Virus record (IMG/VR): IMGVR_UViG_3300046170_000428
Reading direction: 5' to 3' (one strand)
From: an uncultured virus (IMG/VR IMGVR_UViG_3300046170_000428)
Lineage: Duplodnaviria; Heunggongvirae; Uroviricota; Caudoviricetes
DNA length: 64,000 bases
Part shown: piece after piece, positions 1-64,000 of the stretch
Numbering within the stretch: position 1 is the stretch's first letter
How the letters are laid out: the number at the start of each line of letters is the position of its first letter
Notes under the pieces: generated by a model
Seen by the model: the letters and a program-made list of their open reading frames with translations, nothing else
Told to the model about the DNA's origin: nothing
Database searches by the model: none
Position numbers and translations under genes: made by a program

Positions 1-1
1 A

Positions 2-250
2 GCATATGAAGTTTTATCTGGTATGATAAAAAATATATCTGACGTAAACGACCGCTTAATGATATTAAATAAAGGTAAAAAAGAACTTGAGAAAAAGAAT
101 GAAACGACCGAAGTAAATAATACACAAAATAATTTCTACTTAGGTTCAACTGCAGACGTACAACGTTTGCTAAAAGGCGATTTAATAGATGTCACACGAA
201 CAGGCGGTGAAAGCGAGAGCGACTCGGGAGACGTATCTAGGGAATCCTAA
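2..250 (+). CDS. 16: terminase small subunit (gp16-like), 5'-truncated
   Basis: Frame is open from the window start (AYEVLSGMIK...); ends in NNFYLGSTADVQRLL; lies directly before the large terminase. Confidence 0.8.
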   Translation, partial: AYEVLSGMIKNISDVNDRLMILNKGKKELEKKNETTEVNNTQNNFYLGSTADVQRLLKGDLIDVTRTGGESESDSGDVSRES

Positions 251-1847
251 TGTTAAGCGCGATGGTGTTGCTGAACAATGGACTCAAGAGTCAATTCTTG
301 AATATAAAAAATGTATGGATAATCCCATATATTTTTCACAAAAATATATAAAGGTTATTTCACTTGATGAGGGTTTAGTACCGTTTGATCTGTATCCTTA
401 TCAACAAGAAATGTTTGGGAGATTCAATGAGCATAGGTTTAATATTATATTGGCTTGCAGACAATCAGGTAAATCCATATCGGTTTGTGCCTACTTGCTC
501 TGGTATGCGCTGTTTCATCCGGAAAAGACTGTGGCCATTCTCGCTAACAAAGCATCAACCGCAAGAGAAATGCTCTCCCGGATCACGCTTATGCTTGAAA
601 ACTTACCGTTCTTTTTACAAGCAGGAACAAAAGCTCTTAACAAAGGTTCACTTGAGTTTGGCAATAATTCTCGAATTATTACTGCTGCAACCACTGGTTC
701 TTCTATCCGTGGTCTTAGTATCAATTTGCTTTATCTCGATGAATTTGCATTCGTAGAAAAAGCTGCAGAATTTTATACTTCTACATATCCTGTTGTATCT
801 GCTGGTAAAGATACCAAAGTCATTATCACATCTACGGCAAATGGTATTGGTAATATGTTTTACAAGATTTGGGAAGGTGCAGTACAATCAGTTAATGAAT
901 TTACTCCATTTCGTGTTGATTGGTGGGATGTTCCAGGCCGTGATGAGGAATGGAAACAACAAACAATTAACAATACATCAAAATTGCAGTTCGATCAAGA
1001 ATTTGGTAATACGTTTTTCGGTACAGGTGATACCCTAATTAGTGCTGAAGCCCTTATGGAATTAAGAGCTAAACAGCCTAAAAGACATATTGAACAAGGT
1101 GATGGTTCTGTATACTCAGATCCAGAAAAAGGTAAAGAGTATATTATGTGTGTAGATGTTGGAAAGGGAAGAGGACAGGACTATTCTACATTTACTTTAA
1201 TCGATATTAGCGTAAAACCATTTGAACAGGTAGCTGTTTACCGTAACAATACTATTTCTCCATTACTCTTCCCTACTATTATATATAAGTATGCGAAATT
1301 ATACAATAATGCATATGTTATTGTAGAGTCAAATGATCAGGGTTCTCTAGTAGCAAACGGCTTATATCAAGAACTTGAATATGATAATGTGCATATGGAA
1401 TCTGCGGTAAAGGCAAATGCTATTGGTCAGGCTATGACTCGTAGAGTTAAAAGATTAGGTTGTTCTGGCTTAAAAGATCTTATTGAAACGAATAAACTTA
1501 AAATTTATGATGAACAAACTATCCTTGAAATATCTACATTTGTTGCAAAAGGTAATTCATATGAAGCCTCAGAAGGTAATAATGATGATTTAATCATGAA
1601 TTTAGTTATGTTTGGTTATTTTGCTCAAACACAATTCTTTAATGATATGACCGATATCAATCTAAAAGAAATGTTGTTTAAACAAAGAATGGCTGAAATT
1701 GAAGCTGATATTGTACCATTTGGTTGGGTAGATGATGGTTCTGAATGGATTAAATCAATTGAAGAAGAAGAAATTGTAAGAGCGGGTAATGAACCTGAAT
1801 CTCCAGATTGGCTTATTGATATGGAACAGCAAAACGACCGCTGGTAA
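189..1847 (+). CDS. 17: terminase large subunit (gp17)
   Basis: YLGNPN, Walker A RQSGKS, Walker B LYLDEFAF, nuclease DVGKGRGQDYS. Confidence 0.97.
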   Translation: MSHEQAVKARATRETYLGNPNVKRDGVAEQWTQESILEYKKCMDNPIYFSQKYIKVISLDEGLVPFDLYPYQQEMFGRFNEHRFNIILACRQSGKSISVCAYLLWYALFHPEKTVAILANKASTAREMLSRITLMLENLPFFLQAGTKALNKGSLEFGNNSRIITAATTGSSIRGLSINLLYLDEFAFVEKAAEFYTSTYPVVSAGKDTKVIITSTANGIGNMFYKIWEGAVQSVNEFTPFRVDWWDVPGRDEEWKQQTINNTSKLQFDQEFGNTFFGTGDTLISAEALMELRAKQPKRHIEQGDGSVYSDPEKGKEYIMCVDVGKGRGQDYSTFTLIDISVKPFEQVAVYRNNTISPLLFPTIIYKYAKLYNNAYVIVESNDQGSLVANGLYQELEYDNVHMESAVKANAIGQAMTRRVKRLGCSGLKDLIETNKLKIYDEQTILEISTFVAKGNSYEASEGNNDDLIMNLVMFGYFAQTQFFNDMTDINLKEMLFKQRMAEIEADIVPFGWVDDGSEWIKSIEEEEIVRAGNEPESPDWLIDMEQQNDRW

Positions 1848-1863
1848 TGGAATTTTAAAATAT

Positions 1864-1913
1864 TATAAATACTATTGAAATTGAAAATAATCGTATCATG
1901 CATCATATAAATA
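1864..1913 (+). promoter_or_regulatory. two T4-type late promoters (TATAAATA at 1864 and 1906)
   Basis: Exact gp55 consensus upstream of the tail sheath gene. Confidence 0.8.
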
Positions 1914-1931
1914 ATCCAATGAGGTAAACCA

Positions 1932-3713
1932 ATGGCACTTTTTGCACCATCTCAAAGTCCTGCAGTCATAGTTAAAGAGGTAGATCTAACAGGCGGAGTG
2001 CCTAATGTTCAAACCTCGACAGGTATGTATGTAGGTAAATTTATGTGGGGTCCCGCGGATGAAAGAAGATTAATCGCTAATGAAGAAGAACTAACAGAAA
2101 CATACGGCGCACCTAATTCATCTCATTCTATAGACTACCACGACGCTGCGTATTTTTTACGCTATTCAAATACTTTGCAAATATCTCGTCTAGTTGATTC
2201 ATCAGCTAATAATGCTGTTTCAACAACAGGACAGACATCTGCATATGCAGTTGGAACGTATACTCTTCCGACTGTTAAAAACGACGAAAATTTTTTAGTA
2301 CAACAAGGTGCTTTAGATTCGGATGGACATACTTTTATCGGTAGATTTCCTGGATCTTTAGCTAACTCACTTCGTGTGTCAATATGTCCACCATCACTTA
2401 ATGATTCTGCTTTTGACGGTTGGACTTATAAATCATCATTCGATGCCGCACCGAGTACATCAACATTTGCATCAAATAATGATGGTACAAATGATGAGGT
2501 TCACGTAGCAATTGTCGATGTAAATGGTGAATTTTCAGGAACAAAAGGTACAGTCCTTGAGACTTATCCTTATCTTTCTGTTGCAACCAACGCGGTAAAT
2601 GCTGACGACGGAGGAAATATTTACGTAAAAGATGTAATTAATACTAATTCAAAGTATGTACATTTTGTAGATTTTGACTCTAATTTTACAAACTTTGGTA
2701 GTGCTGGTACAGCTATCACTCCAGGTACTAGTAAAGATTTCTTAGGAACTGCGGTTCAAACTTCTACAGTTGCTAACTTTGCTTTTGATTCAGGTGTAGA
2801 TACCGGTACACTATCAACTGGCATCTATCTATCTGGTTTCGATCTTTTTGAAGATAAAGACGTAGTCGAAATCGATTTCATGATAGCTCCAGGAATGAGT
2901 GCGAGAGCTGATCAAACTACCGTTGTTAATGACTTAATTGCAATTGCTGCTGACCGTAAAGACTGTGTAGTTGTATCTGGTCCAGCTAGAACTGATATCG
3001 TAAATGTAAATGGCGATGCTACTATTACAACAAATGTTGTTGCTACTGCTGAAACATTTACAAGATCAAGTTATAACATTGTAGCTGGTAACTATTTGAA
3101 AGTTTATGACAAATACAATGATAAGTTTATAGACATTCCTGCATCATCTTCACTTGCAGGTCTTATGGCTGAAACTGATAGAGTTGCTGCACCATGGTTC
3201 TCGCCCGCAGGTACAAGACGGGGTGGATTACTTGGTGTAACATCGCTAAATTATAACCCAAATAAAACACGTAGAGATACATTATATAAATCTGGAATTA
3301 ACCCAATTGTTAATCTTCCAGGTCAAGGTATCTTATTATTCGGTGATAAAACTGGTCTTGCAAGACCTTCTGCGTTCGATCGTATTAATGTACGAAGATT
3401 GTTCCTTACTCTTGAGAGAGCAATTGAAAGAGCCGCTAAAAACGTTCTCTTTGAATTCAACGATGAATTTACAAGAGCTGAGTTCGTAAATATTATTGAG
3501 CCAGTACTTAGAGATGTTAAAGGCCGACGTGGTATTACAGATTTCAGAGTTATTGCGGATGAAACCGTTAATACTGCAGAAGTCATAGATAGAAATGAGT
3601 TTATTGCTAATATTCTTATTAAGCCTGCTCGCTCTATCAATTTTATCACACTTAACTTTGTCGCTGTCAGAACCGGTGTTTCCTTTGAGGAAATTGCTGG
3701 TCAAGCATTCTAA
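1932..3713 (+). CDS. 18: tail sheath protein (gp18)
   Basis: SPAVIVKEVD, WFSPAG, FDRINVRRLF, KPARSINFITLNF. Confidence 0.97.
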   Translation: MALFAPSQSPAVIVKEVDLTGGVPNVQTSTGMYVGKFMWGPADERRLIANEEELTETYGAPNSSHSIDYHDAAYFLRYSNTLQISRLVDSSANNAVSTTGQTSAYAVGTYTLPTVKNDENFLVQQGALDSDGHTFIGRFPGSLANSLRVSICPPSLNDSAFDGWTYKSSFDAAPSTSTFASNNDGTNDEVHVAIVDVNGEFSGTKGTVLETYPYLSVATNAVNADDGGNIYVKDVINTNSKYVHFVDFDSNFTNFGSAGTAITPGTSKDFLGTAVQTSTVANFAFDSGVDTGTLSTGIYLSGFDLFEDKDVVEIDFMIAPGMSARADQTTVVNDLIAIAADRKDCVVVSGPARTDIVNVNGDATITTNVVATAETFTRSSYNIVAGNYLKVYDKYNDKFIDIPASSSLAGLMAETDRVAAPWFSPAGTRRGGLLGVTSLNYNPNKTRRDTLYKSGINPIVNLPGQGILLFGDKTGLARPSAFDRINVRRLFLTLERAIERAAKNVLFEFNDEFTRAEFVNIIEPVLRDVKGRRGITDFRVIADETVNTAEVIDRNEFIANILIKPARSINFITLNFVAVRTGVSFEEIAGQAF

Positions 3714-3730
3714 TCTAGGGAGGATAAACT

Positions 3731-4267
3731 ATGGCACTTGGTAGTGTAGACGAATTTAAGGCTAGGCTTACTGGTGGTGGTGCTCGTGGTAATCTTTTCC
3801 AGATTACACTTGCAAATCCGCGAGGAGGTTTAGGCGTAAATCTTGATATCGATTTCGCATCATTTATGTGCGAAAGCGGTCAGCTTCCAGCATCAACTGT
3901 AAATACTATTGAAATTCCATTTCGTGGTAGACAGTTAAAAATTGCTGGAGACAGAGTATTTGAACCATGGACAGTATCGGTAATTAATGATACTGGGTTC
4001 AAAATTAGAGACGAAATGGAAAGATGGATGAATGCGATTGCTAACCATGCAGATGCTGGTGGTACTCAAAATCCAGAACTTTATTTTGCAGATCTATCAG
4101 TTCAGCAATTTGATCGTGATGAAAGAGTCATTAAGACTTACACGTTCAAAGATGCATGGCCTTCATCAGTATCTGCAATAGAACTTTCTTATGCTGATGC
4201 CGAAGTCGAAAGATTTCAAATAGAATGGCAATATCAGTATTGGACTTCAAATACTACTGATCAATAA
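3731..4267 (+). CDS. 19: tail tube protein (gp19)
   Basis: GGARGNLF, PFRGRQLKIAGDRVFEPW. Confidence 0.95.
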   Translation: MALGSVDEFKARLTGGGARGNLFQITLANPRGGLGVNLDIDFASFMCESGQLPASTVNTIEIPFRGRQLKIAGDRVFEPWTVSVINDTGFKIRDEMERWMNAIANHADAGGTQNPELYFADLSVQQFDRDERVIKTYTFKDAWPSSVSAIELSYADAEVERFQIEWQYQYWTSNTTDQ

Positions 4268-4281
4268 AACTGATATATAGA

Positions 4282-4306
4282 AGGAGAGCAGGAAAACTGC
4301 TCTCCT
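4282..4306 (+). other. 10-bp stem hairpin between gp19 and gp20
   Basis: aggagagcag-gaaaa-ctgctctcct; no U-tract, so it may be a stability/processing hairpin or a weak terminator. Confidence 0.6.
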
Positions 4307-4327
4307 CTCATATTATAAGGAATTCTA

Positions 4328-5866
4328 ATGGCAGACGACGGATTCAAACTATTTGGTTTTGAAATAAAACGCGCAAAGAACGAAGATCCAAATAAGGCAC
4401 CTTCGATCGTACCCGCGCGCGATGAAGACGGTGCTGGTTATATTACCGCATCTGGATCCCACTATGGTCAATATATTAATTTAGACGGCAATCAAGCTAA
4501 AGATAACCACGAGCTAATTATGAAATATCGTGGTGTTGCTATGCACCCTGAAGTTGATGCCGCTATTGAAGACATTGTTAACGAGGCAATCACTGGTGGA
4601 GAAGAGCCAGTTAATTTAAGACTTGATAATCTTAAAGCTTCAGCTTCAATTAAAAAACAAATTAGAGAAGAGTTTGATAACATAGCAAATATGTTGAATT
4701 TTAATGAACTCGGACACGATATTTTTAGAAGATGGTATGTAGATGGTAGAGTATATCATCATCTCGTAGTTGAAGAAAATAATTTAGCCGCAGGCATTAA
4801 AGATATTAGGCCTATTGATTCGGCAAGAATTCGTAAAGTAAAGGAAATTAAAAAGAAAAAAGATCCAAAGACCGGTGCGAGTATTATTAGTAAGGTAGAT
4901 GAATATTTCATTTATCAAGAAAAACCTGGAATTCAATCTCAAGGCGTTAAACTGAGTCTTGACTCAGTTAATTATATTACTTCTGGCCTACTTGATGAAA
5001 AACGACAAAAGGTTTTATCATATTTACATAAGGCACTAAAACCTATTAATCAGCTTAGAATGATGGAAGACTCTTTAGTCATTTATCGTTTAGCAAGAGC
5101 GCCAGAGCGTAGAATCTTTTATATTGATGTTGGTAACCTACCTCGTAGTAAAGCCGAACAATATATGAAAGATATTATGACACGATATCGTAATAAACTT
5201 GTTTATGATCAAAGTACTGGTGAGATTAAAGATGATAGAAAACATCAGTCACTTCTTGAAGACTTCTGGTTGCCAAGACGTGAAGGTGGTAAGGGTACAG
5301 AAATTAGCACATTGCCTGGCGGTGAAAACTTAGGACAAATCGAAGATATTTTTTACTTTCAAAAGAAAGTTTATCGTGCACTGAATGTACCATTAAATAG
5401 ATTAGAACAAGAACAACAATATTCTCTTGGAAGAGCAACAGAAATTAATCGTGATGAAATTAAATTTCAAAAATATATCGATAGATTAAGAACAAGATTT
5501 AGTTACTTATTCTTAGGTATTTTGAAAACTCAATTAATTTTAAAAGGTATTATTACTGAAGACGATTGGACAGGTATGAGAAATCATATTCTTGTTGATT
5601 TCGCAAGAGACAATTATTTTACAGAATTAAAAGAATCTGAAATTTTAAGAGAAAGAATTCAAACACTAGACATGGTAAGTGGATACGTAGGTGAGTATTT
5701 CTCTAAAGAATGGGTAATGCAAAATGTACTTCACATGACACCAGATGAAGTCGATAGAATGGAAAAGGATGCGGCAGACGATCAACCGTTTGATAAAGAA
5801 AATCCGAATCCGGAACCACAGCAAGACCCAAATGATGACTTAAAAACAGGAGATGATAATGAGTGA
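4328..5866 (+). CDS. 20: portal vertex protein (gp20)
   Basis: YRLARAPERRIFYIDVGNLP, EDFWLPRREGGKGTEI. Confidence 0.97.
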   Translation: MADDGFKLFGFEIKRAKNEDPNKAPSIVPARDEDGAGYITASGSHYGQYINLDGNQAKDNHELIMKYRGVAMHPEVDAAIEDIVNEAITGGEEPVNLRLDNLKASASIKKQIREEFDNIANMLNFNELGHDIFRRWYVDGRVYHHLVVEENNLAAGIKDIRPIDSARIRKVKEIKKKKDPKTGASIISKVDEYFIYQEKPGIQSQGVKLSLDSVNYITSGLLDEKRQKVLSYLHKALKPINQLRMMEDSLVIYRLARAPERRIFYIDVGNLPRSKAEQYMKDIMTRYRNKLVYDQSTGEIKDDRKHQSLLEDFWLPRREGGKGTEISTLPGGENLGQIEDIFYFQKKVYRALNVPLNRLEQEQQYSLGRATEINRDEIKFQKYIDRLRTRFSYLFLGILKTQLILKGIITEDDWTGMRNHILVDFARDNYFTELKESEILRERIQTLDMVSGYVGEYFSKEWVMQNVLHMTPDEVDRMEKDAADDQPFDKENPNPEPQQDPNDDLKTGDDNE

Positions 5867-6155
5867 TAATGTTGAAACGGAAAATTCTTTCGCCGATTTG
5901 GTCGATGCCGCTTTAGCTAAAGATTATAATAAGGCAAATGAGATTTTTGGTGCAGCGATCGCAGCTAAACAGAATGATGTTTTAGATCAAGAAAGAATCA
6001 AAGTTGCTGGTCAAATTTTTAACGGAGTAGAAGATGAAGAAGAAGTGGAAGATTCTGAAGATCTGGCTAATGATAATGGCGATCAAGAAGACACTGATTT
6101 GGATGACGATAGCGAAGATACTGAAGAAGATAATTCCTCTGAAGTGGAAAAATAA
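5859..6155 (+). CDS. acidic prohead core protein (gp67-like)
   Basis: Position between gp20 and gp21; very acidic; GGAG RBS before the ATG at 5859. Confidence 0.65.
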   Translation: MSDNVETENSFADLVDAALAKDYNKANEIFGAAIAAKQNDVLDQERIKVAGQIFNGVEDEEEVEDSEDLANDNGDQEDTDLDDDSEDTEEDNSSEVEK

Positions 6156-6160
6156 AAACA

Positions 6161-6168
6161 TATAAATA
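6161..6168 (+). promoter_or_regulatory. late promoter TATAAATA
   Basis: Consensus upstream of gp21. Confidence 0.75.
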
Positions 6169-6199
6169 TAATATGTAAAGTAATTAAAAGGTTTGTGCA

Positions 6200-6856
6200 A
6201 TGAAACTTATTTCAGAATTTGTAGATCATCAAATTGGCTACAATATTATTACCGAAGAAAAGTCCGGTAAAAAAAAGTATGTTATTGAAGGCGTATTTGC
6301 ACAAGCAGATATGAAGAATCGTAATGGTCGAATATATCCGAAAGGGATCATGGAAAAAGCTATCGGTAATTATGTCGAAAAGCAAGTATCCAAGGGTCGC
6401 GCGGTTGGTGAGTTAAATCACCCTGAAGGTCCGACTGTTAATTTAGATAAAGTTTCTCATAAGATCGAATCTCTTCAATTTGAAGGAAACGATGTTATGG
6501 GCAAAGCCACAGTATTAGATACTCCAATGGGGATGATCGTTCAAGGTCTACTCGATGGTGGTGTTCAACTGGGCGTTTCGACTCGTGGTATGGGAAGTTT
6601 GCAGCAACAAGCTGGCGCAATGGTCGTCAAAGACGACTTTATGCTTAACGCGATTGATATCGTGCAAGATCCATCTGCACCAAGTGCTTTTGTTAATGGA
6701 GTTATGGAAGGTGTTGATTGGGTTTGGGATAACGGCATCTTGTCCGCTCAAACAATTGAAAAAATGGAGACTGAAATTAAAAAAGCTCCACGAAAAGATC
6801 TCTATGAGGTACAGGTTCGTGAGTTCAAGAATTTCCTCTCGTTACTCAAAAATTAG
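6200..6856 (+). CDS. 21: prohead protease (gp21)
   Basis: NRNGRIYP, GELNHP, GVSTRGMGS, DPSAPSA. Confidence 0.96.
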   Translation: MKLISEFVDHQIGYNIITEEKSGKKKYVIEGVFAQADMKNRNGRIYPKGIMEKAIGNYVEKQVSKGRAVGELNHPEGPTVNLDKVSHKIESLQFEGNDVMGKATVLDTPMGMIVQGLLDGGVQLGVSTRGMGSLQQQAGAMVVKDDFMLNAIDIVQDPSAPSAFVNGVMEGVDWVWDNGILSAQTIEKMETEIKKAPRKDLYEVQVREFKNFLSLLKN

Positions 6857-6874
6857 TAAAAGGGAGTCAATAAA

Positions 6875-7945
6875 ATGACTGATGAAAATCAAGATGTTGA
6901 ACTCCATGATGAGACCGATGAGGAAATCATGGAAGCAAAACACGGAAAAAAGAAAGTCATGGCTGCAAAGCAAAATGACCAAGAAATGGAAGAGCAAGCC
7001 GATGAGGATGACTCAATTCCAATAACTACAAAACCTGCACCAAAGCGTACAGGCGATAAAGGTACTCAAGACCCTATGCCTAAAACTAAGGCTGCAATAA
7101 TGGCTGCAATGATGACAAAGCTTCAAGCTATGAATAAAACTGATTTGCAAGCTATGTACAACATGGAAGGTTTCGAAGGTGAAGACGGTGAAGTTGTAGT
7201 AGAAGCTCCAAAGGCTGACATTGCATACGAAGCTAACTTCGAAGACGACCTAAATGCATTAGTTTCTGAAGAGGCAACACTTTCAAATGAATTCAAAGGC
7301 AAAGCTGCTACAATTTTTGAAGCCGCTATTAAGTCTAAGCTTTCAGCTGAAGTTAATCGTCTTGAAGAAAAGTACAATGAAGAGCTAGCCGAAGAAGTTG
7401 CAAGCACTAAAGCTGACATGGTAGAAAAGATTGATTCATATCTTAACTACGTAGTAGAGCAGTGGATTGAAGACAACAAGGTTGCTGTTCAAGCAGGTCT
7501 ACGTACAGAGATTGCTGAAAAATTCATGAATAATCTGAAAGGATTATTTGTAGAATCTTACATCGATGTACCAGAGTCAAAAGTCGACTTAGTTGACGAA
7601 CTTGCTCAAGAAGTTGCAGAACTCGAAGAGACTACAAATTCTCAAACAAGCAAGATCATCGAAATGACTGAGGAGTTAGAAAATTATAAGCGTGACGAAG
7701 CAATTCGTGAAGCTTCTGACGGTCTAGCGCAAACTCAGATCGAGAAATTAAAATCTCTTGTAGCTGATATCGATTTTGGCGATAATTTCGCTGAAAAGGT
7801 AGCAACTGTAAAAGAATCATATTTCAAAAACAAAGCGGTAGACAAAACAGCCGGTGACGATCAGATTGAAGAAACTTTTGAAGTTGAAACTTCTGATGCC
7901 ATGGGTCAGTACTTGAATGCCATTAAACGCCAAAATAAATCCTAA
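6875..7945 (+). CDS. 22: prohead scaffold/core protein (gp22)
   Basis: KAATIFEAA, DSYLNYVVEQW, synteny. Confidence 0.93.
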   Translation: MTDENQDVELHDETDEEIMEAKHGKKKVMAAKQNDQEMEEQADEDDSIPITTKPAPKRTGDKGTQDPMPKTKAAIMAAMMTKLQAMNKTDLQAMYNMEGFEGEDGEVVVEAPKADIAYEANFEDDLNALVSEEATLSNEFKGKAATIFEAAIKSKLSAEVNRLEEKYNEELAEEVASTKADMVEKIDSYLNYVVEQWIEDNKVAVQAGLRTEIAEKFMNNLKGLFVESYIDVPESKVDLVDELAQEVAELEETTNSQTSKIIEMTEELENYKRDEAIREASDGLAQTQIEKLKSLVADIDFGDNFAEKVATVKESYFKNKAVDKTAGDDQIEETFEVETSDAMGQYLNAIKRQNKS

Positions 7946-7959
7946 GGGAGTAAAGTAAA

Positions 7960-9291
7960 ATGCAAAATACAGTATCTTACGATAGGCTCGTTGAAAAATG
8001 GGCACCAGTACTAAATGAAGAATCTGCTGGTAATATCAAAGATTCACATAGAAGAGCTGTAACAGCTGCTGTTCTTGAGAATCAGGAAATTGCTTTAAAA
8101 GAAGAAGCAATCCTTAACGAAACAACTAATGCTGCAAGCGTAGCAAACTGGAATCCAGTACTTATAGCGCTTGTAAGAAGAGCAATGCCAAACCTTGTTG
8201 CTTATGATATCTGTGGTGTTCAGCCTATGACTGGTCCAACAGGTCTTATCTTCGCAATGAAGTCAGAATTCCAAAAAACAAAAGCTGGAGTTGCTGTTGG
8301 CGAAGAAGCTCTATTCAACGAAGCACCAGTCGGTTACTCAGGTGACTCTGCTGTTACTGGTAACGGTGCAGCTGGTCCATCTGGTTTAGCTGGTACACTA
8401 GACGGCGACAATGACTCAACAATCATTGACTCTGAAGGTGATCACGTACCTTATGCTGGTGATGCATATACAACAGCTGAAGCTGAAGTATTGTCAGTTG
8501 GTTCAAACGAAACAATTGCAACAATGGGATTCACCATTGAAAAAGCAACTGTGACAGCCAAGTCAAGAGCGCTAAAAGCTAACTACACTGTAGAACTTGC
8601 TCAAGACCTTAAGGCTATTCATGGCCTAGACGCTGAGACAGAATTGGCAAATATCTTGTCAACTGAAATCTTGGCTGAAATCAACAGAGAAGTTGTAAGA
8701 ACTGTAAATAGACAAGCTAAAATCGGTTCAAGACAAACTTCAAACCAGACACTCGGTATCTTTGACTTGTCAACAGACGCTGATGGTAGATGGTCAGTTG
8801 AGAAGTACAAAGGTCTAATCATGCAGATCGAAAGAGAAGCAAATACTATTGCTAAAGAAACACGTAGAGGTAAGGGTAACTTTATTTTGTGTTCTTCAGA
8901 CGTAGCCGCTGCTCTTAACGCTGCTGGTATGCTTGACTACACTCCTGCACTTAGTTCAAATCTAAACGTTGACGACACTGGTAACACTTTTGCTGGTACA
9001 CTTAACGGTAGATTAAAAGTGTATATTGATCCCTATTCAACAAGAGATTATATCAACGTTGGTTATAAGGGAACTAACCCATACGACGCAGGTCTATTCT
9101 ACTGCCCATACGTACCATTAACAATGGTTAAGGCAGTTGGCGAGGAAGATTTCCAGCCAAGAATCGGCTTCAAGACTAGATACGGTATGGTATCAAACCC
9201 ATATGTTGGTTCAGCACCTGCTAACGGTCTTGCTTCTGATCGTACTAACCAGTACTACAGAATATCTGCAATAAATAATTTGCTTACATAA
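7960..9291 (+). CDS. 23: major capsid protein (gp23)
   Basis: KWAPVL, GVQPMTGPTGLIFAM, ELAQDLKAIHGLDAE, FQPRIGFKTRYG. Confidence 0.98.
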   Translation: MQNTVSYDRLVEKWAPVLNEESAGNIKDSHRRAVTAAVLENQEIALKEEAILNETTNAASVANWNPVLIALVRRAMPNLVAYDICGVQPMTGPTGLIFAMKSEFQKTKAGVAVGEEALFNEAPVGYSGDSAVTGNGAAGPSGLAGTLDGDNDSTIIDSEGDHVPYAGDAYTTAEAEVLSVGSNETIATMGFTIEKATVTAKSRALKANYTVELAQDLKAIHGLDAETELANILSTEILAEINREVVRTVNRQAKIGSRQTSNQTLGIFDLSTDADGRWSVEKYKGLIMQIEREANTIAKETRRGKGNFILCSSDVAAALNAAGMLDYTPALSSNLNVDDTGNTFAGTLNGRLKVYIDPYSTRDYINVGYKGTNPYDAGLFYCPYVPLTMVKAVGEEDFQPRIGFKTRYGMVSNPYVGSAPANGLASDRTNQYYRISAINNLLT

Positions 9292-9312
9292 GCAAGTTAG
9301 CAATATTCAAAG

Positions 9313-9339
9313 AAAAGGGTCCCGACGGGACCCTTTTTT
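9313..9339 (+). terminator. rho-independent terminator after gp23
   Basis: aaaagggtccc-gac-gggaccc followed by a T-run. Confidence 0.9.
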
Positions 9340-9344
9340 ATTTG

Positions 9345-9352
9345 TATAAATA
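9345..9352 (+). promoter_or_regulatory. late promoter TATAAATA
   Basis: Consensus immediately after the terminator. Confidence 0.8.
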
Positions 9353-9372
9353 AGACATATAAGGAATATAAC

Positions 9373-9510
9373 ATGGCAAAACAATATCAAGTCACAGTTC
9401 ATGAACCTACATTTTCGAAAACAAATATAGGAAGAAAGCCTTCATTGTGTAAAATGAATAAACATAAAAGGCGTTCTTATAAGATGTACAGAGGACAGGG
9501 TAAAAAATAA
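9373..9510 (+). CDS. small basic protein (45 aa, ends KMYRGQGKK)
   Basis: AAGGA RBS; stop overlaps the gp3 start (TAATG); not in the ORF track. Confidence 0.75.
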   Translation: MAKQYQVTVHEPTFSKTNIGRKPSLCKMNKHKRRSYKMYRGQGKK

Positions 9511-10010
9511 TGGCAGAACTTACTACAAATTTAAATTACTTACAGCCTACTGGGTTTAAGGTATCAATCGACAGAGAAAATTATCCAAATCTAGAATTTT
9601 TCTGTCAAGGTGTATCGCATCCAGATATTACACTTGCTGCCGGAGAAATGCCATTTAGGAAGATTCGAAATATTCCCATTCCTGGTGGTGAATTAGATTT
9701 TGGCGAATTAACATTAACTACTATTGTCGATGAAGATATGAATGCGTACTCAGAAATGAATAGTTGGATGAGGCGTATTCTTGATAATCCTTTATTAGGT
9801 CCACTTGATAGAAGTGATACTGCTGTACCATCAACTGCTGATATTACGTTAGTAGTTTTAAATAGTCATAATAATAAAACGCGATCAATACGATATCAAG
9901 AATGTACACCTACTACTCTTGGTGGTATTGAATTCCAATCTACATCGGGTGGTACGGAATATTTAACATGCCAAATGTCATTTAGATTCCTTGATTTTGA
10001 ATTAATATAG
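9510..10010 (+). CDS. 3: tail completion/sheath stabiliser (gp3-like)
   Basis: NYLQPTGF, FFCQ, VDEDM; syntenic after gp23. Confidence 0.85.
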   Translation: MAELTTNLNYLQPTGFKVSIDRENYPNLEFFCQGVSHPDITLAAGEMPFRKIRNIPIPGGELDFGELTLTTIVDEDMNAYSEMNSWMRRILDNPLLGPLDRSDTAVPSTADITLVVLNSHNNKTRSIRYQECTPTTLGGIEFQSTSGGTEYLTCQMSFRFLDFELI

Positions 10011-10034
10011 ATAATATTTTATTATGGAGATATC

Positions 10035-10478
10035 ATGATTGATATAAAAGAAGTCCTTGCCGACTGGGTAGAGGACAGTAAACTTAGTATGCAACTAGAC
10101 GAAGATTCTCGTAACACCCCGTTACTACATGCAAAATATCTTGAAAAATTAGCTAATGCCAAACTTTTATTAAAAAGATCAGAGTTTTCACAAAAGACTT
10201 TACTTAAACAAAAATGGGAATGGTATAATGGTAAGATGGATGAAGCTACTGTAAAAGAACTTGGTTGGAATCCAGACCCTTTTAATGGTTTAAAAATTAT
10301 GAAAGGTGATATGGACTATTATTATGATTCTGATCCTGAAATACAGAAGTCAGAAGAAAAAATTCAATATTATAAAACACTCGTAGAAACACTTACAGAA
10401 ATAGTAAATAATTTAAATTGGCGACATCAAACGATTGGAAATATTATTAAATGGAAGCAATTCGAATCAGGCGGTTAA
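10035..10478 (+). CDS. uvsY: recombination mediator UvsY
   Basis: PLLHAKYL, WEWYNGK, RHQTIGNIIKWKQF. Confidence 0.88.
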   Translation: MIDIKEVLADWVEDSKLSMQLDEDSRNTPLLHAKYLEKLANAKLLLKRSEFSQKTLLKQKWEWYNGKMDEATVKELGWNPDPFNGLKIMKGDMDYYYDSDPEIQKSEEKIQYYKTLVETLTEIVNNLNWRHQTIGNIIKWKQFESGG

Positions 10479-11923
10479 ACTATGCAAACTTACATGTTGA
10501 ATGCGATTTTGGACAAGCCGCTGAAATAAAAGAATTCTTTTCATTTTATGTTCCTGGTTATAAATATATGCCAGCTTTTAGGCGTAGGATTTGGGATGGA
10601 AAAATTAGATTATTCGATTCGAATCGAGGCGAATTACCTGCAGGCTTAATCCATCATCTTATAAAATATATTGAAAGTCGTGGATATAATTATGAGTTAG
10701 TAAAGACTAAATATGGAACGCCCTTAGAGGAACAAAGGCCAGATCCAAAAGAGATTGTTGATTTTATCAAAACGTTAAATCTTCCGTTTAATCCACGTGA
10801 TTACCAATTTATTGCGATTATGGAAGCTTTACATCGTACGCGCGGAATTTTATTATCGCCTACAGGATCTGGTAAATCTTTAATAATTTATATTTTATTA
10901 CAGTATTATTTGCGAGTAATAAATGATAAAAAAGTATTAGTTATTGTACCTACAACTTCACTTGTAGAACAAATGTATTCTGATTTTATTCAATATGGTG
11001 GTGATAAAGAAGATATACATAGAATATATTCTGGAAAAGATAAGTCGTTTGAAGAATCTATTTGTGTAAGCACATGGCAATCGATTTATAAAATGCCAAA
11101 AGATTGGTACGATCAGTTTGGTATGGTTATTGGTGATGAATGTCATGGATTTAAATCTAAATCGTTAATGAATATCATGAATAAAGCAATAGAGGCTAAA
11201 TATCGATATGGCACAACTGGAACTTTAGATGGAACTCAAACTCATGAGTTAGTACTTCAAGGACTTTTTGGAAAAACATTTAAAGTTACTACTACTAAAA
11301 AGCTTCAAGACTCAGGAACTCTTGCTGAACTTAATATTAATAGACTTGTTCTTGATTATTCGGCAGATGCTAGACGAGAATGTGAGGCAAAAAATTATCA
11401 AGATGAAATTGAATATATTGTCACAAATGAAAAAAGAAATAAATTAATTCGTAATCTTTCTCTAGATCAAAAAGGAAATACACTCGTTTTATTTAATTTT
11501 GTCGAAAAACATGGTAAACCATTATTTGATATGATACAAGATAAAGCTGATGAAAATCGCAAAGTATTTTTTGTATCAGGAAATGTAGCTACATCAGATC
11601 GAGAAGCAATTCGTGGAATAGTTGAAAAGCAGAAAAACGCAATTATCGTTGCAAGTCTTGGAACTTTTAGTACTGGAATTAATATTAGAAACTTACACAA
11701 TATTATCTTTGCGAGTCCATCAAAGTCTCAAATTCGTGTTCTTCAAAGTATCGGGCGTGGTTTAAGAAAATCTGATAATAATGTTGCAACTACACTTTAT
11801 GATGTTATAGATAATATTAGTACAGATAATAAAAAGAATTTTGCATGGTTGCATGGCTTAGAAAGACTTCGAATCTATGAAAAAGAAAAATTTAAAACAA
11901 AAACATATAAGGTTTCATTGTGA
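10451..11923 (+). CDS. uvsW: RNA-DNA/DNA helicase UvsW
   Basis: SPTGSGKS, DECH, QSIGRGLR. Confidence 0.95.
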   Translation: MEAIRIRRLNYANLHVECDFGQAAEIKEFFSFYVPGYKYMPAFRRRIWDGKIRLFDSNRGELPAGLIHHLIKYIESRGYNYELVKTKYGTPLEEQRPDPKEIVDFIKTLNLPFNPRDYQFIAIMEALHRTRGILLSPTGSGKSLIIYILLQYYLRVINDKKVLVIVPTTSLVEQMYSDFIQYGGDKEDIHRIYSGKDKSFEESICVSTWQSIYKMPKDWYDQFGMVIGDECHGFKSKSLMNIMNKAIEAKYRYGTTGTLDGTQTHELVLQGLFGKTFKVTTTKKLQDSGTLAELNINRLVLDYSADARRECEAKNYQDEIEYIVTNEKRNKLIRNLSLDQKGNTLVLFNFVEKHGKPLFDMIQDKADENRKVFFVSGNVATSDREAIRGIVEKQKNAIIVASLGTFSTGINIRNLHNIIFASPSKSQIRVLQSIGRGLRKSDNNVATTLYDVIDNISTDNKKNFAWLHGLERLRIYEKEKFKTKTYKVSL

Positions 11924-12390
11924 GCACAAATTTTAAACAATTTAAATTAGTTAATGGCGATGAAATCGTTACTGATGTTATAGATTCAGAAGATGATATT
12001 CTTATTGTACGTGCGACTATGAGAATAGTAGAATTAGAAAATATGAATGAAGGATTTACTTATTTTTCACTTCGGCCTTTTGTTGCATTTCAAGACAGTT
12101 TGGATACTTTGCAACTTTTAAATACAGCAAGTATTGTTTTAGAATCAAGTCCATCACCTAGTATTATGAAACATTATGCAAATGCTGTTACAAAAATGAA
12201 TAAATTTTTAAAAGATGGTAAAACTTTAGAAGATTTAGAAGCTATGACAGATGATGAAATCCGTAAATATATGGAAAATTTGTTAGATAAATACGGTGAA
12301 GATATATCAAAAGATGTAGGAATTGACGAAGAAAAAGAAAAGTTAGGTCCTAACGTAATAAAATTTAATCCGAAAGATACTATGCACTAA
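11920..12390 (+). CDS. hypothetical protein (between uvsW and gp55)
   Basis: FKLVNGDEIV N-terminus; ends NVIKFNPKDTMH. Confidence 0.75.
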   Translation: MSTNFKQFKLVNGDEIVTDVIDSEDDILIVRATMRIVELENMNEGFTYFSLRPFVAFQDSLDTLQLLNTASIVLESSPSPSIMKHYANAVTKMNKFLKDGKTLEDLEAMTDDEIRKYMENLLDKYGEDISKDVGIDEEKEKLGPNVIKFNPKDTMH

Positions 12391-12425
12391 TAGGATATAT
12401 CTCTCCCCTCCAAATTACTTAATTT

Positions 12426-12454
12426 ATTATACCATGAATTTAGCGATTTGTACA
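12426..12454 (-). promoter_or_regulatory. minus-strand TGTACA-N17-TATAAT promoter
   Basis: ATTATA at 12426-31 and TGTACA at 12449-54 with a 17-bp spacer. Confidence 0.6.
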
Positions 12455-12509
12455 CAAAAAAATGATCAATTTACAAATTATATTTCCACACAAAAAGAAA
12501 AAATAAAGA

Positions 12510-12538
12510 TGTACTTTTACGTCTCCAAGTGATATAAT
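12510..12538 (+). promoter_or_regulatory. early/middle promoter TGTACT-N17-TATAAT
   Basis: Member of the recurrent promoter family; upstream of gp55. Confidence 0.75.
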
Positions 12539-12562
12539 ACTTATAATAATGAAGGAGCAATT

Positions 12563-13162
12563 ATGCGTCAAAAAAGAAAAAGCATTCATTACGTCAACAA
12601 TGCTGACTTCTCACAAGCAGTAGTCGATTATGTTAGAAACGTTAATGAAGCTAAAGAAAAAAAATATAATAGAATTCCAAAAGTTCCTGATTATGTAGCT
12701 CAATGTTTTTTACGTATTGCAGAGGGACTTTCACATAAAGTTAATTTTATTGGATATACGTATCGTGAAGAAATGGTTATGGATGCAGTCGAAAATTGTC
12801 TAAAAGCCATTAATAATTATGATATTGAAGCTGCAACAAGAACTGGCAAACCAAATGCATTTGCATATTTTACCCAAATTACATGGTATGCTTTTCTTCG
12901 AAGGATAGCAAAAGAAAAGAAACAACAATCAATTAAAACTAAATATATTGCTAATTCTGGTGTAGAAGATTTCATGATTGACGAAAATGGTGATGCAACT
13001 TCAGGTTTAGTTGCTGGTGCGTTTGTCGATACTCTTAAAACAAGAATCGAAAAAATTAGACATATTGATAACGAAATCAAAGTCTATAAAAAAGAAGAAG
13101 AAAAAAAGGCAAGGAAAAAAAGAACAGTACACGCTGATTCAGATTTGTCGGAGTTTTTATAA
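12563..13162 (+). CDS. 55: late sigma factor (gp55)
   Basis: HYVNN, NFIGYTYREEMVMDAVENC, NAFAYFTQI. Confidence 0.95.
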   Translation: MRQKRKSIHYVNNADFSQAVVDYVRNVNEAKEKKYNRIPKVPDYVAQCFLRIAEGLSHKVNFIGYTYREEMVMDAVENCLKAINNYDIEAATRTGKPNAFAYFTQITWYAFLRRIAKEKKQQSIKTKYIANSGVEDFMIDENGDATSGLVAGAFVDTLKTRIEKIRHIDNEIKVYKKEEEKKARKKRTVHADSDLSEFL

Positions 13163-13389
13163 TGACTGTAACATATATGACAGAAGGTTCACCTAAATCA
13201 TGGGACAAAAAATTAAGAACTTATGAAATAACTTATCCATTGGGTGAGAAAGTTATATGGAAAAACATAACAGCTAGAGAATGCTTAACTAAGTATGATG
13301 CTCACAATGCTATAAATGATTATCAATGCCAGTTAAGAGAGATAGGTGGTAAGGAATTGCAGATGATGAAAGTAATGGAAGATAAATGA
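13162..13389 (+). CDS. hypothetical protein (paralogue of 26861..27049)
   Basis: Overlaps both neighbours; RTYEI.P.G...WKNIT motif. Confidence 0.7.
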   Translation: MTVTYMTEGSPKSWDKKLRTYEITYPLGEKVIWKNITARECLTKYDAHNAINDYQCQLREIGGKELQMMKVMEDK

Positions 13390-14447
13390 AAATAGCAATA
13401 TTAAACGATACACATTGTGGCATTCGTAATTCGTCTCAAATATTTTTAGATAATTCTGCAGATTTTTACAAAAATGTTTTCTTTCCAGAGTGTGAAAAGC
13501 ACGGCGTAACCCAGATTGTACATCTTGGTGATTATTATGATAATCGTAAAGTAGTTAATATAAAGGCACTAAATCATAATCGAAAACACTTTTTAAATGA
13601 AATGCGTAAACGTGGCATGACAATGGACATAGTTCCGGGCAATCATGATACCTATTTTAAAAATACAAATGACATGAATAGCTTAAAAGAGCTTTTAGGT
13701 CACTTTATGAATGAAGTTAATATCATAATGGAACCAACTGTAATGGAATATGGTTCACTAAAAATGGCAATGTTACCGTGGATGTGTCAGGATAATTATG
13801 ACAAATCACTTGAGTTTATTACAAATTGCAAAGCTGATTGGCTAGGTGCACATCTTGAACTTAATGGTTTTGAAATGATGCGAGGAGTAAAAAATGTTCA
13901 TGGTATGTCAAAAGATATTTTTAATAAGTTTGAATTAGTATTGACCGGACATTATCATTGCCAATCAAGACAAGACAACGTTTGGTATCTTGGTTCACAA
14001 ATGGAATTCTTTTGGTCAGATGCACACGATCCAAAGTATTTTACAATTATTGATACTGAAACAAGGTCACTCGAACGCATTAAAAATACTTACACATTAT
14101 TTGAAAAAATAGTGTACAACGACAAAGAAACGTGTTATAATGATTATAATTTTAAAAAGCTAGACAAGAAGTTTGTTAAAGTCGTTGTAGTTGAAAGAAA
14201 CGATACCTTTGCATTTGATCAATTTATTGACAATATTCAAATGCAAAATATTTACGATCTTAAAATATCAGAAAACTTTAATGAATTTATTGGTGCTAAT
14301 GTAAATGATGAAGGTCTTCAAGTCGATGACACGCCTCAACTTATGGATGATTATGTTGATGGTGTTGATACCGATTTAGATAAAGACAAAATTAAATTGA
14401 TGATGAGAGACCTAATGACACAGGCTCAAGCACTGGAACTTGTATGA
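13386..14447 (+). CDS. 47: recombination endonuclease gp47 (Mre11/SbcD-like)
   Basis: DTHCG, HLGD, GNHD, GHYH metallophosphoesterase motifs. Confidence 0.95.
   Translation: MKIAILNDTHCGIRNSSQIFLDNSADFYKNVFFPECEKHGVTQIVHLGDYYDNRKVVNIKALNHNRKHFLNEMRKRGMTMDIVPGNHDTYFKNTNDMNSLKELLGHFMNEVNIIMEPTVMEYGSLKMAMLPWMCQDNYDKSLEFITNCKADWLGAHLELNGFEMMRGVKNVHGMSKDIFNKFELVLTGHYHCQSRQDNVWYLGSQMEFFWSDAHDPKYFTIIDTETRSLERIKNTYTLFEKIVYNDKETCYNDYNFKKLDKKFVKVVVVERNDTFAFDQFIDNIQMQNIYDLKISENFNEFIGANVNDEGLQVDDTPQLMDDYVDGVDTDLDKDKIKLMMRDLMTQAQALELV
14113..14141 (+). promoter_or_regulatory. internal TGTACA-N17-TATAAT promoter within gp47
   Basis: Exact motif and spacing. Confidence 0.6.
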
Positions 14448-16153
14448 TTAAATTCACAAAACTTAAATATAAAAACTTTTTATCTACCGGAAATAACTTT
14501 ACTGAAATCGATTTTACTAGACATAAGACAACATTAATTGTTGGTCAAAATGGTTCTGGTAAATCAACTATGTTAGATGCATTATCTTTTGCGCTTTTTG
14601 GTAAAGCACATAGAGATATTAGTAAAATGCAGCTTATTAACTCGATTAACCAAAAAGGTAGTCATGTTGAAGTCGAGTTTATTGTCGGCACTGCACAATT
14701 TAAAGTAGTACGTGGTGATAAACCATTTAAATTTGAAATCTATAAAAATGGTGAAATGATTAATCAATCATCTCACGCAAAAGAATATCAACGTATATTA
14801 GAACAGAATATTCTTAAATTAAATCATAAATCATTTCATCAAGTAGTTGTACTTGGTTCTTCTAATTTTACTCCTTTTATGCAATTACAAGCATATAAAA
14901 GACGTGCGGTTATTGAAGACCTACTTGATATTGGTGTATTTTCAAGAATGAATCAGATTCTCAAAGAGGAATCAAGTGTTATAAAAGATGAAATCAAAGA
15001 CATAAGTTATCAAATCGACCTCGTTAAAAATAAAGTAGAAACACAGAAAAAATATATTTCTGATGTATCTCTTTTGACAGAGGAGAATAGAAAAAATTAT
15101 GAATCTAGGGTATCTAAATCGCAGAATCTTATCGATGAATTACAGAATGAAAATAGTGAGCTTAGCCTCGGACTCGATGAATCTGTATCACAAGCTGAAC
15201 AGGGGTTACAACTGTTACAGAATAGAAAGCAGGACTTACTCCTCCGAAGTCAAGATCGGAAATCAAGTATTCGCGACCTCGAAAAGCGGATCAGCTTTTT
15301 TAATGAAAATGCAACGTGTCCTGTATGCGACCAAGCTATTTCAGACGACCATAAACATGAGATTCTCGAAACTACTAAAGGAGAAAAAGATCAGTCGAAG
15401 ACTGCGCTTAAGCAAATCGGCGTAGAAGGCCAAGGAGTGGAATCGGAAATTACAGAGCAAACTGGCGTACTTTCAACGCTTCGAGATCGAGTACATAAAC
15501 TTACTGCCAACTCACAAGAAATTTCACGACTTCAAAAAGATATATCTGATAATCAGAAGTTTTTAGAAAAAGATGTATCTGCAGATTTACAAAAAGCAAA
15601 TAACGATCTTGCAGATATTAAAGACGAATTACAAAATTATAACGATACTAAAATAAAGAAAAACGAAGAATACCAATATAAATTAGCGATTGCAGAAATG
15701 CTCAAAGATACTGGTATTAAGACTAAAATTATTAAACAATACTTGCCTGTCATGAATCAATTAATTAATCAATATTTGCAAGTATTAGATTTTTACGTAC
15801 ATTTTGATTTAGATGAAGAATTTAACGAAACCATCAAGTCTCGTCATAGAGATAACTTTGTATATGAATCATTTTCTGAAGGTGAAAAGCAAAGAATCGA
15901 TTTGGCTTTACTATTTACGTGGAGACAAATTGCTAAAATGAAGAACTCAGTTTCAACTAATTTACTTATGTTAGATGAAACATTTGATTCTTCACTAGAT
16001 CACGATGGTGTAGATAATCTAATTAAGATTCTTTATACGCTTGATGAAGATACTAATGTCTTTATCATATCGCACAAAGGTGAAATTCTTGACGGTAGAT
16101 TCGAAAACAAAATCGAGTTTATTAAAGAAAAGAATTTCTCAAGGATAAAATAG
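14444..16153 (+). CDS. 46: recombination ATPase gp46 (Rad50/SbcC-like)
   Basis: GQNGSGKS, CPVC hook, FSEGEK, LDE. Confidence 0.95.
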   Translation: MIKFTKLKYKNFLSTGNNFTEIDFTRHKTTLIVGQNGSGKSTMLDALSFALFGKAHRDISKMQLINSINQKGSHVEVEFIVGTAQFKVVRGDKPFKFEIYKNGEMINQSSHAKEYQRILEQNILKLNHKSFHQVVVLGSSNFTPFMQLQAYKRRAVIEDLLDIGVFSRMNQILKEESSVIKDEIKDISYQIDLVKNKVETQKKYISDVSLLTEENRKNYESRVSKSQNLIDELQNENSELSLGLDESVSQAEQGLQLLQNRKQDLLLRSQDRKSSIRDLEKRISFFNENATCPVCDQAISDDHKHEILETTKGEKDQSKTALKQIGVEGQGVESEITEQTGVLSTLRDRVHKLTANSQEISRLQKDISDNQKFLEKDVSADLQKANNDLADIKDELQNYNDTKIKKNEEYQYKLAIAEMLKDTGIKTKIIKQYLPVMNQLINQYLQVLDFYVHFDLDEEFNETIKSRHRDNFVYESFSEGEKQRIDLALLFTWRQIAKMKNSVSTNLLMLDETFDSSLDHDGVDNLIKILYTLDEDTNVFIISHKGEILDGRFENKIEFIKEKNFSRIK

Positions 16154-16156
16154 TTA

Positions 16157-16185
16157 TGTACAAACTATTAAAAACATGTTATAAT
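16157..16185 (+). promoter_or_regulatory. TGTACA-N17-TATAAT promoter
   Basis: Exact motif upstream of gp45. Confidence 0.8.
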
Positions 16186-16216
16186 ATACATATTATTCAA
16201 ACAACAGAGGTTTATT

Positions 16217-16894
16217 ATGGAACTAAGTGAAAATACTCTTAATGTCTTAAAAAATTATTCAGGCATTAATCCTAACATGATGATTCGTTCAGGTAATACA
16301 CTCAAAACTATTAGTGAAGCAAGGACTGTATTATCAACTGCAGTTGTTGATGCAAACTTCCCTAAAGATTTTGGTATTTATGATCTGAATGAATTCATGG
16401 GCGTTCTAAGTCTTGTTGACACACCACGTCTTAAATTTGAAGACGAATATGTGGTTGTTAATGATTCTACCGGACGATCAAAAGTAAAGTACTTCTATTC
16501 ATCAGAAGATACTTTAACAACACCGCAAAAAGATATCACAATGCCAGAAACTAATGTGAAGTTTGTTTTGACTAATGATACGTTGAATCGCCTTAAAAAA
16601 GCAGCTTCAACTCTTGGTCATAGTGAAATTTCTATTTCTGGAAAAGATGGCGTACTCAGTCTTTCTGTGGTTGATTCTCAAAACATGACATCAAATGCCT
16701 TCTCTATTGATATAGATGGAGAATTTGATAACGATGCCACGTTTAATTTTATTTTGAGTACAAATAACTTAAAGATTTTACCAGGTGATTATAATGTTGA
16801 AATCTCTAAGAAATTAATCTCGCAATTCAGTCATACTAGTCTAGACGTTAAGTATTGGATTGCACTTGAAAAAACATCTACCTTCGGAGCGTAA
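16217..16894 (+). CDS. 45: sliding clamp (gp45)
   Basis: LKNYSGIN, FGIYDLNEF, YWIALE. Confidence 0.95.
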   Translation: MELSENTLNVLKNYSGINPNMMIRSGNTLKTISEARTVLSTAVVDANFPKDFGIYDLNEFMGVLSLVDTPRLKFEDEYVVVNDSTGRSKVKYFYSSEDTLTTPQKDITMPETNVKFVLTNDTLNRLKKAASTLGHSEISISGKDGVLSLSVVDSQNMTSNAFSIDIDGEFDNDATFNFILSTNNLKILPGDYNVEISKKLISQFSHTSLDVKYWIALEKTSTFGA

Positions 16895-16897
16895 ATA

Positions 16898-17116
16898 ATG
16901 TCAGAAACTAAAACTCAGCTACGTGATGTATCAAATAGAACTGCTAGATCAATGATTGCAGTTATTGATGCAATGACTCAACGTGGTGCTATTAAAGGTG
17001 AAGAACTATCAACTATTGGTGGACTTCGCGATCAAGCTATACAGATTATTCAGTTATGTGAACAGGCAGAACAAGAAGATGCCATGGAACAAGCTGAAGC
17101 AGAATCTGATGCTTAA
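16898..17116 (+). CDS. hypothetical protein
   Basis: 72-aa ORF with GGAG RBS; VIDAMTQRGAIKGEEL. Confidence 0.75.
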   Translation: MSETKTQLRDVSNRTARSMIAVIDAMTQRGAIKGEELSTIGGLRDQAIQIIQLCEQAEQEDAMEQAEAESDA

Positions 17117-17196
17117 AGGGTCGTTACTTAATAAACGCGCGAGGGGTCATGGTTAATCCCTCACTTTTATTTTATTATGGAGAACGTGAATGTCAA

Positions 17197-18126
17197 ATGA
17201 CTTTTTTATGGGTCGAGAAATATCGACCACAAACAATCGAAGATTGCATATTATCAGTAGATCTTAAAACTACTTTTCATAAAATATTTCAATCTGGTGA
17301 TTTACCAAATATGCTGTTCAGTGGTACAGCCGGCACCGGTAAAACTACCGTTGCTAAAGCACTTTGTAATCTTATGAATCTAGATTGGATTATAATCAAC
17401 GGTTCTGAAGATGGCAATATCGATACCCTGCGTGGTAAAATTAAACAATTTGCTTCATCTATTTCGCTACAAGGTGGCGTTAAAGTTGTTATCTTAGACG
17501 AAGCAGATTATCTTAATCCACAGTCAACGCAACCGGCTCTTCGCGGTTTTATCGAAGAATTTTCAAATAATTGTAGATTCATTCTTACGTGTAATTTTAA
17601 GAATCGTATTATTCAACCATTACATTCTCGTTGCGGTGTATATGAGTTTAATACTTCTAAAAAAGACATGGCAATTCTCATGCAGCAAATGTTTGAGCGG
17701 TCATGTAGTATTCTTGATAAAGAAGGAGTTACTTATGATAAAAAAGACTTATTACCAATTATTTCAAAGCATGCGCCAGATTGGCGAAGAGTCCTCAATG
17801 AACTTCAAAGACGTGCTGTTTTGGGGAATATGGCTAGCGCTGTTTCTAGCTCTAGTGGTGGAACCATTGATCAATTGGTTACTCACTTAAAAGATAAAAA
17901 CTTTAAAGAAATGCGTAAGTGGGTTGTTAACAATATAGATACAGATGCAAGCGCGATATTTCGTGGTTTATACGATAATGCAAATACTTATATTGAGCCG
18001 CAATCAATTCCTCAATTGGTATTGATTCTTGCTGATTATCAATATAAACATGCATTTGTTGCAGACCATGAGCTGAATGTAGTTGCATGTTTAACGGAGG
18101 TTATGGCAAATGTCAAATTCAATTAA
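17197..18126 (+). CDS. 44: clamp loader large subunit (gp44)
   Basis: LWVEKYRP, GTAGTGKTT, DEAD; likely start is MTFLWVEKY. Confidence 0.95.
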   Translation: MTFLWVEKYRPQTIEDCILSVDLKTTFHKIFQSGDLPNMLFSGTAGTGKTTVAKALCNLMNLDWIIINGSEDGNIDTLRGKIKQFASSISLQGGVKVVILDEADYLNPQSTQPALRGFIEEFSNNCRFILTCNFKNRIIQPLHSRCGVYEFNTSKKDMAILMQQMFERSCSILDKEGVTYDKKDLLPIISKHAPDWRRVLNELQRRAVLGNMASAVSSSSGGTIDQLVTHLKDKNFKEMRKWVVNNIDTDASAIFRGLYDNANTYIEPQSIPQLVLILADYQYKHAFVADHELNVVACLTEVMANVKFN

Positions 18127-18409
18127 ATTAACGTTATATACTCAAGAAGATTGTTATTACTGCAACGAGATGAAAAAGAAACTCATAGAATGGGGCTATA
18201 CTTTCAGAGAGGTCAATGTAAGTTATGATTTATTCGCTAAAGAATTTTTAAAAAGTGAAGGTCATCGAACAGTTCCTCAGGTTTATTGGCATAATACGCA
18301 TTTAAATAAAATTTCAACATTAGAGCTTCAAAAAAGAGACATTGAAGCCGAACTTGATTATGACAATTATATCGGCGGAGTCGAAAATTGGAGTGTGAGT
18401 CGTAAATGA
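18110..18409 (+). CDS. glutaredoxin (NrdH-like)
   Basis: CYYC active site, TVPQ. Confidence 0.85.
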   Translation: MSNSIKLTLYTQEDCYYCNEMKKKLIEWGYTFREVNVSYDLFAKEFLKSEGHRTVPQVYWHNTHLNKISTLELQKRDIEAELDYDNYIGGVENWSVSRK

Positions 18410-18787
18410 ACCCATTTGAATTCGTAACTGATATAACGCATAATAAATCTAATATTATGGTTGATGATATTGCAGAAAAGGCATATCAACCATTTATGGT
18501 CAATCGAAGCTTATCATATTTTCATGATTGTGTTTTGATGGCAAATGAAATGAATATTAATCATCACTTAGATAAACGTTTACAATTTGATTTTTTGATA
18601 AATATAATTAGAAAAAAGAAACGTTTTTCAAAATGGGCAAAAGCCCAAAAGAGTGACGACATTGAAGTGATACAGGAATATTATGGCTATAGTAATGAAA
18701 AAAGCCCGCCAAATCCACTCCCTTCTATCGTTAGATCAAATTGATGAATTAAAAAAGAAGGTATATCGAGGTGGAAAAAGAAAATAA
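18406..18787 (+). CDS. 62: clamp loader small subunit (gp62), apparent single-base insertion near 18700
   Basis: FMVNRSLSYF, KKKRFSKW, YYGYSNEK; removing one base in the A-run restores ARQIHSLLSLDQIDELKKKVYRGGKRK*. Confidence 0.88.
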
Positions 18788-19187
18788 TATAGTCGAATGG
18801 ACAACTTCGTCAATGCTTGAAGTTATTTTAGAAGAGCCTGATGACTTTTTAAAAGTAAGAGAAACATTAACAAGAATTGGTGTAGCATCTAGAAAAGATA
18901 ATACGCTTTTCCAGTCATGTCATATTCTTCATAAACAAGGGCGATATTTTATCGTTCATTTTAAAGAATTATTTTTACTTGATGGAAAGAAAAGTAATTT
19001 AGAAGAAAATGACGTTGCTAGACGAAATACAATTGCCACTCTTATGAGTGACTGGGGATTGTTGAGTATTGATGATAAAGAAAAAGCGCAACCGTTAGCA
19101 CCATTAAGACAAATAAAGATTATTCCGTTTAAAGAGAAAAATAATTGGATTTTACAACCTAAATACAATATTGGAAATAAGTTGTAA
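18771..19187 (+). CDS. regA: translational repressor RegA
   Basis: DDFLKVRETLTRIG, QSCHILHKQGRYFIVHFKELF. Confidence 0.95.
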   Translation: MEKENNIVEWTTSSMLEVILEEPDDFLKVRETLTRIGVASRKDNTLFQSCHILHKQGRYFIVHFKELFLLDGKKSNLEENDVARRNTIATLMSDWGLLSIDDKEKAQPLAPLRQIKIIPFKEKNNWILQPKYNIGNKL

Positions 19188-19228
19188 AAAATACGATTGG
19201 AAGTCTCTAATCGTATATATAGTAGTGA

Positions 19229-19283
19229 ATGCCGATTAATCGGGTTCAATTTTAACCTTGCTAGTCAATAGGAGGCACATATG
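19229..19283 (+). promoter_or_regulatory. ROSE-like RNA thermometer in the hsp20 leader
   Basis: CCTTGCT (19256-62) can pair with SD AGGAGG (19270-75), leaving a bulged G; an upstream hairpin ccgattaatcgg is also present. Confidence 0.6.
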
Positions 19284-19691
19284 ACTGGAACACTCGCATT
19301 TCCGCGAAACGCATTTCTTGGTTTCGACCACCTTTTCGATCAATTGGAAAATATCCATTTACATTCGAAAGATACCTATCCACCACATAATGTAGTTAAA
19401 GAAGAAGATACTAAGTATACTTTAGAATTAGCTGTGGCTGGATTTAAAAAAGAACATATTGACATCGAAGTCAAAGATCATATCTTAACCATTAAGGGAG
19501 ATAGGCCTATGAGAAGAGATCAGAATATGTATGTTCATAAAGGTATTAGTGCTAGAAACTGGAGTAAGTCATTTAGACTGTCCGAATATACGGAGGTAGC
19601 CGGAGCAGATCTTACGGACGGAATCCTTACTGTCAACCTTGAAGTAGTCCTTCCAAAAGAGAAGCAGCCTCGTAAAATTAATTTAAATTAA
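19281..19691 (+). CDS. small heat-shock protein Hsp20 (IbpA-like)
   Basis: YPPHNVV, LELAVAGF, HKGISAR, DGILTV. Confidence 0.95.
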   Translation: MTGTLAFPRNAFLGFDHLFDQLENIHLHSKDTYPPHNVVKEEDTKYTLELAVAGFKKEHIDIEVKDHILTIKGDRPMRRDQNMYVHKGISARNWSKSFRLSEYTEVAGADLTDGILTVNLEVVLPKEKQPRKINLN

Positions 19692-19704
19692 CAACGAGGA
19701 TAAC

Positions 19705-19932
19705 ATGACAACTCTAACAGCAACTTATGCATATACATGTAAAGTTTGCGACGCAGTAGCGTCTTTCTTTAAAACAACAGTTAAAAAAATTCAATTCGGC
19801 TTGCAAATGTCAGCTAACAAACGTGTTGCACACGAATTGTGTTCTTTAGGTTTTTATCAGAATAAAGAATTTAAACAAATTCTTCAACAGATGAATGATA
19901 AAGCTATACAGGAATATTACGGTAATAAGTAA
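19705..19932 (+). CDS. hypothetical protein
   Basis: 75-aa ORF with GAGGA RBS. Confidence 0.7.
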   Translation: MTTLTATYAYTCKVCDAVASFFKTTVKKIQFGLQMSANKRVAHELCSLGFYQNKEFKQILQQMNDKAIQEYYGNK

Positions 19933-19979
19933 TGTGGCCTTATACTGAAGAAGAAAACGACTACTTATCAGATAAATAA
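19932..19979 (+). CDS. putative 15-aa peptide MWPYTEEENDYLSDK
   Basis: TAATG overlap with the upstream gene; ends just before a terminator. Confidence 0.4.
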   Translation: MWPYTEEENDYLSDK

Positions 19980-19981
19980 AG

Positions 19982-20007
19982 AAAGGGACAGCAATGTCCC
20001 TTTTATT
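19982..20007 (+). terminator. rho-independent terminator
   Basis: aaagggaca-gcaa-tgtccctttt. Confidence 0.85.
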
Positions 20008-20021
20008 CGATGGAGGATCTT

Positions 20022-20144
20022 ATGCAAAATCTTTGCCAAAAATGTAATCATGAATGCCATTGTGAATTAATAGAATGCCCAACTTGTCCAAATGACATAT
20101 GTTATAATTGCGAATGTGAAAACGTAACTAAAAACAAGGAATAA
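20022..20144 (+). CDS. Cys-rich metallothionein-like peptide (40 aa)
   Basis: GGAGGA RBS; MQNLCQKCNHECHCELIECPTCPNDICYNCECENVTKNKE has 9 Cys and 2 His. Confidence 0.75.
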   Translation: MQNLCQKCNHECHCELIECPTCPNDICYNCECENVTKNKE

Positions 20145-20148
20145 AAAA

Positions 20149-20595
20149 ATGAATATAGACCAATTAAGAAAAGAACTCGAAGTTGATGAAGGAGTAAAGT
20201 ATGAAATATATAATGATCATCTTGGGTACCCTACTTTTGGGATTGGCCATCTGGTTATCGATACTGATCCAGAATATGGAGAAGAGGTTGGAACACCTGT
20301 CTCAGAAGATAGAGTCGCAGAGGCATTTGATAAAGATGTTAGAACAGTGATTTCAGATTGCGAAGTATTATATCCAGACTTTGATGAACTCCCAGAAGAA
20401 TGCCAACTAATCATTGCAAACATGATGTTTAATATGGGTCGACCAAGACTTAAAAAATTTAAAGGTATGAAGCGTGGAGTAGACTCTCGTGATTGGAATG
20501 CAGCTGCAGATGAAATGATTGATTCTGCTTGGTATAGACAAGTTCCAAATAGAGCTGGTAGACTTGTAAAAAGGATGAGAGCACTTAGTGATTAA
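20149..20595 (+). CDS. T4-type lysozyme (GH24)
   Basis: DEG..Y.DHLGYPTFGIGHL, NMMFNMG, WYRQVPNRA. Confidence 0.92.
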   Translation: MNIDQLRKELEVDEGVKYEIYNDHLGYPTFGIGHLVIDTDPEYGEEVGTPVSEDRVAEAFDKDVRTVISDCEVLYPDFDELPEECQLIIANMMFNMGRPRLKKFKGMKRGVDSRDWNAAADEMIDSAWYRQVPNRAGRLVKRMRALSD

Positions 20596-20893
20596 TATAA
20601 CAGAAAAAGCAAAAGACTATTTAACAGAAATGACGTGGGCTCAAGATAAAAAGTACGCGTTTCTTTCTGTTAATGGTGGCGGCTGTTCTGGATTTCAATA
20701 TAAATGGGACATGCTAGATGAACCAGTTGATGGACATTTAGTTGAAGATATTCTTTATATAGACAAAGTTGCAGAAATGTTTGTCATTGGCTGCACTGTA
20801 GATTATGTAACAGAATTCGGTGGTTCATATTTAAAAGTAATTAACCCAAATGCAGTTGCAAATTGCGGCTGCGGAGAAAGTTTTGCCATTTGA
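20588..20893 (+). CDS. IscA/HesB A-type Fe-S carrier
   Basis: GGGCSGFQY and NPNA..CGCGESF. Confidence 0.93.
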   Translation: MINITEKAKDYLTEMTWAQDKKYAFLSVNGGGCSGFQYKWDMLDEPVDGHLVEDILYIDKVAEMFVIGCTVDYVTEFGGSYLKVINPNAVANCGCGESFAI

Positions 20894-20906
20894 TCGCATT
20901 TTTTAG

Positions 20907-20935
20907 TGTACATTTATTAAAAAACAGTGTATAAT
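20907..20935 (+). promoter_or_regulatory. TGTACA-N17-TATAAT promoter
   Basis: Exact motif upstream of gp43. Confidence 0.8.
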
Positions 20936-20961
20936 ATCTTTATACAATTGAGTGAGGTAAT

Positions 20962-23451
20962 ATGTCGTTTTACACTAATGTTTGTCGTTATGGTAATACT
21001 ATTTTATATCGTGGTTATAACAACCACGCTAAGCGTATATATAAACGCGATACAGAATTTAAACCTGTATTTTTTACAGAAACAACAAAACAAAGTCAAT
21101 GGAAATCTTTAGACGGTCGTAACATTGGACCTGTAATACAGCCATCAATGCGTGATGCTAAAGAATGGTTAGAACGAAATAAAAATGTTTCTGGTAAAAA
21201 AGTATTTGGCAATGCTAAATATCTTCAACAATATATAACTCATAAGTTTCCACGCGAAATTGAATTTCGACGTGAGTTTATCGATGTTGGTACATTTGAT
21301 ATTGAAACTGAATATGATGATGGCTTTCCAGAACCAGCTGAAGCTAGTCAAAGAATCCTTTCGATTACTTACAAATCAAGTAAGTCAAAACTATATCACG
21401 TTTGGGGTTATGGCGAATTTGACACTGAGAAGTCTCTTATTCAACCAGTTCGCTATTATAGGTGTCGTGATGAAGTCTCTCTCCTCACTAAATTTATAGA
21501 CTTCTGGTCAGATCCCGATAAAACTCCGGACGTGATTACTGGTTGGAATACTCGATTTTTTGATGTTCCATATCTAATTAATCGTACGCAAAAAGTATTA
21601 TCTCTTGATGCATGTAAACGATTCTCTCCTTGGAAAATGATTGATCATCGTGAAATTACACGAAAAGGTAAAACACAAATTGCATATGATATTAAAGGTA
21701 TTGAGCAACTCGATTATCTTGAGCTCTTTCAAAAGTTTGGTTATTCGTATGGCGCACAAGAATCATATAAACTCGATCATATTGCATATGTAGTTCTTGG
21801 TGAAAAGAAACTTTCATATGAAGAAGCGGGCTCACTTAAAAATCTGTACAAACAAGATTTTCAAAAATATATCGACTATAATATGAAAGACGTTGAACTC
21901 GTTGATCGGCTTGAAGACAAGATGGGTCTTATTACCTTGGCTATGACTATGGCTTATCGTGGTGGTGTAAACTATTCAGAAACTTTTGGTGTTACGTCTA
22001 TTTGGGAATCGATCATTTATCGTAAACTTTTATCAGAAAAAAGAGTACCGCATGTATCTAATGGTGAAGTTACAAAGACAAAGTTTGCCGGCGGTTTTGT
22101 AAAAGATCCGCAAGTTGGTATACATGATTGGGTAGTTTCTTTTGATTTGAATTCTCTATATCCTAATATTATTGTACAATGGAATATGAGTCCAGAAACT
22201 CTTGTATCTGGTATTGAGAAAAGTGGTGTAGATCACTACATGGATGCTGAACCATATAAGGGACCTAATTGTGTAGCAGCAAATGGTTCAACATATACTC
22301 ATAAAATGGATGGTGTAATTCCAAACATTATTATTGATTATTATGCGGATCGTAAATTAATAAAAAAGCAAATGCTAGAAGCAGAAAGCGCGTATCAAAA
22401 ACAAAAGACTATTGAACTTGAAAAAGAAATTAATACACTTAATAATCAGCAAATGGCTATTAAGATTCTAATGAACTCTTTATATGGTGCGCTTGGTAAT
22501 CAGTACTTTAAATATTTTGATCTTCGCCTCGCTGAAGGTGTCACACTAACTGGCCAATTGGCTATTCAATGGGCTGAACGTACTGTTAATGAATATATGA
22601 ATGAGGTACTTAAAACAAATGATATCGATTATGTTATTGCTATTGATACCGATAGCCTTTATGTTAATTTCGGTCCATTAGTCAAAAAATTTGCACCTAA
22701 AAATCCTGTTAATTTCCTTGATATGATTTGTACACAAAAGTTTGAACCTGCAATTGCAAAATCTTATGAAAAGCTTTATAAAAATATGAATTGCCATAAA
22801 CCGCGTATGGAAATGGGTAGAGAAGTTATTGCCGATCGTGGTATTTGGACAGCAAAAAAGCGCTATATACTTAATGTGCATAATAATGAAGGCGTACAAT
22901 ACACAGAACCAAAACTTAAGATTATGGGCATTGAAGCTATTAAGTCATCTACTCCTGAAATTTGTCGTGATAAATTCAAAGAGATTTTTAAAATCCTAGT
23001 ATCTGGTACTGAAGAACAAGCGCAAGAATATATTCGCAAATTTAAAGAAAGTTTTAAACAATTACCTCCTGAGCAAGTTGCATTTCCAAGAGGTGTTGGT
23101 ATTATTACCGCGTGGTCTAGTAAACAAACTATTTACAAAAAGAGTTGTCCTATTCACATTCGCGGTACATTACTTTATAACAAATATATAAAAGAAGGTA
23201 AATTGACAAAGAAATATGAATTAGCAACTAATGCATCTCGCGTTAAGTTTTGTTATCTTAAACTGCCAAATCCTATTCAAGAGAATGTTATATCGTTTCC
23301 TGAAGTTCTTCCGGAAGAATTTAAATTACATCGATATATTGATTATGATAAGCAGTTTGAAAAGTCTTTCGTTGAACCTCTACGATTAATTCTTGATGCT
23401 ATAGAATGGACATCAGAACCTCAAGCAACATTAGATGAATTTTTTGGATAA
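20962..23451 (+). CDS. 43: family B DNA polymerase (gp43)
   Basis: DIET exonuclease, SFDLNSLYP, KILMNSLYG, DTDS; C-terminal clamp-binding TLDEFF. Confidence 0.98.
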   Translation: MSFYTNVCRYGNTILYRGYNNHAKRIYKRDTEFKPVFFTETTKQSQWKSLDGRNIGPVIQPSMRDAKEWLERNKNVSGKKVFGNAKYLQQYITHKFPREIEFRREFIDVGTFDIETEYDDGFPEPAEASQRILSITYKSSKSKLYHVWGYGEFDTEKSLIQPVRYYRCRDEVSLLTKFIDFWSDPDKTPDVITGWNTRFFDVPYLINRTQKVLSLDACKRFSPWKMIDHREITRKGKTQIAYDIKGIEQLDYLELFQKFGYSYGAQESYKLDHIAYVVLGEKKLSYEEAGSLKNLYKQDFQKYIDYNMKDVELVDRLEDKMGLITLAMTMAYRGGVNYSETFGVTSIWESIIYRKLLSEKRVPHVSNGEVTKTKFAGGFVKDPQVGIHDWVVSFDLNSLYPNIIVQWNMSPETLVSGIEKSGVDHYMDAEPYKGPNCVAANGSTYTHKMDGVIPNIIIDYYADRKLIKKQMLEAESAYQKQKTIELEKEINTLNNQQMAIKILMNSLYGALGNQYFKYFDLRLAEGVTLTGQLAIQWAERTVNEYMNEVLKTNDIDYVIAIDTDSLYVNFGPLVKKFAPKNPVNFLDMICTQKFEPAIAKSYEKLYKNMNCHKPRMEMGREVIADRGIWTAKKRYILNVHNNEGVQYTEPKLKIMGIEAIKSSTPEICRDKFKEIFKILVSGTEEQAQEYIRKFKESFKQLPPEQVAFPRGVGIITAWSSKQTIYKKSCPIHIRGTLLYNKYIKEGKLTKKYELATNASRVKFCYLKLPNPIQENVISFPEVLPEEFKLHRYIDYDKQFEKSFVEPLRLILDAIEWTSEPQATLDEFFG

Positions 23452-23459
23452 AATAATGA

Positions 23460-23488
23460 TGTACAAAGTCATAAAAACATGGTATAAT
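23460..23488 (+). promoter_or_regulatory. TGTACA-N17-TATAAT promoter
   Basis: Exact motif. Confidence 0.8.
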
Positions 23489-23511
23489 AATATAATAAAA
23501 AAGGAAAAGAT

Positions 23512-23928
23512 ATGAGTAAAAATTGGTTTCACGATATGGTAGTTATGCATCAAAAATTTGGTGTAAACAAATGGATGGATGAAGAAAAAGTTTCAAAAAA
23601 TTCTAGACTTAATGAATATATGAAATTTAGAATTGGTATGATGCAAGAAGAACTTGATGAAACAAAAGTTGCATTTGAAAATAAGAATGAAGAAGAAGTT
23701 GTTGATGGCATTATAGACTTATGTGTTTTTGCTATTGGCACATTAGAAGTATTTGGTGTTGATGCTAATAAAGCATGGGATCAAGTATATCATGCTAATA
23801 TTAGTAAAGAAGTTGGTATAAAAGAAGGTAGACCTAATCCGCTTGGATTACCAGATTTGGTAAAGCCTGAAGGTTGGGAAGGTCCATCACACGAGGGAAA
23901 TCATGGGAATATCTCTGACTCTTTTTAA
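23512..23928 (+). CDS. MazG/HisE-like dNTP pyrophosphohydrolase
   Basis: EELDE...EVVDGIID, ANISK, KPEGW. Confidence 0.8.
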   Translation: MSKNWFHDMVVMHQKFGVNKWMDEEKVSKNSRLNEYMKFRIGMMQEELDETKVAFENKNEEEVVDGIIDLCVFAIGTLEVFGVDANKAWDQVYHANISKEVGIKEGRPNPLGLPDLVKPEGWEGPSHEGNHGNISDSF

Positions 23929-24832
23929 AAGTATTTTTGATAACAAAACGAATAAACGCATTGATGCAAAAGACTTCGATGCGTTCGAATCTGTTTTATA
24001 TGATTTATCAGAAAAACCATTTAAAAATAAAAAAGATGCGATGTTAATGTCTCCTGCTGTTTATACTGCGGACACAACTCGTAAAAATGATAATGTTATC
24101 GAATGGGCCGGTTGGTGCGCAGTCGATGTTGATGAGTATACACCAAAAGGAGATTTAAAAGATGATTTGGTTAAACGTTTTTCTGCCTATCGTTTTGTGT
24201 GTTATAGCACTGCAAGTTCAAAAAACAATCAACCGAAGTTTCGTCTCGTCTTTCCTCTTAAAAGATCAGTTGAAAACGATGGAATTAAACGATTCTGGTA
24301 TGCTCTCCAATCAGAGCTCGGAGATCTCGGAGACAGACAAACTAAAGATTTATCTCGTATGTACTATATCCCAGGCAAATATGCTAGTGCTGACAACTTT
24401 ATATGGAGTCATCGTGACGGGAATCCTATTGACCCAGATGAGTTAATTTTTAAACACCCTATGCCTGAAAAGCAAAGTTTAAATAACTTTTTTGATAGGT
24501 TACCTGAAGCTGTTCAACAAGAAATAGTTAACTATAGAAAAGAAAAATTAGATGCAAATTTTGAATGGTCATCATATCATGATTGCCCATTCTGGCCGAG
24601 GCAACTCGCCGCAGAATACCAGACTATTAGTCAGACTGGTTGGTATGCAAAAATGTATGCCATAATGGTAGCTACCGCAGGGAATGCTATCCGTAAGAAA
24701 TATCCAATTACTGCTTCTGAGGTTTCTATATTATGTAGACAATTTGATGAAGATACTGGTAATTGGTATAAAAACAGACCACTAGATAAGGAGGCCGATC
24801 GTGCACTTGAATACGTTTACAGAAATATCTAA
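23903..24832 (+). CDS. primase-like protein (probable AEP/PrimPol fold)
   Basis: AVDVD, YSTASS, KFRLVFPL, DLSRMYYIP. Confidence 0.65.
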   Translation: MGISLTLFKSIFDNKTNKRIDAKDFDAFESVLYDLSEKPFKNKKDAMLMSPAVYTADTTRKNDNVIEWAGWCAVDVDEYTPKGDLKDDLVKRFSAYRFVCYSTASSKNNQPKFRLVFPLKRSVENDGIKRFWYALQSELGDLGDRQTKDLSRMYYIPGKYASADNFIWSHRDGNPIDPDELIFKHPMPEKQSLNNFFDRLPEAVQQEIVNYRKEKLDANFEWSSYHDCPFWPRQLAAEYQTISQTGWYAKMYAIMVATAGNAIRKKYPITASEVSILCRQFDEDTGNWYKNRPLDKEADRALEYVYRNI

Positions 24833-25265
24833 ATCTTTTATGGCTGCGCCAGATAAAGATTTTATTAAAGAAAGAGATAAAAAAGCAAATTGGTGGAGCC
24901 CTCGAAGGGCTGATGCTGAATTTCCAGAATGGCATCAAGTAATAATTGATCCATTGCAAGAGAAATATTTTAATAAAAAAGGTGAAGTATATGATGCCGA
25001 TGTTGTACATAAAAAATACGGTATTTGTGAATACAAACAATTTGCAAAAGCAGGATTTAAAATAAGTGATAATACCGAAAAAGCAATTATAGCTGGTATT
25101 GTAGAAAATATTATTGTTTGGAGATGGTCAAATAATAATAGATGGGATCCACTTCAAGAAGGTAAATCTGTAGGTTATGATATTGTGGGTATTGTAGATG
25201 CTAAAGAAGCCCTTAAAAAGTCATATATTGATGAAAAAGGTGAACGTAGATGTAAACTTTTTTAA
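24801..25265 (+). CDS. hypothetical protein
   Basis: 154-aa ORF; possible D..E.K motif (DAD...CEYKQ). Confidence 0.6.
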   Translation: MHLNTFTEISKSFMAAPDKDFIKERDKKANWWSPRRADAEFPEWHQVIIDPLQEKYFNKKGEVYDADVVHKKYGICEYKQFAKAGFKISDNTEKAIIAGIVENIIVWRWSNNNRWDPLQEGKSVGYDIVGIVDAKEALKKSYIDEKGERRCKLF

Positions 25266-25304
25266 ACTATTTTGCTAAGTTATTGTTTTCATTGAATATT
25301 TTTT

Positions 25305-25376
25305 TCAAATAAAATGAAAAAAAGTGTGTACAAACGCAAAAAAGTATGGTATAATATACTTATAAAATGAAAAAAG
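25305..25376 (+). repeat. ~70-bp early promoter cassette, copy 1
   Basis: tcaaataaaatgaaaaaaagtgTGTACA-N17-TATAATatacttataaaatgaaaaaag. Confidence 0.85.
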
Positions 25377-25388
25377 ACGGAGAACATT

Positions 25389-25742
25389 ATGTATAAAGGA
25401 TATCAGTTTAATTTATTTCAACCTTCATGGGGTCTTAATCCTGGATTTAAAAGACTAGCCGACGAGCTAAACGGTCTTATTCCATTTCAAGGAAAAGTTT
25501 CAAATCCAAGATCTAAGAATAAGAATCTTGAAGCATTTAGAAAAGCTCAAAACTGTATATACGATCTTTTTAATAATGGTCTCTGCAATAGAAGATCAGA
25601 GTTTGTAAGACTTTTTGATTTTTCACCACCAGCTTCAAGACATTGGACTGAAATAGCTTTCGACGATATTGAAAATAGAGTTGAAGGAAATCTTTCACTC
25701 CGATTATTATAGCTGCCTGCTAAAGAACAGGGAGTTAGATAA
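25389..25742 (+). CDS. hypothetical early protein (3' end likely affected by indels)
   Basis: ORF 25389..25712; a shifted frame continues to a stop that overlaps the next ATG. Confidence 0.6.
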
Positions 25743-25903
25743 TGACTTCTCTAGAAATAGATAAGCAAATATTTTTTGCTAAAGGTGGTAAGATTACTAA
25801 ATGTCGTCCATCAAATAAAAGGCCTGAACCAAAGCGTTCACCATTCTCTGTATTTAATATTGGAGCAAAGAAAAATCACTTAAGAAATATGGGATATGCA
25901 TAA
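25742..25903 (+). CDS. small protein (53 aa) with FFAKGGKITKC motif
   Basis: GGAG RBS and TAATG junctions on both sides; not in the ORF track. Confidence 0.7.
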   Translation: MTSLEIDKQIFFAKGGKITKCRPSNKRPEPKRSPFSVFNIGAKKNHLRNMGYA

Positions 25904-26127
25904 TGTCACTATTAGATTCAAATCAAACACCAATAGGTTCTGAACAATTTAGACACGAACAAGAAATTGAAATAGATCCAGATAAAAGATTCTGGGAATA
26001 TGATGATGATGGTACCAAAATCTACAAACTAGAATGTGGTTTTGGTTTGAAAACACCATGGGATGGTGGTTATATGTTATGGAAACAAAAATATGGACAT
26101 GATTGGGAAAAAGATGGAAATAAGTAA
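25903..26127 (+). CDS. hypothetical protein
   Basis: 74-aa coupled ORF. Confidence 0.65.
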   Translation: MSLLDSNQTPIGSEQFRHEQEIEIDPDKRFWEYDDDGTKIYKLECGFGLKTPWDGGYMLWKQKYGHDWEKDGNK

Positions 26128-26329
26128 AAAAGAAGCAAATAGATTATTTTATGCAATAAAGGGTCAAACTATTCCGTCAGATTGGTCCGAAAGTGATATT
26201 TGTAGAATGGTTGATTCATACACTCTAAGACTTTGGGGAAATAGTGAAAGAATGATTTACACTGAAGATAGATTTGAAAAAGCGTGGAAAGAAGTGTGTA
26301 CAAATGTGCAAAAACGTGGTATAATATAA
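26114..26329 (+). CDS. hypothetical protein
   Basis: Likely start MEISKKEA within ORF 26063..26329. Confidence 0.6.
   Translation: MEISKKEANRLFYAIKGQTIPSDWSESDICRMVDSYTLRLWGNSERMIYTEDRFEKAWKEVCTNVQKRGII
26297..26325 (+). promoter_or_regulatory. TGTACA-N17-TATAAT promoter heading the modification cluster
   Basis: Exact motif. Confidence 0.75.
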
Positions 26330-26349
26330 TGGTTAAGTCGGAGAAGAAT

Positions 26350-26673
26350 ATGAAAGAATCAGTTAAAGTCCTTAATGAGTGTATCGAATTACAACTTAAA
26401 AAATCAGATGACTATCAAAACAAAGAGTCAAATGTAACCCAAGCTATGCACTATCGTCGCGGTGTAGATAGTATTCACGATATTATTCAAGGTAAAATCT
26501 ATCGCGCACAATCTATTCTAGAAAGTAAAGGTGATCCTAACTTTGAATCGCTCGAAGATACTTACAAAGATATGATTAACTATGCATCATTTGCAGTATC
26601 TTATATGCGTGGTAAAATGGAAGGTCAAGATCCAAATCGTGATATGTATAATAAACCTAAAAGTAAAACATGA
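26350..26673 (+). CDS. DUF1599/nucleotide-modification-associated domain protein
   Basis: KKSDDY...K..R...ESLEDTYKDMINYA pattern; GGAG RBS. Confidence 0.7.
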   Translation: MKESVKVLNECIELQLKKSDDYQNKESNVTQAMHYRRGVDSIHDIIQGKIYRAQSILESKGDPNFESLEDTYKDMINYASFAVSYMRGKMEGQDPNRDMYNKPKSKT

Positions 26674-26873
26674 ACGTAAGAGAAAAAATAAAAGTTCGTA
26701 TGGATAGACTTCAGTTTTTTATGGAAAATAATGTACATTTAGAAAATCCAGATCAAGTTGAAGAACACATAAACACAGTAGCAAAATTTTGGCCTGCACT
26801 ATCAGATGAAGATAAAGATTATATTCATGGTGCACGTTTTGCTATTGAAGAAAAAATGCATTGGAAGCTATGA
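26670..26873 (+). CDS. hypothetical protein
   Basis: 67-aa coupled ORF. Confidence 0.65.
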   Translation: MNVREKIKVRMDRLQFFMENNVHLENPDQVEEHINTVAKFWPALSDEDKDYIHGARFAIEEKMHWKL

Positions 26874-27049
26874 CGAATATTAAACGTACATATGAAATTA
26901 TATTTCCAACTGGTAAAAAAGAGTTATGGAAAAATATTACCATTATGGAATTATTAAAAAGATATAATACTACGCCTAATATACAGGTTAAAGAAGTTAA
27001 TAAAAATATATTTAATTGGGAAAAAGAGGAAAATGATGAAAGTAAGTGA
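26861..27049 (+). CDS. hypothetical protein (paralogue of 13162..13389)
   Basis: RTYEIIFPTGKKELWKNIT. Confidence 0.65.
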   Translation: MEAMTNIKRTYEIIFPTGKKELWKNITIMELLKRYNTTPNIQVKEVNKNIFNWEKEENDESK

Positions 27050-27716
27050 TATTCGTAATTATTTTATTGAGGAACTAAAAAAAGAAAACTTTACAATAGA
27101 TAAAACTGGTCAAAAAACTATTGAAGTGATTGGTGCTTCTTTTCTTGCAGATGAACCATCAATATTCGGTAAACCAAGTGATGAATATATCAATCATGAA
27201 ATCATTTGGTATCGATCTCATAGTTGTAATATTAATGATATTTATGGTGATGATCGTGAACCACCTAAAGCTTGGCAATTAAGTGCTAATAAGTATGGTG
27301 AAATTAATTCAAACTATGGGTGTCTTATTAATTCTGATAAATATTATGGCCAATACGGTATGGCACTTGACGAGTTACTTTATAATAAAGATAGCCGTCG
27401 AGCCTCTATGATATATCAAAGGCCTTCAATATGGGTGGAGTATGAAGAAGATGGTAAGAACGATTTTATATGTACTAATGCCGTTACTTATTACATCCGC
27501 GATGGTGAATTACACGCAGTCGTACAAATGCGCTCAAACGATGTCGTGTTCGGATATAAAAATGACTATGCTTGGCAGCTTCATGTTCTAGAAGAATTAG
27601 TACACGATTATAATAGTTGCAAAACTGATACCTACGAAGAAGTAAAGCCTGGCGATATAACATGGCAAGTTCAAAATTTGCATGTGTATGAAAGGCATTT
27701 TCATCTTGTCAAATAA
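27033..27716 (+). CDS. thymidylate-synthase-fold dCMP hydroxymethylase (T4 gp42-like)
   Basis: INSNYG, DFICTN (catalytic Cys), QMRSNDVVFGYKNDYAWQ, NLHVYERHF. Confidence 0.85.
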   Translation: MMKVSDIRNYFIEELKKENFTIDKTGQKTIEVIGASFLADEPSIFGKPSDEYINHEIIWYRSHSCNINDIYGDDREPPKAWQLSANKYGEINSNYGCLINSDKYYGQYGMALDELLYNKDSRRASMIYQRPSIWVEYEEDGKNDFICTNAVTYYIRDGELHAVVQMRSNDVVFGYKNDYAWQLHVLEELVHDYNSCKTDTYEEVKPGDITWQVQNLHVYERHFHLVK

Positions 27717-28149
27717 ATGGGATAAAAGATTTTTAGATCTTGCAGAACATATTGCAACCTGGTCTAAAGATCCATCAAAAAAGATTGGTGCTGTTGCGGT
27801 AGGTGCTCAAGGGCAAATCCTAGCGCAAGGGTATAATGGGTTTCCTCGAGGTATAAATGATCTCGCATTTCGTTATGAAGACCGAGAGGAAAAATACAAA
27901 CTGGTAGTTCACGCAGAAATGAATGTCATTTATAATGCATCTTATAATGGTGTTTCCTTGAATGATTCGACTTTATATGTGTACGGACTACCAGTTTGTC
28001 ACGATTGTGCAAAAGGTATAATTCAAGTTGGAATAAAAAATGTTATGATGAGCAAAAAGGTTTTACCGATTGATAAAAGATGGGAAGAATCGTGGATAAC
28101 AACACAAAAATTATTTAAAGAATCAGGAATAAATTATGAATTCGCTTAA
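27682..28149 (+). CDS. dCMP deaminase
   Basis: WSKDPS, GYNGFPRG, HAEMN, PVCHDCAK. Confidence 0.93.
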   Translation: MCMKGIFILSNKWDKRFLDLAEHIATWSKDPSKKIGAVAVGAQGQILAQGYNGFPRGINDLAFRYEDREEKYKLVVHAEMNVIYNASYNGVSLNDSTLYVYGLPVCHDCAKGIIQVGIKNVMMSKKVLPIDKRWEESWITTQKLFKESGINYEFA

Positions 28150-29315
28150 CATTGAATTAACTGAATATTATGATGATTTTTTGCGATATTTTAATAAAGC
28201 AAAAGAACAACAATCAAAATGTAATGTTTCAATATATGAACCATATGGTATGATCCCTCACATGGAATCAAATATGGATGATGACTTGATGCATTATATT
28301 GAACTTTATGATGTTGTTGAAAGAAAATATGCAGGGTTTTCTCAGATTATGAATGACTGTTGGTCCGGTTGGACTGAAGATCATCCATATTGGAAAAAGA
28401 TGGAAGCTGGCAAAGCCACGTATCAAAGAGAAACAGTTGCTTGGAACTGGACTGGTAAACATAAAGATTTTGATTTACCAGAATGGTTATATCTTTTTAT
28501 TTTACATAGGGTAACTGGTTCAGCGATTAATTACGGTACAAAACCATCTGGCTATCACAATACTCTTTTATTTACTTTACATAAAGCTAAAACAATTGAA
28601 GAGATGGTTTGGTATATGAAAAAACATACAACACCATTTTATACTTCTGTGGGTTATCAATTTCCTAAATTTCCAAAACCTCAAGGTGATTATAAAAGAG
28701 GAGGAGATTATTATCTTGGAGAATATTTACCAAGATTTGCTCGTGAAATGGCAGAATGGTTACAGGCATCAAATGCTAGAAAAGATCTAAGAGAAATTGG
28801 TGAATGGATGGGACAATGGAATCAAAAGAATGGTTTAAATAGATACACATTTCAATATGCCGCTGTAATTGCTGATATTGCCGATTGGTATCCTCAATAT
28901 GTTAACAGAGAATCGCATTTTTATTATGGAACAAATGCAGTAGAATGTATTAGTTATCTTGCTAAAAATACTAATAAAATGAAAAGAGAACAGTTTCTTG
29001 ATGCTGTTATGACTAAGATTTATGAAGACACTGGTTCAGTGCCGTATAACGCAGAAGATGTTTGTTGTGATTATATTCGTTGGGTAGAAAATTATGTACG
29101 ACCTGGTGCACATTACTCTCATGTTGATTTAGATAAAGTATGGTCATCAAGTAATATTAAAAATCATCCATATGGCAGACAAAAAGGCAATGTTAGATCT
29201 CGGTTTAGTTGAAACATTTAATAATATTAAACATCATCCATCTGACGATACTATTATTTCTGCAGCTGGATTAACAGTCGAACAATATAAAGAACAATGT
29301 AGGACATTACATTAA
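28136..29315 (+). CDS. amino-acid:DNA transferase-like (aGPT-Pplase, HhH glycosylase fold); one indel near 29185
   Basis: FQYAAVIAD...YYGTNA...NAEDVCCDYIRW resembles aGPT-Pplase C-terminal motifs; the corrected frame ends RTLH* overlapping the next ATG. Confidence 0.6.
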
Positions 29316-30256
29316 TGTCACACAATAAACATATAATTGATAAAATTAATAAAGATGTAGAAATACTTAGACTTGAAGGAGTGGCTAATCGCCATGACGC
29401 AAAAAAGTATTATTTAGAATTAGCACAGGGATGGGAAGATCCAAATCCTGATCCGGTAGTGGAGGAATATGATGGAGTTAGAGTTGTACGAGATGATCTC
29501 ATTACAGGTACAAAAGTACGAGGTGGAGATTGTCTTATTTCTAGTCTTAACCAGTCTACTCTCGTTTATGTTCAACCTCGGACGGGTCTTGCAGGCGTAT
29601 CACTCTTGGACGTGGCAAGGCGATACGGAAAACGTGTTAGACTTTTTATGCCATCTTCCAAGAGAATCAGTCACCACCAAGCTTGTTGTATTGAACGTGG
29701 TGCTGAATATGATTTTCATCGTATTGCTGCTATGCCTAATCTCAATAAAATAGCAAAAGACTGGGCAGATAAACAAGAAGATGCATATTTTATTCCACTT
29801 GGTTTAAAACATGAAAGAGTCACAGCTGGAATAGTAAAGGCAGCATCAAAAATAAAAGAACCTGAAGAAGTATGGACAGTAATATCAACTGGAGTACTTC
29901 ATCGAGCATTACAAATTGCATGGCCAAATGCTAAATTTTATGCGGTTGCGGTTGCAAGAAATATGAAAGCCGGTGAAATTGGACATGATAATATTATTTC
30001 TGCACCTGAAGCGTTTACACAGCCAACAAAAGAATTGCCACCATTTCCAAGTATTGACACATATGATGCAAAGGCATGGCGATATATACCTAAACGATCA
30101 GGTAGAGATATTTTATTTTGGAACGTAGGTACCGAACCAGTATTAAATGATGAAACTATATACGATCGAATCGATTCATATAGAGATTGGAGTAAAAATG
30201 AAAAAAGTATTACTAACGGGTCTAGGACCGATATCGAACAAAATTCATTCGCATAA
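29315..30256 (+). CDS. PLP-dependent enzyme (fold type II)
   Basis: VVRDDL.GTKVRG (PLP lysine), ISTGVL loop, YDAKAW, LFWNV. Confidence 0.8.
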   Translation: MSHNKHIIDKINKDVEILRLEGVANRHDAKKYYLELAQGWEDPNPDPVVEEYDGVRVVRDDLITGTKVRGGDCLISSLNQSTLVYVQPRTGLAGVSLLDVARRYGKRVRLFMPSSKRISHHQACCIERGAEYDFHRIAAMPNLNKIAKDWADKQEDAYFIPLGLKHERVTAGIVKAASKIKEPEEVWTVISTGVLHRALQIAWPNAKFYAVAVARNMKAGEIGHDNIISAPEAFTQPTKELPPFPSIDTYDAKAWRYIPKRSGRDILFWNVGTEPVLNDETIYDRIDSYRDWSKNEKSITNGSRTDIEQNSFA

Positions 30257-31223
30257 AGCCGCACAAGGAATAATTTATGCAGATCAATTAAAAAATGCTG
30301 GATATGATGTAACTATTAATTTAGTTAATAGCAAAATATATGATTATTCTTCTTATGAAGAAGTTTACATATATCATGGTTCTGACTGGGGTGGTAGTCT
30401 TAATTTATTTGGTGGGATTCAAGCCTATACAAATACAGACTTTGTAAAAGCACTTTCTGAATATAAAGGCACTGTTAAATCCATATTAATAGAATTTCCT
30501 GACTATGCTAAACTATTTCAAGATAGATTAACAAAAGCAAATTTAACATGGGATGTTGATTGGGATAATTTGTCGGCAATGACAAAAGCAGAAGTTATAG
30601 ATCCGAATAAAATCAAATTTTATAAGAATGTCTCATTTGGAGACAGCCACGCAATTAGTATGTATCGTCCAGGATGGGAAAATATATCTGTTCCGTTTTC
30701 AACTTTACATGGTTCAATTAATCGTGGATTTGAAACATTTATTTGTGAAAAGGCAGAATATGATAATATCGAAACATATTTTGGTAACATTGATATTAGG
30801 CATCATCTTTGTAGATTTGATGATCCAATTTTAGAAGCACAAAAATTAGCAAAAAGATATGTTGATGAGATCACTAGAATCGGTGATAAATATAACGCGA
30901 AGGTAAAAGTATGGGAACCTTTACCTATTGAAAATGAATCACGTAAAGTGCCAAAAACTGGTTGGTACAAAGGCACTCCTTTCTATGGTACATGGCAACA
31001 AAGAACAGATGTACGCAATGCATTTATTGATGCTCTTAATTGCGATGTATATAAATGGACAGAAAATTTAGTAAATGAAAAAGGTGAACTAGATTTTCAA
31101 TATATGGAAAAACCGCAATCAATTCATTTATCAAGAGCTGCATATCCTCATTGGACCGGCAAAGAATGGACTGATGATAAAATAGAAAAAACTCCTACAT
31201 TAGATAGCTTTTTTGGAGATTAG
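30198..31223 (+). CDS. two-domain protein with SGNH-hydrolase-like C-terminal domain
   Basis: FGDSHA, FGNIDIRHH, SIHL; C-terminal TLDSFF resembles the gp43 clamp-binding tail. Confidence 0.6.
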   Translation: MKKVLLTGLGPISNKIHSHKAAQGIIYADQLKNAGYDVTINLVNSKIYDYSSYEEVYIYHGSDWGGSLNLFGGIQAYTNTDFVKALSEYKGTVKSILIEFPDYAKLFQDRLTKANLTWDVDWDNLSAMTKAEVIDPNKIKFYKNVSFGDSHAISMYRPGWENISVPFSTLHGSINRGFETFICEKAEYDNIETYFGNIDIRHHLCRFDDPILEAQKLAKRYVDEITRIGDKYNAKVKVWEPLPIENESRKVPKTGWYKGTPFYGTWQQRTDVRNAFIDALNCDVYKWTENLVNEKGELDFQYMEKPQSIHLSRAAYPHWTGKEWTDDKIEKTPTLDSFFGD

Positions 31224-31224
31224 C

Positions 31225-31971
31225 ATGAAAATAGTAATTACAGGAACTGGTGGATTTATTGGAGGTCATCTTCAGAAAGCACTAGAAAAAGATGGTCATT
31301 ATATTATACCGTATGATCGTAAAACAGGAAAAGACATTCGTGATTTTAATATAGACGTTAATGTTGATATGGTAATCCATCTTGCAGCGGATGCAGACGT
31401 GAGACGAAGCATTCAATATCCAGATGAATATTGGGAAAATAATGTAGAACCAACAACAAGAATTCAAAGAATATGTTATGGTTTAAATATTCCACTCCTT
31501 TATGCATCTTCTTCTTGTATTCATAATTGGTCATTGTCACCTTATGGTACAAGTAAAAAAGTAAATGAAGAAACAGCATTTGAGGGTCAAACAGCATTAA
31601 GATTCACTACTGTTTATGGCGATGGTGCAAGAGAATCAATGTTAATTGGAAAATTACTCAATGGATCTATTCCATATCTTACAAGACATACAAGAGATTT
31701 TATTCATGTAGATGATGTTATTTCTGCCATTAAAACTATTATGGATACTCCTGTTGAAAAAAGAAAAAGAGCATATGACATCGGAACAGGTAAAGGTGTA
31801 ATTGTTAACGAATTAGGAATCCTTGCAGGTTGGGAAGGAATTGAAGTTACAGATGGAGATCCATGTGAGGCTCAAAATAATACAGCAGATAATAGTGAAT
31901 TAAAAATATTAGGTTGGAAACCTACAATTGATATTGAACAATATATTATTAAACATACTATTCCGCATTAA
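31225..31971 (+). CDS. NAD-dependent epimerase/dehydratase
   Basis: TGTGGFIG, HLAA, YASSS, YGTSK, RDFIHVDD. Confidence 0.92.
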   Translation: MKIVITGTGGFIGGHLQKALEKDGHYIIPYDRKTGKDIRDFNIDVNVDMVIHLAADADVRRSIQYPDEYWENNVEPTTRIQRICYGLNIPLLYASSSCIHNWSLSPYGTSKKVNEETAFEGQTALRFTTVYGDGARESMLIGKLLNGSIPYLTRHTRDFIHVDDVISAIKTIMDTPVEKRKRAYDIGTGKGVIVNELGILAGWEGIEVTDGDPCEAQNNTADNSELKILGWKPTIDIEQYIIKHTIPH

Positions 31972-31975
31972 AAGA

Positions 31976-32004
31976 TGTACAAATATATGAATATATGTTA
32001 TAAT
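31976..32004 (+). promoter_or_regulatory. TGTACA-N17-TATAAT promoter
   Basis: Exact motif upstream of uvsX. Confidence 0.8.
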
Positions 32005-32032
32005 ACTTTATATAATAAAAAAGGAGTAATGC

Positions 32033-33073
32033 ATGTCCATTATGGATAAACTAAAAAAGAACTCAAAAGTTAAAACATCAGAGGTTTTAGCAGATTCAAA
32101 GTTCTTTAATGACAAAGATATGATACCGACTGACACACCAATGATTAATATTGCTTTATCTGGTGATGCAGATGGTGGTTTAGCACCTGGACTTACTGTA
32201 CTTGCTGGTCCTTCTAAACATTTTAAAACTTCATTTGGTTTAATTATGGCTAGTGCGTATTTAAAAAAATATGATGATGCAGTTTTATTATTTTATGATT
32301 CAGAATTTGGTTCACCTCAAAAATATTTTGAGCAATTTGATATTGATACTAGTCGTGTACTTCATACACCTATTACAAATGTTGAAGAATTAAAGTTTGA
32401 TGTAATTAGTCAATTAGAAAATCTTGATCGAGACGATAAAGTAATTATTATGATTGATTCTGTTGGTAATCTTGCATCAAAAAAAGAAATGGAAGATGCG
32501 ATTAATGAAAAATCAGTAGCAGATATGTCAAGAGCAAAGGCACTCAAAGGTCTATTTAGAATGTGTACGCCATATTTAAATATGAAAAATATTCCAATGA
32601 TTGCAGTTAATCATACATATATGGAAATTGGGTTGTTTCCAAAAGCTGTAGTCTCAGGTGGTACAGGTATATACTATTCAGCAGATAATATTTGGATTCT
32701 TGGCCGTAGACAAAATAAAAAAGGCACAGATATTGTAGGTTATGATTTTGTTATTAATGTAGAAAAATCAAGATATGTTAAAGAAAAATCTAAGATACCT
32801 ATTAGTGTTAGTTGGGAAGGCGGTGTACAAAAATGGTCAGGTCTTTTAGATGTAGCATTACAAGGTAATTATGTTGCTAAACCGTCTAATGGATGGTATT
32901 GTAGAGTTGACAAAGAAACTGGTGAATTAGCTGAACCAAAAGTAAGAGAAGCCGCAACTTTAGAAGAAGAGTTTTGGAAACCAATTTTTGAAAAAACTGA
33001 CTTTAAAGAATATTTAAAAGGCGTTTACCAAATTGGTGGAAAAGGAAGTATTGATTTTGAGGAAATTGAATAA
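32033..33073 (+). CDS. uvsX: RecA-like recombinase UvsX
   Basis: AGPSKHFKT, YDSEFG, ADMSRAK, SGGTG. Confidence 0.96.
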   Translation: MSIMDKLKKNSKVKTSEVLADSKFFNDKDMIPTDTPMINIALSGDADGGLAPGLTVLAGPSKHFKTSFGLIMASAYLKKYDDAVLLFYDSEFGSPQKYFEQFDIDTSRVLHTPITNVEELKFDVISQLENLDRDDKVIIMIDSVGNLASKKEMEDAINEKSVADMSRAKALKGLFRMCTPYLNMKNIPMIAVNHTYMEIGLFPKAVVSGGTGIYYSADNIWILGRRQNKKGTDIVGYDFVINVEKSRYVKEKSKIPISVSWEGGVQKWSGLLDVALQGNYVAKPSNGWYCRVDKETGELAEPKVREAATLEEEFWKPIFEKTDFKEYLKGVYQIGGKGSIDFEEIE

Positions 33074-33276
33074 TGATGAATAGTAGAAGTATAGTAAGAG
33101 ATGTAAAAGCAATGTCTCTGGGTTTAGATATGATTAATCAAGAAATTAATTATTGGACAAAAAATAGTAACCAAACTAAATCAATTAAAAAAAGAATTGA
33201 AAGATTAAATGTGGCTAAAAAACATTTAATTGAGAATCCAGAAAAAGCAAACGAATTGATGAGTAAATTATCATGA
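33073..33276 (+). CDS. hypothetical protein
   Basis: 67-aa coupled ORF. Confidence 0.6.
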   Translation: MMNSRSIVRDVKAMSLGLDMINQEINYWTKNSNQTKSIKKRIERLNVAKKHLIENPEKANELMSKLS

Positions 33277-33464
33277 ATGAAGGACCATTTACAACAAACG
33301 TTAAATCAGATTTAAAAGGTGTTATTCGAAGAGAAATTATAACTTATCGATGGAAAGATAATATGCTTGTAAAAGAATCTGCAGTTCGAATATATAACAA
33401 CAAAAATGATTATACTGATTCATTGACGTCTACACCATTACCTCAACCAGAGAGTTCAAAATGA
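33273..33464 (+). CDS. hypothetical protein
   Basis: 63-aa coupled ORF. Confidence 0.65.
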   Translation: MNEGPFTTNVKSDLKGVIRREIITYRWKDNMLVKESAVRIYNNKNDYTDSLTSTPLPQPESSK

Positions 33465-33796
33465 AATTATCTGAAGGTGTACACTATGAGTTAATCCTTA
33501 ATGAAGAACAAGATGAAAATTGGTCAGTTAGAGTTCTTAAAGATAAATTTGTAGAAACGGTTATTAAATTTCATGCAATTGCAATTAATGAAAAAACTGA
33601 TAATTTGTCTTTTAATTTTCATGTTATAAGTTCTCCAAATCCTGATGCGCATATTGATAATGAAGAATTACAACAATATGCTGGGTTTATTTTACAAGAT
33701 ATTTTAGACACTTGTGTGCACGAGGGATCTGCAAAATTTACAGATAGGGCGACTGGTGAAGAATTAAATGCTGATGAAGTTTATAAGAATAGGTAA
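33461..33796 (+). CDS. hypothetical protein (gp40 position)
   Basis: Lies between uvsX and gp41, as T4 gp40 does; function inferred from synteny only. Confidence 0.6.
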   Translation: MKLSEGVHYELILNEEQDENWSVRVLKDKFVETVIKFHAIAINEKTDNLSFNFHVISSPNPDAHIDNEELQQYAGFILQDILDTCVHEGSAKFTDRATGEELNADEVYKNR

Positions 33797-33798
33797 TA

Positions 33799-35178
33799 AT
33801 GCAAGCAAATATTGAACAAACTATATTAAGAAATCTTCTTACTGATGAAAAATATATGCGGAAAGTTCTTCCGTTTATTAAACCTGATTATTTTCAAGGT
33901 GTTTATAAAACGCTATTTAGAGAAGTCGGTAAATATGTAGCAAAATATAATAAACTACCATCAAGTGAATCATTGTCAATTGAACTTCAAGATGCTAATA
34001 TGTCTCAAGATCAATTTACTATGGCAATGGAAATAGTTCCTCAACTTTTTACTATTGAAAAGATTGATCAAGAATGGCTATTAAATAATACAGAAAAATG
34101 GTGTCAAGATAGAGCAATTTATAATTCCATAATGGAATCCATTTCAATCATCGATGGTAAACACGAGTCGCTCACTAAGAACGCCCTACCTGAACTCTTA
34201 CAAAAGGCCTTAGGCGTAGCTTTTGACACAAATGTAGGTCATGACTATATTGAGAATGCAGAAGAACGTTATGATTTCTATCATAAAGAAGAAGATCGTA
34301 TCCCCTTTGATCTTGACTATTTCAACAAGATTACAAAAGGTGGTGTTCCGCGTAAAACACTTAACATTGCCCTTGCAGGTACGGGCGTTGGTAAATCTTT
34401 ATACATGTGCCATGTAGCTGCTAGTTCTTTGGTAGAAGGTCGTAATGTCCTTTATATTACAATGGAAATGGCTGAAGAACGTATTGCTGAGCGTATCGAT
34501 GCTAATCTTTTAAATGTTCCTATTGATCAACTTGATAGTATGTCAAAAGATATGTTTACCGAAAAGGTAAATAACCTTGCACGTAAAACAACCGGTAGAT
34601 TAATTGTAAAAGAATATCCAACTGGTTCTGCACATGCGGGTCATTTTAGAGCATTACTAAATGAACTTAAATTAAAGAAACAATTCGAACCTGATGTTAT
34701 TTTTGTTGATTATTTAAATATTTGTGCATCATCTCGAATGAAAGCAATGGGAGGATCAATCAATTCATATACTTACATTAAAGCAATTGCTGAAGAGCTA
34801 CGTGGTCTTGCGGTCGAGTTCGACTTACCGATCTTCTCTGCAACGCAAACGACTCGTTCAGGTTATAGTAACTCGGATGTTGGGCTTGAAGATACGTCCG
34901 AATCTTTTGGATTACCCGCTACCGCAGATTTAATGTTTGCCTTAATATCAACTGAAGAGCTTGAAAAAGATGGTCAGATGATGGTTAAACAATTGAAGAA
35001 TAGATATAACGATCCTACTCAACATAAAAGATTCGTAATTGGTGTAGATCGATCTAAAATGCGTTTATATGATGTTGAAGAAACCCAACAAAATCTAGTA
35101 GATGATACTCCAGTTTTTGATAAAACAAATAGTGGTGAAAGATTATCTCATGAAAAATTTGGAGATTTTAAACTATGA
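33799..35178 (+). CDS. 41: replicative DnaB-like helicase (gp41)
   Basis: AGTGVGKS, EMAEE, DYLNI, SESFGLP, LKNRY. Confidence 0.96.
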   Translation: MQANIEQTILRNLLTDEKYMRKVLPFIKPDYFQGVYKTLFREVGKYVAKYNKLPSSESLSIELQDANMSQDQFTMAMEIVPQLFTIEKIDQEWLLNNTEKWCQDRAIYNSIMESISIIDGKHESLTKNALPELLQKALGVAFDTNVGHDYIENAEERYDFYHKEEDRIPFDLDYFNKITKGGVPRKTLNIALAGTGVGKSLYMCHVAASSLVEGRNVLYITMEMAEERIAERIDANLLNVPIDQLDSMSKDMFTEKVNNLARKTTGRLIVKEYPTGSAHAGHFRALLNELKLKKQFEPDVIFVDYLNICASSRMKAMGGSINSYTYIKAIAEELRGLAVEFDLPIFSATQTTRSGYSNSDVGLEDTSESFGLPATADLMFALISTEELEKDGQMMVKQLKNRYNDPTQHKRFVIGVDRSKMRLYDVEETQQNLVDDTPVFDKTNSGERLSHEKFGDFKL

Positions 35179-35276
35179 GCAATAAAGAAACTCACGACGA
35201 TCCAGAACCAGAAAGATATTATGATTGGATGCTATGGAAATTGCGTCAACTAGAAAAGGAAAAAGGAAATGAATGA
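35175..35276 (+). CDS. small hypothetical protein (33 aa)
   Basis: MSNKETHDDPEPERYYDWMLWKLRQLEKEKGNE; ATGA overlap with gp41; GGAG RBS. Confidence 0.55.
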   Translation: MSNKETHDDPEPERYYDWMLWKLRQLEKEKGNE

Positions 35277-35934
35277 TGCTAGGATTATCTCATATTCACA
35301 CACACCCAAAGACACATTATACGTTGGAGAAAACATCCAAGACCTCATTGCGTATTGCGCCCGTGTCTCCAATCCATCAAACCAAAATAACACCGAAACG
35401 TCCGAAAAACTATTACGATATCTCATCAAACACAAACACTGGTCACCTTTCGAAATGGTATCTGCTTGCCTAGAAATTACAACAACTCGTGATATTGCTA
35501 GACAAATTTTAAGACATCGTAGTTTTAGTTTTCAAGAATTTAGTCAAAGATATGCAAATCCAGTAGAGGAGCTACATTTTGTTACAAGAGAAGCGAGAAT
35601 GCAAGACGATAAGAATAGACAAAATAGTATTGAAGTTGATGATGAAACTTTCCAACTCGATTGGGAAAGAGATCAAAAACGAGCCATATGGATGTGTAAA
35701 CAAGTCTACCAAGATGCAATCAAAAAAGGAATAGCAAAAGAACAGGCAAGAGCCGTTTTACCAGAAGGGTTAACCGAATCTCGCTTGTATATGAATGGAT
35801 CTCTTCGCTCTTGGATTCATTATGTTGAATTAAGATCTGGACCAGAAACTCAAAAAGAACATAGAGACATTGCTATTGCATGCGCTAAAGCAATTGAACC
35901 TATCTTTCCAATGATTACTGAATTTGTCGTATGA
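35269..35934 (+). CDS. thyX: flavin-dependent thymidylate synthase ThyX
   Basis: HWSPFE, RQILRHRSFSFQEFSQRY, EQARAVLP. Confidence 0.95.
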   Translation: MNDARIISYSHTPKDTLYVGENIQDLIAYCARVSNPSNQNNTETSEKLLRYLIKHKHWSPFEMVSACLEITTTRDIARQILRHRSFSFQEFSQRYANPVEELHFVTREARMQDDKNRQNSIEVDDETFQLDWERDQKRAIWMCKQVYQDAIKKGIAKEQARAVLPEGLTESRLYMNGSLRSWIHYVELRSGPETQKEHRDIAIACAKAIEPIFPMITEFVV

Positions 35935-36113
35935 TAAAACTCTGGCACTTCTGGTGTAAGGCAATGGGTAGTCATGCCTACGACAATGATGAAAAAGACG
36001 ATCACGTTCACAATATAATTAGAACACTATGGGTATTACTTCACGTTGTTACTTGTTTTGCTATTATCCTCAATGCTATCCAGAATCATGGATGGAAACT
36101 CATTTTTATGTAA
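35931..36113 (+). CDS. small membrane protein
   Basis: WCKAMG; hydrophobic C-terminal segment. Confidence 0.65.
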   Translation: MIKLWHFWCKAMGSHAYDNDEKDDHVHNIIRTLWVLLHVVTCFAIILNAIQNHGWKLIFM

Positions 36114-36118
36114 AAAAA

Positions 36119-36191
36119 TTCAAATAAAATGAAAAAAAGTGTGTACAAAGCCGAAAAAGCATGGTATAATATACTTATAAAATGAAAAAAG
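36119..36191 (+). repeat. ~70-bp early promoter cassette, copy 2
   Basis: Near-identical to 25305-25376; TGTACA at 36142, TATAAT at 36165. Confidence 0.85.
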
Positions 36192-36209
36192 ACAGTGAAA
36201 GGAAATATT

Positions 36210-36416
36210 ATGTCAAAAATGAAAAATCACATTATGGATATTGAAGAGCAAGTTTTCGGATTAGATCTAGAAAAAATCATTACTGAATCAGAAAATACTT
36301 CAGAAGCCAAAGCATTAGTTATCAACCAGCTTAGTTTTACAAATTCATTTGATATCGGTATCGCGTCAGATGTTGTCGACAATTCTTGGAATGAGTACTG
36401 GGGAGATTATGTATAA
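36210..36416 (+). CDS. hypothetical early protein
   Basis: Start MSKMKNHIMD after an AAGGA RBS. Confidence 0.65.
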   Translation: MSKMKNHIMDIEEQVFGLDLEKIITESENTSEAKALVINQLSFTNSFDIGIASDVVDNSWNEYWGDYV

Positions 36417-36604
36417 TGAAACATAAAATTGTTATTGGTGAAAGTATTGCCACTGAAAATTATAACATTCCACGTAATGAGTTTGTAGCTCAAGCTTGGA
36501 CATTAGCAAAAAAAGATAACGATGTACATCGTGCAGCTATTAAGCACTATGATATCATTCAACAGGAGTTAGATGTATATGAAAAAATTATTCAAGAAGT
36601 TTAG
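36416..36604 (+). CDS. hypothetical protein
   Basis: 62-aa coupled ORF. Confidence 0.6.
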   Translation: MKHKIVIGESIATENYNIPRNEFVAQAWTLAKKDNDVHRAAIKHYDIIQQELDVYEKIIQEV

Positions 36605-36914
36605 TGGCAACGCTGAAATGGAACAACAAGATTCTGAAGATATCATGATTAATTATAAGTTTGGTGAAAACAAATATATTTCAGAAATTGCTGAATATAT
36701 TGATTCAACTTATAGTGCACATTATTCTAAAAAGAAATTTCAAGCTTCAGAATTTATTTATGATGCCGGTCATGGTACTGGTTTTAATATGGGCAATGTT
36801 ATGAAATATGCTCAAAGATATGGAAATAAAGGTTCTAATGAAGATGCAAGAAAAGATTTAATGAAAGTAATTCATTATGCTATTTTGCAACTCCACGTAC
36901 ATGACACGGATTAG
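36573..36914 (+). CDS. DUF3310-like protein
   Basis: HY...GFNMGNVMKYAQRYG.K...DLMKVIHY. Confidence 0.75.
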   Translation: MYMKKLFKKFSGNAEMEQQDSEDIMINYKFGENKYISEIAEYIDSTYSAHYSKKKFQASEFIYDAGHGTGFNMGNVMKYAQRYGNKGSNEDARKDLMKVIHYAILQLHVHDTD

Positions 36915-36917
36915 ATT

Positions 36918-37000
36918 TGTCAAAAAGTTGACAGTAATAATGTGACAAATTATTATAGGTGTCATTTTTTTGACACTGTATAAATAATAATGTGATAAAT
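36918..37000. promoter_or_regulatory. two TGTCA-N6-TGACA palindromes, a direct repeat and a late promoter
   Basis: Palindromes at 36918-33 and 36960-75; taataatgtgaYaaat at 36935 and 36985; TATAAATA at 36979-86. Confidence 0.65.
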
Positions 37001-37038
37001 AAGTTGTTAATAAATATTATTTAAAAAAGAGAAAATTT

Positions 37039-37584
37039 ATGATCAGAAAAATATTTATTTACAGCTTAGCTGTATTCTTTATTAGCATGGCTAATGCAGA
37101 AACTATTGTAACAGAAAGTACAACAAACAGTAAAATTATCACTGAAGGAAATATGGAAACAACTGTAAAGTCTCCACCTCCAAGTGCTATTAGTCCACAG
37201 TTTAGCAGTGGTAGTAATAGTGATTTATGTACAATTGGTGTTGCAGGTGCAGTGCAAACACAAATACTTGGTATTAGTGCTGGTACTACTTTTACAGAAG
37301 AAAATTGTATACGATTGAAGAATGCAAAAACATTATACGATATGGGTATGAAAGTTGCTGCAGTGAGTGTAATGTGTCAAGATAAAAAAGTATTTGATGC
37401 CATGATGATGGCAGGTACTCCGTGTCCATATGATGGTAAAATAGGTGAAGCAGCTAAAATCGGTTGGGAGTCACATGAAGATAAAAAGAAACACGAATTA
37501 AATGGAACGGATAAAAAACAAGATGTTAAACAAACTGCTACTTGGAGTATTGGTGGCATTCTTGCCTTCTTATTGTTACTCTGA
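37039..37584 (+). CDS. exported Cys-containing protein with C-terminal membrane anchor
   Basis: Signal peptide (ANA|E); PPPSAISP, DLC, ENC, MCQD, GTPCP; hydrophobic C-terminus. Confidence 0.8.
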   Translation: MIRKIFIYSLAVFFISMANAETIVTESTTNSKIITEGNMETTVKSPPPSAISPQFSSGSNSDLCTIGVAGAVQTQILGISAGTTFTEENCIRLKNAKTLYDMGMKVAAVSVMCQDKKVFDAMMMAGTPCPYDGKIGEAAKIGWESHEDKKKHELNGTDKKQDVKQTATWSIGGILAFLLLL

Positions 37585-38413
37585 TAATATTACACCATAT
37601 TATGGTACAACTCCGAATGCCGCACAAAATGGTCTAAATTGGAGTATGACAAATGTATTACCTGCTCCTCCAGGATTAGATATTAACGGTATCTTTTATA
37701 GATACACTGCAAATAAAAATCCAGAAGATGATATGAAAGTTCATGTGCAGAATAAAAATGCAAATGGAACAGGATATGTTTTTCGAGATACAGAAGATTG
37801 GTCAGGTGCACCAGGAGGAATAGAAGTACGTAAAATTATTGGAATAGGTGACATTCCAAGAGCTGCATGGGGAGATGGCTCTATAGAAGTTGAAGGGACT
37901 GGCACAATTGAAAATCCAACTGTAATTTATAGTTACAAAGTTGATCCTTGCTATGATCCACAGTTTAGTCCTAGTTGTCCAGGATATAAAGTACCAGTAC
38001 CTGATATACCTGAAGTAAAAATAGAATTATATGATGCAACTCAAGATGAATATGTAAATTTAAGCAGTGAAGAAAAAGTATCTATAGAAGAAAACGAAGA
38101 AAGATTAGCTGAGGAAGAAGAAAAAGAAAAAAAAGAAGCAGAAGAAAAGAAGAGAAAATATAGATTAGAAAAATTAATGTCTATCTCAGATGCTGCAGCA
38201 TTGTTTGCTGAAACTCAAATGATAGAACAAATGAATGGTATTATGCAAGATCAATTGAATAATACATATCTTGCTGCAACTATTCCAGGTGGACAATATA
38301 AAGAAACAATTATTTTGGTAGACAAAAAATTACCAGATAGTAAAGCCGGATTAAGAAACGGTTTAGCACAACAGATATTGCATGAGAAAATGATTTCTCA
38401 GCAATACAAATAG
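37523..38413 (+). CDS. exported protein
   Basis: Signal-like MLNKLLLGVLVAFLPSYCYS; DPCYDPQFSPSCPGY; charged coiled coil. Confidence 0.75.
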   Translation: MLNKLLLGVLVAFLPSYCYSDNITPYYGTTPNAAQNGLNWSMTNVLPAPPGLDINGIFYRYTANKNPEDDMKVHVQNKNANGTGYVFRDTEDWSGAPGGIEVRKIIGIGDIPRAAWGDGSIEVEGTGTIENPTVIYSYKVDPCYDPQFSPSCPGYKVPVPDIPEVKIELYDATQDEYVNLSSEEKVSIEENEERLAEEEEKEKKEAEEKKRKYRLEKLMSISDAAALFAETQMIEQMNGIMQDQLNNTYLAATIPGGQYKETIILVDKKLPDSKAGLRNGLAQQILHEKMISQQYK

Positions 38414-38422
38414 GAGAGAAAA

Positions 38423-38926
38423 ATGCTTAAAAAAGCAGGTATTATTTTTGCTATGAGTTTATTCACATTATCAGCATATGCGGTTGATGTACCAATTAGC
38501 GGAACTGTACAATCCCGTTGTGTAATTACAACAGACACACCTGGTACATATGGAAACCCAAATGCATACACACTCACAACTTCATCATCAGATGGTGGTG
38601 TACAACCGATAGTGAGATATGACGTAACATTGGCTGATGCTTATTATGCACAGATTACTACACCAACATCATTTGATACAAGTCCTTCACTTACTGATAC
38701 AGTAACTTGGACAGGATCAACTGAAGTAAGTAGTGTAAGCGATGCGACCAATATGGCAGGTTACGAAAGTGCAAAAACAACATTTGGACAAACAACACAG
38801 TTTGACTTAACTGCTACTGGTTCAACTTGGTTTAAATCAACTTCTGTTGCAACTAACGGCGGAAACAAAGCATTTCCTGGCGGTAATTATTCAGCAACAG
38901 TAGAAGCTGTATGCATAGCCAAATAA
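38423..38926 (+). CDS. exported pilin-like (Csu/spore-coat-U-like) beta protein
   Basis: Signal (AYA|V), ISGTVQSRC, C-terminal PGGNYSATVEAVC; rich in Thr and Ser. Confidence 0.6.
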   Translation: MLKKAGIIFAMSLFTLSAYAVDVPISGTVQSRCVITTDTPGTYGNPNAYTLTTSSSDGGVQPIVRYDVTLADAYYAQITTPTSFDTSPSLTDTVTWTGSTEVSSVSDATNMAGYESAKTTFGQTTQFDLTATGSTWFKSTSVATNGGNKAFPGGNYSATVEAVCIAK

Positions 38927-39310
38927 ATGTATAAATATTTCATATCACTTTTATTGATTGTTCTTTCATACAACGCTTTTGCGCATGAGATGACACCAAC
39001 TTATCCTACGTGGAAGTACGCTTATATGGATGATTTGCTTGTTACTCGTATAGAGGTTTTTAATAAAAGGAATGATGTTGAATATTACGAGTTAGGGGTG
39101 TTTGATAAAAACTGGAGGCCTATTCCATTTGTTTCGCAATATATAATTTTAAATATACCATATCTAGAACGTGTTGAAGTAGATGTTTATATTAGAGAAA
39201 TTGACAAATTTAATGCTGAATACATATGTAGTAAGTCAAAGATGAAAACTGAAGATTTAAACTCGTCTAGTATTTCATCAAAAATATGTTCTCGATTCAA
39301 ACATGAATAG
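38927..39310 (+). CDS. exported protein, PapD-chaperone-like N-domain
   Basis: Signal (AFA|H), HEMTPTY, IEVFNKR...YELGVFD; paired Cys. Confidence 0.5.
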   Translation: MYKYFISLLLIVLSYNAFAHEMTPTYPTWKYAYMDDLLVTRIEVFNKRNDVEYYELGVFDKNWRPIPFVSQYIILNIPYLERVEVDVYIREIDKFNAEYICSKSKMKTEDLNSSSISSKICSRFKHE

Positions 39311-39312
39311 GT

Positions 39313-39753
39313 ATGAAAAAACTATTATTAATATTATCACTTTTATCAACCACCGCATTCGCTAATAGTAATTCTTTAAATCTTCAATTACCTAATGGTC
39401 AAAATAATTATTCTTCTGATAAGTTTAGAGCAGGAGATTTAGATTGTCAAAATGCTATCGGTGGTAGCACTAATTTAGAATTTGGTGTTACTGGTCTTAT
39501 TGACAACTATCAAAGTCCATTTGATGATAATACAACTATAGGTAACAGTACAAAAGATATTGGTGTCTATGCAAGAATTACGATACCGCTTGACGGTCCA
39601 AAAGAACGTATTAATTGTAATACGCTCTATCAATTAGAATTAAAGAAGAAAAGATTGGAAGTTTTAAAATTAGAACAAGAACTTAAGAAGTTACGAGAGC
39701 TACAACTTAAGAATAAACTTAACAACAACGTTAAGATAGAAAAAACAAAATAA
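39313..39753 (+). CDS. exported protein with C-terminal coiled coil
   Basis: Signal (AFA|N), DKFRAGDLDC, GVYARITIPL, RINCNTLY. Confidence 0.75.
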   Translation: MKKLLLILSLLSTTAFANSNSLNLQLPNGQNNYSSDKFRAGDLDCQNAIGGSTNLEFGVTGLIDNYQSPFDDNTTIGNSTKDIGVYARITIPLDGPKERINCNTLYQLELKKKRLEVLKLEQELKKLRELQLKNKLNNNVKIEKTK

Positions 39754-39765
39754 TCTGGAGAGGAC

Positions 39766-40299
39766 ATGGCTAAAAATTTAGGAGATGAACTTGAAAATAT
39801 GGAAGAGGGTATAGAAAACCTTAAAAATAAAGAGTTTCGTATCCTCGGTTTTAAAGTTAGTTTTATGTCAATATCTGCTCTCGTTGCAGTTATTGGTAGT
39901 GTTCTTGGTGCATTATATGGTGGCTTTCTAATGTATCAAAAAGTTGAACAAGCGATAGAGTTTGTTGAACAACAGGAAGAATACGAAGCAAAAATTAATG
40001 CATATGACAAACGTATGCAAATCATGGAATCCAAAATGGAAGACACTGTAGAATATACACGTGACATCAAAGGCGGATTGCGAGATGATATATTACGTAT
40101 TGAACAGCAAGCAGATAGAACGGAAGACATGGTTCGTAAAAGTGTAGATGATGTACGTAATATGATAACTGATGCTGAGAGTAGATTCGAAACTAAGAGA
40201 GATAGTTTAAGAGAATCAGTAAGTCGTGACACTAAAGAGTTAGAAGATAGACTTATGAAAAAAATACAGCGAGCATTAGATAATCCACTAGCAAATTAA
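39766..40299 (+). CDS. single-pass membrane coiled-coil protein
   Basis: TM segment, long heptad region, ends ALDNPLAN. Confidence 0.8.
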   Translation: MAKNLGDELENMEEGIENLKNKEFRILGFKVSFMSISALVAVIGSVLGALYGGFLMYQKVEQAIEFVEQQEEYEAKINAYDKRMQIMESKMEDTVEYTRDIKGGLRDDILRIEQQADRTEDMVRKSVDDVRNMITDAESRFETKRDSLRESVSRDTKELEDRLMKKIQRALDNPLAN

Positions 40300-40307
40300 T
40301 ATAAATA
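40300..40307 (+). promoter_or_regulatory. late promoter TATAAATA
   Basis: Consensus 13 nt before the riboswitch. Confidence 0.75.
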
Positions 40308-40320
40308 GTAATACATTAAA

Positions 40321-40365
40321 CGTTCACCCGAAAGGGCGGAAGTAGGCAGTCGCTGAAGGAACGCA
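40321..40365 (+). ncRNA. glutamine riboswitch (glnA motif, class I)
   Basis: CGTTC-a-ccc-gaaa-gggc-GGAAGTA-ggc-agtc-gct-GAAG-GAACGC matches the glnA aptamer architecture (P1, P2, E-loop P3). Confidence 0.8.
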
Positions 40366-40393
40366 CCTAACCATTAACTAGGGAGGGTGACTA

Positions 40394-40495
40394 ATGACTT
40401 ACAGACCATTTTCGTGGAAGAGGTTTTGTCAGGCGCGTGATCGTGCTAGAATTCATAGAATTCTAAGCTATCGCTTGCTACTTAACGCTGTTTAA
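40394..40495 (+). CDS. Arg-rich 33-aa peptide downstream of the riboswitch
   Basis: GGGAGG RBS; MTYRPFSWKRFCQARDRARIHRILSYRLLLNAV. Confidence 0.65.
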   Translation: MTYRPFSWKRFCQARDRARIHRILSYRLLLNAV

Positions 40496-40710
40496 TATAT
40501 TTTATTATTAGGCTTAACAACCTTCGGTACACATACTGCGGTGTATGATAAGAACTTCGGTTCATTATCACCAACTTTATTATTAGGTACTGGAGGTTGT
40601 TTATTAAGTCTTTCTGCAAAATACTTGCATCTATCAACGTCGTTAAAATACATATCTTGACTTACAATTTTTGTTCCTAGATACACAACAAGTAAAAAAG
40701 CGTGTGTCAT
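40492..40710 (-). CDS. hypothetical protein
   Basis: 72 aa, AFLLVVYLG...C...AVCVP; coupled to the upstream minus-strand gene. Confidence 0.75.
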   Translation of the reverse strand: MTHAFLLVVYLGTKIVSQDMYFNDVDRCKYFAERLNKQPPVPNNKVGDNEPKFLSYTAVCVPKVVKPNNKIY

Positions 40711-40922
40711 TTTTTTTCTACATCAGAGAATCTAGGTTTTTCTCTTAATTCTAATTGAGATCTAAATTTATTTTTGACTGGCTCTGAATTATTAGTTGAG
40801 TTTAATAATATTTTAATAGCTTTATAACCGTCTCCCATAAATATAAGTCTATCTTTAAAATATAATTTAGCTTTAACCGCGTTATCTAGATCTAGAATAA
40901 AATTTTCATGTTTGAATATCAT
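40707..40922 (-). CDS. hypothetical protein
   Basis: Likely start MIFKHENF; LIFMGDGYKAI. Confidence 0.65.
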   Translation of the reverse strand: MIFKHENFILDLDNAVKAKLYFKDRLIFMGDGYKAIKILLNSTNNSEPVKNKFRSQLELREKPRFSDVEKK

Positions 40923-40923
40923 T

Positions 40924-41415
40924 TTACCAAGTTTTTGGATGTCCAAACATATCAATAACTATCATAAATCCACCAATCAACACACCAGCAACAACACAAA
41001 CTGCAAGAATAATTCCTATTGCATTCATTATTTCTTGTCTTCTTTGTTCTTGATCGTATATTGCTTTTTTTCTATCTTTACGAATCTGTGCCTGTAATGT
41101 GAGTATTTCGTTCCAACTATTAGGACCATGGGTGAAATTTACAAAGTTTTTTAACTCTTGTTCCATCTCTTCTGCTTTTTTCTTAGCAGCAAAGATGTCC
41201 ATTGCTTCTTGTTCAATACTCGAACCATTGAATAGTTTCTTAAACAATGGTGGTTTCTTGTTCATCTTTTCGGCTTGATCAATGTCTGCAACGGCGCCCA
41301 TCCAACGCCCCATGTCTCCATACATTGACTCTATATCTCTACCAACTTCAAATCCCTTTTTAATGGTGTTAAATGCAGTTGTAGCTATAGCTATAGCACT
41401 GATTGGATCAATCAT
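40924..41415 (-). CDS. membrane-anchored hypothetical protein
   Basis: MIDPISAIA, KPPLFKKLF, C-terminal TM; GAGGAG RBS on the minus strand. Confidence 0.8.
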   Translation of the reverse strand: MIDPISAIAIATTAFNTIKKGFEVGRDIESMYGDMGRWMGAVADIDQAEKMNKKPPLFKKLFNGSSIEQEAMDIFAAKKKAEEMEQELKNFVNFTHGPNSWNEILTLQAQIRKDRKKAIYDQEQRRQEIMNAIGIILAVCVVAGVLIGGFMIVIDMFGHPKTW

Positions 41416-41444
41416 CGTCTCTCCTCAACAATTTTCTCTATTGC

Positions 41445-41452
41445 TATTTATA
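41445..41452 (-). promoter_or_regulatory. minus-strand late promoter TATAAATA
   Basis: TATTTATA on the + strand, ahead of the minus operon. Confidence 0.7.
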
Positions 41453-41461
41453 AAAAAAAGG

Positions 41462-41490
41462 TGTACAAACGATAAATAGTATGGTATAAT
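41462..41490 (+). promoter_or_regulatory. TGTACA-N17-TATAAT promoter of the tmRNA
   Basis: Exact motif. Confidence 0.8.
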
Positions 41491-41496
41491 ATATAC

Positions 41497-41780
41497 TATA
41501 TAACGATGAAACAAAGCGAAAGGTTTGCTGGACTCGGGGGCGGTACCCGACAGCTCCACCATGAATACAGCCACGGGTGTCGTTAAATAAGTGCTGTATT
41601 CATGATGGGGCTGAAATAGGATCGACAGGTACGTAATAGCGATGTGGAGTTATCCGGATGTAAGCTCGGTTAATGCGAACAAAACTATAAATGCAAACGA
41701 TAATTTTGCACCTCAAGAGTTAGCGCTAGCCGCTTAATTCTTATGCGCCCGGCGGAGCGTGGAAACAGAATCCGCCACTA
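41497..41780 (+). ncRNA. ssrA: circularly permuted (two-piece) tmRNA, alphaproteobacterial type
   Basis: The acceptor piece ggactcgggggcggtacccgacagctccACCA (ends 41561) precedes the 5' end GGGGCTGAAATAGGATCGAC (41607); tag ANDNFAPQELALAA* at 41693-41737. Confidence 0.92.
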
Positions 41781-41794
41781 ATTAGGAGACTCAT

Positions 41795-42016
41795 GTGGAA
41801 GAAAAAAAGAACGGTATTCAAGTTAAGAATGAACATAATGAATTTGAATTAGCTTTAAGATTTTTAGGAAATGAATTAATAGCTATAAAACTTGCTGCAA
41901 CAAATTTTAGTGGTAAACTTATCGTATGGAGTATCTTACTTCTTTTCGTAAGTTTTATGATTATGGAAGTTTTTGGACTTGCTGAAATGTTTGGATATGG
42001 GATGGAAGATGAATAA
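41795..42016 (+). CDS. small membrane protein
   Basis: NEFELALRFLGNELIA plus a TM segment; AGGAG RBS. Confidence 0.7.
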   Translation: MEEKKNGIQVKNEHNEFELALRFLGNELIAIKLAATNFSGKLIVWSILLLFVSFMIMEVFGLAEMFGYGMEDE

Positions 42017-42512
42017 ATGGAAAGTTGAAGAAATAGAATGGCATGAAATATATCCGCTCTGGTCACAATTTTTATGGCCTGGTCGACCAAGTATTAAACC
42101 ATATACGCCTATGCTTAATGCTACAGATAAAGATATGAATATTCATAAATTAGCTAGAAGTAATTTTGCGTTTTATGCTGGTGTATTTTTTGGTGTAAAA
42201 ACAGTAGAGGGTGATATAGTAGGAGTTAATTCTGGTCATCAATGTAGTAATACACTTTTTAGATCAAGAGGCTTATATGTTCGACCAGAAGTTACAGGAC
42301 GTGGAATTGCACAGGCGTTATTAACACATACTATAGAATTTGCACGTGAAAATGGTTTTAAAAAAATTTGGTCATATCCTCGTGAAAAGGCTATACCAAC
42401 TTATAAAGCAGTTGGTTATGATTGTGGAAAAGCCGAAATACATGAAGCATATGAAAAAGAAGATGGCACTATTGTAAAAAGAGATAATGCATATGCTGAA
42501 TTAATTTTATAA
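42009..42512 (+). CDS. GNAT-family N-acetyltransferase
   Basis: RSRGLYV.PE..GRGIAQALL (motif A), WSYPRE.A...Y. Confidence 0.85.
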   Translation: MNKWKVEEIEWHEIYPLWSQFLWPGRPSIKPYTPMLNATDKDMNIHKLARSNFAFYAGVFFGVKTVEGDIVGVNSGHQCSNTLFRSRGLYVRPEVTGRGIAQALLTHTIEFARENGFKKIWSYPREKAIPTYKAVGYDCGKAEIHEAYEKEDGTIVKRDNAYAELIL

Positions 42513-42517
42513 ATAAA

Positions 42518-42589
42518 TTCAAATTAAATGAAAAAAAGTGTGTACAAATGCCTTTTTTCGTAGTATAATACTTATATAATGAAAAAAGG
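42518..42589 (+). repeat. early promoter cassette, copy 3
   Basis: TGTACA at 42541, TATAAT at 42564; same flanks. Confidence 0.8.
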
Positions 42590-42599
42590 AGAACAAAAT

Positions 42600-42758
42600 A
42601 TGTCATTATTAAACCAACTATATATCGAATTTCAATCACTCGAAACCATACCTCAAAAAATCGTATGGCTTCAAAATTCCGATATACAAAAACAATTATC
42701 CAATTATAATATTAATATACAAAATTTAATATCTCATTGGACTAATTTACAAAAATAA
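42600..42758 (+). CDS. small early protein (52 aa)
   Basis: AGGAG RBS; MSLLNQLYIEF...WTNLQK; sits between two promoter cassettes. Confidence 0.65.
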   Translation: MSLLNQLYIEFQSLETIPQKIVWLQNSDIQKQLSNYNINIQNLISHWTNLQK

Positions 42759-42832
42759 ATTCAAATTAATTAAAAAAAAGTGTGTACAAATAGAAAAAAC
42801 TGTGATATAATATACTTATAAAATGAAAAAAG
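42759..42832 (+). repeat. early promoter cassette, copy 4
   Basis: TGTACA at 42783, TATAAT at 42806; same flanks. Confidence 0.8.
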
Positions 42833-42848
42833 CTGAAAGGAATATATA

Positions 42849-43805
42849 ATGGCTCATCAAGTTGAAACAATGGCATATGCCGGAGAAACACCATGGCACG
42901 GTCTCGGTGTACCTGTGTCTAACGATTTAACACCTCATCAAATGATGGAAAAGGCTGGAGTGGATTGGAAAGTCCGTGAAGTTGACGCTTTCATTGAATT
43001 TGATGGTAAAAAAGTTGCTACTGGTCAAAAATCATTAGTTAGAGAATCTGATGGTAGAATCCTCACTAATGTTGGTGAAAACTGGAATCCAGTACAAAAT
43101 GAAGATGCATTTAATTTTTTCACAGAATATTGTATGTCCGGTGATATGGAAATGCATACTGCGGGATCATTAAGAGATGGTCAAATGGTATGGGCATTGG
43201 CTAAAGTCAAAGATTCTTTTGAATTATTTGGCGGAGATAAAGTTGAATCATATCTTCTGTTTTCAAATCCTCACCAATATGGTAAGGCAATCGATGTTAG
43301 GTTTACTCCTATCAGAGTTGTATGTAACAATACATTGTCTTTATCTCTTAGTGCTAAAACTGATAAGTCAGTTAAAGTTGGACATAGAACTCAGTTTGAC
43401 GCATACGAAGTAAAAAAAGCACTTAAAATTGCTGGTGAAAAACTTAATACTTACAAAGAAATGGCAGAATTTCTTGGTAAGAAAAGATTTACTGTCGATT
43501 CTTATATCGAGTATCTTAATACCGTTTTCCCACGTACCGCAGATAAAAAAGTACAAGGAATGACTTTGAGTAAAGATACTCTTTCAAGAAATGCACTTCT
43601 TGCATTTGATGCGTTGGACACTCAGCCTGGTGCAGAATTTGCACAAGGATCTTGGTGGCAAGCATTTAACTCTGTTACCTACATTACCGATCATGTACAA
43701 GGTCGAAATGCTGATAACAGATTATATACTTCATGGTTTGGCTATAACCAAGTCAATAAGAAAAAAGCACTTGAAAGTGCAATCAAATTTGCGGAGGTTG
43801 CATAA
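42849..43805 (+). CDS. DUF932 family protein
   Basis: MAHQVETMAYAGETPWHGLG, VQN, TPIRVVCNNT. Confidence 0.88.
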   Translation: MAHQVETMAYAGETPWHGLGVPVSNDLTPHQMMEKAGVDWKVREVDAFIEFDGKKVATGQKSLVRESDGRILTNVGENWNPVQNEDAFNFFTEYCMSGDMEMHTAGSLRDGQMVWALAKVKDSFELFGGDKVESYLLFSNPHQYGKAIDVRFTPIRVVCNNTLSLSLSAKTDKSVKVGHRTQFDAYEVKKALKIAGEKLNTYKEMAEFLGKKRFTVDSYIEYLNTVFPRTADKKVQGMTLSKDTLSRNALLAFDALDTQPGAEFAQGSWWQAFNSVTYITDHVQGRNADNRLYTSWFGYNQVNKKKALESAIKFAEVA

Positions 43806-44215
43806 TGTATAAAACATTAGTTAGCGCTGGAATTTTGGTTCTAGCAAGTTGTCATCCGGCACTTGCTGAACCTTTGGTTCAAGATCATTTTAAGAATGTG
43901 ATTAGCAAAACTCCATATAATATAGAAGTTTGTACGAATCAACAAGTGTCAGGTGACAAAACTGGAGATGCACTAACAGGTGCAATCATTGGTGGAATAA
44001 TTGGTAATAACATAAAAGGAGAAAAAGATGGCGGAGCAATTGGAGCTCTTCTTGGTGGTATGCTTGGGCATTCAAATAGTGATGCTGTTGGCGGGACTAA
44101 AAGAGTGTGTAATGTTGAGACAAGATATAACGAAGTGGCTCAAAGAGTCTACTCGCATTCAACAGTGATATTTAATTATCAAGGGAAACAATATACTTTA
44201 AGGTTTAATAAATGA
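43805..44215 (+). CDS. glycine-zipper envelope protein
   Basis: Signal peptide; GAIIGGIIG...GAIGALLGGMLG. Confidence 0.8.
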   Translation: MYKTLVSAGILVLASCHPALAEPLVQDHFKNVISKTPYNIEVCTNQQVSGDKTGDALTGAIIGGIIGNNIKGEKDGGAIGALLGGMLGHSNSDAVGGTKRVCNVETRYNEVAQRVYSHSTVIFNYQGKQYTLRFNK

Positions 44216-44361
44216 AGAGACATAGACCCGACATGATCGGAGCTTGGGCAAAAGAAAATGGATTAGATAAAATCGCAAGATTGTACGATCCAGATTGGCG
44301 GTCTAAAAGAAAACCTTTTAAAAGAGATCCTAGTTACAAAAATAAAGGAAAGCACCGATAA
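44212..44361 (+). CDS. small basic protein (49 aa)
   Basis: MKRHRPDMIGAWAKENG...; ATGA overlap. Confidence 0.6.
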   Translation: MKRHRPDMIGAWAKENGLDKIARLYDPDWRSKRKPFKRDPSYKNKGKHR

Positions 44362-44372
44362 GGTGCTTTTTT
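44349..44372 (+). terminator. rho-independent terminator
   Basis: aaagcacc-gataa-ggtgctttttt. Confidence 0.85.
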
Positions 44373-44386
44373 AAACTTTGCACTTG

Positions 44387-44394
44387 TATAAATA
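44387..44394 (+). promoter_or_regulatory. late promoter TATAAATA
   Basis: Consensus after the terminator. Confidence 0.8.
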
Positions 44395-44416
44395 GAATGA
44401 TAAAGCGGAGTTATTT

Positions 44417-45808
44417 ATGCGGTTTAAGACATTTTTATTAGAGTTCCAAGATGCAATTAACGCCGCAAAGGCACTCGCGTCATCGGCTTCAGGATTTGAT
44501 GTCACAAATACTGTTTTAAAAAATGAAACAGGAAAATCAGTAACACTCACTCAAACACTTCCAGATAATAAAAGACGACCATATGTTCAAGCAGTAAATA
44601 CTATTCTAGATAAAGATGACAATTACCAATATATTGAAGTAACATCAAATCGCGCAACAAAAGATTTTAAATTTAGAATTGATGGATTTGATAAAGATAT
44701 TGTTGTACAAACTAAACCTGATGGAAAGCGTGGACGTACAGATCCAAATGAATTATTAACTGCAGGTTTGGCATGCATGAATTTGCCAAATAAAATACCT
44801 ACCGATATCGTAGAATTAGATACTCTTGTTGATCAAGTTAAAAAAATAATTCCAAAAACAGTTAAAGATTATGATTCAAAAGAATTTGATGCTATTGATG
44901 GTGACTATTCAAATTTCTGTCAGGCATATTCTGCTGCTCAAGGTATTCAAAAACTTATGGGTGGTACAGGACAACAAGCATATGTAACTGGCCGAGTTTG
45001 GAATAATGATATTAAACAATTTAAGAGAAACGCATATGGGATGAAAGATTTTAATTCATCTGATATTGTACTTAAAAAAGGCTCAAAGTTTTATGGGATA
45101 TCACTAAAGAAAAAAGATAGAGGAACAACGGCAGATCCCACTCTATTAAATAAATCCGTTTCAGGATTATTCAGTGATCCAAAGCTTGTAGATCAATATA
45201 ATAAAGTTATTCAAGACTTTATGATTAATACTGTAATTAAAACAGCAGAAGCAAAAAATATAGTACCAAAAGGATCGACAAAAAAAGCATTAGCTGACAA
45301 AGATTCACGTAGACCAACATGGAAACAACTTGTTTCTGGCTTACCTAATAAATTTTTTAATGATCAATTAAAAGGACGTGGTAGTATTTTTGGAAAAATA
45401 GCAGATCTTTTTGAAAAAGAACAAGATACAATTGCAAATCAAATCATGCAATTGACACTTAAAACAGATCTCAAAGAATTACAAAAGTTTAATTTTGAAT
45501 TTGCACTTGTTACTGGAATTGGTAGATATCTAAAAGGTGGACCAGTTGTAGAAAAACCAGATGTTGTAGAAGTTGACACAGTTACAATTAAAGTTGCTGA
45601 ACTTCTAAAAAAAGAAAAGCCTAAAATGAAAATCAATAGGCAATCATTTACAGGCAATTCTGCAATGTTACAACTTCAACTTACAATTGGCGGAATGCCA
45701 GTATTAGATATTGCTATAAGATATAAAGGTTCAGGTACTTGGACATCACAACCATCTGTAACTGGATTTATGACGAAAGAATTTAAAGCCTATTTAAAGG
45801 ATGTATAA
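44417..45808 (+). CDS. late protein, possible PD-(D/E)xK-like nuclease with capsid-targeting N-terminus
   Basis: MRFKTFLLE; PNE; SSDIVLKKGSKFYGISLKK. Confidence 0.6.
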   Translation: MRFKTFLLEFQDAINAAKALASSASGFDVTNTVLKNETGKSVTLTQTLPDNKRRPYVQAVNTILDKDDNYQYIEVTSNRATKDFKFRIDGFDKDIVVQTKPDGKRGRTDPNELLTAGLACMNLPNKIPTDIVELDTLVDQVKKIIPKTVKDYDSKEFDAIDGDYSNFCQAYSAAQGIQKLMGGTGQQAYVTGRVWNNDIKQFKRNAYGMKDFNSSDIVLKKGSKFYGISLKKKDRGTTADPTLLNKSVSGLFSDPKLVDQYNKVIQDFMINTVIKTAEAKNIVPKGSTKKALADKDSRRPTWKQLVSGLPNKFFNDQLKGRGSIFGKIADLFEKEQDTIANQIMQLTLKTDLKELQKFNFEFALVTGIGRYLKGGPVVEKPDVVEVDTVTIKVAELLKKEKPKMKINRQSFTGNSAMLQLQLTIGGMPVLDIAIRYKGSGTWTSQPSVTGFMTKEFKAYLKDV

Positions 45809-46618
45809 TGGGCTCAGTATTCAGTACTTAGACAAAAGCACTTTCCAAATGGAACTCGTAATGATATTCATGAAGTAATGATGATTGCTGATCAAGAAGG
45901 GAATATCATTAATACTTTCGGTGCAGCATCTAATGTTATTATTTCTGCAGGTTTATTAGACGGTTATTCAGGTGTTCATAAATTTGGTGCAGTATTTGGT
46001 ACTGCAGTTGCTACAATGTCAACTGTATGGACCGCAGCTGACACAAGTGCTACAGCACTATACGATTGGACATATTCTGCTGGTACAGTAACAGCAGTGT
46101 CAAGTGATGCTGCAGACACGAGTGTGGTAGTTGTTCAAGGATTAGATACTAACTATAATTTTGTTGAAGAAGAATTTACTCTGACTGGCACGGTTGCAAC
46201 TTCAGCTGGATCAGTAACGTTTTCTCGAGTGAATCGAGCATTCATGAAAACAACAACAAATGTTGGTAAAATTCAAATTAAAAGAGGATCTGTTGTTGTC
46301 ACAGAAATTGGTGCAGACTTTGGTCAAACGTTACAATGCTTTTATACAATACCAGCCAATAAAACGGCGTATCTTATGAATCTACAAGCAAGTGCATCAA
46401 AGAACCAAGTTGTTGATTTATTCTTATTTCAAAGACCATTAAACGGAGCTTTTAGAGTTGCAACTACAATATCTTTAAACCAAGGAAATCAAGCATTAGA
46501 ATTTCCTGTCCCGCTAAAATTTACAGAAAAAACAGATATCGATTTAAGAGTAAAAGGTTCTTCAAATGCTACCGTAAGTGCTGATTTCAATCTTATATTA
46601 GTGGATAATGAAACATGA
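45808..46618 (+). CDS. putative virion structural protein (extra G just after the start)
   Basis: Corrected N-terminus MAQYSVLRQKHF...EVMMIAD; VHKFG, beta-rich, EKTDI. Confidence 0.65.
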
Positions 46619-47850
46619 TTAATTTTAATGAATTTATAACAGAACAAAAAAATACTCATATGACTCATATTGAGGATAAAGGTTCTCTATGGTGGAGTCA
46701 ATGGCGCTCGTGAAGGCAATCATTGCCCTTCGCGCTTTACGTGACATGTTAGCTGGTGAAAAAGATGGCAATGTTTCAGTAAAATGGGATGGAGCTCCCA
46801 GCAATTTTTGCAGGTATTGATCCATCAGATGGTCAATTCTTTGTTGCTAAAAAAGGTATATTTAATAAAAATCCAAAGGTATATAAAACAGATAAAGATG
46901 TTAATGCTGATACTTCTGGTGATCTAAATAAAAAAATGAAACTAGCTCTTAAACTTTTACCAGAGCTTGGAATTAAAGGAGTAATTCAAGGTGATTTCGT
47001 ATTTGGTCCAGGTGATGTTAAAACCTCTCGAATCAAGGGGAAGTCGTATATTACGTTTCACCCCAATACAATTGTTTATGCGATACCAGTTGGCACGGAC
47101 TTGGCCAAGCAAGTTAAGGCAGCAAAGATTGGAATTGTATGGCATACGGAGTACAAAGGATCAACATTCGAAACGATGAAAGCATCATATAACTATGATG
47201 CAAGTAGATTAAAAAAGTCAAGAAATGTTTGGTCACAAGATGCTCAACTTAAAGATGCGAACTGCCGCTACAATGACTGCAGCCGAAACACAAGAAGTAA
47301 ATGAATATTTAAGTTTAGCTGGTAGGAACATTTAATAAAATTGCTGGTAGTGCGTTAAGACAATTAGAAAAGAATCAAGTATTAGCACAGCATATTGAAA
47401 CTCATGGTAATTCGTTTGTTCGAAAAGGGTGAATTGCCACCAGATCCAAAAGCAAGAGTAAGAGATTTGCTTAAATGGATTAAAAATAAATATCAGAAAG
47501 AAATTGATAAAAGATCCACCGAAGCTGGTAAAGCAACACAACAATCTAAACTCGATGCTTTATTAGATTTCTTTTCAGAAGAGAATAAAACAAGTTTAGA
47601 AATGATATTTGAATTGCAAAAAGCCATCGTTCTGGCGAAACTAAAACTTATAAATAGATTAAACAAAGTTTCAAAAGTGGGTTCATTTTTGAAAACAAAA
47701 AATGGTTATCGAGTTACAGGCCAAGAAGGTTATGTAGCAATCGATAAGCTTGGTGGTGATGCAGTGAAAATTGTTGACCGTATGGAATTCTCATATGCCA
47801 ACTTTTCACCCGATATATTAAAAGGATGGGATACGCCAGGGAGAAGTTAA
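46615..47850 (+). CDS. DUF6267-like protein with ligase-superfamily motifs; broken by several indels
   Basis: Reconstructed MINFNEFITEQKNTHMTHIED...VKWDGAP...IQGD...EGYVAID...VKIVDRMEFS. Confidence 0.7.
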
Positions 47851-48496
47851 TGACTGAAAAATCAGTTACCGAACTGTCTATGCGGACAGATAAAAAATTA
47901 CCAAATTTAAAAGTACCTGTAAAGGGTAAACGAGGTACGTCTAAGTATTCTCGAATGAAAACGTATAGCACAAACACCTTCTGAAAGGCCAGTACGCAAA
48001 CAATTAAGCACTAATCTAGTTGCTAATAAACTCATTTCATTTAAAGATTTAGTTGTAACACCTGATGCTTTACCTGGCGCAGATGATGAAACACAATATA
48101 GAGATCAAAAACAAAAAAGAATGGTAAAAAGAACGAGTGAAGCTACAGAGCGTACAAATATAGATCCAGATGGTGAAGTAATTGAAGCTTTATCAATAGC
48201 TGGAAGGCGTAAATTATCACGTACTATGAAACGTAGAAAGAGTCAGTTAAAAAGAGCTAGAGCTCGTGCTCAAAAACGTATGGCTACTCGAGGTGTTCTC
48301 AAGAAAAGAGCAAGACGTTCAGCAAGAGCTACATTAGCTAAAAAGTTTACAAAAGGTAAAACAAATCTTTCTGTAGCACAAAAGAAAAGTGTTGAAAAGC
48401 GTTTATCTAATCCAGCTATTCAAAGAAGAATTGCTACATTGACAAAAAGAACATTACCACAAAAAGCGTAAAGCAGAAATTTCGAGAAAAAGATAA
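47850..48496 (+). CDS. Lys/Arg-rich basic protein (fragmented by indels)
   Basis: Segment MTEKSVTE...; ORF 48121..48471 is open upstream; EALSIAGRRKLSR... Confidence 0.55.
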
Positions 48497-49645
48497 TGAT
48501 ATCTAGTTTTAAAAGTTATTTAATTGAAGAGGAAAAAGTAGTTTATTTTACTTTTCGGTAGAATGAATCCACCGACTATTGGGCATGAGAAACTTTTAAA
48601 TAAATTAGCATCTGCTTCAAAGGTCAAATCCATATCAGAGTTTATTTATCTCAATCAAGCGATCCAAAAAAGAATCCATTAGATTACAAATCTAAAGTTA
48701 AATATGCTCGTAAAATGTTTCCAAAGCATGCTAGATCAATTATGATTGACTACTAAAGTTAAAAATGCACTTGATATTGCTACAAAGCTATATGATGAAG
48801 GATTTAAAAAAATTGTAATGGTTGTTGGTTCTGATAGAACTACTGAATTTGAAACACTATTGAATAAATATAACGGTAAACAAGGTAGACATGGTCTATA
48901 TAATTTTCAAGGTATTGATGTAATATCAGCAGGTGATAGAGATCCTGATGCTGAAGGCGCGTCAGGAATGTCAGCTTCTAAAATGCGTAAAGCTGCATCA
49001 GAAGATGACTTTCCAACATTTGCTCAAGGCTTACCAAAGACTATAAAGAATAATGATGCTAAAGCGATTTATAATGATGTTCGTAAAGGTATGGGATTAA
49101 AAGAACAAAAAGAATTTAAAAATCATGTTCAATTTGAACCTGTCTCAGCCGTCCGTGAAGCTTTCCGTGAAGGGATGTTTAAAGTTGGAGAAGAAGTTGT
49201 TTTAACTCGAAAAGGTATTGTTGGAAAAATTCAAGTACTTGGTACTAATTACGTTATCGTAGAATCAAAAGGTGAAAAGTGGAGAGCCTGGCCTGATGAT
49301 ATTTCAAAAGTAGATCCAAATTATAATCCTATGGTTCCAGAAGAATATAAGTATGAGTTTGGAACTCCTGAGGCAACTAAGTTTGCAAAGAAAATGACAC
49401 CAGGACAAAGTGAAGCAAGACAAGATCCTGATATTGGTGACAGAAAAGGTGCACAACCTGCTAATTATTTTAAAGGAATTAAATCAAAAGCTACTAAAGC
49501 AAAGAGAGATGCTCAGTTTAAAAAGCAAGCAAAGATGGATGATGACGATCCGGCAGCATATAAACCTGCCCCGGGTGATGCAAGTGCAAAAACAAAACCG
49601 AGTAAACATACAAAGAAATTTAAACAGATGTTTGGGGACGACTAA
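48496..49645 (+). CDS. HIGH-family cytidylyl/nucleotidyltransferase with C-terminal extension; N-part frameshifted
   Basis: Reconstructed MISSFKSYLIEE...FTFGRMNPPTIGH; VVGSDR; GMSASKMR. Confidence 0.8.
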
Positions 49646-49899
49646 TGAGATTTAAAGAATATATTAACGAAGGGCCAAATGACGAAGCTTTAAAAAAGAA
49701 AGCTGAAAAGTCAGGTATGCCTTTAGGCATATTAAGAAAGGTATATGACCGAGGTGTTGCAGCCTGGAGAACAGGCCATAGACCTGGAACAACTCCACAA
49801 CAATGGGGTTTAGCTCGCGTTAATTCTTTTGTCACAAAATCATCAGGAACATGGGGTAAGGCGGATAAAGACCTTGCTGCAAAAGTAAGGGGAAGCTAA
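49645..49899 (+). CDS. DUF5824-like protein
   Basis: LRKVYDRGVAAWRTGHRPG..QQWGLARVNSF. Confidence 0.7.
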   Translation: MRFKEYINEGPNDEALKKKAEKSGMPLGILRKVYDRGVAAWRTGHRPGTTPQQWGLARVNSFVTKSSGTWGKADKDLAAKVRGS

Positions 49900-49900
49900 A

Positions 49901-50116
49901 ATGGAAAAATTTAGTAAGTTTATAGTAGAAAAAGTTAATCCTATGGCACAAAAAAACATAGAAAAAATGATTAAAGATAAAAAATACAAAGGGAATACGA
50001 GTGCTCTTATTAAAGATGTTATGAAGAAATTTCCAAATGAATATAAAAGTGATATTGTCAAAAACATGATAAAGAAACACGCAGAAACAAATGAATCAAC
50101 CTATTGGATATGGTAA
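49901..50116 (+). CDS. hypothetical protein
   Basis: Start MEKFSKFIVE; the 3' end may be frameshifted. Confidence 0.6.
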   Translation: MEKFSKFIVEKVNPMAQKNIEKMIKDKKYKGNTSALIKDVMKKFPNEYKSDIVKNMIKKHAETNESTYWIW

Positions 50117-50232
50117 AGCCATGGTTAAAAAGCAAAGAGATCAAAAGAAAGCCATGATCTCCACGAAAGACAAAAATACGCTTGGCAAATTAGCAGCGCT
50201 AATGGCCAAACAGCCAAAGAGGAAAAAATAAA

Positions 50233-50400
50233 ATGCCATTAAAAGTGTCAGACGGTATTGAGGCTTGGATTGACGATTTTAGAAAATCTGATGCCCCACA
50301 ATTTAAAGGGAAAAATAAAGAAGAGCGTAGAGATATGGCTGTTGCCGCTTATCTTTCTGCTAAACGCGGACCTCTTAAAGACGAACAGGTTAAGCAATGA
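50233..50400 (+). CDS. small hypothetical protein (55 aa)
   Basis: WIDDFRKSDAPQFKGKNKEERRDMAVAAY; not in the ORF track. Confidence 0.65.
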   Translation: MPLKVSDGIEAWIDDFRKSDAPQFKGKNKEERRDMAVAAYLSAKRGPLKDEQVKQ

Positions 50401-50987
50401 CTGCTAAACAAAAAGCTGAATATGACAGACAAATTGCTGCGTTTAAAGCAAAAGGTGGTAAGATTAAAAAACTAGCACCAGGCAAGGCAGCCGGATATCA
50501 TGGTAAAGATGATCTAGGCACCGGCATGAAAGGTATGCTTGACAAAGGTGACACTAGAGGTATTGGTACTCGTAAAAAGGCTCGTTCAATGAGAGCTAGT
50601 TATGATGCTACTAAAGAATGGCAAGAAATGTATGGCGATGTTATTTTAGAAAATGCTAAGCTAAAAAAGATTAAACAACTTGGTATGCTCGGCTTAGTTG
50701 ACAAAGGCGATGTACAAAAGCTTATGACTGCTATGAAAGCTATGGATGCTGGTAAAGAAGTTCCAAAGAATCAGAGAGCAGTAATCTTTGATGCGTTTAA
50801 TAGTTTAATTGATTTGGTTACTGGTGACACTACAGTTTTCCAAAAAGCAAAGAAATCTGTTAAAGAAGAAGTCATTGGTGAAGGTAAAAAAGAAAAAACG
50901 TATGTTAGAATGATGCAAAATAAAGTGCAAGATGTGCAGAAAGTATTAGATCCAAAATCTGCCCTTGTTAAAAAAGTAGATTTCTGA
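50397..50987 (+). CDS. hypothetical protein
   Basis: 196 aa; may be fused to 51010 through an indel. Confidence 0.65.
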   Translation: MTAKQKAEYDRQIAAFKAKGGKIKKLAPGKAAGYHGKDDLGTGMKGMLDKGDTRGIGTRKKARSMRASYDATKEWQEMYGDVILENAKLKKIKQLGMLGLVDKGDVQKLMTAMKAMDAGKEVPKNQRAVIFDAFNSLIDLVTGDTTVFQKAKKSVKEEVIGEGKKEKTYVRMMQNKVQDVQKVLDPKSALVKKVDF

Positions 50988-51009
50988 CACTGGTAAAGGT
51001 AAGGAGTTC

Positions 51010-51705
51010 ATGAAAATCCATAAAATGTTAATTGATGTGGATGACATGTTAGGTGATATTGAAATGAACGTTAAAGAAGCCTTTAATAAAAAAGCACCTA
51101 AAATGACGTATGCTCTTGTTGGTAAAGATATGAAAATCTATTCGATGGGTAGTGATGAAAGAGACTTAAAATTAGATAGGCGTTCTTTAGAAAAAAGATT
51201 TAAAGCTGCCGCACCTTTAAAATTAGCAAGACTAAAAACTGCACAGAGTCTTGGTGACAAAGTTGACAAGTCTCAACTTAAAGAAGAAGTTGAAAAGGAT
51301 CCAAACGAATACGATAACGAAGGTGAAATGATGAAAGATCATCTTGATATCATAATGGATGCTGCAGATGAAATCTACGATATAGTAGATGATGATGAAA
51401 ATTTACCAGAGTGGTGCCAGAATAAAATTACAAAAGGAGCAGATTACATTGATTCAGTCCGTGACTATTTAATGTCACAAGAAAGAGATGAACCAGAAGA
51501 TGCTACAAATGAAGCAATACGTATGGTAAAAGATACAAATGCCATGACTCGTTATAAAATGATGGTAAATAAAGGACAAGTAGATGACGATGGCATCCGT
51601 ATGGCAATTGATAATCCAAAGCACCCAGAAGTTAAACGATTAATGAAAGATAAAAAGTTTAAATCTGCACTAGATCTTTATAAACAGGCATTAGGTATCA
51701 AATAA
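51010..51705 (+). CDS. hypothetical protein
   Basis: EYDNEGEM...LPEWCQNKITKGADYIDSVRDYL. Confidence 0.7.
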   Translation: MKIHKMLIDVDDMLGDIEMNVKEAFNKKAPKMTYALVGKDMKIYSMGSDERDLKLDRRSLEKRFKAAAPLKLARLKTAQSLGDKVDKSQLKEEVEKDPNEYDNEGEMMKDHLDIIMDAADEIYDIVDDDENLPEWCQNKITKGADYIDSVRDYLMSQERDEPEDATNEAIRMVKDTNAMTRYKMMVNKGQVDDDGIRMAIDNPKHPEVKRLMKDKKFKSALDLYKQALGIK

Positions 51706-51950
51706 TGCAAAGATTTAAGGGATTTGTAGAAGGTCAAAAAGGTGCAACTGATGCACCAAAGGGACCAGAGTCTTATGAAGACCAATATAAGCGTAGGCTT
51801 GTAAAGACTACAGATCCTGAGCATAAAGAACAAGGATTCAAGTGGAGAATCAAAGGTAAAAAGAATAATGCTTTGACTAAAAAATTATATAAGAATAAAC
51901 CAAGTCAAGCAGAGTTTAATAAACAAATGAAAAGAATTGCAGGGTCATGA
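51705..51950 (+). CDS. hypothetical protein
   Basis: Start MQRFKGFVE. Confidence 0.7.
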   Translation: MQRFKGFVEGQKGATDAPKGPESYEDQYKRRLVKTTDPEHKEQGFKWRIKGKKNNALTKKLYKNKPSQAEFNKQMKRIAGS

Positions 51951-52312
51951 ATTTGGATAGATTTAAAACATTTGCATTTGGTCTATATGAGGGATTACAA
52001 GTTCCATTAGAAACTCCAATGTTGGAGGCTGATGATGTAGAACTAAACTCTCCAAAAAGATCAAGTGGAAAAAAGAAATATGTTGTTTATGTTAAGAATC
52101 CAAAAACAGGCAATGTAAAGAAAATAGAATTTGGCGATGAAAAAGGTGGTCTCACATCAAAAATTAATGATCGTGATGCTGCCAGAGCATTTGCCGCTAG
52201 ACATAATTGTGATACTAAAACTGATAAATTATCACCTGGTTACTGGGCATGCAGATTGCCTAAGTATGCCAGTAAGTTAGGATTAAAAGGTGGAGGTAGT
52301 TATTTCTGGTAA
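51947..52312 (+). CDS. conserved viral hypothetical protein
   Basis: KKYVVYVKNPKTGNVKKIEFG...FAARHNC...GYWAC. Confidence 0.75.
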   Translation: MNLDRFKTFAFGLYEGLQVPLETPMLEADDVELNSPKRSSGKKKYVVYVKNPKTGNVKKIEFGDEKGGLTSKINDRDAARAFAARHNCDTKTDKLSPGYWACRLPKYASKLGLKGGGSYFW

Positions 52313-52559
52313 ACCATATGTAGATGATGGAAATATTAGATCTTTTAATGTCGATCAACCGGTTGAAGAGTTTGTTTGGCATCGAGATAAAGAAGATAGG
52401 ATTATTGAAATCATTGAAGGAGAAGGTTGGCAATTACAGTTTGAAAATTGTTTACCATTTTTAGTAAAACCAGGAATGAAATTTGAAATAATTAAAGATG
52501 AATATCATAGATTACTTAAAGGCGCAACAGATCTTAAAATAAAGATTGAAAAGCAATGA
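52290..52559 (+). CDS. cupin-like small protein
   Basis: WHRD.EDR, GWQLQ, YHRL. Confidence 0.65.
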   Translation: MEVVISGKPYVDDGNIRSFNVDQPVEEFVWHRDKEDRIIEIIEGEGWQLQFENCLPFLVKPGMKFEIIKDEYHRLLKGATDLKIKIEKQ

Positions 52560-52858
52560 AAACAAAATCAGGAAAAGATGTGATGCCAAACACACAACAA
52601 AGACTCGATAGAATCGAGGAAAAAATTGATAAACTATCTGAAGCTATTGTGTCTTTGGCTCGAGCTGAAGAAAGAATAAATTCAATTGCAGATATGCACA
52701 CGCATCAAACTGAAAGATTAAATAGATTATCTAATAAAATAGATGATATTGCGGCTCAAACCGCAGATAATGCTAGAACGGTCCAACTTATCAACAAACT
52801 GTTCTGGGTAGTAATAGCGGCCGCAACCGCGGCAATTGCTAGTAACATCTGGATGTAG
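52556..52858 (+). CDS. coiled-coil protein with C-terminal TM
   Basis: RLDRIEEKIDKL...LARAEE; hydrophobic tail. Confidence 0.7.
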   Translation: MKTKSGKDVMPNTQQRLDRIEEKIDKLSEAIVSLARAEERINSIADMHTHQTERLNRLSNKIDDIAAQTADNARTVQLINKLFWVVIAAATAAIASNIWM

Positions 52859-52869
52859 GAGTAAAACAG

Positions 52870-53688
52870 ATGAAAAATATGATAAATGGTGTTCGGGCCG
52901 CACTAGAACAAATGGCCGAAGCTAAAACAGCCGAAGGCAATAAATTCACAAAAGAATTAATGGCCGCAAGAAAGAATGGTGATGCTACTTTTACTGTTGC
53001 TGGTAAAGAATATAAAGTAGAAGATTTTAAGCATCTTAAAATGGCTCAAAATGTTGCAGAAGCAGAAGTAAAATATCCGCATATGATGTATGATCCAAAA
53101 ACTGGTAAAGGGGTAGAAGCTAAAACTCCTGAAGATCATGAAAAATTAGCTAAAATGGGTTATACTCATGACAAGCCAAAAAATGATAATGACGACGATG
53201 ATGATGATAACGAGGTAGATGAAGCAAAACTTGATCCTGTCGGTAAAGCTGATGCTGATATCGATAATGATGGTGATGTTGATGCTTCAGATAAGTATCT
53301 TAAAAATAGACGTAAGGCAATAGGTAAAGCTATGAAAAAAGAATCAACAGTTCGTGAAAGATTAACATCTATCTGGGAAGATGCTGCTGGTGCTAAACGC
53401 ACTATGGGTGCAACTGATCCAGAGCCAATGCCAAAAGATGATGAGCGTAGCGCAAAGAAAATGAAAGCAGGTCATCCAGTTGCTAGACCAAACCAAGGTT
53501 TTGGTGATGACAACTCTGATGATATGGAAAAAGCAACTAAGCCTTCACCTACACGTACTGGTGATAAACCACAAGGTGATAAGGCTGCTATAAAATCTGC
53601 AACTCCTGATCATCCAGCAAATAAAACTACAAAAGAGCAATTTGATGCACTTGCTAAAGCTTGGGAAGAGGTAAAAAATGGCAATTAA
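52870..53688 (+). CDS. hypothetical protein, possibly head-internal
   Basis: DIDNDGDVD; Asp run; HMMYDPKTG. Confidence 0.75.
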   Translation: MKNMINGVRAALEQMAEAKTAEGNKFTKELMAARKNGDATFTVAGKEYKVEDFKHLKMAQNVAEAEVKYPHMMYDPKTGKGVEAKTPEDHEKLAKMGYTHDKPKNDNDDDDDDNEVDEAKLDPVGKADADIDNDGDVDASDKYLKNRRKAIGKAMKKESTVRERLTSIWEDAAGAKRTMGATDPEPMPKDDERSAKKMKAGHPVARPNQGFGDDNSDDMEKATKPSPTRTGDKPQGDKAAIKSATPDHPANKTTKEQFDALAKAWEEVKNGN

Positions 53689-53965
53689 GAGAATCGGCGG
53701 AGTAGCTGGTCCAAGTGGATCCATTCCAACAGCAAAGGGTTGGGTCCATCCAAGAACTGGTGAACTTCTTAAATCACAGCGTATTACTCAAGAACAACTT
53801 GATGAGTATAACGGAGTACAATTATTAGTAGAACCTACAATTGTAGAAGTTGCTACTCCTGAAATCAAGGTTGAGGAAGAAGTTGAAGAGATTATAGAAG
53901 CTCCAGCTCCAAAACCAAAGAAAAAAACAAGGGCAAAAAAGAAAAAGTTTGGATTACTCGGTTAA
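53678..53965 (+). CDS. hypothetical protein
   Basis: PTAKGWVHPRTGELLK. Confidence 0.7.
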   Translation: MAIKRIGGVAGPSGSIPTAKGWVHPRTGELLKSQRITQEQLDEYNGVQLLVEPTIVEVATPEIKVEEEVEEIIEAPAPKPKKKTRAKKKKFGLLG

Positions 53966-53983
53966 TATCTGATATATAATTTT

Positions 53984-54352
53984 ATGATGATATTTAATGA
54001 ATTAACCGAAGAAAATTTGTTGTTATATGCAGCAAAAGCATATTACAAACCAAACTTTTCTGACATAGAAGAGTTCCATGAGGACTTAAAGCGTTTTAAA
54101 TATATTAAGAGATTGGTAAATCGATATCTTGAGCATGAAGAATTATCTGAAAGATTAATATTAAATCATTTAATCGTAATTTTTAATTCTTTTGGTATCG
54201 AACCATCTCTTAAGATTTTAAAACTAAAATTAGAAGATAGGCATTGGCCGGTTGTAAAACCATTTTTGATATACTTAAAATATATTAAAGATGATGATAT
54301 TACTGGTCCTTTAATGGATCCAACGGTTGTAGATAGGCTAAGACAAATATGA
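53984..54352 (+). CDS. conserved T4-like hypothetical protein
   Basis: EF.EDLKRFKYIKRL...RLILNHLIV. Confidence 0.8.
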   Translation: MMIFNELTEENLLLYAAKAYYKPNFSDIEEFHEDLKRFKYIKRLVNRYLEHEELSERLILNHLIVIFNSFGIEPSLKILKLKLEDRHWPVVKPFLIYLKYIKDDDITGPLMDPTVVDRLRQI

Positions 54353-54933
54353 GTATTCTAAAACGTGGCGCAGATATGATCTATACCTTCCGATTTATTC
54401 GGATGCTTGTATTAGATTGGAAAAGCTGGGATGCATATAAAGAAGGCCTTATTGATGAAAAAGGCAAAAGGATTAAATCTCAGCCTATGGAGACAGCTGC
54501 TCAAAAGGCAGCATATACTCCTTTTATTCGTCTTTGTGCTAATGTCAAAAGATTACTTTCTAAAATTCCACTTGTAGGAACAGCATTGGGATCCTTTGCT
54601 GCAGCGTTATTTCTTATCAAAGAAAAATATAATTTAGATGATAAAAATCTTGCAAAAATTATGGAAGAGTTTGGATTTAAACCTGAAGACTTTTTAGCAG
54701 AAAATAACCAATGGTTTATGCTAGAAGATGGAACGATTGCTCCAGGTATATATCGCATTAAATCCGCAAAAGTTTGTAATCGTACTTTGGATGAAATTAT
54801 ATTACCTAAAGATCAAATAAAAGTAAATAATGGTTCACCAATAGGTGATGTTTTTGGAATAAATGTTTACGAAGCGACCCACGTGCGAACTGGGCAACAA
54901 TGCTATATATCTACAAGCGAGATTTATAAATGA
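54349..54933 (+). CDS. conserved T4-like hypothetical protein
   Basis: FRFIRML..W..WDAYKEGLIDEKG; SFAAALFLIKE. Confidence 0.8.
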   Translation: MSILKRGADMIYTFRFIRMLVLDWKSWDAYKEGLIDEKGKRIKSQPMETAAQKAAYTPFIRLCANVKRLLSKIPLVGTALGSFAAALFLIKEKYNLDDKNLAKIMEEFGFKPEDFLAENNQWFMLEDGTIAPGIYRIKSAKVCNRTLDEIILPKDQIKVNNGSPIGDVFGINVYEATHVRTGQQCYISTSEIYK

Positions 54934-54970
54934 GCCGCGTGGGACGAGTTTTAAAGAAAGGTCATGTAAT

Positions 54971-55141
54971 ATGAAAAGGAAACAAACAGAAGAAATAACA
55001 ACTACTGCAAATATTCCAAACCCAGCTACTACGGCTATGGGACCTCAAGCATTTCATGACAAAAGACGTAAAAAAGAAAAGTCAATAATGCTAAAGAGAT
55101 TTAGAGAATATTTCAAATCACGTGGTGTAGACATTGATTAG
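54971..55141 (+). CDS. small hypothetical protein
   Basis: Likely start MKRKQTEE within ORF 54863..55141. Confidence 0.5.
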   Translation: MKRKQTEEITTTANIPNPATTAMGPQAFHDKRRKKEKSIMLKRFREYFKSRGVDID

Positions 55142-55640
55142 AATATACGCTTTAATATTTGTTATTGCAATTCTTGGCGGTATAGGCTATGGAGCAAAAT
55201 ATTATTATGATACAACTCAAGCAACTATTGCCACTCTTCGTGAAAATAATGTTAAACTAGAATCTGCGGTAGAAACTGCAGAACAATCAGTTGCAACATT
55301 AAAAGGAGATTTAGTTAAGCTTGGTAATCTTAACAAAGAATTAAGTGTTTCATTACAAAAGGCAGAAGCTTATGGTGATGAACTCAGAACTAAATTAAGT
55401 AAATTAAATCTTGTTGTTGAGGCTTTACAAGACTCAAAACAATTAGAAGGAAAGATGAATGGTGCATCAGCAAAACTATGGCGCGGTCTCATGGAAGAGT
55501 CTGGCGGTGATGGCAAGCGTCCTAATCCTAAGTGGTTGCAGCGGGTTCCGGATGCCGGAACCGGAAATCAAAGTAGTGACCAAAGTGGAGAAGGTGCAAA
55601 TACCGACAGTAGCAAGGCCAAAACCACTTCAACTCAGTGA
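55134..55640 (+). CDS. inner-membrane spanin (Rz-like)
   Basis: N-terminal TM plus coiled coil; overlapped by a lipoprotein gene. Confidence 0.75.
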   Translation: MIRIYALIFVIAILGGIGYGAKYYYDTTQATIATLRENNVKLESAVETAEQSVATLKGDLVKLGNLNKELSVSLQKAEAYGDELRTKLSKLNLVVEALQDSKQLEGKMNGASAKLWRGLMEESGGDGKRPNPKWLQRVPDAGTGNQSSDQSGEGANTDSSKAKTTSTQ

Positions 55641-55851
55641 TACTCGAGTCTTTGTAGTTACAAAAGATAATTTTGAAGCTTTTGAAAAAGAGTTTACTGA
55701 ATTATATGGTGATTTAGCTTTTGTTGCTTTGAGTATGAGAGACTATGAAAACTTAGCACTTAATATTTCAGATTTACGTAGATTTTTAAACCAACAAAAT
55801 GAAATTATAGTATATTATGAAAAAGCAGTTACAGATACAGAGGAGAAGTAG
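55459..55851 (+). CDS. outer-membrane lipoprotein spanin (Rz1-like)
   Basis: Lipobox LSG|C; starts inside the i-spanin in another frame. Confidence 0.75.
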   Translation: MVHQQNYGAVSWKSLAVMASVLILSGCSGFRMPEPEIKVVTKVEKVQIPTVARPKPLQLSDTRVFVVTKDNFEAFEKEFTELYGDLAFVALSMRDYENLALNISDLRRFLNQQNEIIVYYEKAVTDTEEK

Positions 55852-55853
55852 CA

Positions 55854-56450
55854 ATGGATTTCATAATCGAACAACTTATTACATGGTGGCAATTCACCGT
55901 GGTGGGAATACTTATTATAATTGGTTTTATTATTAATTTTTTTGGAGTAGATCAAGATGAAGATCTTATCGGATTTAAATATAATGTCATGCCAAAATTA
56001 AGACCCATAGCAATACCTACAGCAGGTAAAGGTTTTTGGGGTGCAATATGGATGTGGCTAACAGGTACACGCCATTGGGAAATTGCAGATGATTGGGCCT
56101 TTTCAATTGAAGGTAAAGATTATGTTATTCCTCAAGGATTTACATTTGATGGCGCATCTATTCCAAAATTTCTACATACATGGTTATCACCAACTGGCGT
56201 ATTATTAATGGGTGGATTAGTGCATGACTATGCATATAAGTATGAAAGATTACTAAAATCAGGACAAAAAGAAGCTTCAGATAAAATGACTCAAAAAGAA
56301 GCAGATATAATTTTTAGAGATATAAACATTGAACAGAATGGATTTCATTTCCTTAACTATTTAGCATATTGGGCATTAAGAATTGGTGGATTTGTAGCAT
56401 GGAATGGACATCGTAAAGTTAATGCTAAAATAGAAGGAATAAACGAATGA
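55854..56450 (+). CDS. DUF1353 family membrane protein
   Basis: IPQGFTFDGASIP, VHDYAY, EADIIF. Confidence 0.8.
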   Translation: MDFIIEQLITWWQFTVVGILIIIGFIINFFGVDQDEDLIGFKYNVMPKLRPIAIPTAGKGFWGAIWMWLTGTRHWEIADDWAFSIEGKDYVIPQGFTFDGASIPKFLHTWLSPTGVLLMGGLVHDYAYKYERLLKSGQKEASDKMTQKEADIIFRDINIEQNGFHFLNYLAYWALRIGGFVAWNGHRKVNAKIEGINE

Positions 56451-56647
56451 TAGAAGCATTTATAATAAGTTTTATTGCATCATTTATGGTAGATAATATT
56501 GAATTTTTAAATATTAAAAAACAACAGGAAGAAGCTGGATATGTATGGGTTTATAAGCCCAAAGCTAGAGATCCTAATTTACCTGCAGCATTTCCTATTA
56601 AAAAACCAGATGGTTCAGAAAGAGTATTATGGGTTCTTGAAAAATAA
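56447..56647 (+). CDS. hypothetical protein
   Basis: 66-aa coupled ORF. Confidence 0.6.
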   Translation: MIEAFIISFIASFMVDNIEFLNIKKQQEEAGYVWVYKPKARDPNLPAAFPIKKPDGSERVLWVLEK

Positions 56648-57813
56648 TGTTGCCACCTATTCCGGGTACGACATTTAATTGTTCAGCTAAGCACGGATAT
56701 CTTTGTATTAAACCCATGGGTAATGTATTGCCATGTTGCCGATGGAAAGACTTTGAACCTCCATTAGATATGTTCGAGACTTTTGAAGATATTTTAGATT
56801 ATTATCAAAGGATTATTCATACTCCAAGTAAAGTTTGGCCACAGGGTTGTTCCTCATGTCATCGTGATGCTTCTAGTTCTACATGGAGTATGATGAACAC
56901 TATAAACAAAACGATTGAACGAAGTGGTAACACTATTCAGTATTTAGAAATCGGTTTTGATAATGTTTGTAATATGAACTGTGTTATGTGTAGTCCTCAA
57001 TATAGCAGTCGATGGGATAAGATTGTTAAAGATAATAAAGAATTTTTAAGTAAATATAATTTAAAAGAATATAATAGTCCACCTTCAATATATGATAATA
57101 TTATGCGTTTACTAGAAAGTAGCGATTTATCGCGACTTAATACAATTAGAATTATGGGTGGCGAACCCATGTATAGTAAAGCTTCATTAAAATTTTTAGA
57201 ATGGTTTATGGACAAAGATGTAAGTAATATTGAATTAATGTTTAATACTAATGCTACAGTATTTCCTACGAAATTCGTAGACTTATTTAAAAGATTTAAA
57301 TGCGTCATTCCAAAAACTTCGATTGATAGTGTTTATGAAATCGCCGAATGGGGAAGAAATAGTCCCATACCTTTTAAAAAAATTGAAGAAGTGGTTGGTT
57401 CGTGGAATGAATATGCAAGACAAAATAATAATGTTAAATTAACATGCTTTAGTACAATTACTTTAGCAAATATAGAACATCTTGGTGCTTTGTCAGAATG
57501 GTTAAATAATTATGATCAATATGTAATTAGACAAATAGGACTTGTTCACGCGAATAATTACATAACACCTTTAGCACTTTCAAGAAAAAACAGACAGCTA
57601 TTATGGCAAGAACAATATACTCGTTATGATGATATGAAGCTATTTGTAAATTATGAAACATTTTTAAATGCACATCAACTAGAAGGTTATCCAGTAAAAA
57701 ATATTATTGATTATATTGAATGGTGGGATACATTAAATAATAATAAATTTAAAGATCTATCACCAAAAGTATGGAAAGCGATAAATAATCTTTATAAAAA
57801 GGAGAACAAATAA
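56647..57813 (+). CDS. radical SAM protein with N-terminal SPASM/twitch-like Cys domain
   Basis: CNMNCVMC, GGEP, NTNAT; N-terminal LPCC...CSSC. Confidence 0.88.
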   Translation: MLPPIPGTTFNCSAKHGYLCIKPMGNVLPCCRWKDFEPPLDMFETFEDILDYYQRIIHTPSKVWPQGCSSCHRDASSSTWSMMNTINKTIERSGNTIQYLEIGFDNVCNMNCVMCSPQYSSRWDKIVKDNKEFLSKYNLKEYNSPPSIYDNIMRLLESSDLSRLNTIRIMGGEPMYSKASLKFLEWFMDKDVSNIELMFNTNATVFPTKFVDLFKRFKCVIPKTSIDSVYEIAEWGRNSPIPFKKIEEVVGSWNEYARQNNNVKLTCFSTITLANIEHLGALSEWLNNYDQYVIRQIGLVHANNYITPLALSRKNRQLLWQEQYTRYDDMKLFVNYETFLNAHQLEGYPVKNIIDYIEWWDTLNNNKFKDLSPKVWKAINNLYKKENK

Positions 57814-58247
57814 TGTACGAATACGGAGTTGTTGTTACAAAAGTTATTGATGGTGATACTGTTGACATAGATATTGATTTAGGATTTGGCGTTTGGTTAA
57901 AAGGTGAAAGAGTTAGATTGCATGGTGTAGACACACCTGAATCTCGTACTCGAGATCTTGAAGAAAAGAAATATGGATTAGCCGCAAAAGAATATGTAGA
58001 AGAATATTTAAATGCAGAAGTTATTCTCGGAATATCTCCAGCTAAAGCTATTTTAAGAACAAAACAATATGATGCAAAAGGAAAATTCGGTAGAATTTTA
58101 GGTGATTTGTATGTTGATGGAAAACCATACACTCTTTGTGAAGGACTATTACGCAATCATCATGCAGTAGCATATCATGGACAATCAAAAGAAGATATTG
58201 AAGAAGAACATTTAAAAAATAGAGAATTAGTTAAACTTAAAGAATAA
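57813..58247 (+). CDS. thermonuclease (SNase-like)
   Basis: VIDGDT, RVRLHGVDTPESRT, GKFGRILG. Confidence 0.9.
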   Translation: MYEYGVVVTKVIDGDTVDIDIDLGFGVWLKGERVRLHGVDTPESRTRDLEEKKYGLAAKEYVEEYLNAEVILGISPAKAILRTKQYDAKGKFGRILGDLYVDGKPYTLCEGLLRNHHAVAYHGQSKEDIEEEHLKNRELVKLKE

Positions 58248-58299
58248 ATTAATTATTTTTTTTATTTAAAATGAAAAAAAATAAAAAATAATTTTTATA

Positions 58300-58328
58300 T
58301 GTACAAACGCATAAAAACGATATATAAT
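58300..58328 (+). promoter_or_regulatory. TGTACA-N17-TATAAT promoter
   Basis: Exact motif upstream of the RNR gene. Confidence 0.8.
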
Positions 58329-58369
58329 ACTACCAATTAATAAATTAAGCAAATATACAGGAGAGTTTA

Positions 58370-60586
58370 ATGGCAACAGGACATGTTGACACACGACAGT
58401 TTTTGTCGGAAACAAAATTTTATGAAGGTTACTCTCGGTACATAGATGATGAAAAAAGATACGAAACTTGGAATGAAGCCGTAGACCGTGTTATCAACAT
58501 GCATGCCGAAAACTATAAAGAAAAGGGTAATGAATTAGGACCTTTTCTTGATGAAGCTAAAGAAGCTTATAAAGAAAAAAGAGTATTAGCAGCTCAAAGA
58601 TCATTACAATTTGGTGGTGAACAATTGTTAAAACACCAAATGAGAATGTACAATTGTACATCATCTTATGCAGATAGAGCAGAATTTTTTGGTGAAGTAT
58701 TTTATATTTTGCTTTGTGGTGCAGGTGCTGGTTTTTCAGTACAAAAACATCACGTTGCTAAAATGCCTAAGATTGCATTAAGAACTAAACAAGCAAAAGG
58801 TTATATTGTAGAAGATTCAATCGAAGGTTGGGCTTCTGCTATCGATGTACTTATGGCCTCCTATTTTGTAGGTGGAGGTAAGTATCCAGAATTTGAAGGT
58901 CGTAGAGTATTTTTTGATCTTACTCAAATTAGACCAAAAGGTGCAAAGATTTCTGGTGGTTTTAAAGCGCCAGGACCTGAAGGTCTACGTAGATCATTAG
59001 ATAAAATTGAGCACCTACTTCAAACAGCAGTTATTGATCAAAAAGAACCTATTCCACTTAAGCCAATTAATGTATATGATATTACTATGCATGCCGCAGA
59101 TGCGGTGTTATCAGGTGGCGTAAGAAGATCAGCAACTATTTGTTTGTTTTCTCCAGACGATGAAGAAATGATGAATGCAAAAACCGGTAATTGGTTTGTT
59201 GATAATCCACAGCGCGGAAGATCAAATAATTCAGCAGTTATCGTTCGTAATGAAGCCGATAAAGAACAGTTTGCCAAACTAATGGAATCTGTTAAATCAT
59301 TCGGTGAACCTGGATTTGTATTCGTAGAATCGACTGAACATACAACGAATCCTTGTGTCGAAATTGGTATGTTTCCACAGATTGATGGTAAGTCAGGTTG
59401 GCAAGGTTGTAACCTAACTGAAATCAATGGTGGTATGTGTAAGACAGAAGAAGACTTTTATAAAGCATGTCGTGCAGGTGCTATTCTTGGTACAATCCAA
59501 GCTGGTTATACTGATTTCAAATTTTTAGGTCCAACATCTAAACAAATTTTTGATCGTGAAGCACTACTTGGTGTGTCTATCACTGGATGGATGAATCAAC
59601 CTGACATTCTTTTTAATCCAAAAGTCCTAGAAAAAGGAGCAAAGATTGTCAAAGAAGTCAACAAAGAAGTCGCTGCGATTTTGGGGATTAACCCTGCTGC
59701 TCGGACTACCTGTGTTAAACCTTCTGGTAACGCCTCTGTATTACTCCAAACAGCTAGCGGTATTCATGCTGAACATTCCCCAACATATATTCGAAATGTT
59801 CAAATGAATAAAGAATCTGAAATCACTCAAGCAATTATGAAATCAAATCCATACATGGTTGAAGAGTCTGTATGGTCAGCATCTGGAACAGATGTTGTTG
59901 TGTCTTTCCCAATCATTCCTCATAAGGGATCTTTAATGAAAGATGAATTGCTTGGTGTATCACATTTAGAAAAAGTAAAATTAGCTCAGAAACATTGGGT
60001 TGTTGCTGGTACAAACGAAGAACTTTGTGCAGATGAAGGTATTCGTCATAATGTGTCAAATACAATTATTGTCGATGACTGGGCTGAAGTTGAAAAATAC
60101 GTATTCAAGAATAGACATTCCTTTTCAGGTATTTCGTTCTTATCAATGAGCGGAGATAAAGATTATAATCAAGCTCCAAATACAGCAGTTGTAAATGCTA
60201 AACAAATGGTAAAACTATATGACGAGGCCGCTATTTTTGCATCTGGTCTTGTTGTTGATGCACTCAAAGTTTATAATAATTTGTGGGATGCTTGTTCAAC
60301 CGCTCAAGGATATGGTATAGATATTTCGGTAGAAAGTTCTGAAAATTCAGCACGTAAAGATTGGAATCGTAGGTTTCAAAACTTTGCAGATAACTATTTA
60401 AAAGGTGATGTTAAAAAGGCCGAACATTGTTTAAAGGATTCCTATATATTACATAAATGGAATAAGATCCAGGCTAATTTAAAACCAATTGAATGGAATA
60501 CTGGATTGACAGCTAAAAAATATACAGATGTAGATACTTTAGCCGCAGCCGCTTGTGCTGGTGGAGCATGTGAAATTGACTTCTAA
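58370..60586 (+). CDS. nrdJ: class II (B12-dependent) ribonucleotide reductase
   Basis: YNC, GGVRRSA, TNPCVEI, CNLTE, VKPSG, C-terminal CAGGACE; no beta subunit adjacent. Confidence 0.88.
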   Translation: MATGHVDTRQFLSETKFYEGYSRYIDDEKRYETWNEAVDRVINMHAENYKEKGNELGPFLDEAKEAYKEKRVLAAQRSLQFGGEQLLKHQMRMYNCTSSYADRAEFFGEVFYILLCGAGAGFSVQKHHVAKMPKIALRTKQAKGYIVEDSIEGWASAIDVLMASYFVGGGKYPEFEGRRVFFDLTQIRPKGAKISGGFKAPGPEGLRRSLDKIEHLLQTAVIDQKEPIPLKPINVYDITMHAADAVLSGGVRRSATICLFSPDDEEMMNAKTGNWFVDNPQRGRSNNSAVIVRNEADKEQFAKLMESVKSFGEPGFVFVESTEHTTNPCVEIGMFPQIDGKSGWQGCNLTEINGGMCKTEEDFYKACRAGAILGTIQAGYTDFKFLGPTSKQIFDREALLGVSITGWMNQPDILFNPKVLEKGAKIVKEVNKEVAAILGINPAARTTCVKPSGNASVLLQTASGIHAEHSPTYIRNVQMNKESEITQAIMKSNPYMVEESVWSASGTDVVVSFPIIPHKGSLMKDELLGVSHLEKVKLAQKHWVVAGTNEELCADEGIRHNVSNTIIVDDWAEVEKYVFKNRHSFSGISFLSMSGDKDYNQAPNTAVVNAKQMVKLYDEAAIFASGLVVDALKVYNNLWDACSTAQGYGIDISVESSENSARKDWNRRFQNFADNYLKGDVKKAEHCLKDSYILHKWNKIQANLKPIEWNTGLTAKKYTDVDTLAAAACAGGACEIDF

Positions 60587-60735
60587 TGGAAGTCAAATCA
60601 CCTTGCATTAAAGTATGTACTATAAAAGATGGTATATGCGTTGGTTGTCATAGAACCGAAACTGAAATCCGTGAGTGGTTTTATGCTACTGACGAACGAA
60701 AAGAAGAAATCTTAAAAAGGATCGCTTATGAATAA
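60586..60735 (+). CDS. DUF1289-like small Cys protein (49 aa)
   Basis: SPCIKVC...CVGCHRT..EI..W. Confidence 0.8.
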   Translation: MEVKSPCIKVCTIKDGICVGCHRTETEIREWFYATDERKEEILKRIAYE

Positions 60736-60886
60736 TTATCTAGTCGAATGTTTTGAGTGTGATGACGAAGTCGTACTTACATGTGCTTCGGATATTCCTT
60801 CATTTTGTCCGTATTGCGGAGGTACCGAGATAGGGGTTATTAAATGTGAAGAGCCTCTTAAATGGGAGTCAGATGAAGACGACTAA
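60728..60886 (+). CDS. zinc-ribbon small protein (52 aa)
   Basis: CFECD...FCPYCG; acidic tail. Confidence 0.75.
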   Translation: MNNYLVECFECDDEVVLTCASDIPSFCPYCGGTEIGVIKCEEPLKWESDEDD

Positions 60887-60897
60887 TATATATTTGT

Positions 60898-61302
60898 ATG
60901 TGGCTATATAATGGACAACAATATAATGATACACCAGAAGACTATCAAGGATTTGTTTACGTCATCACAGAGTTGGATACAGGCAAGAAGTATATCGGTA
61001 AAAAGAACTTCTGGAGGCCTAAAACCTTGCCCATTACTAAAACGCGCAAGAGACGAGTACGAACGCGTGTCGAATCTGACTGGCGAAAATACTATGGTTC
61101 GAATAATATCGTCAAACAGTTGGTGGAATCCAAAGGAGAACAAAATTATAAAAGGGAAATCCTAAAATTGTGTAAGACAAAAGGTGAGATGTCTTATTAC
61201 GAAGCTAAACTTCAATTTGAGAATGATGTTTTATTATCGGATATATATTATAATGAGTTTATCGGATGTAAAATACATTCAAAGCATATAAGGAATAAAT
61301 AG
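60898..61302 (+). CDS. GIY-YIG endonuclease (EndoII/DenA-like)
   Basis: GFVY, YIGKK, ESDWRKYYGS, YYE...YN. Confidence 0.85.
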   Translation: MWLYNGQQYNDTPEDYQGFVYVITELDTGKKYIGKKNFWRPKTLPITKTRKRRVRTRVESDWRKYYGSNNIVKQLVESKGEQNYKREILKLCKTKGEMSYYEAKLQFENDVLLSDIYYNEFIGCKIHSKHIRNK

Positions 61303-61306
61303 TATT

Positions 61307-61723
61307 ATGTTAAATGTACATGAAGTAATTGATCAAGTGAGAAAAGCCCGCACTAAAGATAAAAAGGTTGAACTTTTGAAAAAGCATGAAACCTGGGCTT
61401 TAAAGGATATTTTACGTGGAACATTCGATTCCACTGTTGAATGGAATCTTCCAGGTGGAGAACCTCCATATACACCAAATGATAATCATTCAGCACCTGC
61501 AAATCTAATTAAAGAGCATAAGAAATTTGTATACTTCGTGAAGGGATTGCGCGAATCAAATCGCCTAACACCTGTAAAACGCGAAAGTATATTTCTCGGT
61601 TTGATAGAGGGCATTGACCCTGAGGACGCCAAGCTCGTCATTAATATGATAAACAAAGAAAAACCTAACGGAATCACTCGACCAGTGATTGAGGAGGCGT
61701 TTCCTGGATTACTGCAAGATTGA
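61307..61723 (+). CDS. conserved T4-like hypothetical protein
   Basis: LPGGEPPY, KRESIFLGLIEGIDPEDA, EAFP. Confidence 0.8.
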   Translation: MLNVHEVIDQVRKARTKDKKVELLKKHETWALKDILRGTFDSTVEWNLPGGEPPYTPNDNHSAPANLIKEHKKFVYFVKGLRESNRLTPVKRESIFLGLIEGIDPEDAKLVINMINKEKPNGITRPVIEEAFPGLLQD

Positions 61724-61744
61724 TCCATAACCATGGAGCACTAA

Positions 61745-61894
61745 ATGCCAGCATTACAACTCGAAAGACTTTTAAATGACATTTCTCAATTAGACCAGTA
61801 CATTGCTAAGTTAAAAGAGAGAGGTGATTTAGATCGAGTGACGAAGTTTATAAAAAAGAAAACGTTTATGCAAGAAAGGTTAGCTCTAAATTAA
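61745..61894 (+). CDS. small hypothetical protein (49 aa)
   Basis: GGAG RBS; MPALQLERLLND... Confidence 0.65.
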   Translation: MPALQLERLLNDISQLDQYIAKLKERGDLDRVTKFIKKKTFMQERLALN

Positions 61895-61897
61895 CTG

Positions 61898-61950
61898 TGT
61901 ACATTTCCCCTACTTTGTGGTATAATTATATTATCATTCACAAAGTAGGG
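61898..61950 (+). promoter_or_regulatory. TGTACA-N17-TATAAT promoter overlapped by a 12-bp inverted repeat
   Basis: ccctactttgtg at 61908-19 / cacaaagtaggg at 61939-50. Confidence 0.75.
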
Positions 61951-61958
61951 ATTTTATT

Positions 61959-62519
61959 ATGAATTTGTTTATTTTACACGAAGACCCAATCATTGCTGCA
62001 CAAATGCAGTGTGACAAACACGTCGTTAAAATGATTGTAGAGTCAGCACAAATGTTGTCTACTGCTCATCGTGTTCTTGATGGAACAGTTGAAAATGCTC
62101 CATCTAAATCTGGTAAAACAATGCAAAAGCATTATCGTCTTCTCGAAGATCCCGAAATGGATCAAATACTTTACAAAGCTGTACATCGTGGTCATCCATG
62201 TACTATATGGACTATGGAATCATCAAGCAATTATGAATGGCATTGGAAACATTTTGATGCACTTTGTGAAGAATATACATACAGATATGGAAAGACTCAT
62301 GCAACAAGTCATCTTAAATATCCATTGTGGTCATTACCGACTAACATTCCAAAAGGTAAGATGACGCCATTTAAATTAGCAATGAAATCAAACCCAGAGT
62401 GTATGGTAGGAGATCCAGTAGAATCATATCGTCTCTTTTATCAAACAAAACAATCACGTTTTAAGATGAACTGGTCAAAACGTGAGCAACCACGGTGGTT
62501 TAAAAATGAAGTACACTAA
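61959..62519 (+). CDS. pyrimidine-dimer DNA glycosylase family protein
   Basis: MNLF.L, DKHVVKMIVESAQMLST, HPCTIW, EYTYRYGKTH. Confidence 0.8.
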   Translation: MNLFILHEDPIIAAQMQCDKHVVKMIVESAQMLSTAHRVLDGTVENAPSKSGKTMQKHYRLLEDPEMDQILYKAVHRGHPCTIWTMESSSNYEWHWKHFDALCEEYTYRYGKTHATSHLKYPLWSLPTNIPKGKMTPFKLAMKSNPECMVGDPVESYRLFYQTKQSRFKMNWSKREQPRWFKNEVH

Positions 62520-62676
62520 ACTTGATACAGTAAATATATTAAAAAAAGAAATTGAACATGCTAAAAGTTGTTTAATGCCTGAAGATACGGGGCATATTCA
62601 TACAAGTATAAATTGGATGACACAACGTGTCGATGAATTAGAGGAAGAAATTAATGCCTATTTACACACTACGTGA
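62506..62676 (+). CDS. hypothetical protein
   Basis: PEDTGHIHTSINW. Confidence 0.6.
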   Translation: MKYTKLDTVNILKKEIEHAKSCLMPEDTGHIHTSINWMTQRVDELEEEINAYLHTT

Positions 62677-62878
62677 TCCTGCAGATGGTAGAGAATGGGA
62701 CGTAAATTGTACATATGAACAGTTACAAAACATTTTATCTGCCGGCGTTAAACGCGTCTATAAACCAAATAATTTTATAACACAATCTGGTAGTGTTATG
62801 AGTCGGACTGATACCGACTTTAGAAGTCATTTAAAAGCTATCAAAAAGAAATATCCAGGAAATACAGTCAATGACTAA
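62654..62878 (+). CDS. hypothetical protein (FmdB-like N-terminus)
   Basis: MPIY start; GAGG RBS. Confidence 0.65.
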   Translation: MPIYTLRDPADGREWDVNCTYEQLQNILSAGVKRVYKPNNFITQSGSVMSRTDTDFRSHLKAIKKKYPGNTVND

Positions 62879-63545
62879 ATCTGCGATAAAAGCATCAGAT
62901 CTTAATGCCATAGAACCAATGACAGGCAATCAAGATAAAGCTTTTCAACTTTGGGATGAAGGTGAAAATCTTATTCTTGCAGGATCTGCAGGAACCGGCA
63001 AAACATTCCTTGCTCTTTATTTAGCTTTAGATGAAATGTTAAATGAACCTGAGTATGATAAAATTATTATTGTACGATCAGTGGTAGCAGTCAGGGAAAT
63101 TGGATATTTGCCTGGTAAGCTAGAAGAAAAAACTGCGGTATTTGAAACACCGTATAAAATGATATGCGAAGAACTTTTCGAAAGTAATGCAGCATATAAT
63201 AAGATGATAAATAGTCATCAGATCCAGTTCGAAACAACATCATATATTCGAGGCAAAACATTTGACCGAGCTATTATTGTTGTTGACGAAATGCAAAATC
63301 TTAATTTTCATGAACTTGATTCTATCATGACACGTGTTGGCGAACATTGTAGAATTATTTTTGCAGGAGATTATCTTCAATCAGATTTTAAATCTGATGG
63401 AGAAAGAGACGGGCTTATGAAATTTCTTAACATTATAGAAAGAATGAATCAATTTTCAATGGTCCAATTTGGATGGGACGATATTGTTCGTTCTGGAATT
63501 GTTCGTGATTATATAATGACGAAAGAAATGATAGGAGTCAAGTAA
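62871..63545 (+). CDS. phoH: PhoH-like ATPase
   Basis: GSAGTGKT, IGYLPG, RGKTF, DEMQN, GD..QSD, IVRSG. Confidence 0.95.
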   Translation: MTKSAIKASDLNAIEPMTGNQDKAFQLWDEGENLILAGSAGTGKTFLALYLALDEMLNEPEYDKIIIVRSVVAVREIGYLPGKLEEKTAVFETPYKMICEELFESNAAYNKMINSHQIQFETTSYIRGKTFDRAIIVVDEMQNLNFHELDSIMTRVGEHCRIIFAGDYLQSDFKSDGERDGLMKFLNIIERMNQFSMVQFGWDDIVRSGIVRDYIMTKEMIGVK

Positions 63546-63886
63546 TGAAAAAATTACTAATAAGTCTAATTCTCTTTATGAGCTATATAAGTGTAGCATA
63601 CGCTGAATTTGAAGTTGAATGGCATAGAAAGCCAGTTCAATGTGCAGAAACTATGCTAATTTTAGATGAAGTTGAAAAATCTAAAATGTTACCCCTTTTA
63701 CAGTTGCTTGGTACTACAAGAATTGGAGATGTAGGTAAAATAGTTCCTTATGTAATATATTATAATAAAGATGATGAAAGCTGGCTTATGGTAGAATTTC
63801 TAGAAACTGAATTTGCATGCATGATTGCCTTAGGTCAAGGTGTAAATTTTAATGTTGGTACAAGTTTAGAAAAAGACACTTTGTAG
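63545..63886 (+). CDS. exported hypothetical protein
   Basis: Signal peptide (AYA|E), KPVQC, ACMIA.G. Confidence 0.7.
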   Translation: MKKLLISLILFMSYISVAYAEFEVEWHRKPVQCAETMLILDEVEKSKMLPLLQLLGTTRIGDVGKIVPYVIYYNKDDESWLMVEFLETEFACMIALGQGVNFNVGTSLEKDTL

Positions 63887-63915
63887 TGTACAAATCGTAA
63901 AAAACGTGATATAAT
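63887..63915 (+). promoter_or_regulatory. TGTACA-N17-TATAAT promoter
   Basis: Exact motif. Confidence 0.8.
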
Positions 63916-63941
63916 GAATATTACAATTGAAAAAGGAATAT

Positions 63942-64000
63942 ATGATGGAGTTTATCCATGAAAAAATTGATATGGGATATGTGGACTTGGATCGACGAGA
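63942..64000 (+). CDS. start of a CDS truncated by the window end
   Basis: AAGGA RBS; MMEFIHEKIDMGYVDLDRR. Confidence 0.6.
   Translation, partial: MMEFIHEKIDMGYVDLDRR

Follow-up and report, generated by a model that had tools for sequence, protein, structure and literature searches.

Which base does a phage make when a T4-type cytosine hydroxymethylase shares one operon with relatives of the enzymes that decorate thymidine with amino acids? The question is raised by a stretch of 64,000 nucleotides from an uncultured virus (IMG/VR record IMGVR_UViG_3300046170_000428), the whole of which is called the window here. On the best reading, its source is a marine T4-like myovirus with one cytosine hypermodification operon that would work in two stages. 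Taken in general terms, an AADT/PLP-type hypermodification built on 5hmC is the probable function.

The operon and its nucleotide-supply genes

A tightly packed run of plus-strand genes, encoding a DUF1599 protein, a gp42 orthologue, a dCMP deaminase, the helical protein P6, a PLP enzyme, the SGNH protein P8 and an SDR epimerase, lies between two copies of a recurrent promoter motif at 26297 and 31976, with no further copy in between. With at most one mismatch permitted, TGTACA-N17-TATAAT occurs at 16 sites in the window (15 of them exact) against 1.2 expected, a count attained in 0 of 100 shuffled windows. The preliminary description had called the run promoter-headed, which is borne out and sharpened by sites that bracket the unit; every gene that it had listed is present at about the position it gave, as judged by the ORF list and family searches. 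The neighbourhood consists of nucleotide-metabolism genes, with T4-like replication genes around.

23512..23928, plus strand: MazG/PRA-PH-type nucleotide pyrophosphohydrolase, candidate dCTPase (PF01503, E 4.1e-9; phrog_671)
26297..26325, plus strand: promoter-like site TGTACAAA-N14-TGGTATAAT, heading the operon (next site at 31976)
26329..26673, plus strand: DUF1599, "nucleotide modification associated domain 1" (PF07659, E 4.5e-7, above cut-off; phrog_1485)
26670-26873 and 26861-27049, plus strand: two small overlapping ORFs of unassigned function (ORF list)
27033..27716, plus strand: dCMP hydroxymethylase, T4 gp42 orthologue (PDB 1b49, E 2.7e-74, residues 2-226)
27682..28149, plus strand: dCMP deaminase, T4 cd-like (PF00383, 1.3e-18; phrog_174, 3.8e-43)
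31976..32004, plus strand: next promoter-like site, heading uvsX and marking the end of the unit

The MazG-type gene, a presumptive dCTPase, stands upstream of the operon yet is syntenic in 16 of the 18 related loci having at least 4.5 kb upstream. It shares a match to phrog_18404 with the DUF1599 gene, whose ATG at 26329 comes after the promoter-like site and which adjoins gp42 in 19 of 21 related loci. The two small ORFs have no match in Pfam, PHROG or NCBIfam, and among the relatives tblastn finds them only in L003.

The specificity of the hydroxymethylase can be judged by the criteria for TS homologues given in PMC13326640 (Asp at N177, an acidic residue at the L143 position). Its motif RSNDVVFGYKNDYAWQ lines up with RSNDVVFGFRNDYAWQ of T4, where the D179N mutant 6l18 reads RNNYAWQ. 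The enzyme retains the Cys of DFICTN, the Asp of KNDYAWQ and a further Asp three residues ahead of that Cys; it has the catalytic Cys, an Asp to specify cytosine and, at the position of E. coli L143, an acidic residue. Identity amounts to 56% to T4/T2 gp42 and 46% to gp42 of Aeromonas phage 31, versus 27% to the RB69-like TS homologues (RB69-type 5-hydroxy-dCMP synthase, the 5hoC lineage), in agreement with the gp42-type signature noted earlier. By sequence the enzyme is a true gp42 orthologue, an identity demonstrated by homology, and it is kept in 19 of 21 related clusters, preceding P6.

The dCMP deaminase directly downstream of gp42 is kept in 11 of these 21 clusters. A ThyX, claimed earlier, is indeed encoded at 35269-35934 (PF02511, 3e-43), and an ordinary supply of dTMP, of the T4 kind, accounts for both it and the deaminase. 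The position of the deaminase also suits another target, 5hmU, if 5hm-dUMP were made from 5hm-dCMP and the AADT-like and PLP enzymes then built a thymidine-type hypermodification; all characterised AADT and gp52-type enzymes use 5hmU derivatives (PMC8989533). The uneven retention of deaminase and gp42, the T4-like explanation of dTMP supply and the distance of P6 from the thymidine-specific AADT clade make this very unlikely, as does the search for a 5-hmU DNA kinase. PF18748, which detects the kinase of M6 at E 1.1e-19, matches none of the window ORFs scanned against Pfam (for structural and replication genes the scan used PHROGs alone), nor anything in a 91%-complete relative or in Aeromonas phage 31, whose genome is complete. 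The remark that no 5hmU kinase is recognisable therefore holds in the scanned ORFs and the relative, and the idea of 5hmU arising through 5hmdCMP deamination is not supported.

The helical protein, the PLP enzyme and their SGNH partner

28136..29314, plus strand: P6, HhH-glycosylase-like helical protein of 393 codons (model; invariant Glu309-x3-Cys313)
29315..30256, plus strand: fold-type-II PLP enzyme of the M6 gp52/ViI gp226 family (hhalign; phrog_7093, 2.3e-40)
30198..31223, plus strand: P8, Rossmann-like (about 1-135) plus SGNH esterase/acyltransferase (about 135-320) (model, Foldseek, VIA)
31213..31971, plus strand: short SDR NDP-sugar epimerase/dehydratase (PF01370, 1.4e-24; phrog_540)
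56647..57813, plus strand: N-terminal SPASM/twitch radical SAM protein (NF033640, 1.4e-49)

P6 has no family match in Pfam, PHROG or NCBIfam. In the window its gene contains one extra G at 29186, and the ORF as read stops at 29212; the extra base is missing from the closest relative, L003, and from contigs of four out of four seawater runs, so that by sequence comparison the frameshift, which the preliminary description overlooked, is private to the present record. Compared with 48,161 solved chains, the predicted model (pLDDT 92.3) lies closest to PaMx11 gp46/PUGT (8z2m_A, 209 aligned, rmsd 4.1), which we take to be the only solved amino-acid:DNA transferase, at a Z of 9.2 that sits, by the alignment tool's own warning, in the range where helical proteins can share a common arrangement. 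The following 12 matches are DUF2419 proteins and HhH-GPD glycosylases, led by DUF2419 queuine-salvage enzymes in second and third place (Z 8.0 and 7.8), and the top Foldseek matches are likewise Ogg-type glycosylases (E 0.14).

E309 and C313 are invariant across all 36 aligned family members, and the E-x3-C-x-aromatic motif recurs in PaMx11 gp46 (E243, C247), in M6 gp55 and in P6b, a paralogue found in 20 of 26 relatives and absent here. Given the VIA ranges (13..324 on 8..258, offset 66), C313 would fall on C247. Mutation of the corresponding Cys or Glu inactivated M6 gp51 and ViI gp247 (PMC8989533), and PaMx11 gp46, with the same Glu-x3-Cys, was solved on dsDNA (PMC11472151).

At the level of sequence, membership of P6 in AADT or HMUDK_hel was rejected: none of the 36 aligned members matches PF18724 or PF18723 at E up to 0.1, and hhalign probabilities reach at most 1.9% (M6 gp51 0.4%, a seven-sequence AADT profile 0.35%, M6 gp55 1.9%). 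Sub-threshold ADDT or HMUDK_hel matches occur in 2 of 34 further family members; P0171 matches PF18724 (ADDT) at E 0.00099 across its motif-bearing C-terminal part, P0196 matches PF18723 (HMUDK_hel) at E 0.01, and the Atlas neighbours of P6 bear both domains. Judged mainly from the model, P6 is a candidate divergent member of the AADT/HMUDK_hel superfamily. The AADT-like label previously given to the gene at 28136 thus survives in the nearness of the model to the solved AADT and in the Glu-x3-Cys motif, but not as Pfam-level membership.

The PLP enzyme aligns with M6 gp52 over 205 columns (hhalign probability 97.6%, E 3.1e-12), with TKVRG on SKIRG and K67 as the predicted PLP lysine; its PALP score of 19.7 bits is below cut-off, and its profile matches cysteine synthase 9nld at E 0.0053. 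Homology demonstrates the relationship to gp52, which decarboxylates amino-acid-thymine conjugates, and upholds the PLP-enzyme claim. The M6 gp52/ViI gp226 family decarboxylates amino-acid:nucleobase conjugates, and its relatives act on DNA-borne ones (PMC8989533). The enzyme accompanies P6 in 15 of 18 related clusters (missing in 3), and in an Erythrobacter phage the same domain is joined with a DNA N6/N4 methylase in one fusion protein.

Since the DUF2419-type HhH-like relatives act on free nucleotides, action of P6 on DNA is presumptive. P6, the PLP enzyme and P8 might instead work before replication on 5hm-dCMP, 5hm-dCTP or a salvage product, yielding a monomer-made base or recycling. Such a role would fit the two DUF2419 matches and the nucleotide-metabolism surroundings, and a 5hmC carbamoyltransferase also took 5hmdCTP (PMC8670742). 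It is nevertheless unlikely, given that the best P6 match, which shares the Glu-x3-Cys, was solved on dsDNA (PMC11472151), that gp52 relatives work on DNA-borne conjugates (PMC8989533) and that the PLP domain occurs fused to a DNA methylase.

P8, a protein missed as a partner in the preliminary description, is genetically the tightest partner of P6: it follows P6 in 18 of 18 related loci and is fused to it in seven metagenomic proteins (P0144, P0149, P0175, P0193, P0206, P0207, P0224). Homology demonstrates this fusion, the synteny and the folds. Its true start is probably 30198, and its model (pLDDT 90.4) matches 6xpg by Foldseek (E 1.4e-6) and 2hsj_A by VIA (Z 13.2, rmsd 2.6, 162 aligned). 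G148, D149, S150, H151, N197 and H310 are invariant; the SGNH DxxH block lacks a conserved Asp, which counts against the main reading, and a literature search found no precedent for an SGNH enzyme acting on DNA. Cultured phages hold 43 records of P8 homologues, including Aeromonas phages 44RR, 31 and 25.

These linkages bear on the view that modification ends at plain 5hmC and that P6, the PLP enzyme and P8 have nothing to do with one another, being for example a glycosylase for repair, a gene of amino-acid metabolism and an esterase for carbohydrates. Each fold does have mundane members (Ogg/AlkA glycosylases, cysteine synthase, sialate esterases), and metabolic genes are numerous in marine phages (PMC7029224). 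The fusion proteins, the invariant P8 to P6 linkage, a PLP homology specific to M6 gp52 and not to metabolic PALP enzymes, and the invariant Glu-x3-Cys render it quite unlikely.

A sugar on 5hmC is the least probable of the readings considered. The epimerase would make an NDP-sugar that P8 transfers through a Rossmann domain faintly resembling the N-terminus of T4 beta-glucosyltransferase: the P8 family matches T4-Gluco-transf (E 0.0062; P8 N-terminus, 16.7 bits, cut-off 27) and MGDG_synth (E 0.00084), all below cut-off, and P8-bearing Aeromonas phages lack known glucosyltransferases as described in PMC2993671. Although co-transcribed here, the epimerase occurs in only 1 of the 18 related loci extending far enough downstream; the half of P8 that looks catalytic belongs to SGNH rather than being a GT-B C-domain, the N-terminal domain of P8 has no usable Atlas match, and no glycosyltransferase family appeared when the ORFs of the cluster itself were scanned against Pfam and PHROG. 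The sugar-substituted cytosine proposed earlier accordingly loses its footing, and the epimerase is probably an accessory, not a conserved cluster member.

In other loci the epimerase slot holds a radical SAM or C5-MTase-like gene, and in some relatives a radical SAM gene lies inside the cluster. The radical SAM protein at 56647..57813 is 23% identical (E 5e-10) to the in-cluster ones of L009 and L010, has no similarity to M6 gp53 and is possibly a distant accessory. The nuclease described as EndoII-like was not confirmed as one: 57813-58247 encodes an SNase-fold protein and 60898-61302 a SegE-like GIY-YIG one.

A proposed two-stage route to a modified cytosine

The preferred reading is a post-replicative, amino-acid-type hypermodification of 5hmC with an SGNH enzyme in the place of the kinase; we infer its substrate, step order, acyl activation and product as follows. 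Before replication, as in T4, the MazG-type pyrophosphohydrolase (with DUF1599) would furnish dCMP, the gp42 orthologue would convert it to 5-hydroxymethyl-dCMP for phosphorylation and incorporation into DNA, and the deaminase and ThyX would sustain ordinary dTMP synthesis. After replication, P6 would serve as a base-flipping HhH-glycosylase-like enzyme in partnership with P8, an SGNH acyl-transferase/esterase occupying the position of the 5-hmU DNA kinase of thymidine-modifying phages. P8 would O-acylate the 5-hydroxymethyl group to create a leaving group, Cys313 of P6 would attack C6, and loss of the leaving group would give an exocyclic methylene to which an amino acid adds. The gp52-type enzyme would then decarboxylate the attached amino acid to an amine-bearing side chain. 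Because the operon lacks an isomerase, the simplest route would be ViI-like, from O-linked serine to an aminoethoxymethyl group.

Taken alone, the acyl-activation step is doubtful. The acyl donor and amino acid are hypothetical, which counts against the main reading, as do the 15 of 44 loci ("group B") that carry P6 and P6b without gp42, P8 or the PLP enzyme in their flanks. Further points against it are the failure of P6 to match AADT or HMUDK_hel by sequence, the ambiguous range of its Z score, the frameshift in its gene, the 3 of 18 related clusters short of the PLP enzyme, the absence of P6b from this phage and the free-nucleotide activity of HhH-like relatives. What stands of the original hybrid-cluster interpretation is an AADT-like/PLP toolkit on a gp42-type hydroxymethylase with the kinase unrecognised; its sugar and deamination arms do not.

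Comparison with known modification systems

The T4 5hmC pathway shares with the present phage the gp42 orthologue, a cd-type deaminase, the surrounding T4-like replication genes and, probably, the use of a pyrophosphohydrolase to remove dCTP. T4 has td and a gp56-type dCTPase, whereas ThyX and, by inference, a MazG-type enzyme are used here; its alpha/beta-glucosyltransferases have no T4-type counterpart beyond the sub-threshold match of the P8 N-terminus.

RB69/DLP3 5-hydroxycytosine arabinosylation (PMC13326640) likewise involves a T4-like phage, a TS homologue with Asp at N177 and an acidic L143 position, and sugar-nucleotide genes nearby. The window enzyme differs in its closeness to T4 gp42 rather than the RB69-like lineage, and GT-B arabinosyltransferases and arabinose-5-P isomerase are absent here. 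In the 5hmC carbamoyltransferase system, which makes 5-carbamoyloxymethylcytosine (MetaGPA study, PMC8670742), metaviromes combine a TS homologue, a PRA-PH pyrophosphohydrolase, a dCMP deaminase and an enzyme derivatising the 5hmC hydroxyl. The present cluster has a different enzyme set without a carbamoyltransferase domain, and C-O or C-N substitution would be expected instead of carbamoylation.

P8 has homologues in the N-terminal 335 residues of ORF233c of Aeromonas phages 31/44RR (795 aa) and ORF225c of phage 25 (30% identity, E 6e-44). For 44RR, 31 and 25, PMC2993671 gives gp42 and gp56 as present and glucosyltransferase as absent; a literature search found no functional study of either ORF. 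Their C-terminal part matches HMUDK_hel weakly (E 0.00091-0.0036) and has no detectable similarity to P6. The gp52-type PLP enzyme is unmatched there, all three matching phage records being non-Aeromonas.

The thymidine pathways of M6, ViI and PaMx11 employ a 5-HMUDK kinase, AADT/aGPT-Pplase2, a PLP decarboxylase and, in some cases, a radical SAM isomerase. As there, a TS-family hydroxymethylase provides a 5-hydroxymethyl pyrimidine, an HhH-glycosylase-like Glu-x3-Cys protein goes with a gp52-family PLP enzyme, paralogous helical proteins (P6, P6b) occur in most relatives, and some related clusters include a radical SAM gene. The differences lie in the base (cytosine, with a gp42 orthologue instead of a dUMP hydroxymethylase), in P6 being undetected by the PF18724 or PF18723 models, and in an SGNH protein fused or linked to the helical protein where a P-loop 5-hmU DNA kinase was not found. 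If the reading is true, the machinery of thymine-type amino-acid decoration has been applied to T4-style 5hmC, with an esterase-type enzyme replacing the kinase.

The operon and its genome

The finding is real, and homology and gene linkage uphold the core of the preliminary description, namely a toolkit of a protein resembling the amino acid:DNA transferases (AADTs; Pfam PF18724, ADDT or aGPT-Pplase2) and a PLP enzyme placed on a gp42-type hydroxymethylase. The run of genes at 26297-31971 was also borne out as described, and comprises a DUF1599 gene, the gp42 homologue, a dCMP deaminase, P6, the PLP enzyme, P8 and an SDR epimerase. Its gene junctions overlap or abut, in order, by 4, 13, 17, 35 and 14 bases, then through TAATG, and then by 59 bases. 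The features on which the argument depends are the following:

26297-31971, + strand: the gene run
27033-27716, + strand: TS homologue of the gp42 type
28136-29314, + strand: P6, a helical protein resembling HhH glycosylases
29315-30256, + strand: PLP enzyme
30198-31223, + strand: P8, a protein with predicted Rossmann-like and SGNH domains
14113, 16157, 20907, 23460, 25327, 26297, 31976, 36142, 41462, 42541, 42783, 58300, 61898 and 63887: examples of promoter-like sites

The promoter-like consensus TGTACAAA-N14-TG(G/T)TATAAT (that is, TGTACA-N17-TATAAT, usually with the extended -10 TG) occurs at 16 sites in the window, of which 15 are exact and 15 lie on the + strand. When at most one mismatch was allowed, 1.2 sites were expected and a count of 16 was reached in 0 of 100 shuffles. 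All of the sites checked against the ORF list precede gene starts. Since the sites at 26297 and 31976 flank the gene run and none lies inside it, the run, including the epimerase, looks like one transcription unit.

By gene content, as assessed in PHROG and Pfam scans, the window belongs to a T4-like myovirus. Structural genes (terminase, sheath, portal, major head protein) are accompanied by genes of replication and expression (UvsY, a gp55-type sigma factor, gp46/47, the clamp and its loader, a family-B polymerase, UvsX, a gp41-type helicase) as well as by ThyX, RNR and PhoH. The + strand carries nearly every gene, and the G+C content is about 33%. The stretch was found in seawater metagenomes from several studies, and a megablast search with the cluster found no match among 50,697 phage records.

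The P6 ORF as read stops at 29212, whereas its relatives of 386-398 aa extend further; frame +1 runs on to a TAA at 29312-29314. In comparison with the closest related locus, L003, the window carries an extra G at 29186, downstream of the conserved core. This G is also absent from the contigs of 4/4 seawater runs from four studies, which share two linked substitutions and therefore represent a neighbouring strain. Given that neither the relative nor these contigs contain the extra base, the frame break is private to this record, and stems either from a mutation or from faulty assembly.

Several other ORFs of the window deserve mention. Two of them (46789-47304 and 47395-47850) encode DUF6267, covering PF19782 positions 49-202 and 264-373, and together with a cytidylyltransferase-like ORF (48746-49645) they match separate parts of the 764-position phrog_455. 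This pattern may reflect a gene that is split or interrupted, or additional indel errors of the record. The ORFs at 9510-10010, 18110-18409, 20588-20893 and 60898-61302 correspond to a second tail-tube paralogue, a glutaredoxin, an IscA-like Fe-S assembly protein and a SegE-like GIY-YIG endonuclease.

Hydroxymethylase, nucleotide supply and neighbouring genes

The first stage of the pathway, gp42-type synthesis of 5-hydroxymethyl-dCMP (5hm-dCMP) as the predicted product, is shown by homology. The TS homologue aligns over its whole length with the solved T4 dCMP hydroxymethylase (1b49_A, E 2.7e-74, residues 2-226 on 6-225). Its DFICTN corresponds to T4 DFMCTN, so that the catalytic Cys (T4 C148) is kept, and its KNDYAWQ to T4 RNDYAWQ with the cytosine-specifying Asp (T4 D179, the position of E. 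coli N177), which confirms the gp42 signature first noted from the sequence alone. An acidic residue is likewise kept three positions before the Cys, at the position of E. coli L143. Lee et al. (2026, PMC13326640) describe the Asp at the N177 position and the acidic residue at the L143 position as diagnostic. According to the same paper, RB69-type homologues with these two residues make 5-hydroxy-dCMP instead (PMC13326640), and for this reason the clade of the TS homologue was examined. Among 1199 matching records, identity was 56% to T4/T2 gp42, 46% to Aeromonas phage 31 gp42 and 27% to RB69-like proteins. By this identity ranking, the enzyme falls on the gp42 side, in the predicted 5hm-dCMP clade and not in that of the flavin-dependent 5-hydroxy-dCMP synthases. 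A T4-like nucleotide set is completed by the dCMP deaminase, ThyX, the upstream MazG/PRA-PH gene and DUF1599; no dNMP kinase was found within the window.

With the single metagenomic protein P0001, a P6-family member, 44 related IMG/VR loci were found, and 29 of these (group A) encode P6 at no less than 63% identity.

Genes accompanying P6 in group A (denominators are the loci that reach far enough for the feature)
gp42, upstream of P6: 19/21
DUF1599, upstream: 19/21
dCMP deaminase, upstream: 11/21
MazG, upstream: 16/18
P8, downstream of P6: 18/18
PLP enzyme, downstream: 15/18
Epimerase, downstream: 1/18
P6b, a 329-aa paralogue of P6: 20/26

Two further ideas of the preliminary description lose ground in this comparison. 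The first was a sugar substituent. The SDR epimerase itself is clear (PF01370, 1.4e-24; GTGGFIG for GxxGxxG and YGTSK for YxxxK in the translation), yet with 1/18 loci it is not a conserved member of the cluster. The second was 5-hydroxymethyluracil (5hmU) made by deamination; a dCMP deaminase is present in the operon, but it accompanies P6 in 11/21 loci versus 19/21 for gp42, which weakens this idea too.

The slot after P8 is variable and holds the epimerase in the window and in L003, and a SPASM-type radical SAM protein in loci L009 and L010. The window has a radical SAM protein of its own at 56647-57813, with an N-terminal SPASM/twitch region (NF033640, 1.4e-49), which abuts an SNase-fold nuclease (57813-58247). 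A distant homologue (23% identity, E 5e-10) lies within the L009/L010 modification cluster, and no similarity to gp53 of the thymidine-modifying phage M6 was detected. In two other loci (L023, 12354-13562; L046, 7452-8681) the slot is occupied by a gene resembling C5-cytosine DNA methylases, with gp42 also present, which is odd if C5 is already substituted.

P6b is related to P6 (hhalign probability 92.7%) and is absent from the window. In the 15 loci of group B (L029-L045, e.g., L045:7166-10138), P6 and P6b adjoin an HhH-GPD protein. Neither gp42, P8 nor the PLP enzyme was found in the flanks of these group B loci, all of them fragments, and the TS family was not found in five of these contigs, each at most 31% complete.

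The helical protein P6 and the PLP enzyme

The P6 family comprises 917 clusters at 90% identity (E ≤0.001) and 143 at 50% identity. P6 has no sequence match in Pfam, PHROG, NCBIfam or the PDB, the last of which was searched by phmmer and then with a 36-sequence profile, and tblastn against the 50,697 phage records also gave none. Neither the window P6 nor P0001 matches PF18724 or PF18723 (HMUDK_hel) above the cut-off, and 0/36 aligned members match either family at E ≤0.1. Sub-threshold bridges were seen in 2/34 further members scanned (2/70 in total): P0171 matches ADDT at E 0.00099 over its motif-bearing end (19.3 bits versus a cut-off of 26.2), and P0196 matches HMUDK_hel at E 0.01. In hhalign, P6 reached probabilities of 0.4% with M6 gp51, 0.35% with a seven-sequence AADT profile and 1.9% with M6 gp55, none of which is significant; P0171 against the AADT profile was not significant either, with a different stretch aligned.

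A model of P0001, which is 92% identical to the window P6, was built from the 36-sequence alignment (pLDDT 92.3). Foldseek returned weak matches to Ogg-type glycosylases (best E 0.14). Against 48,161 solved chains, the top match of the P6 model was 8z2m_A, PaMx11 gp46 (PUGT), with 209 residues aligned at an rmsd of 4.1 and a Z of 9.2, a value below the approximately 13 advised for helical proteins, where lower scores can be unspecific. DUF2419 proteins and HhH-GPD glycosylases occupy the 12 ranks that follow. PUGT is a solved 5-phosphomethyl-dU glycinyltransferase with two helical sub-domains resembling DNA glycosylases, for which its authors reported a Z of only about 6 to glycosylases (PMC11472151).

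E309 and C313 of P6 are invariant across 36 sequences, and characterised AADTs are reported to depend on a Cys with a Glu close by (PMC8989533). In an alignment of seven AADTs these are C247 and E243 of PaMx11 gp46, spaced E-x3-C just as in P6, the register of E309/C313 on E243/C247 being taken from structural range offsets only. An E-x3-C-x-aromatic motif also occurs in M6 gp55 (PF18723) and in P6b. PF18723 is found in the language-model neighbours of P0001, one cluster of which has PF18724 as well. At the level of sequence profiles the families are not connected. Our reading is that P6 forms a new and very divergent clade within the AADT/HMUDK_hel superfamily, outside its membership by Pfam definition, and we predict that it likely works like an AADT.

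The PLP enzyme matches phrog_7093 at 2.3e-40 and PALP at 19.7 bits, under the cut-off; the protein alone had no match among PDB sequences. Against M6 gp52, hhalign gave a probability of 97.6% (E 3.1e-12, 205 columns), with alignment of TKVRG to SKIRG, PFPS..YDAKAWRY to PFPC..YDLKAWKW and FWNVG to FWNIG. K67, which on the basis of the fold-II S-x-K-D-R motif we take to be the PLP-binding lysine, is invariant in 16 sequences and aligned with the Lys of SKIRG. M6 gp52 and ViI gp226 are described as decarboxylases that carry out the final step towards 5-NedU and 5-NeOmdU on DNA (PMC8989533). By sequence, the PLP enzyme belongs with these proteins, and decarboxylation of a DNA-borne amino acid is its predicted role. 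An 807-aa protein of Erythrobacter phage vB_EliS_R6L (gp1, L002:3843-6263) combines an N6/N4 DNA methylase with a gp52-like PALP domain (40.6 bits, above the cut-off), a fusion that fits action of the PLP enzyme on DNA.

At 41973-42512, 10 kb from the cluster, the window encodes a GNAT acetyltransferase (PF00583, 5.7e-11). The PaMx11 thymidine modification is reported to be finished by a GNAT (PMC8989533), and a link between the window GNAT and the cluster is conceivable.

The SGNH protein and a candidate activation step

The start of P8 was set at the second Met by alignment with ORF233c of Aeromonas phage 31. In its model (pLDDT 90.4), an N-terminal Rossmann-like domain is followed by a C-terminal domain with the SGNH fold. 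Foldseek gave 50 matches to the latter at E ≤0.001, headed by a sialate O-acetylesterase (6xpg, 1.4e-6), and VIA gave 59 chains at Z ≥8 (2hsj_A, Z 13.2), including the peptidoglycan O-acetyltransferases PatB and OatA. G148-D149-S150 (block I), N197 in GNID (block III) and H310 (block V) are invariant in 22 sequences, the blocks being assigned by motif pattern and not by superposition. The Asp of the DxxH block is not conserved, the position three residues before H310 being Q or R. A P8 profile returned nothing useful from PDB sequences, and an Atlas look-up of the N-terminal domain gave no usable match. In seven metagenomic proteins of 639-790 aa, the P8 domain is followed by a P6 domain; of all the links within the cluster, this fusion is the strongest.

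In the thymidine systems, the leaving group is made by a 5-hmU DNA kinase. Some of these kinases carry the HMUDK_hel domain (Pfam family description); here the SGNH domain holds that architectural place, beside the helical domain. No such kinase is recognisable, as had been noted from the sequence: PF18748 found no match in the scanned ORFs of the window, a relative of 163.7 kb (91% complete) or the complete genome of Aeromonas phage 31, while the positive control, phage M6, gave E 1.1e-19. Because its SGNH domain sits in the kinase's place beside the helical domain, P8 is proposed to activate the hydroxymethyl group by acylation. In this scheme, 5-hydroxymethylcytosine (5hmC) would be activated through O-acylation by an SGNH acyltransferase that is either fused to a P6-type transferase or acts as its partner; an amino acid would then be installed and subsequently decarboxylated. 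The P6-type proteins would make up a new clade of DNA transferases that resemble glycosylases and depend on a Cys. This kinase-independent route, in which a cationic base such as 5-(2-aminoethoxy)methylcytosine would replace cytosine, is put forward tentatively, as a possibility on the unlikely side. No precedent was found in the literature for an SGNH enzyme acting in phage DNA hydroxymethyl modification, nor was a paper found on an AADT/PLP-type pathway on 5hmC in a search covering few subscription journals. The papers retrieved on AADTs and hydroxymethylcytosine in phages all concern, judging by titles and abstracts, thymidine or T-dioxygenases.

If this route is real, marine T4-like phages of a globally abundant lineage have an amino-acid-derived base in place of cytosine, which would be a class of cytosine modification without description in the literature. 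If the operon does what its parts suggest, three large "hypothetical" families (917, 924 and 2048 clusters at 90% identity in public metagenomes) gain a testable function, and the finding would be relevant to the defence of marine hosts against phages and to phage counter-defence. Since the stretch occurs in seawater metagenomes of several studies, modified DNA could bias how marine viromes are sequenced, analysed by restriction and called for methylation.

Cultured phages with the P8 domain account for 43 records (38 from Aeromonas, 3 from Tenacibaculum and 2 from Stenotrophomonas phages), and the P6 half of the fusion query matched in 0/43. In Aeromonas phages 44RR and 31, the P8-like domain shares one protein with a C-terminal part of 460 aa that has a weak HMUDK_hel match (L001:5001-7388, ORF233c), whereas in Aeromonas phage 25 the P8-like protein stands alone (L056:4001-5047), after two genes "not conserved in 44RR". 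BLASTP and hhalign detected no similarity between the C-terminal half of ORF233c and P6, and the phage 25 neighbours p227nc and p228nc resembled neither. A 2010 report notes genes 42 and 56 and no glucosyltransferase in 44RR, 31 and 25 (PMC2993671), and the present reading suggests what these phages might do with their 5hmC. The characterised amino-acid-derived hypermodifications in PMC8989533 and PMC11472151 are all thymidine derivatives made via a 5-hmU DNA kinase. If the operon acts as its parts suggest, this chemistry would extend from thymidine to cytosine, with a second way to activate a hydroxymethyl base.
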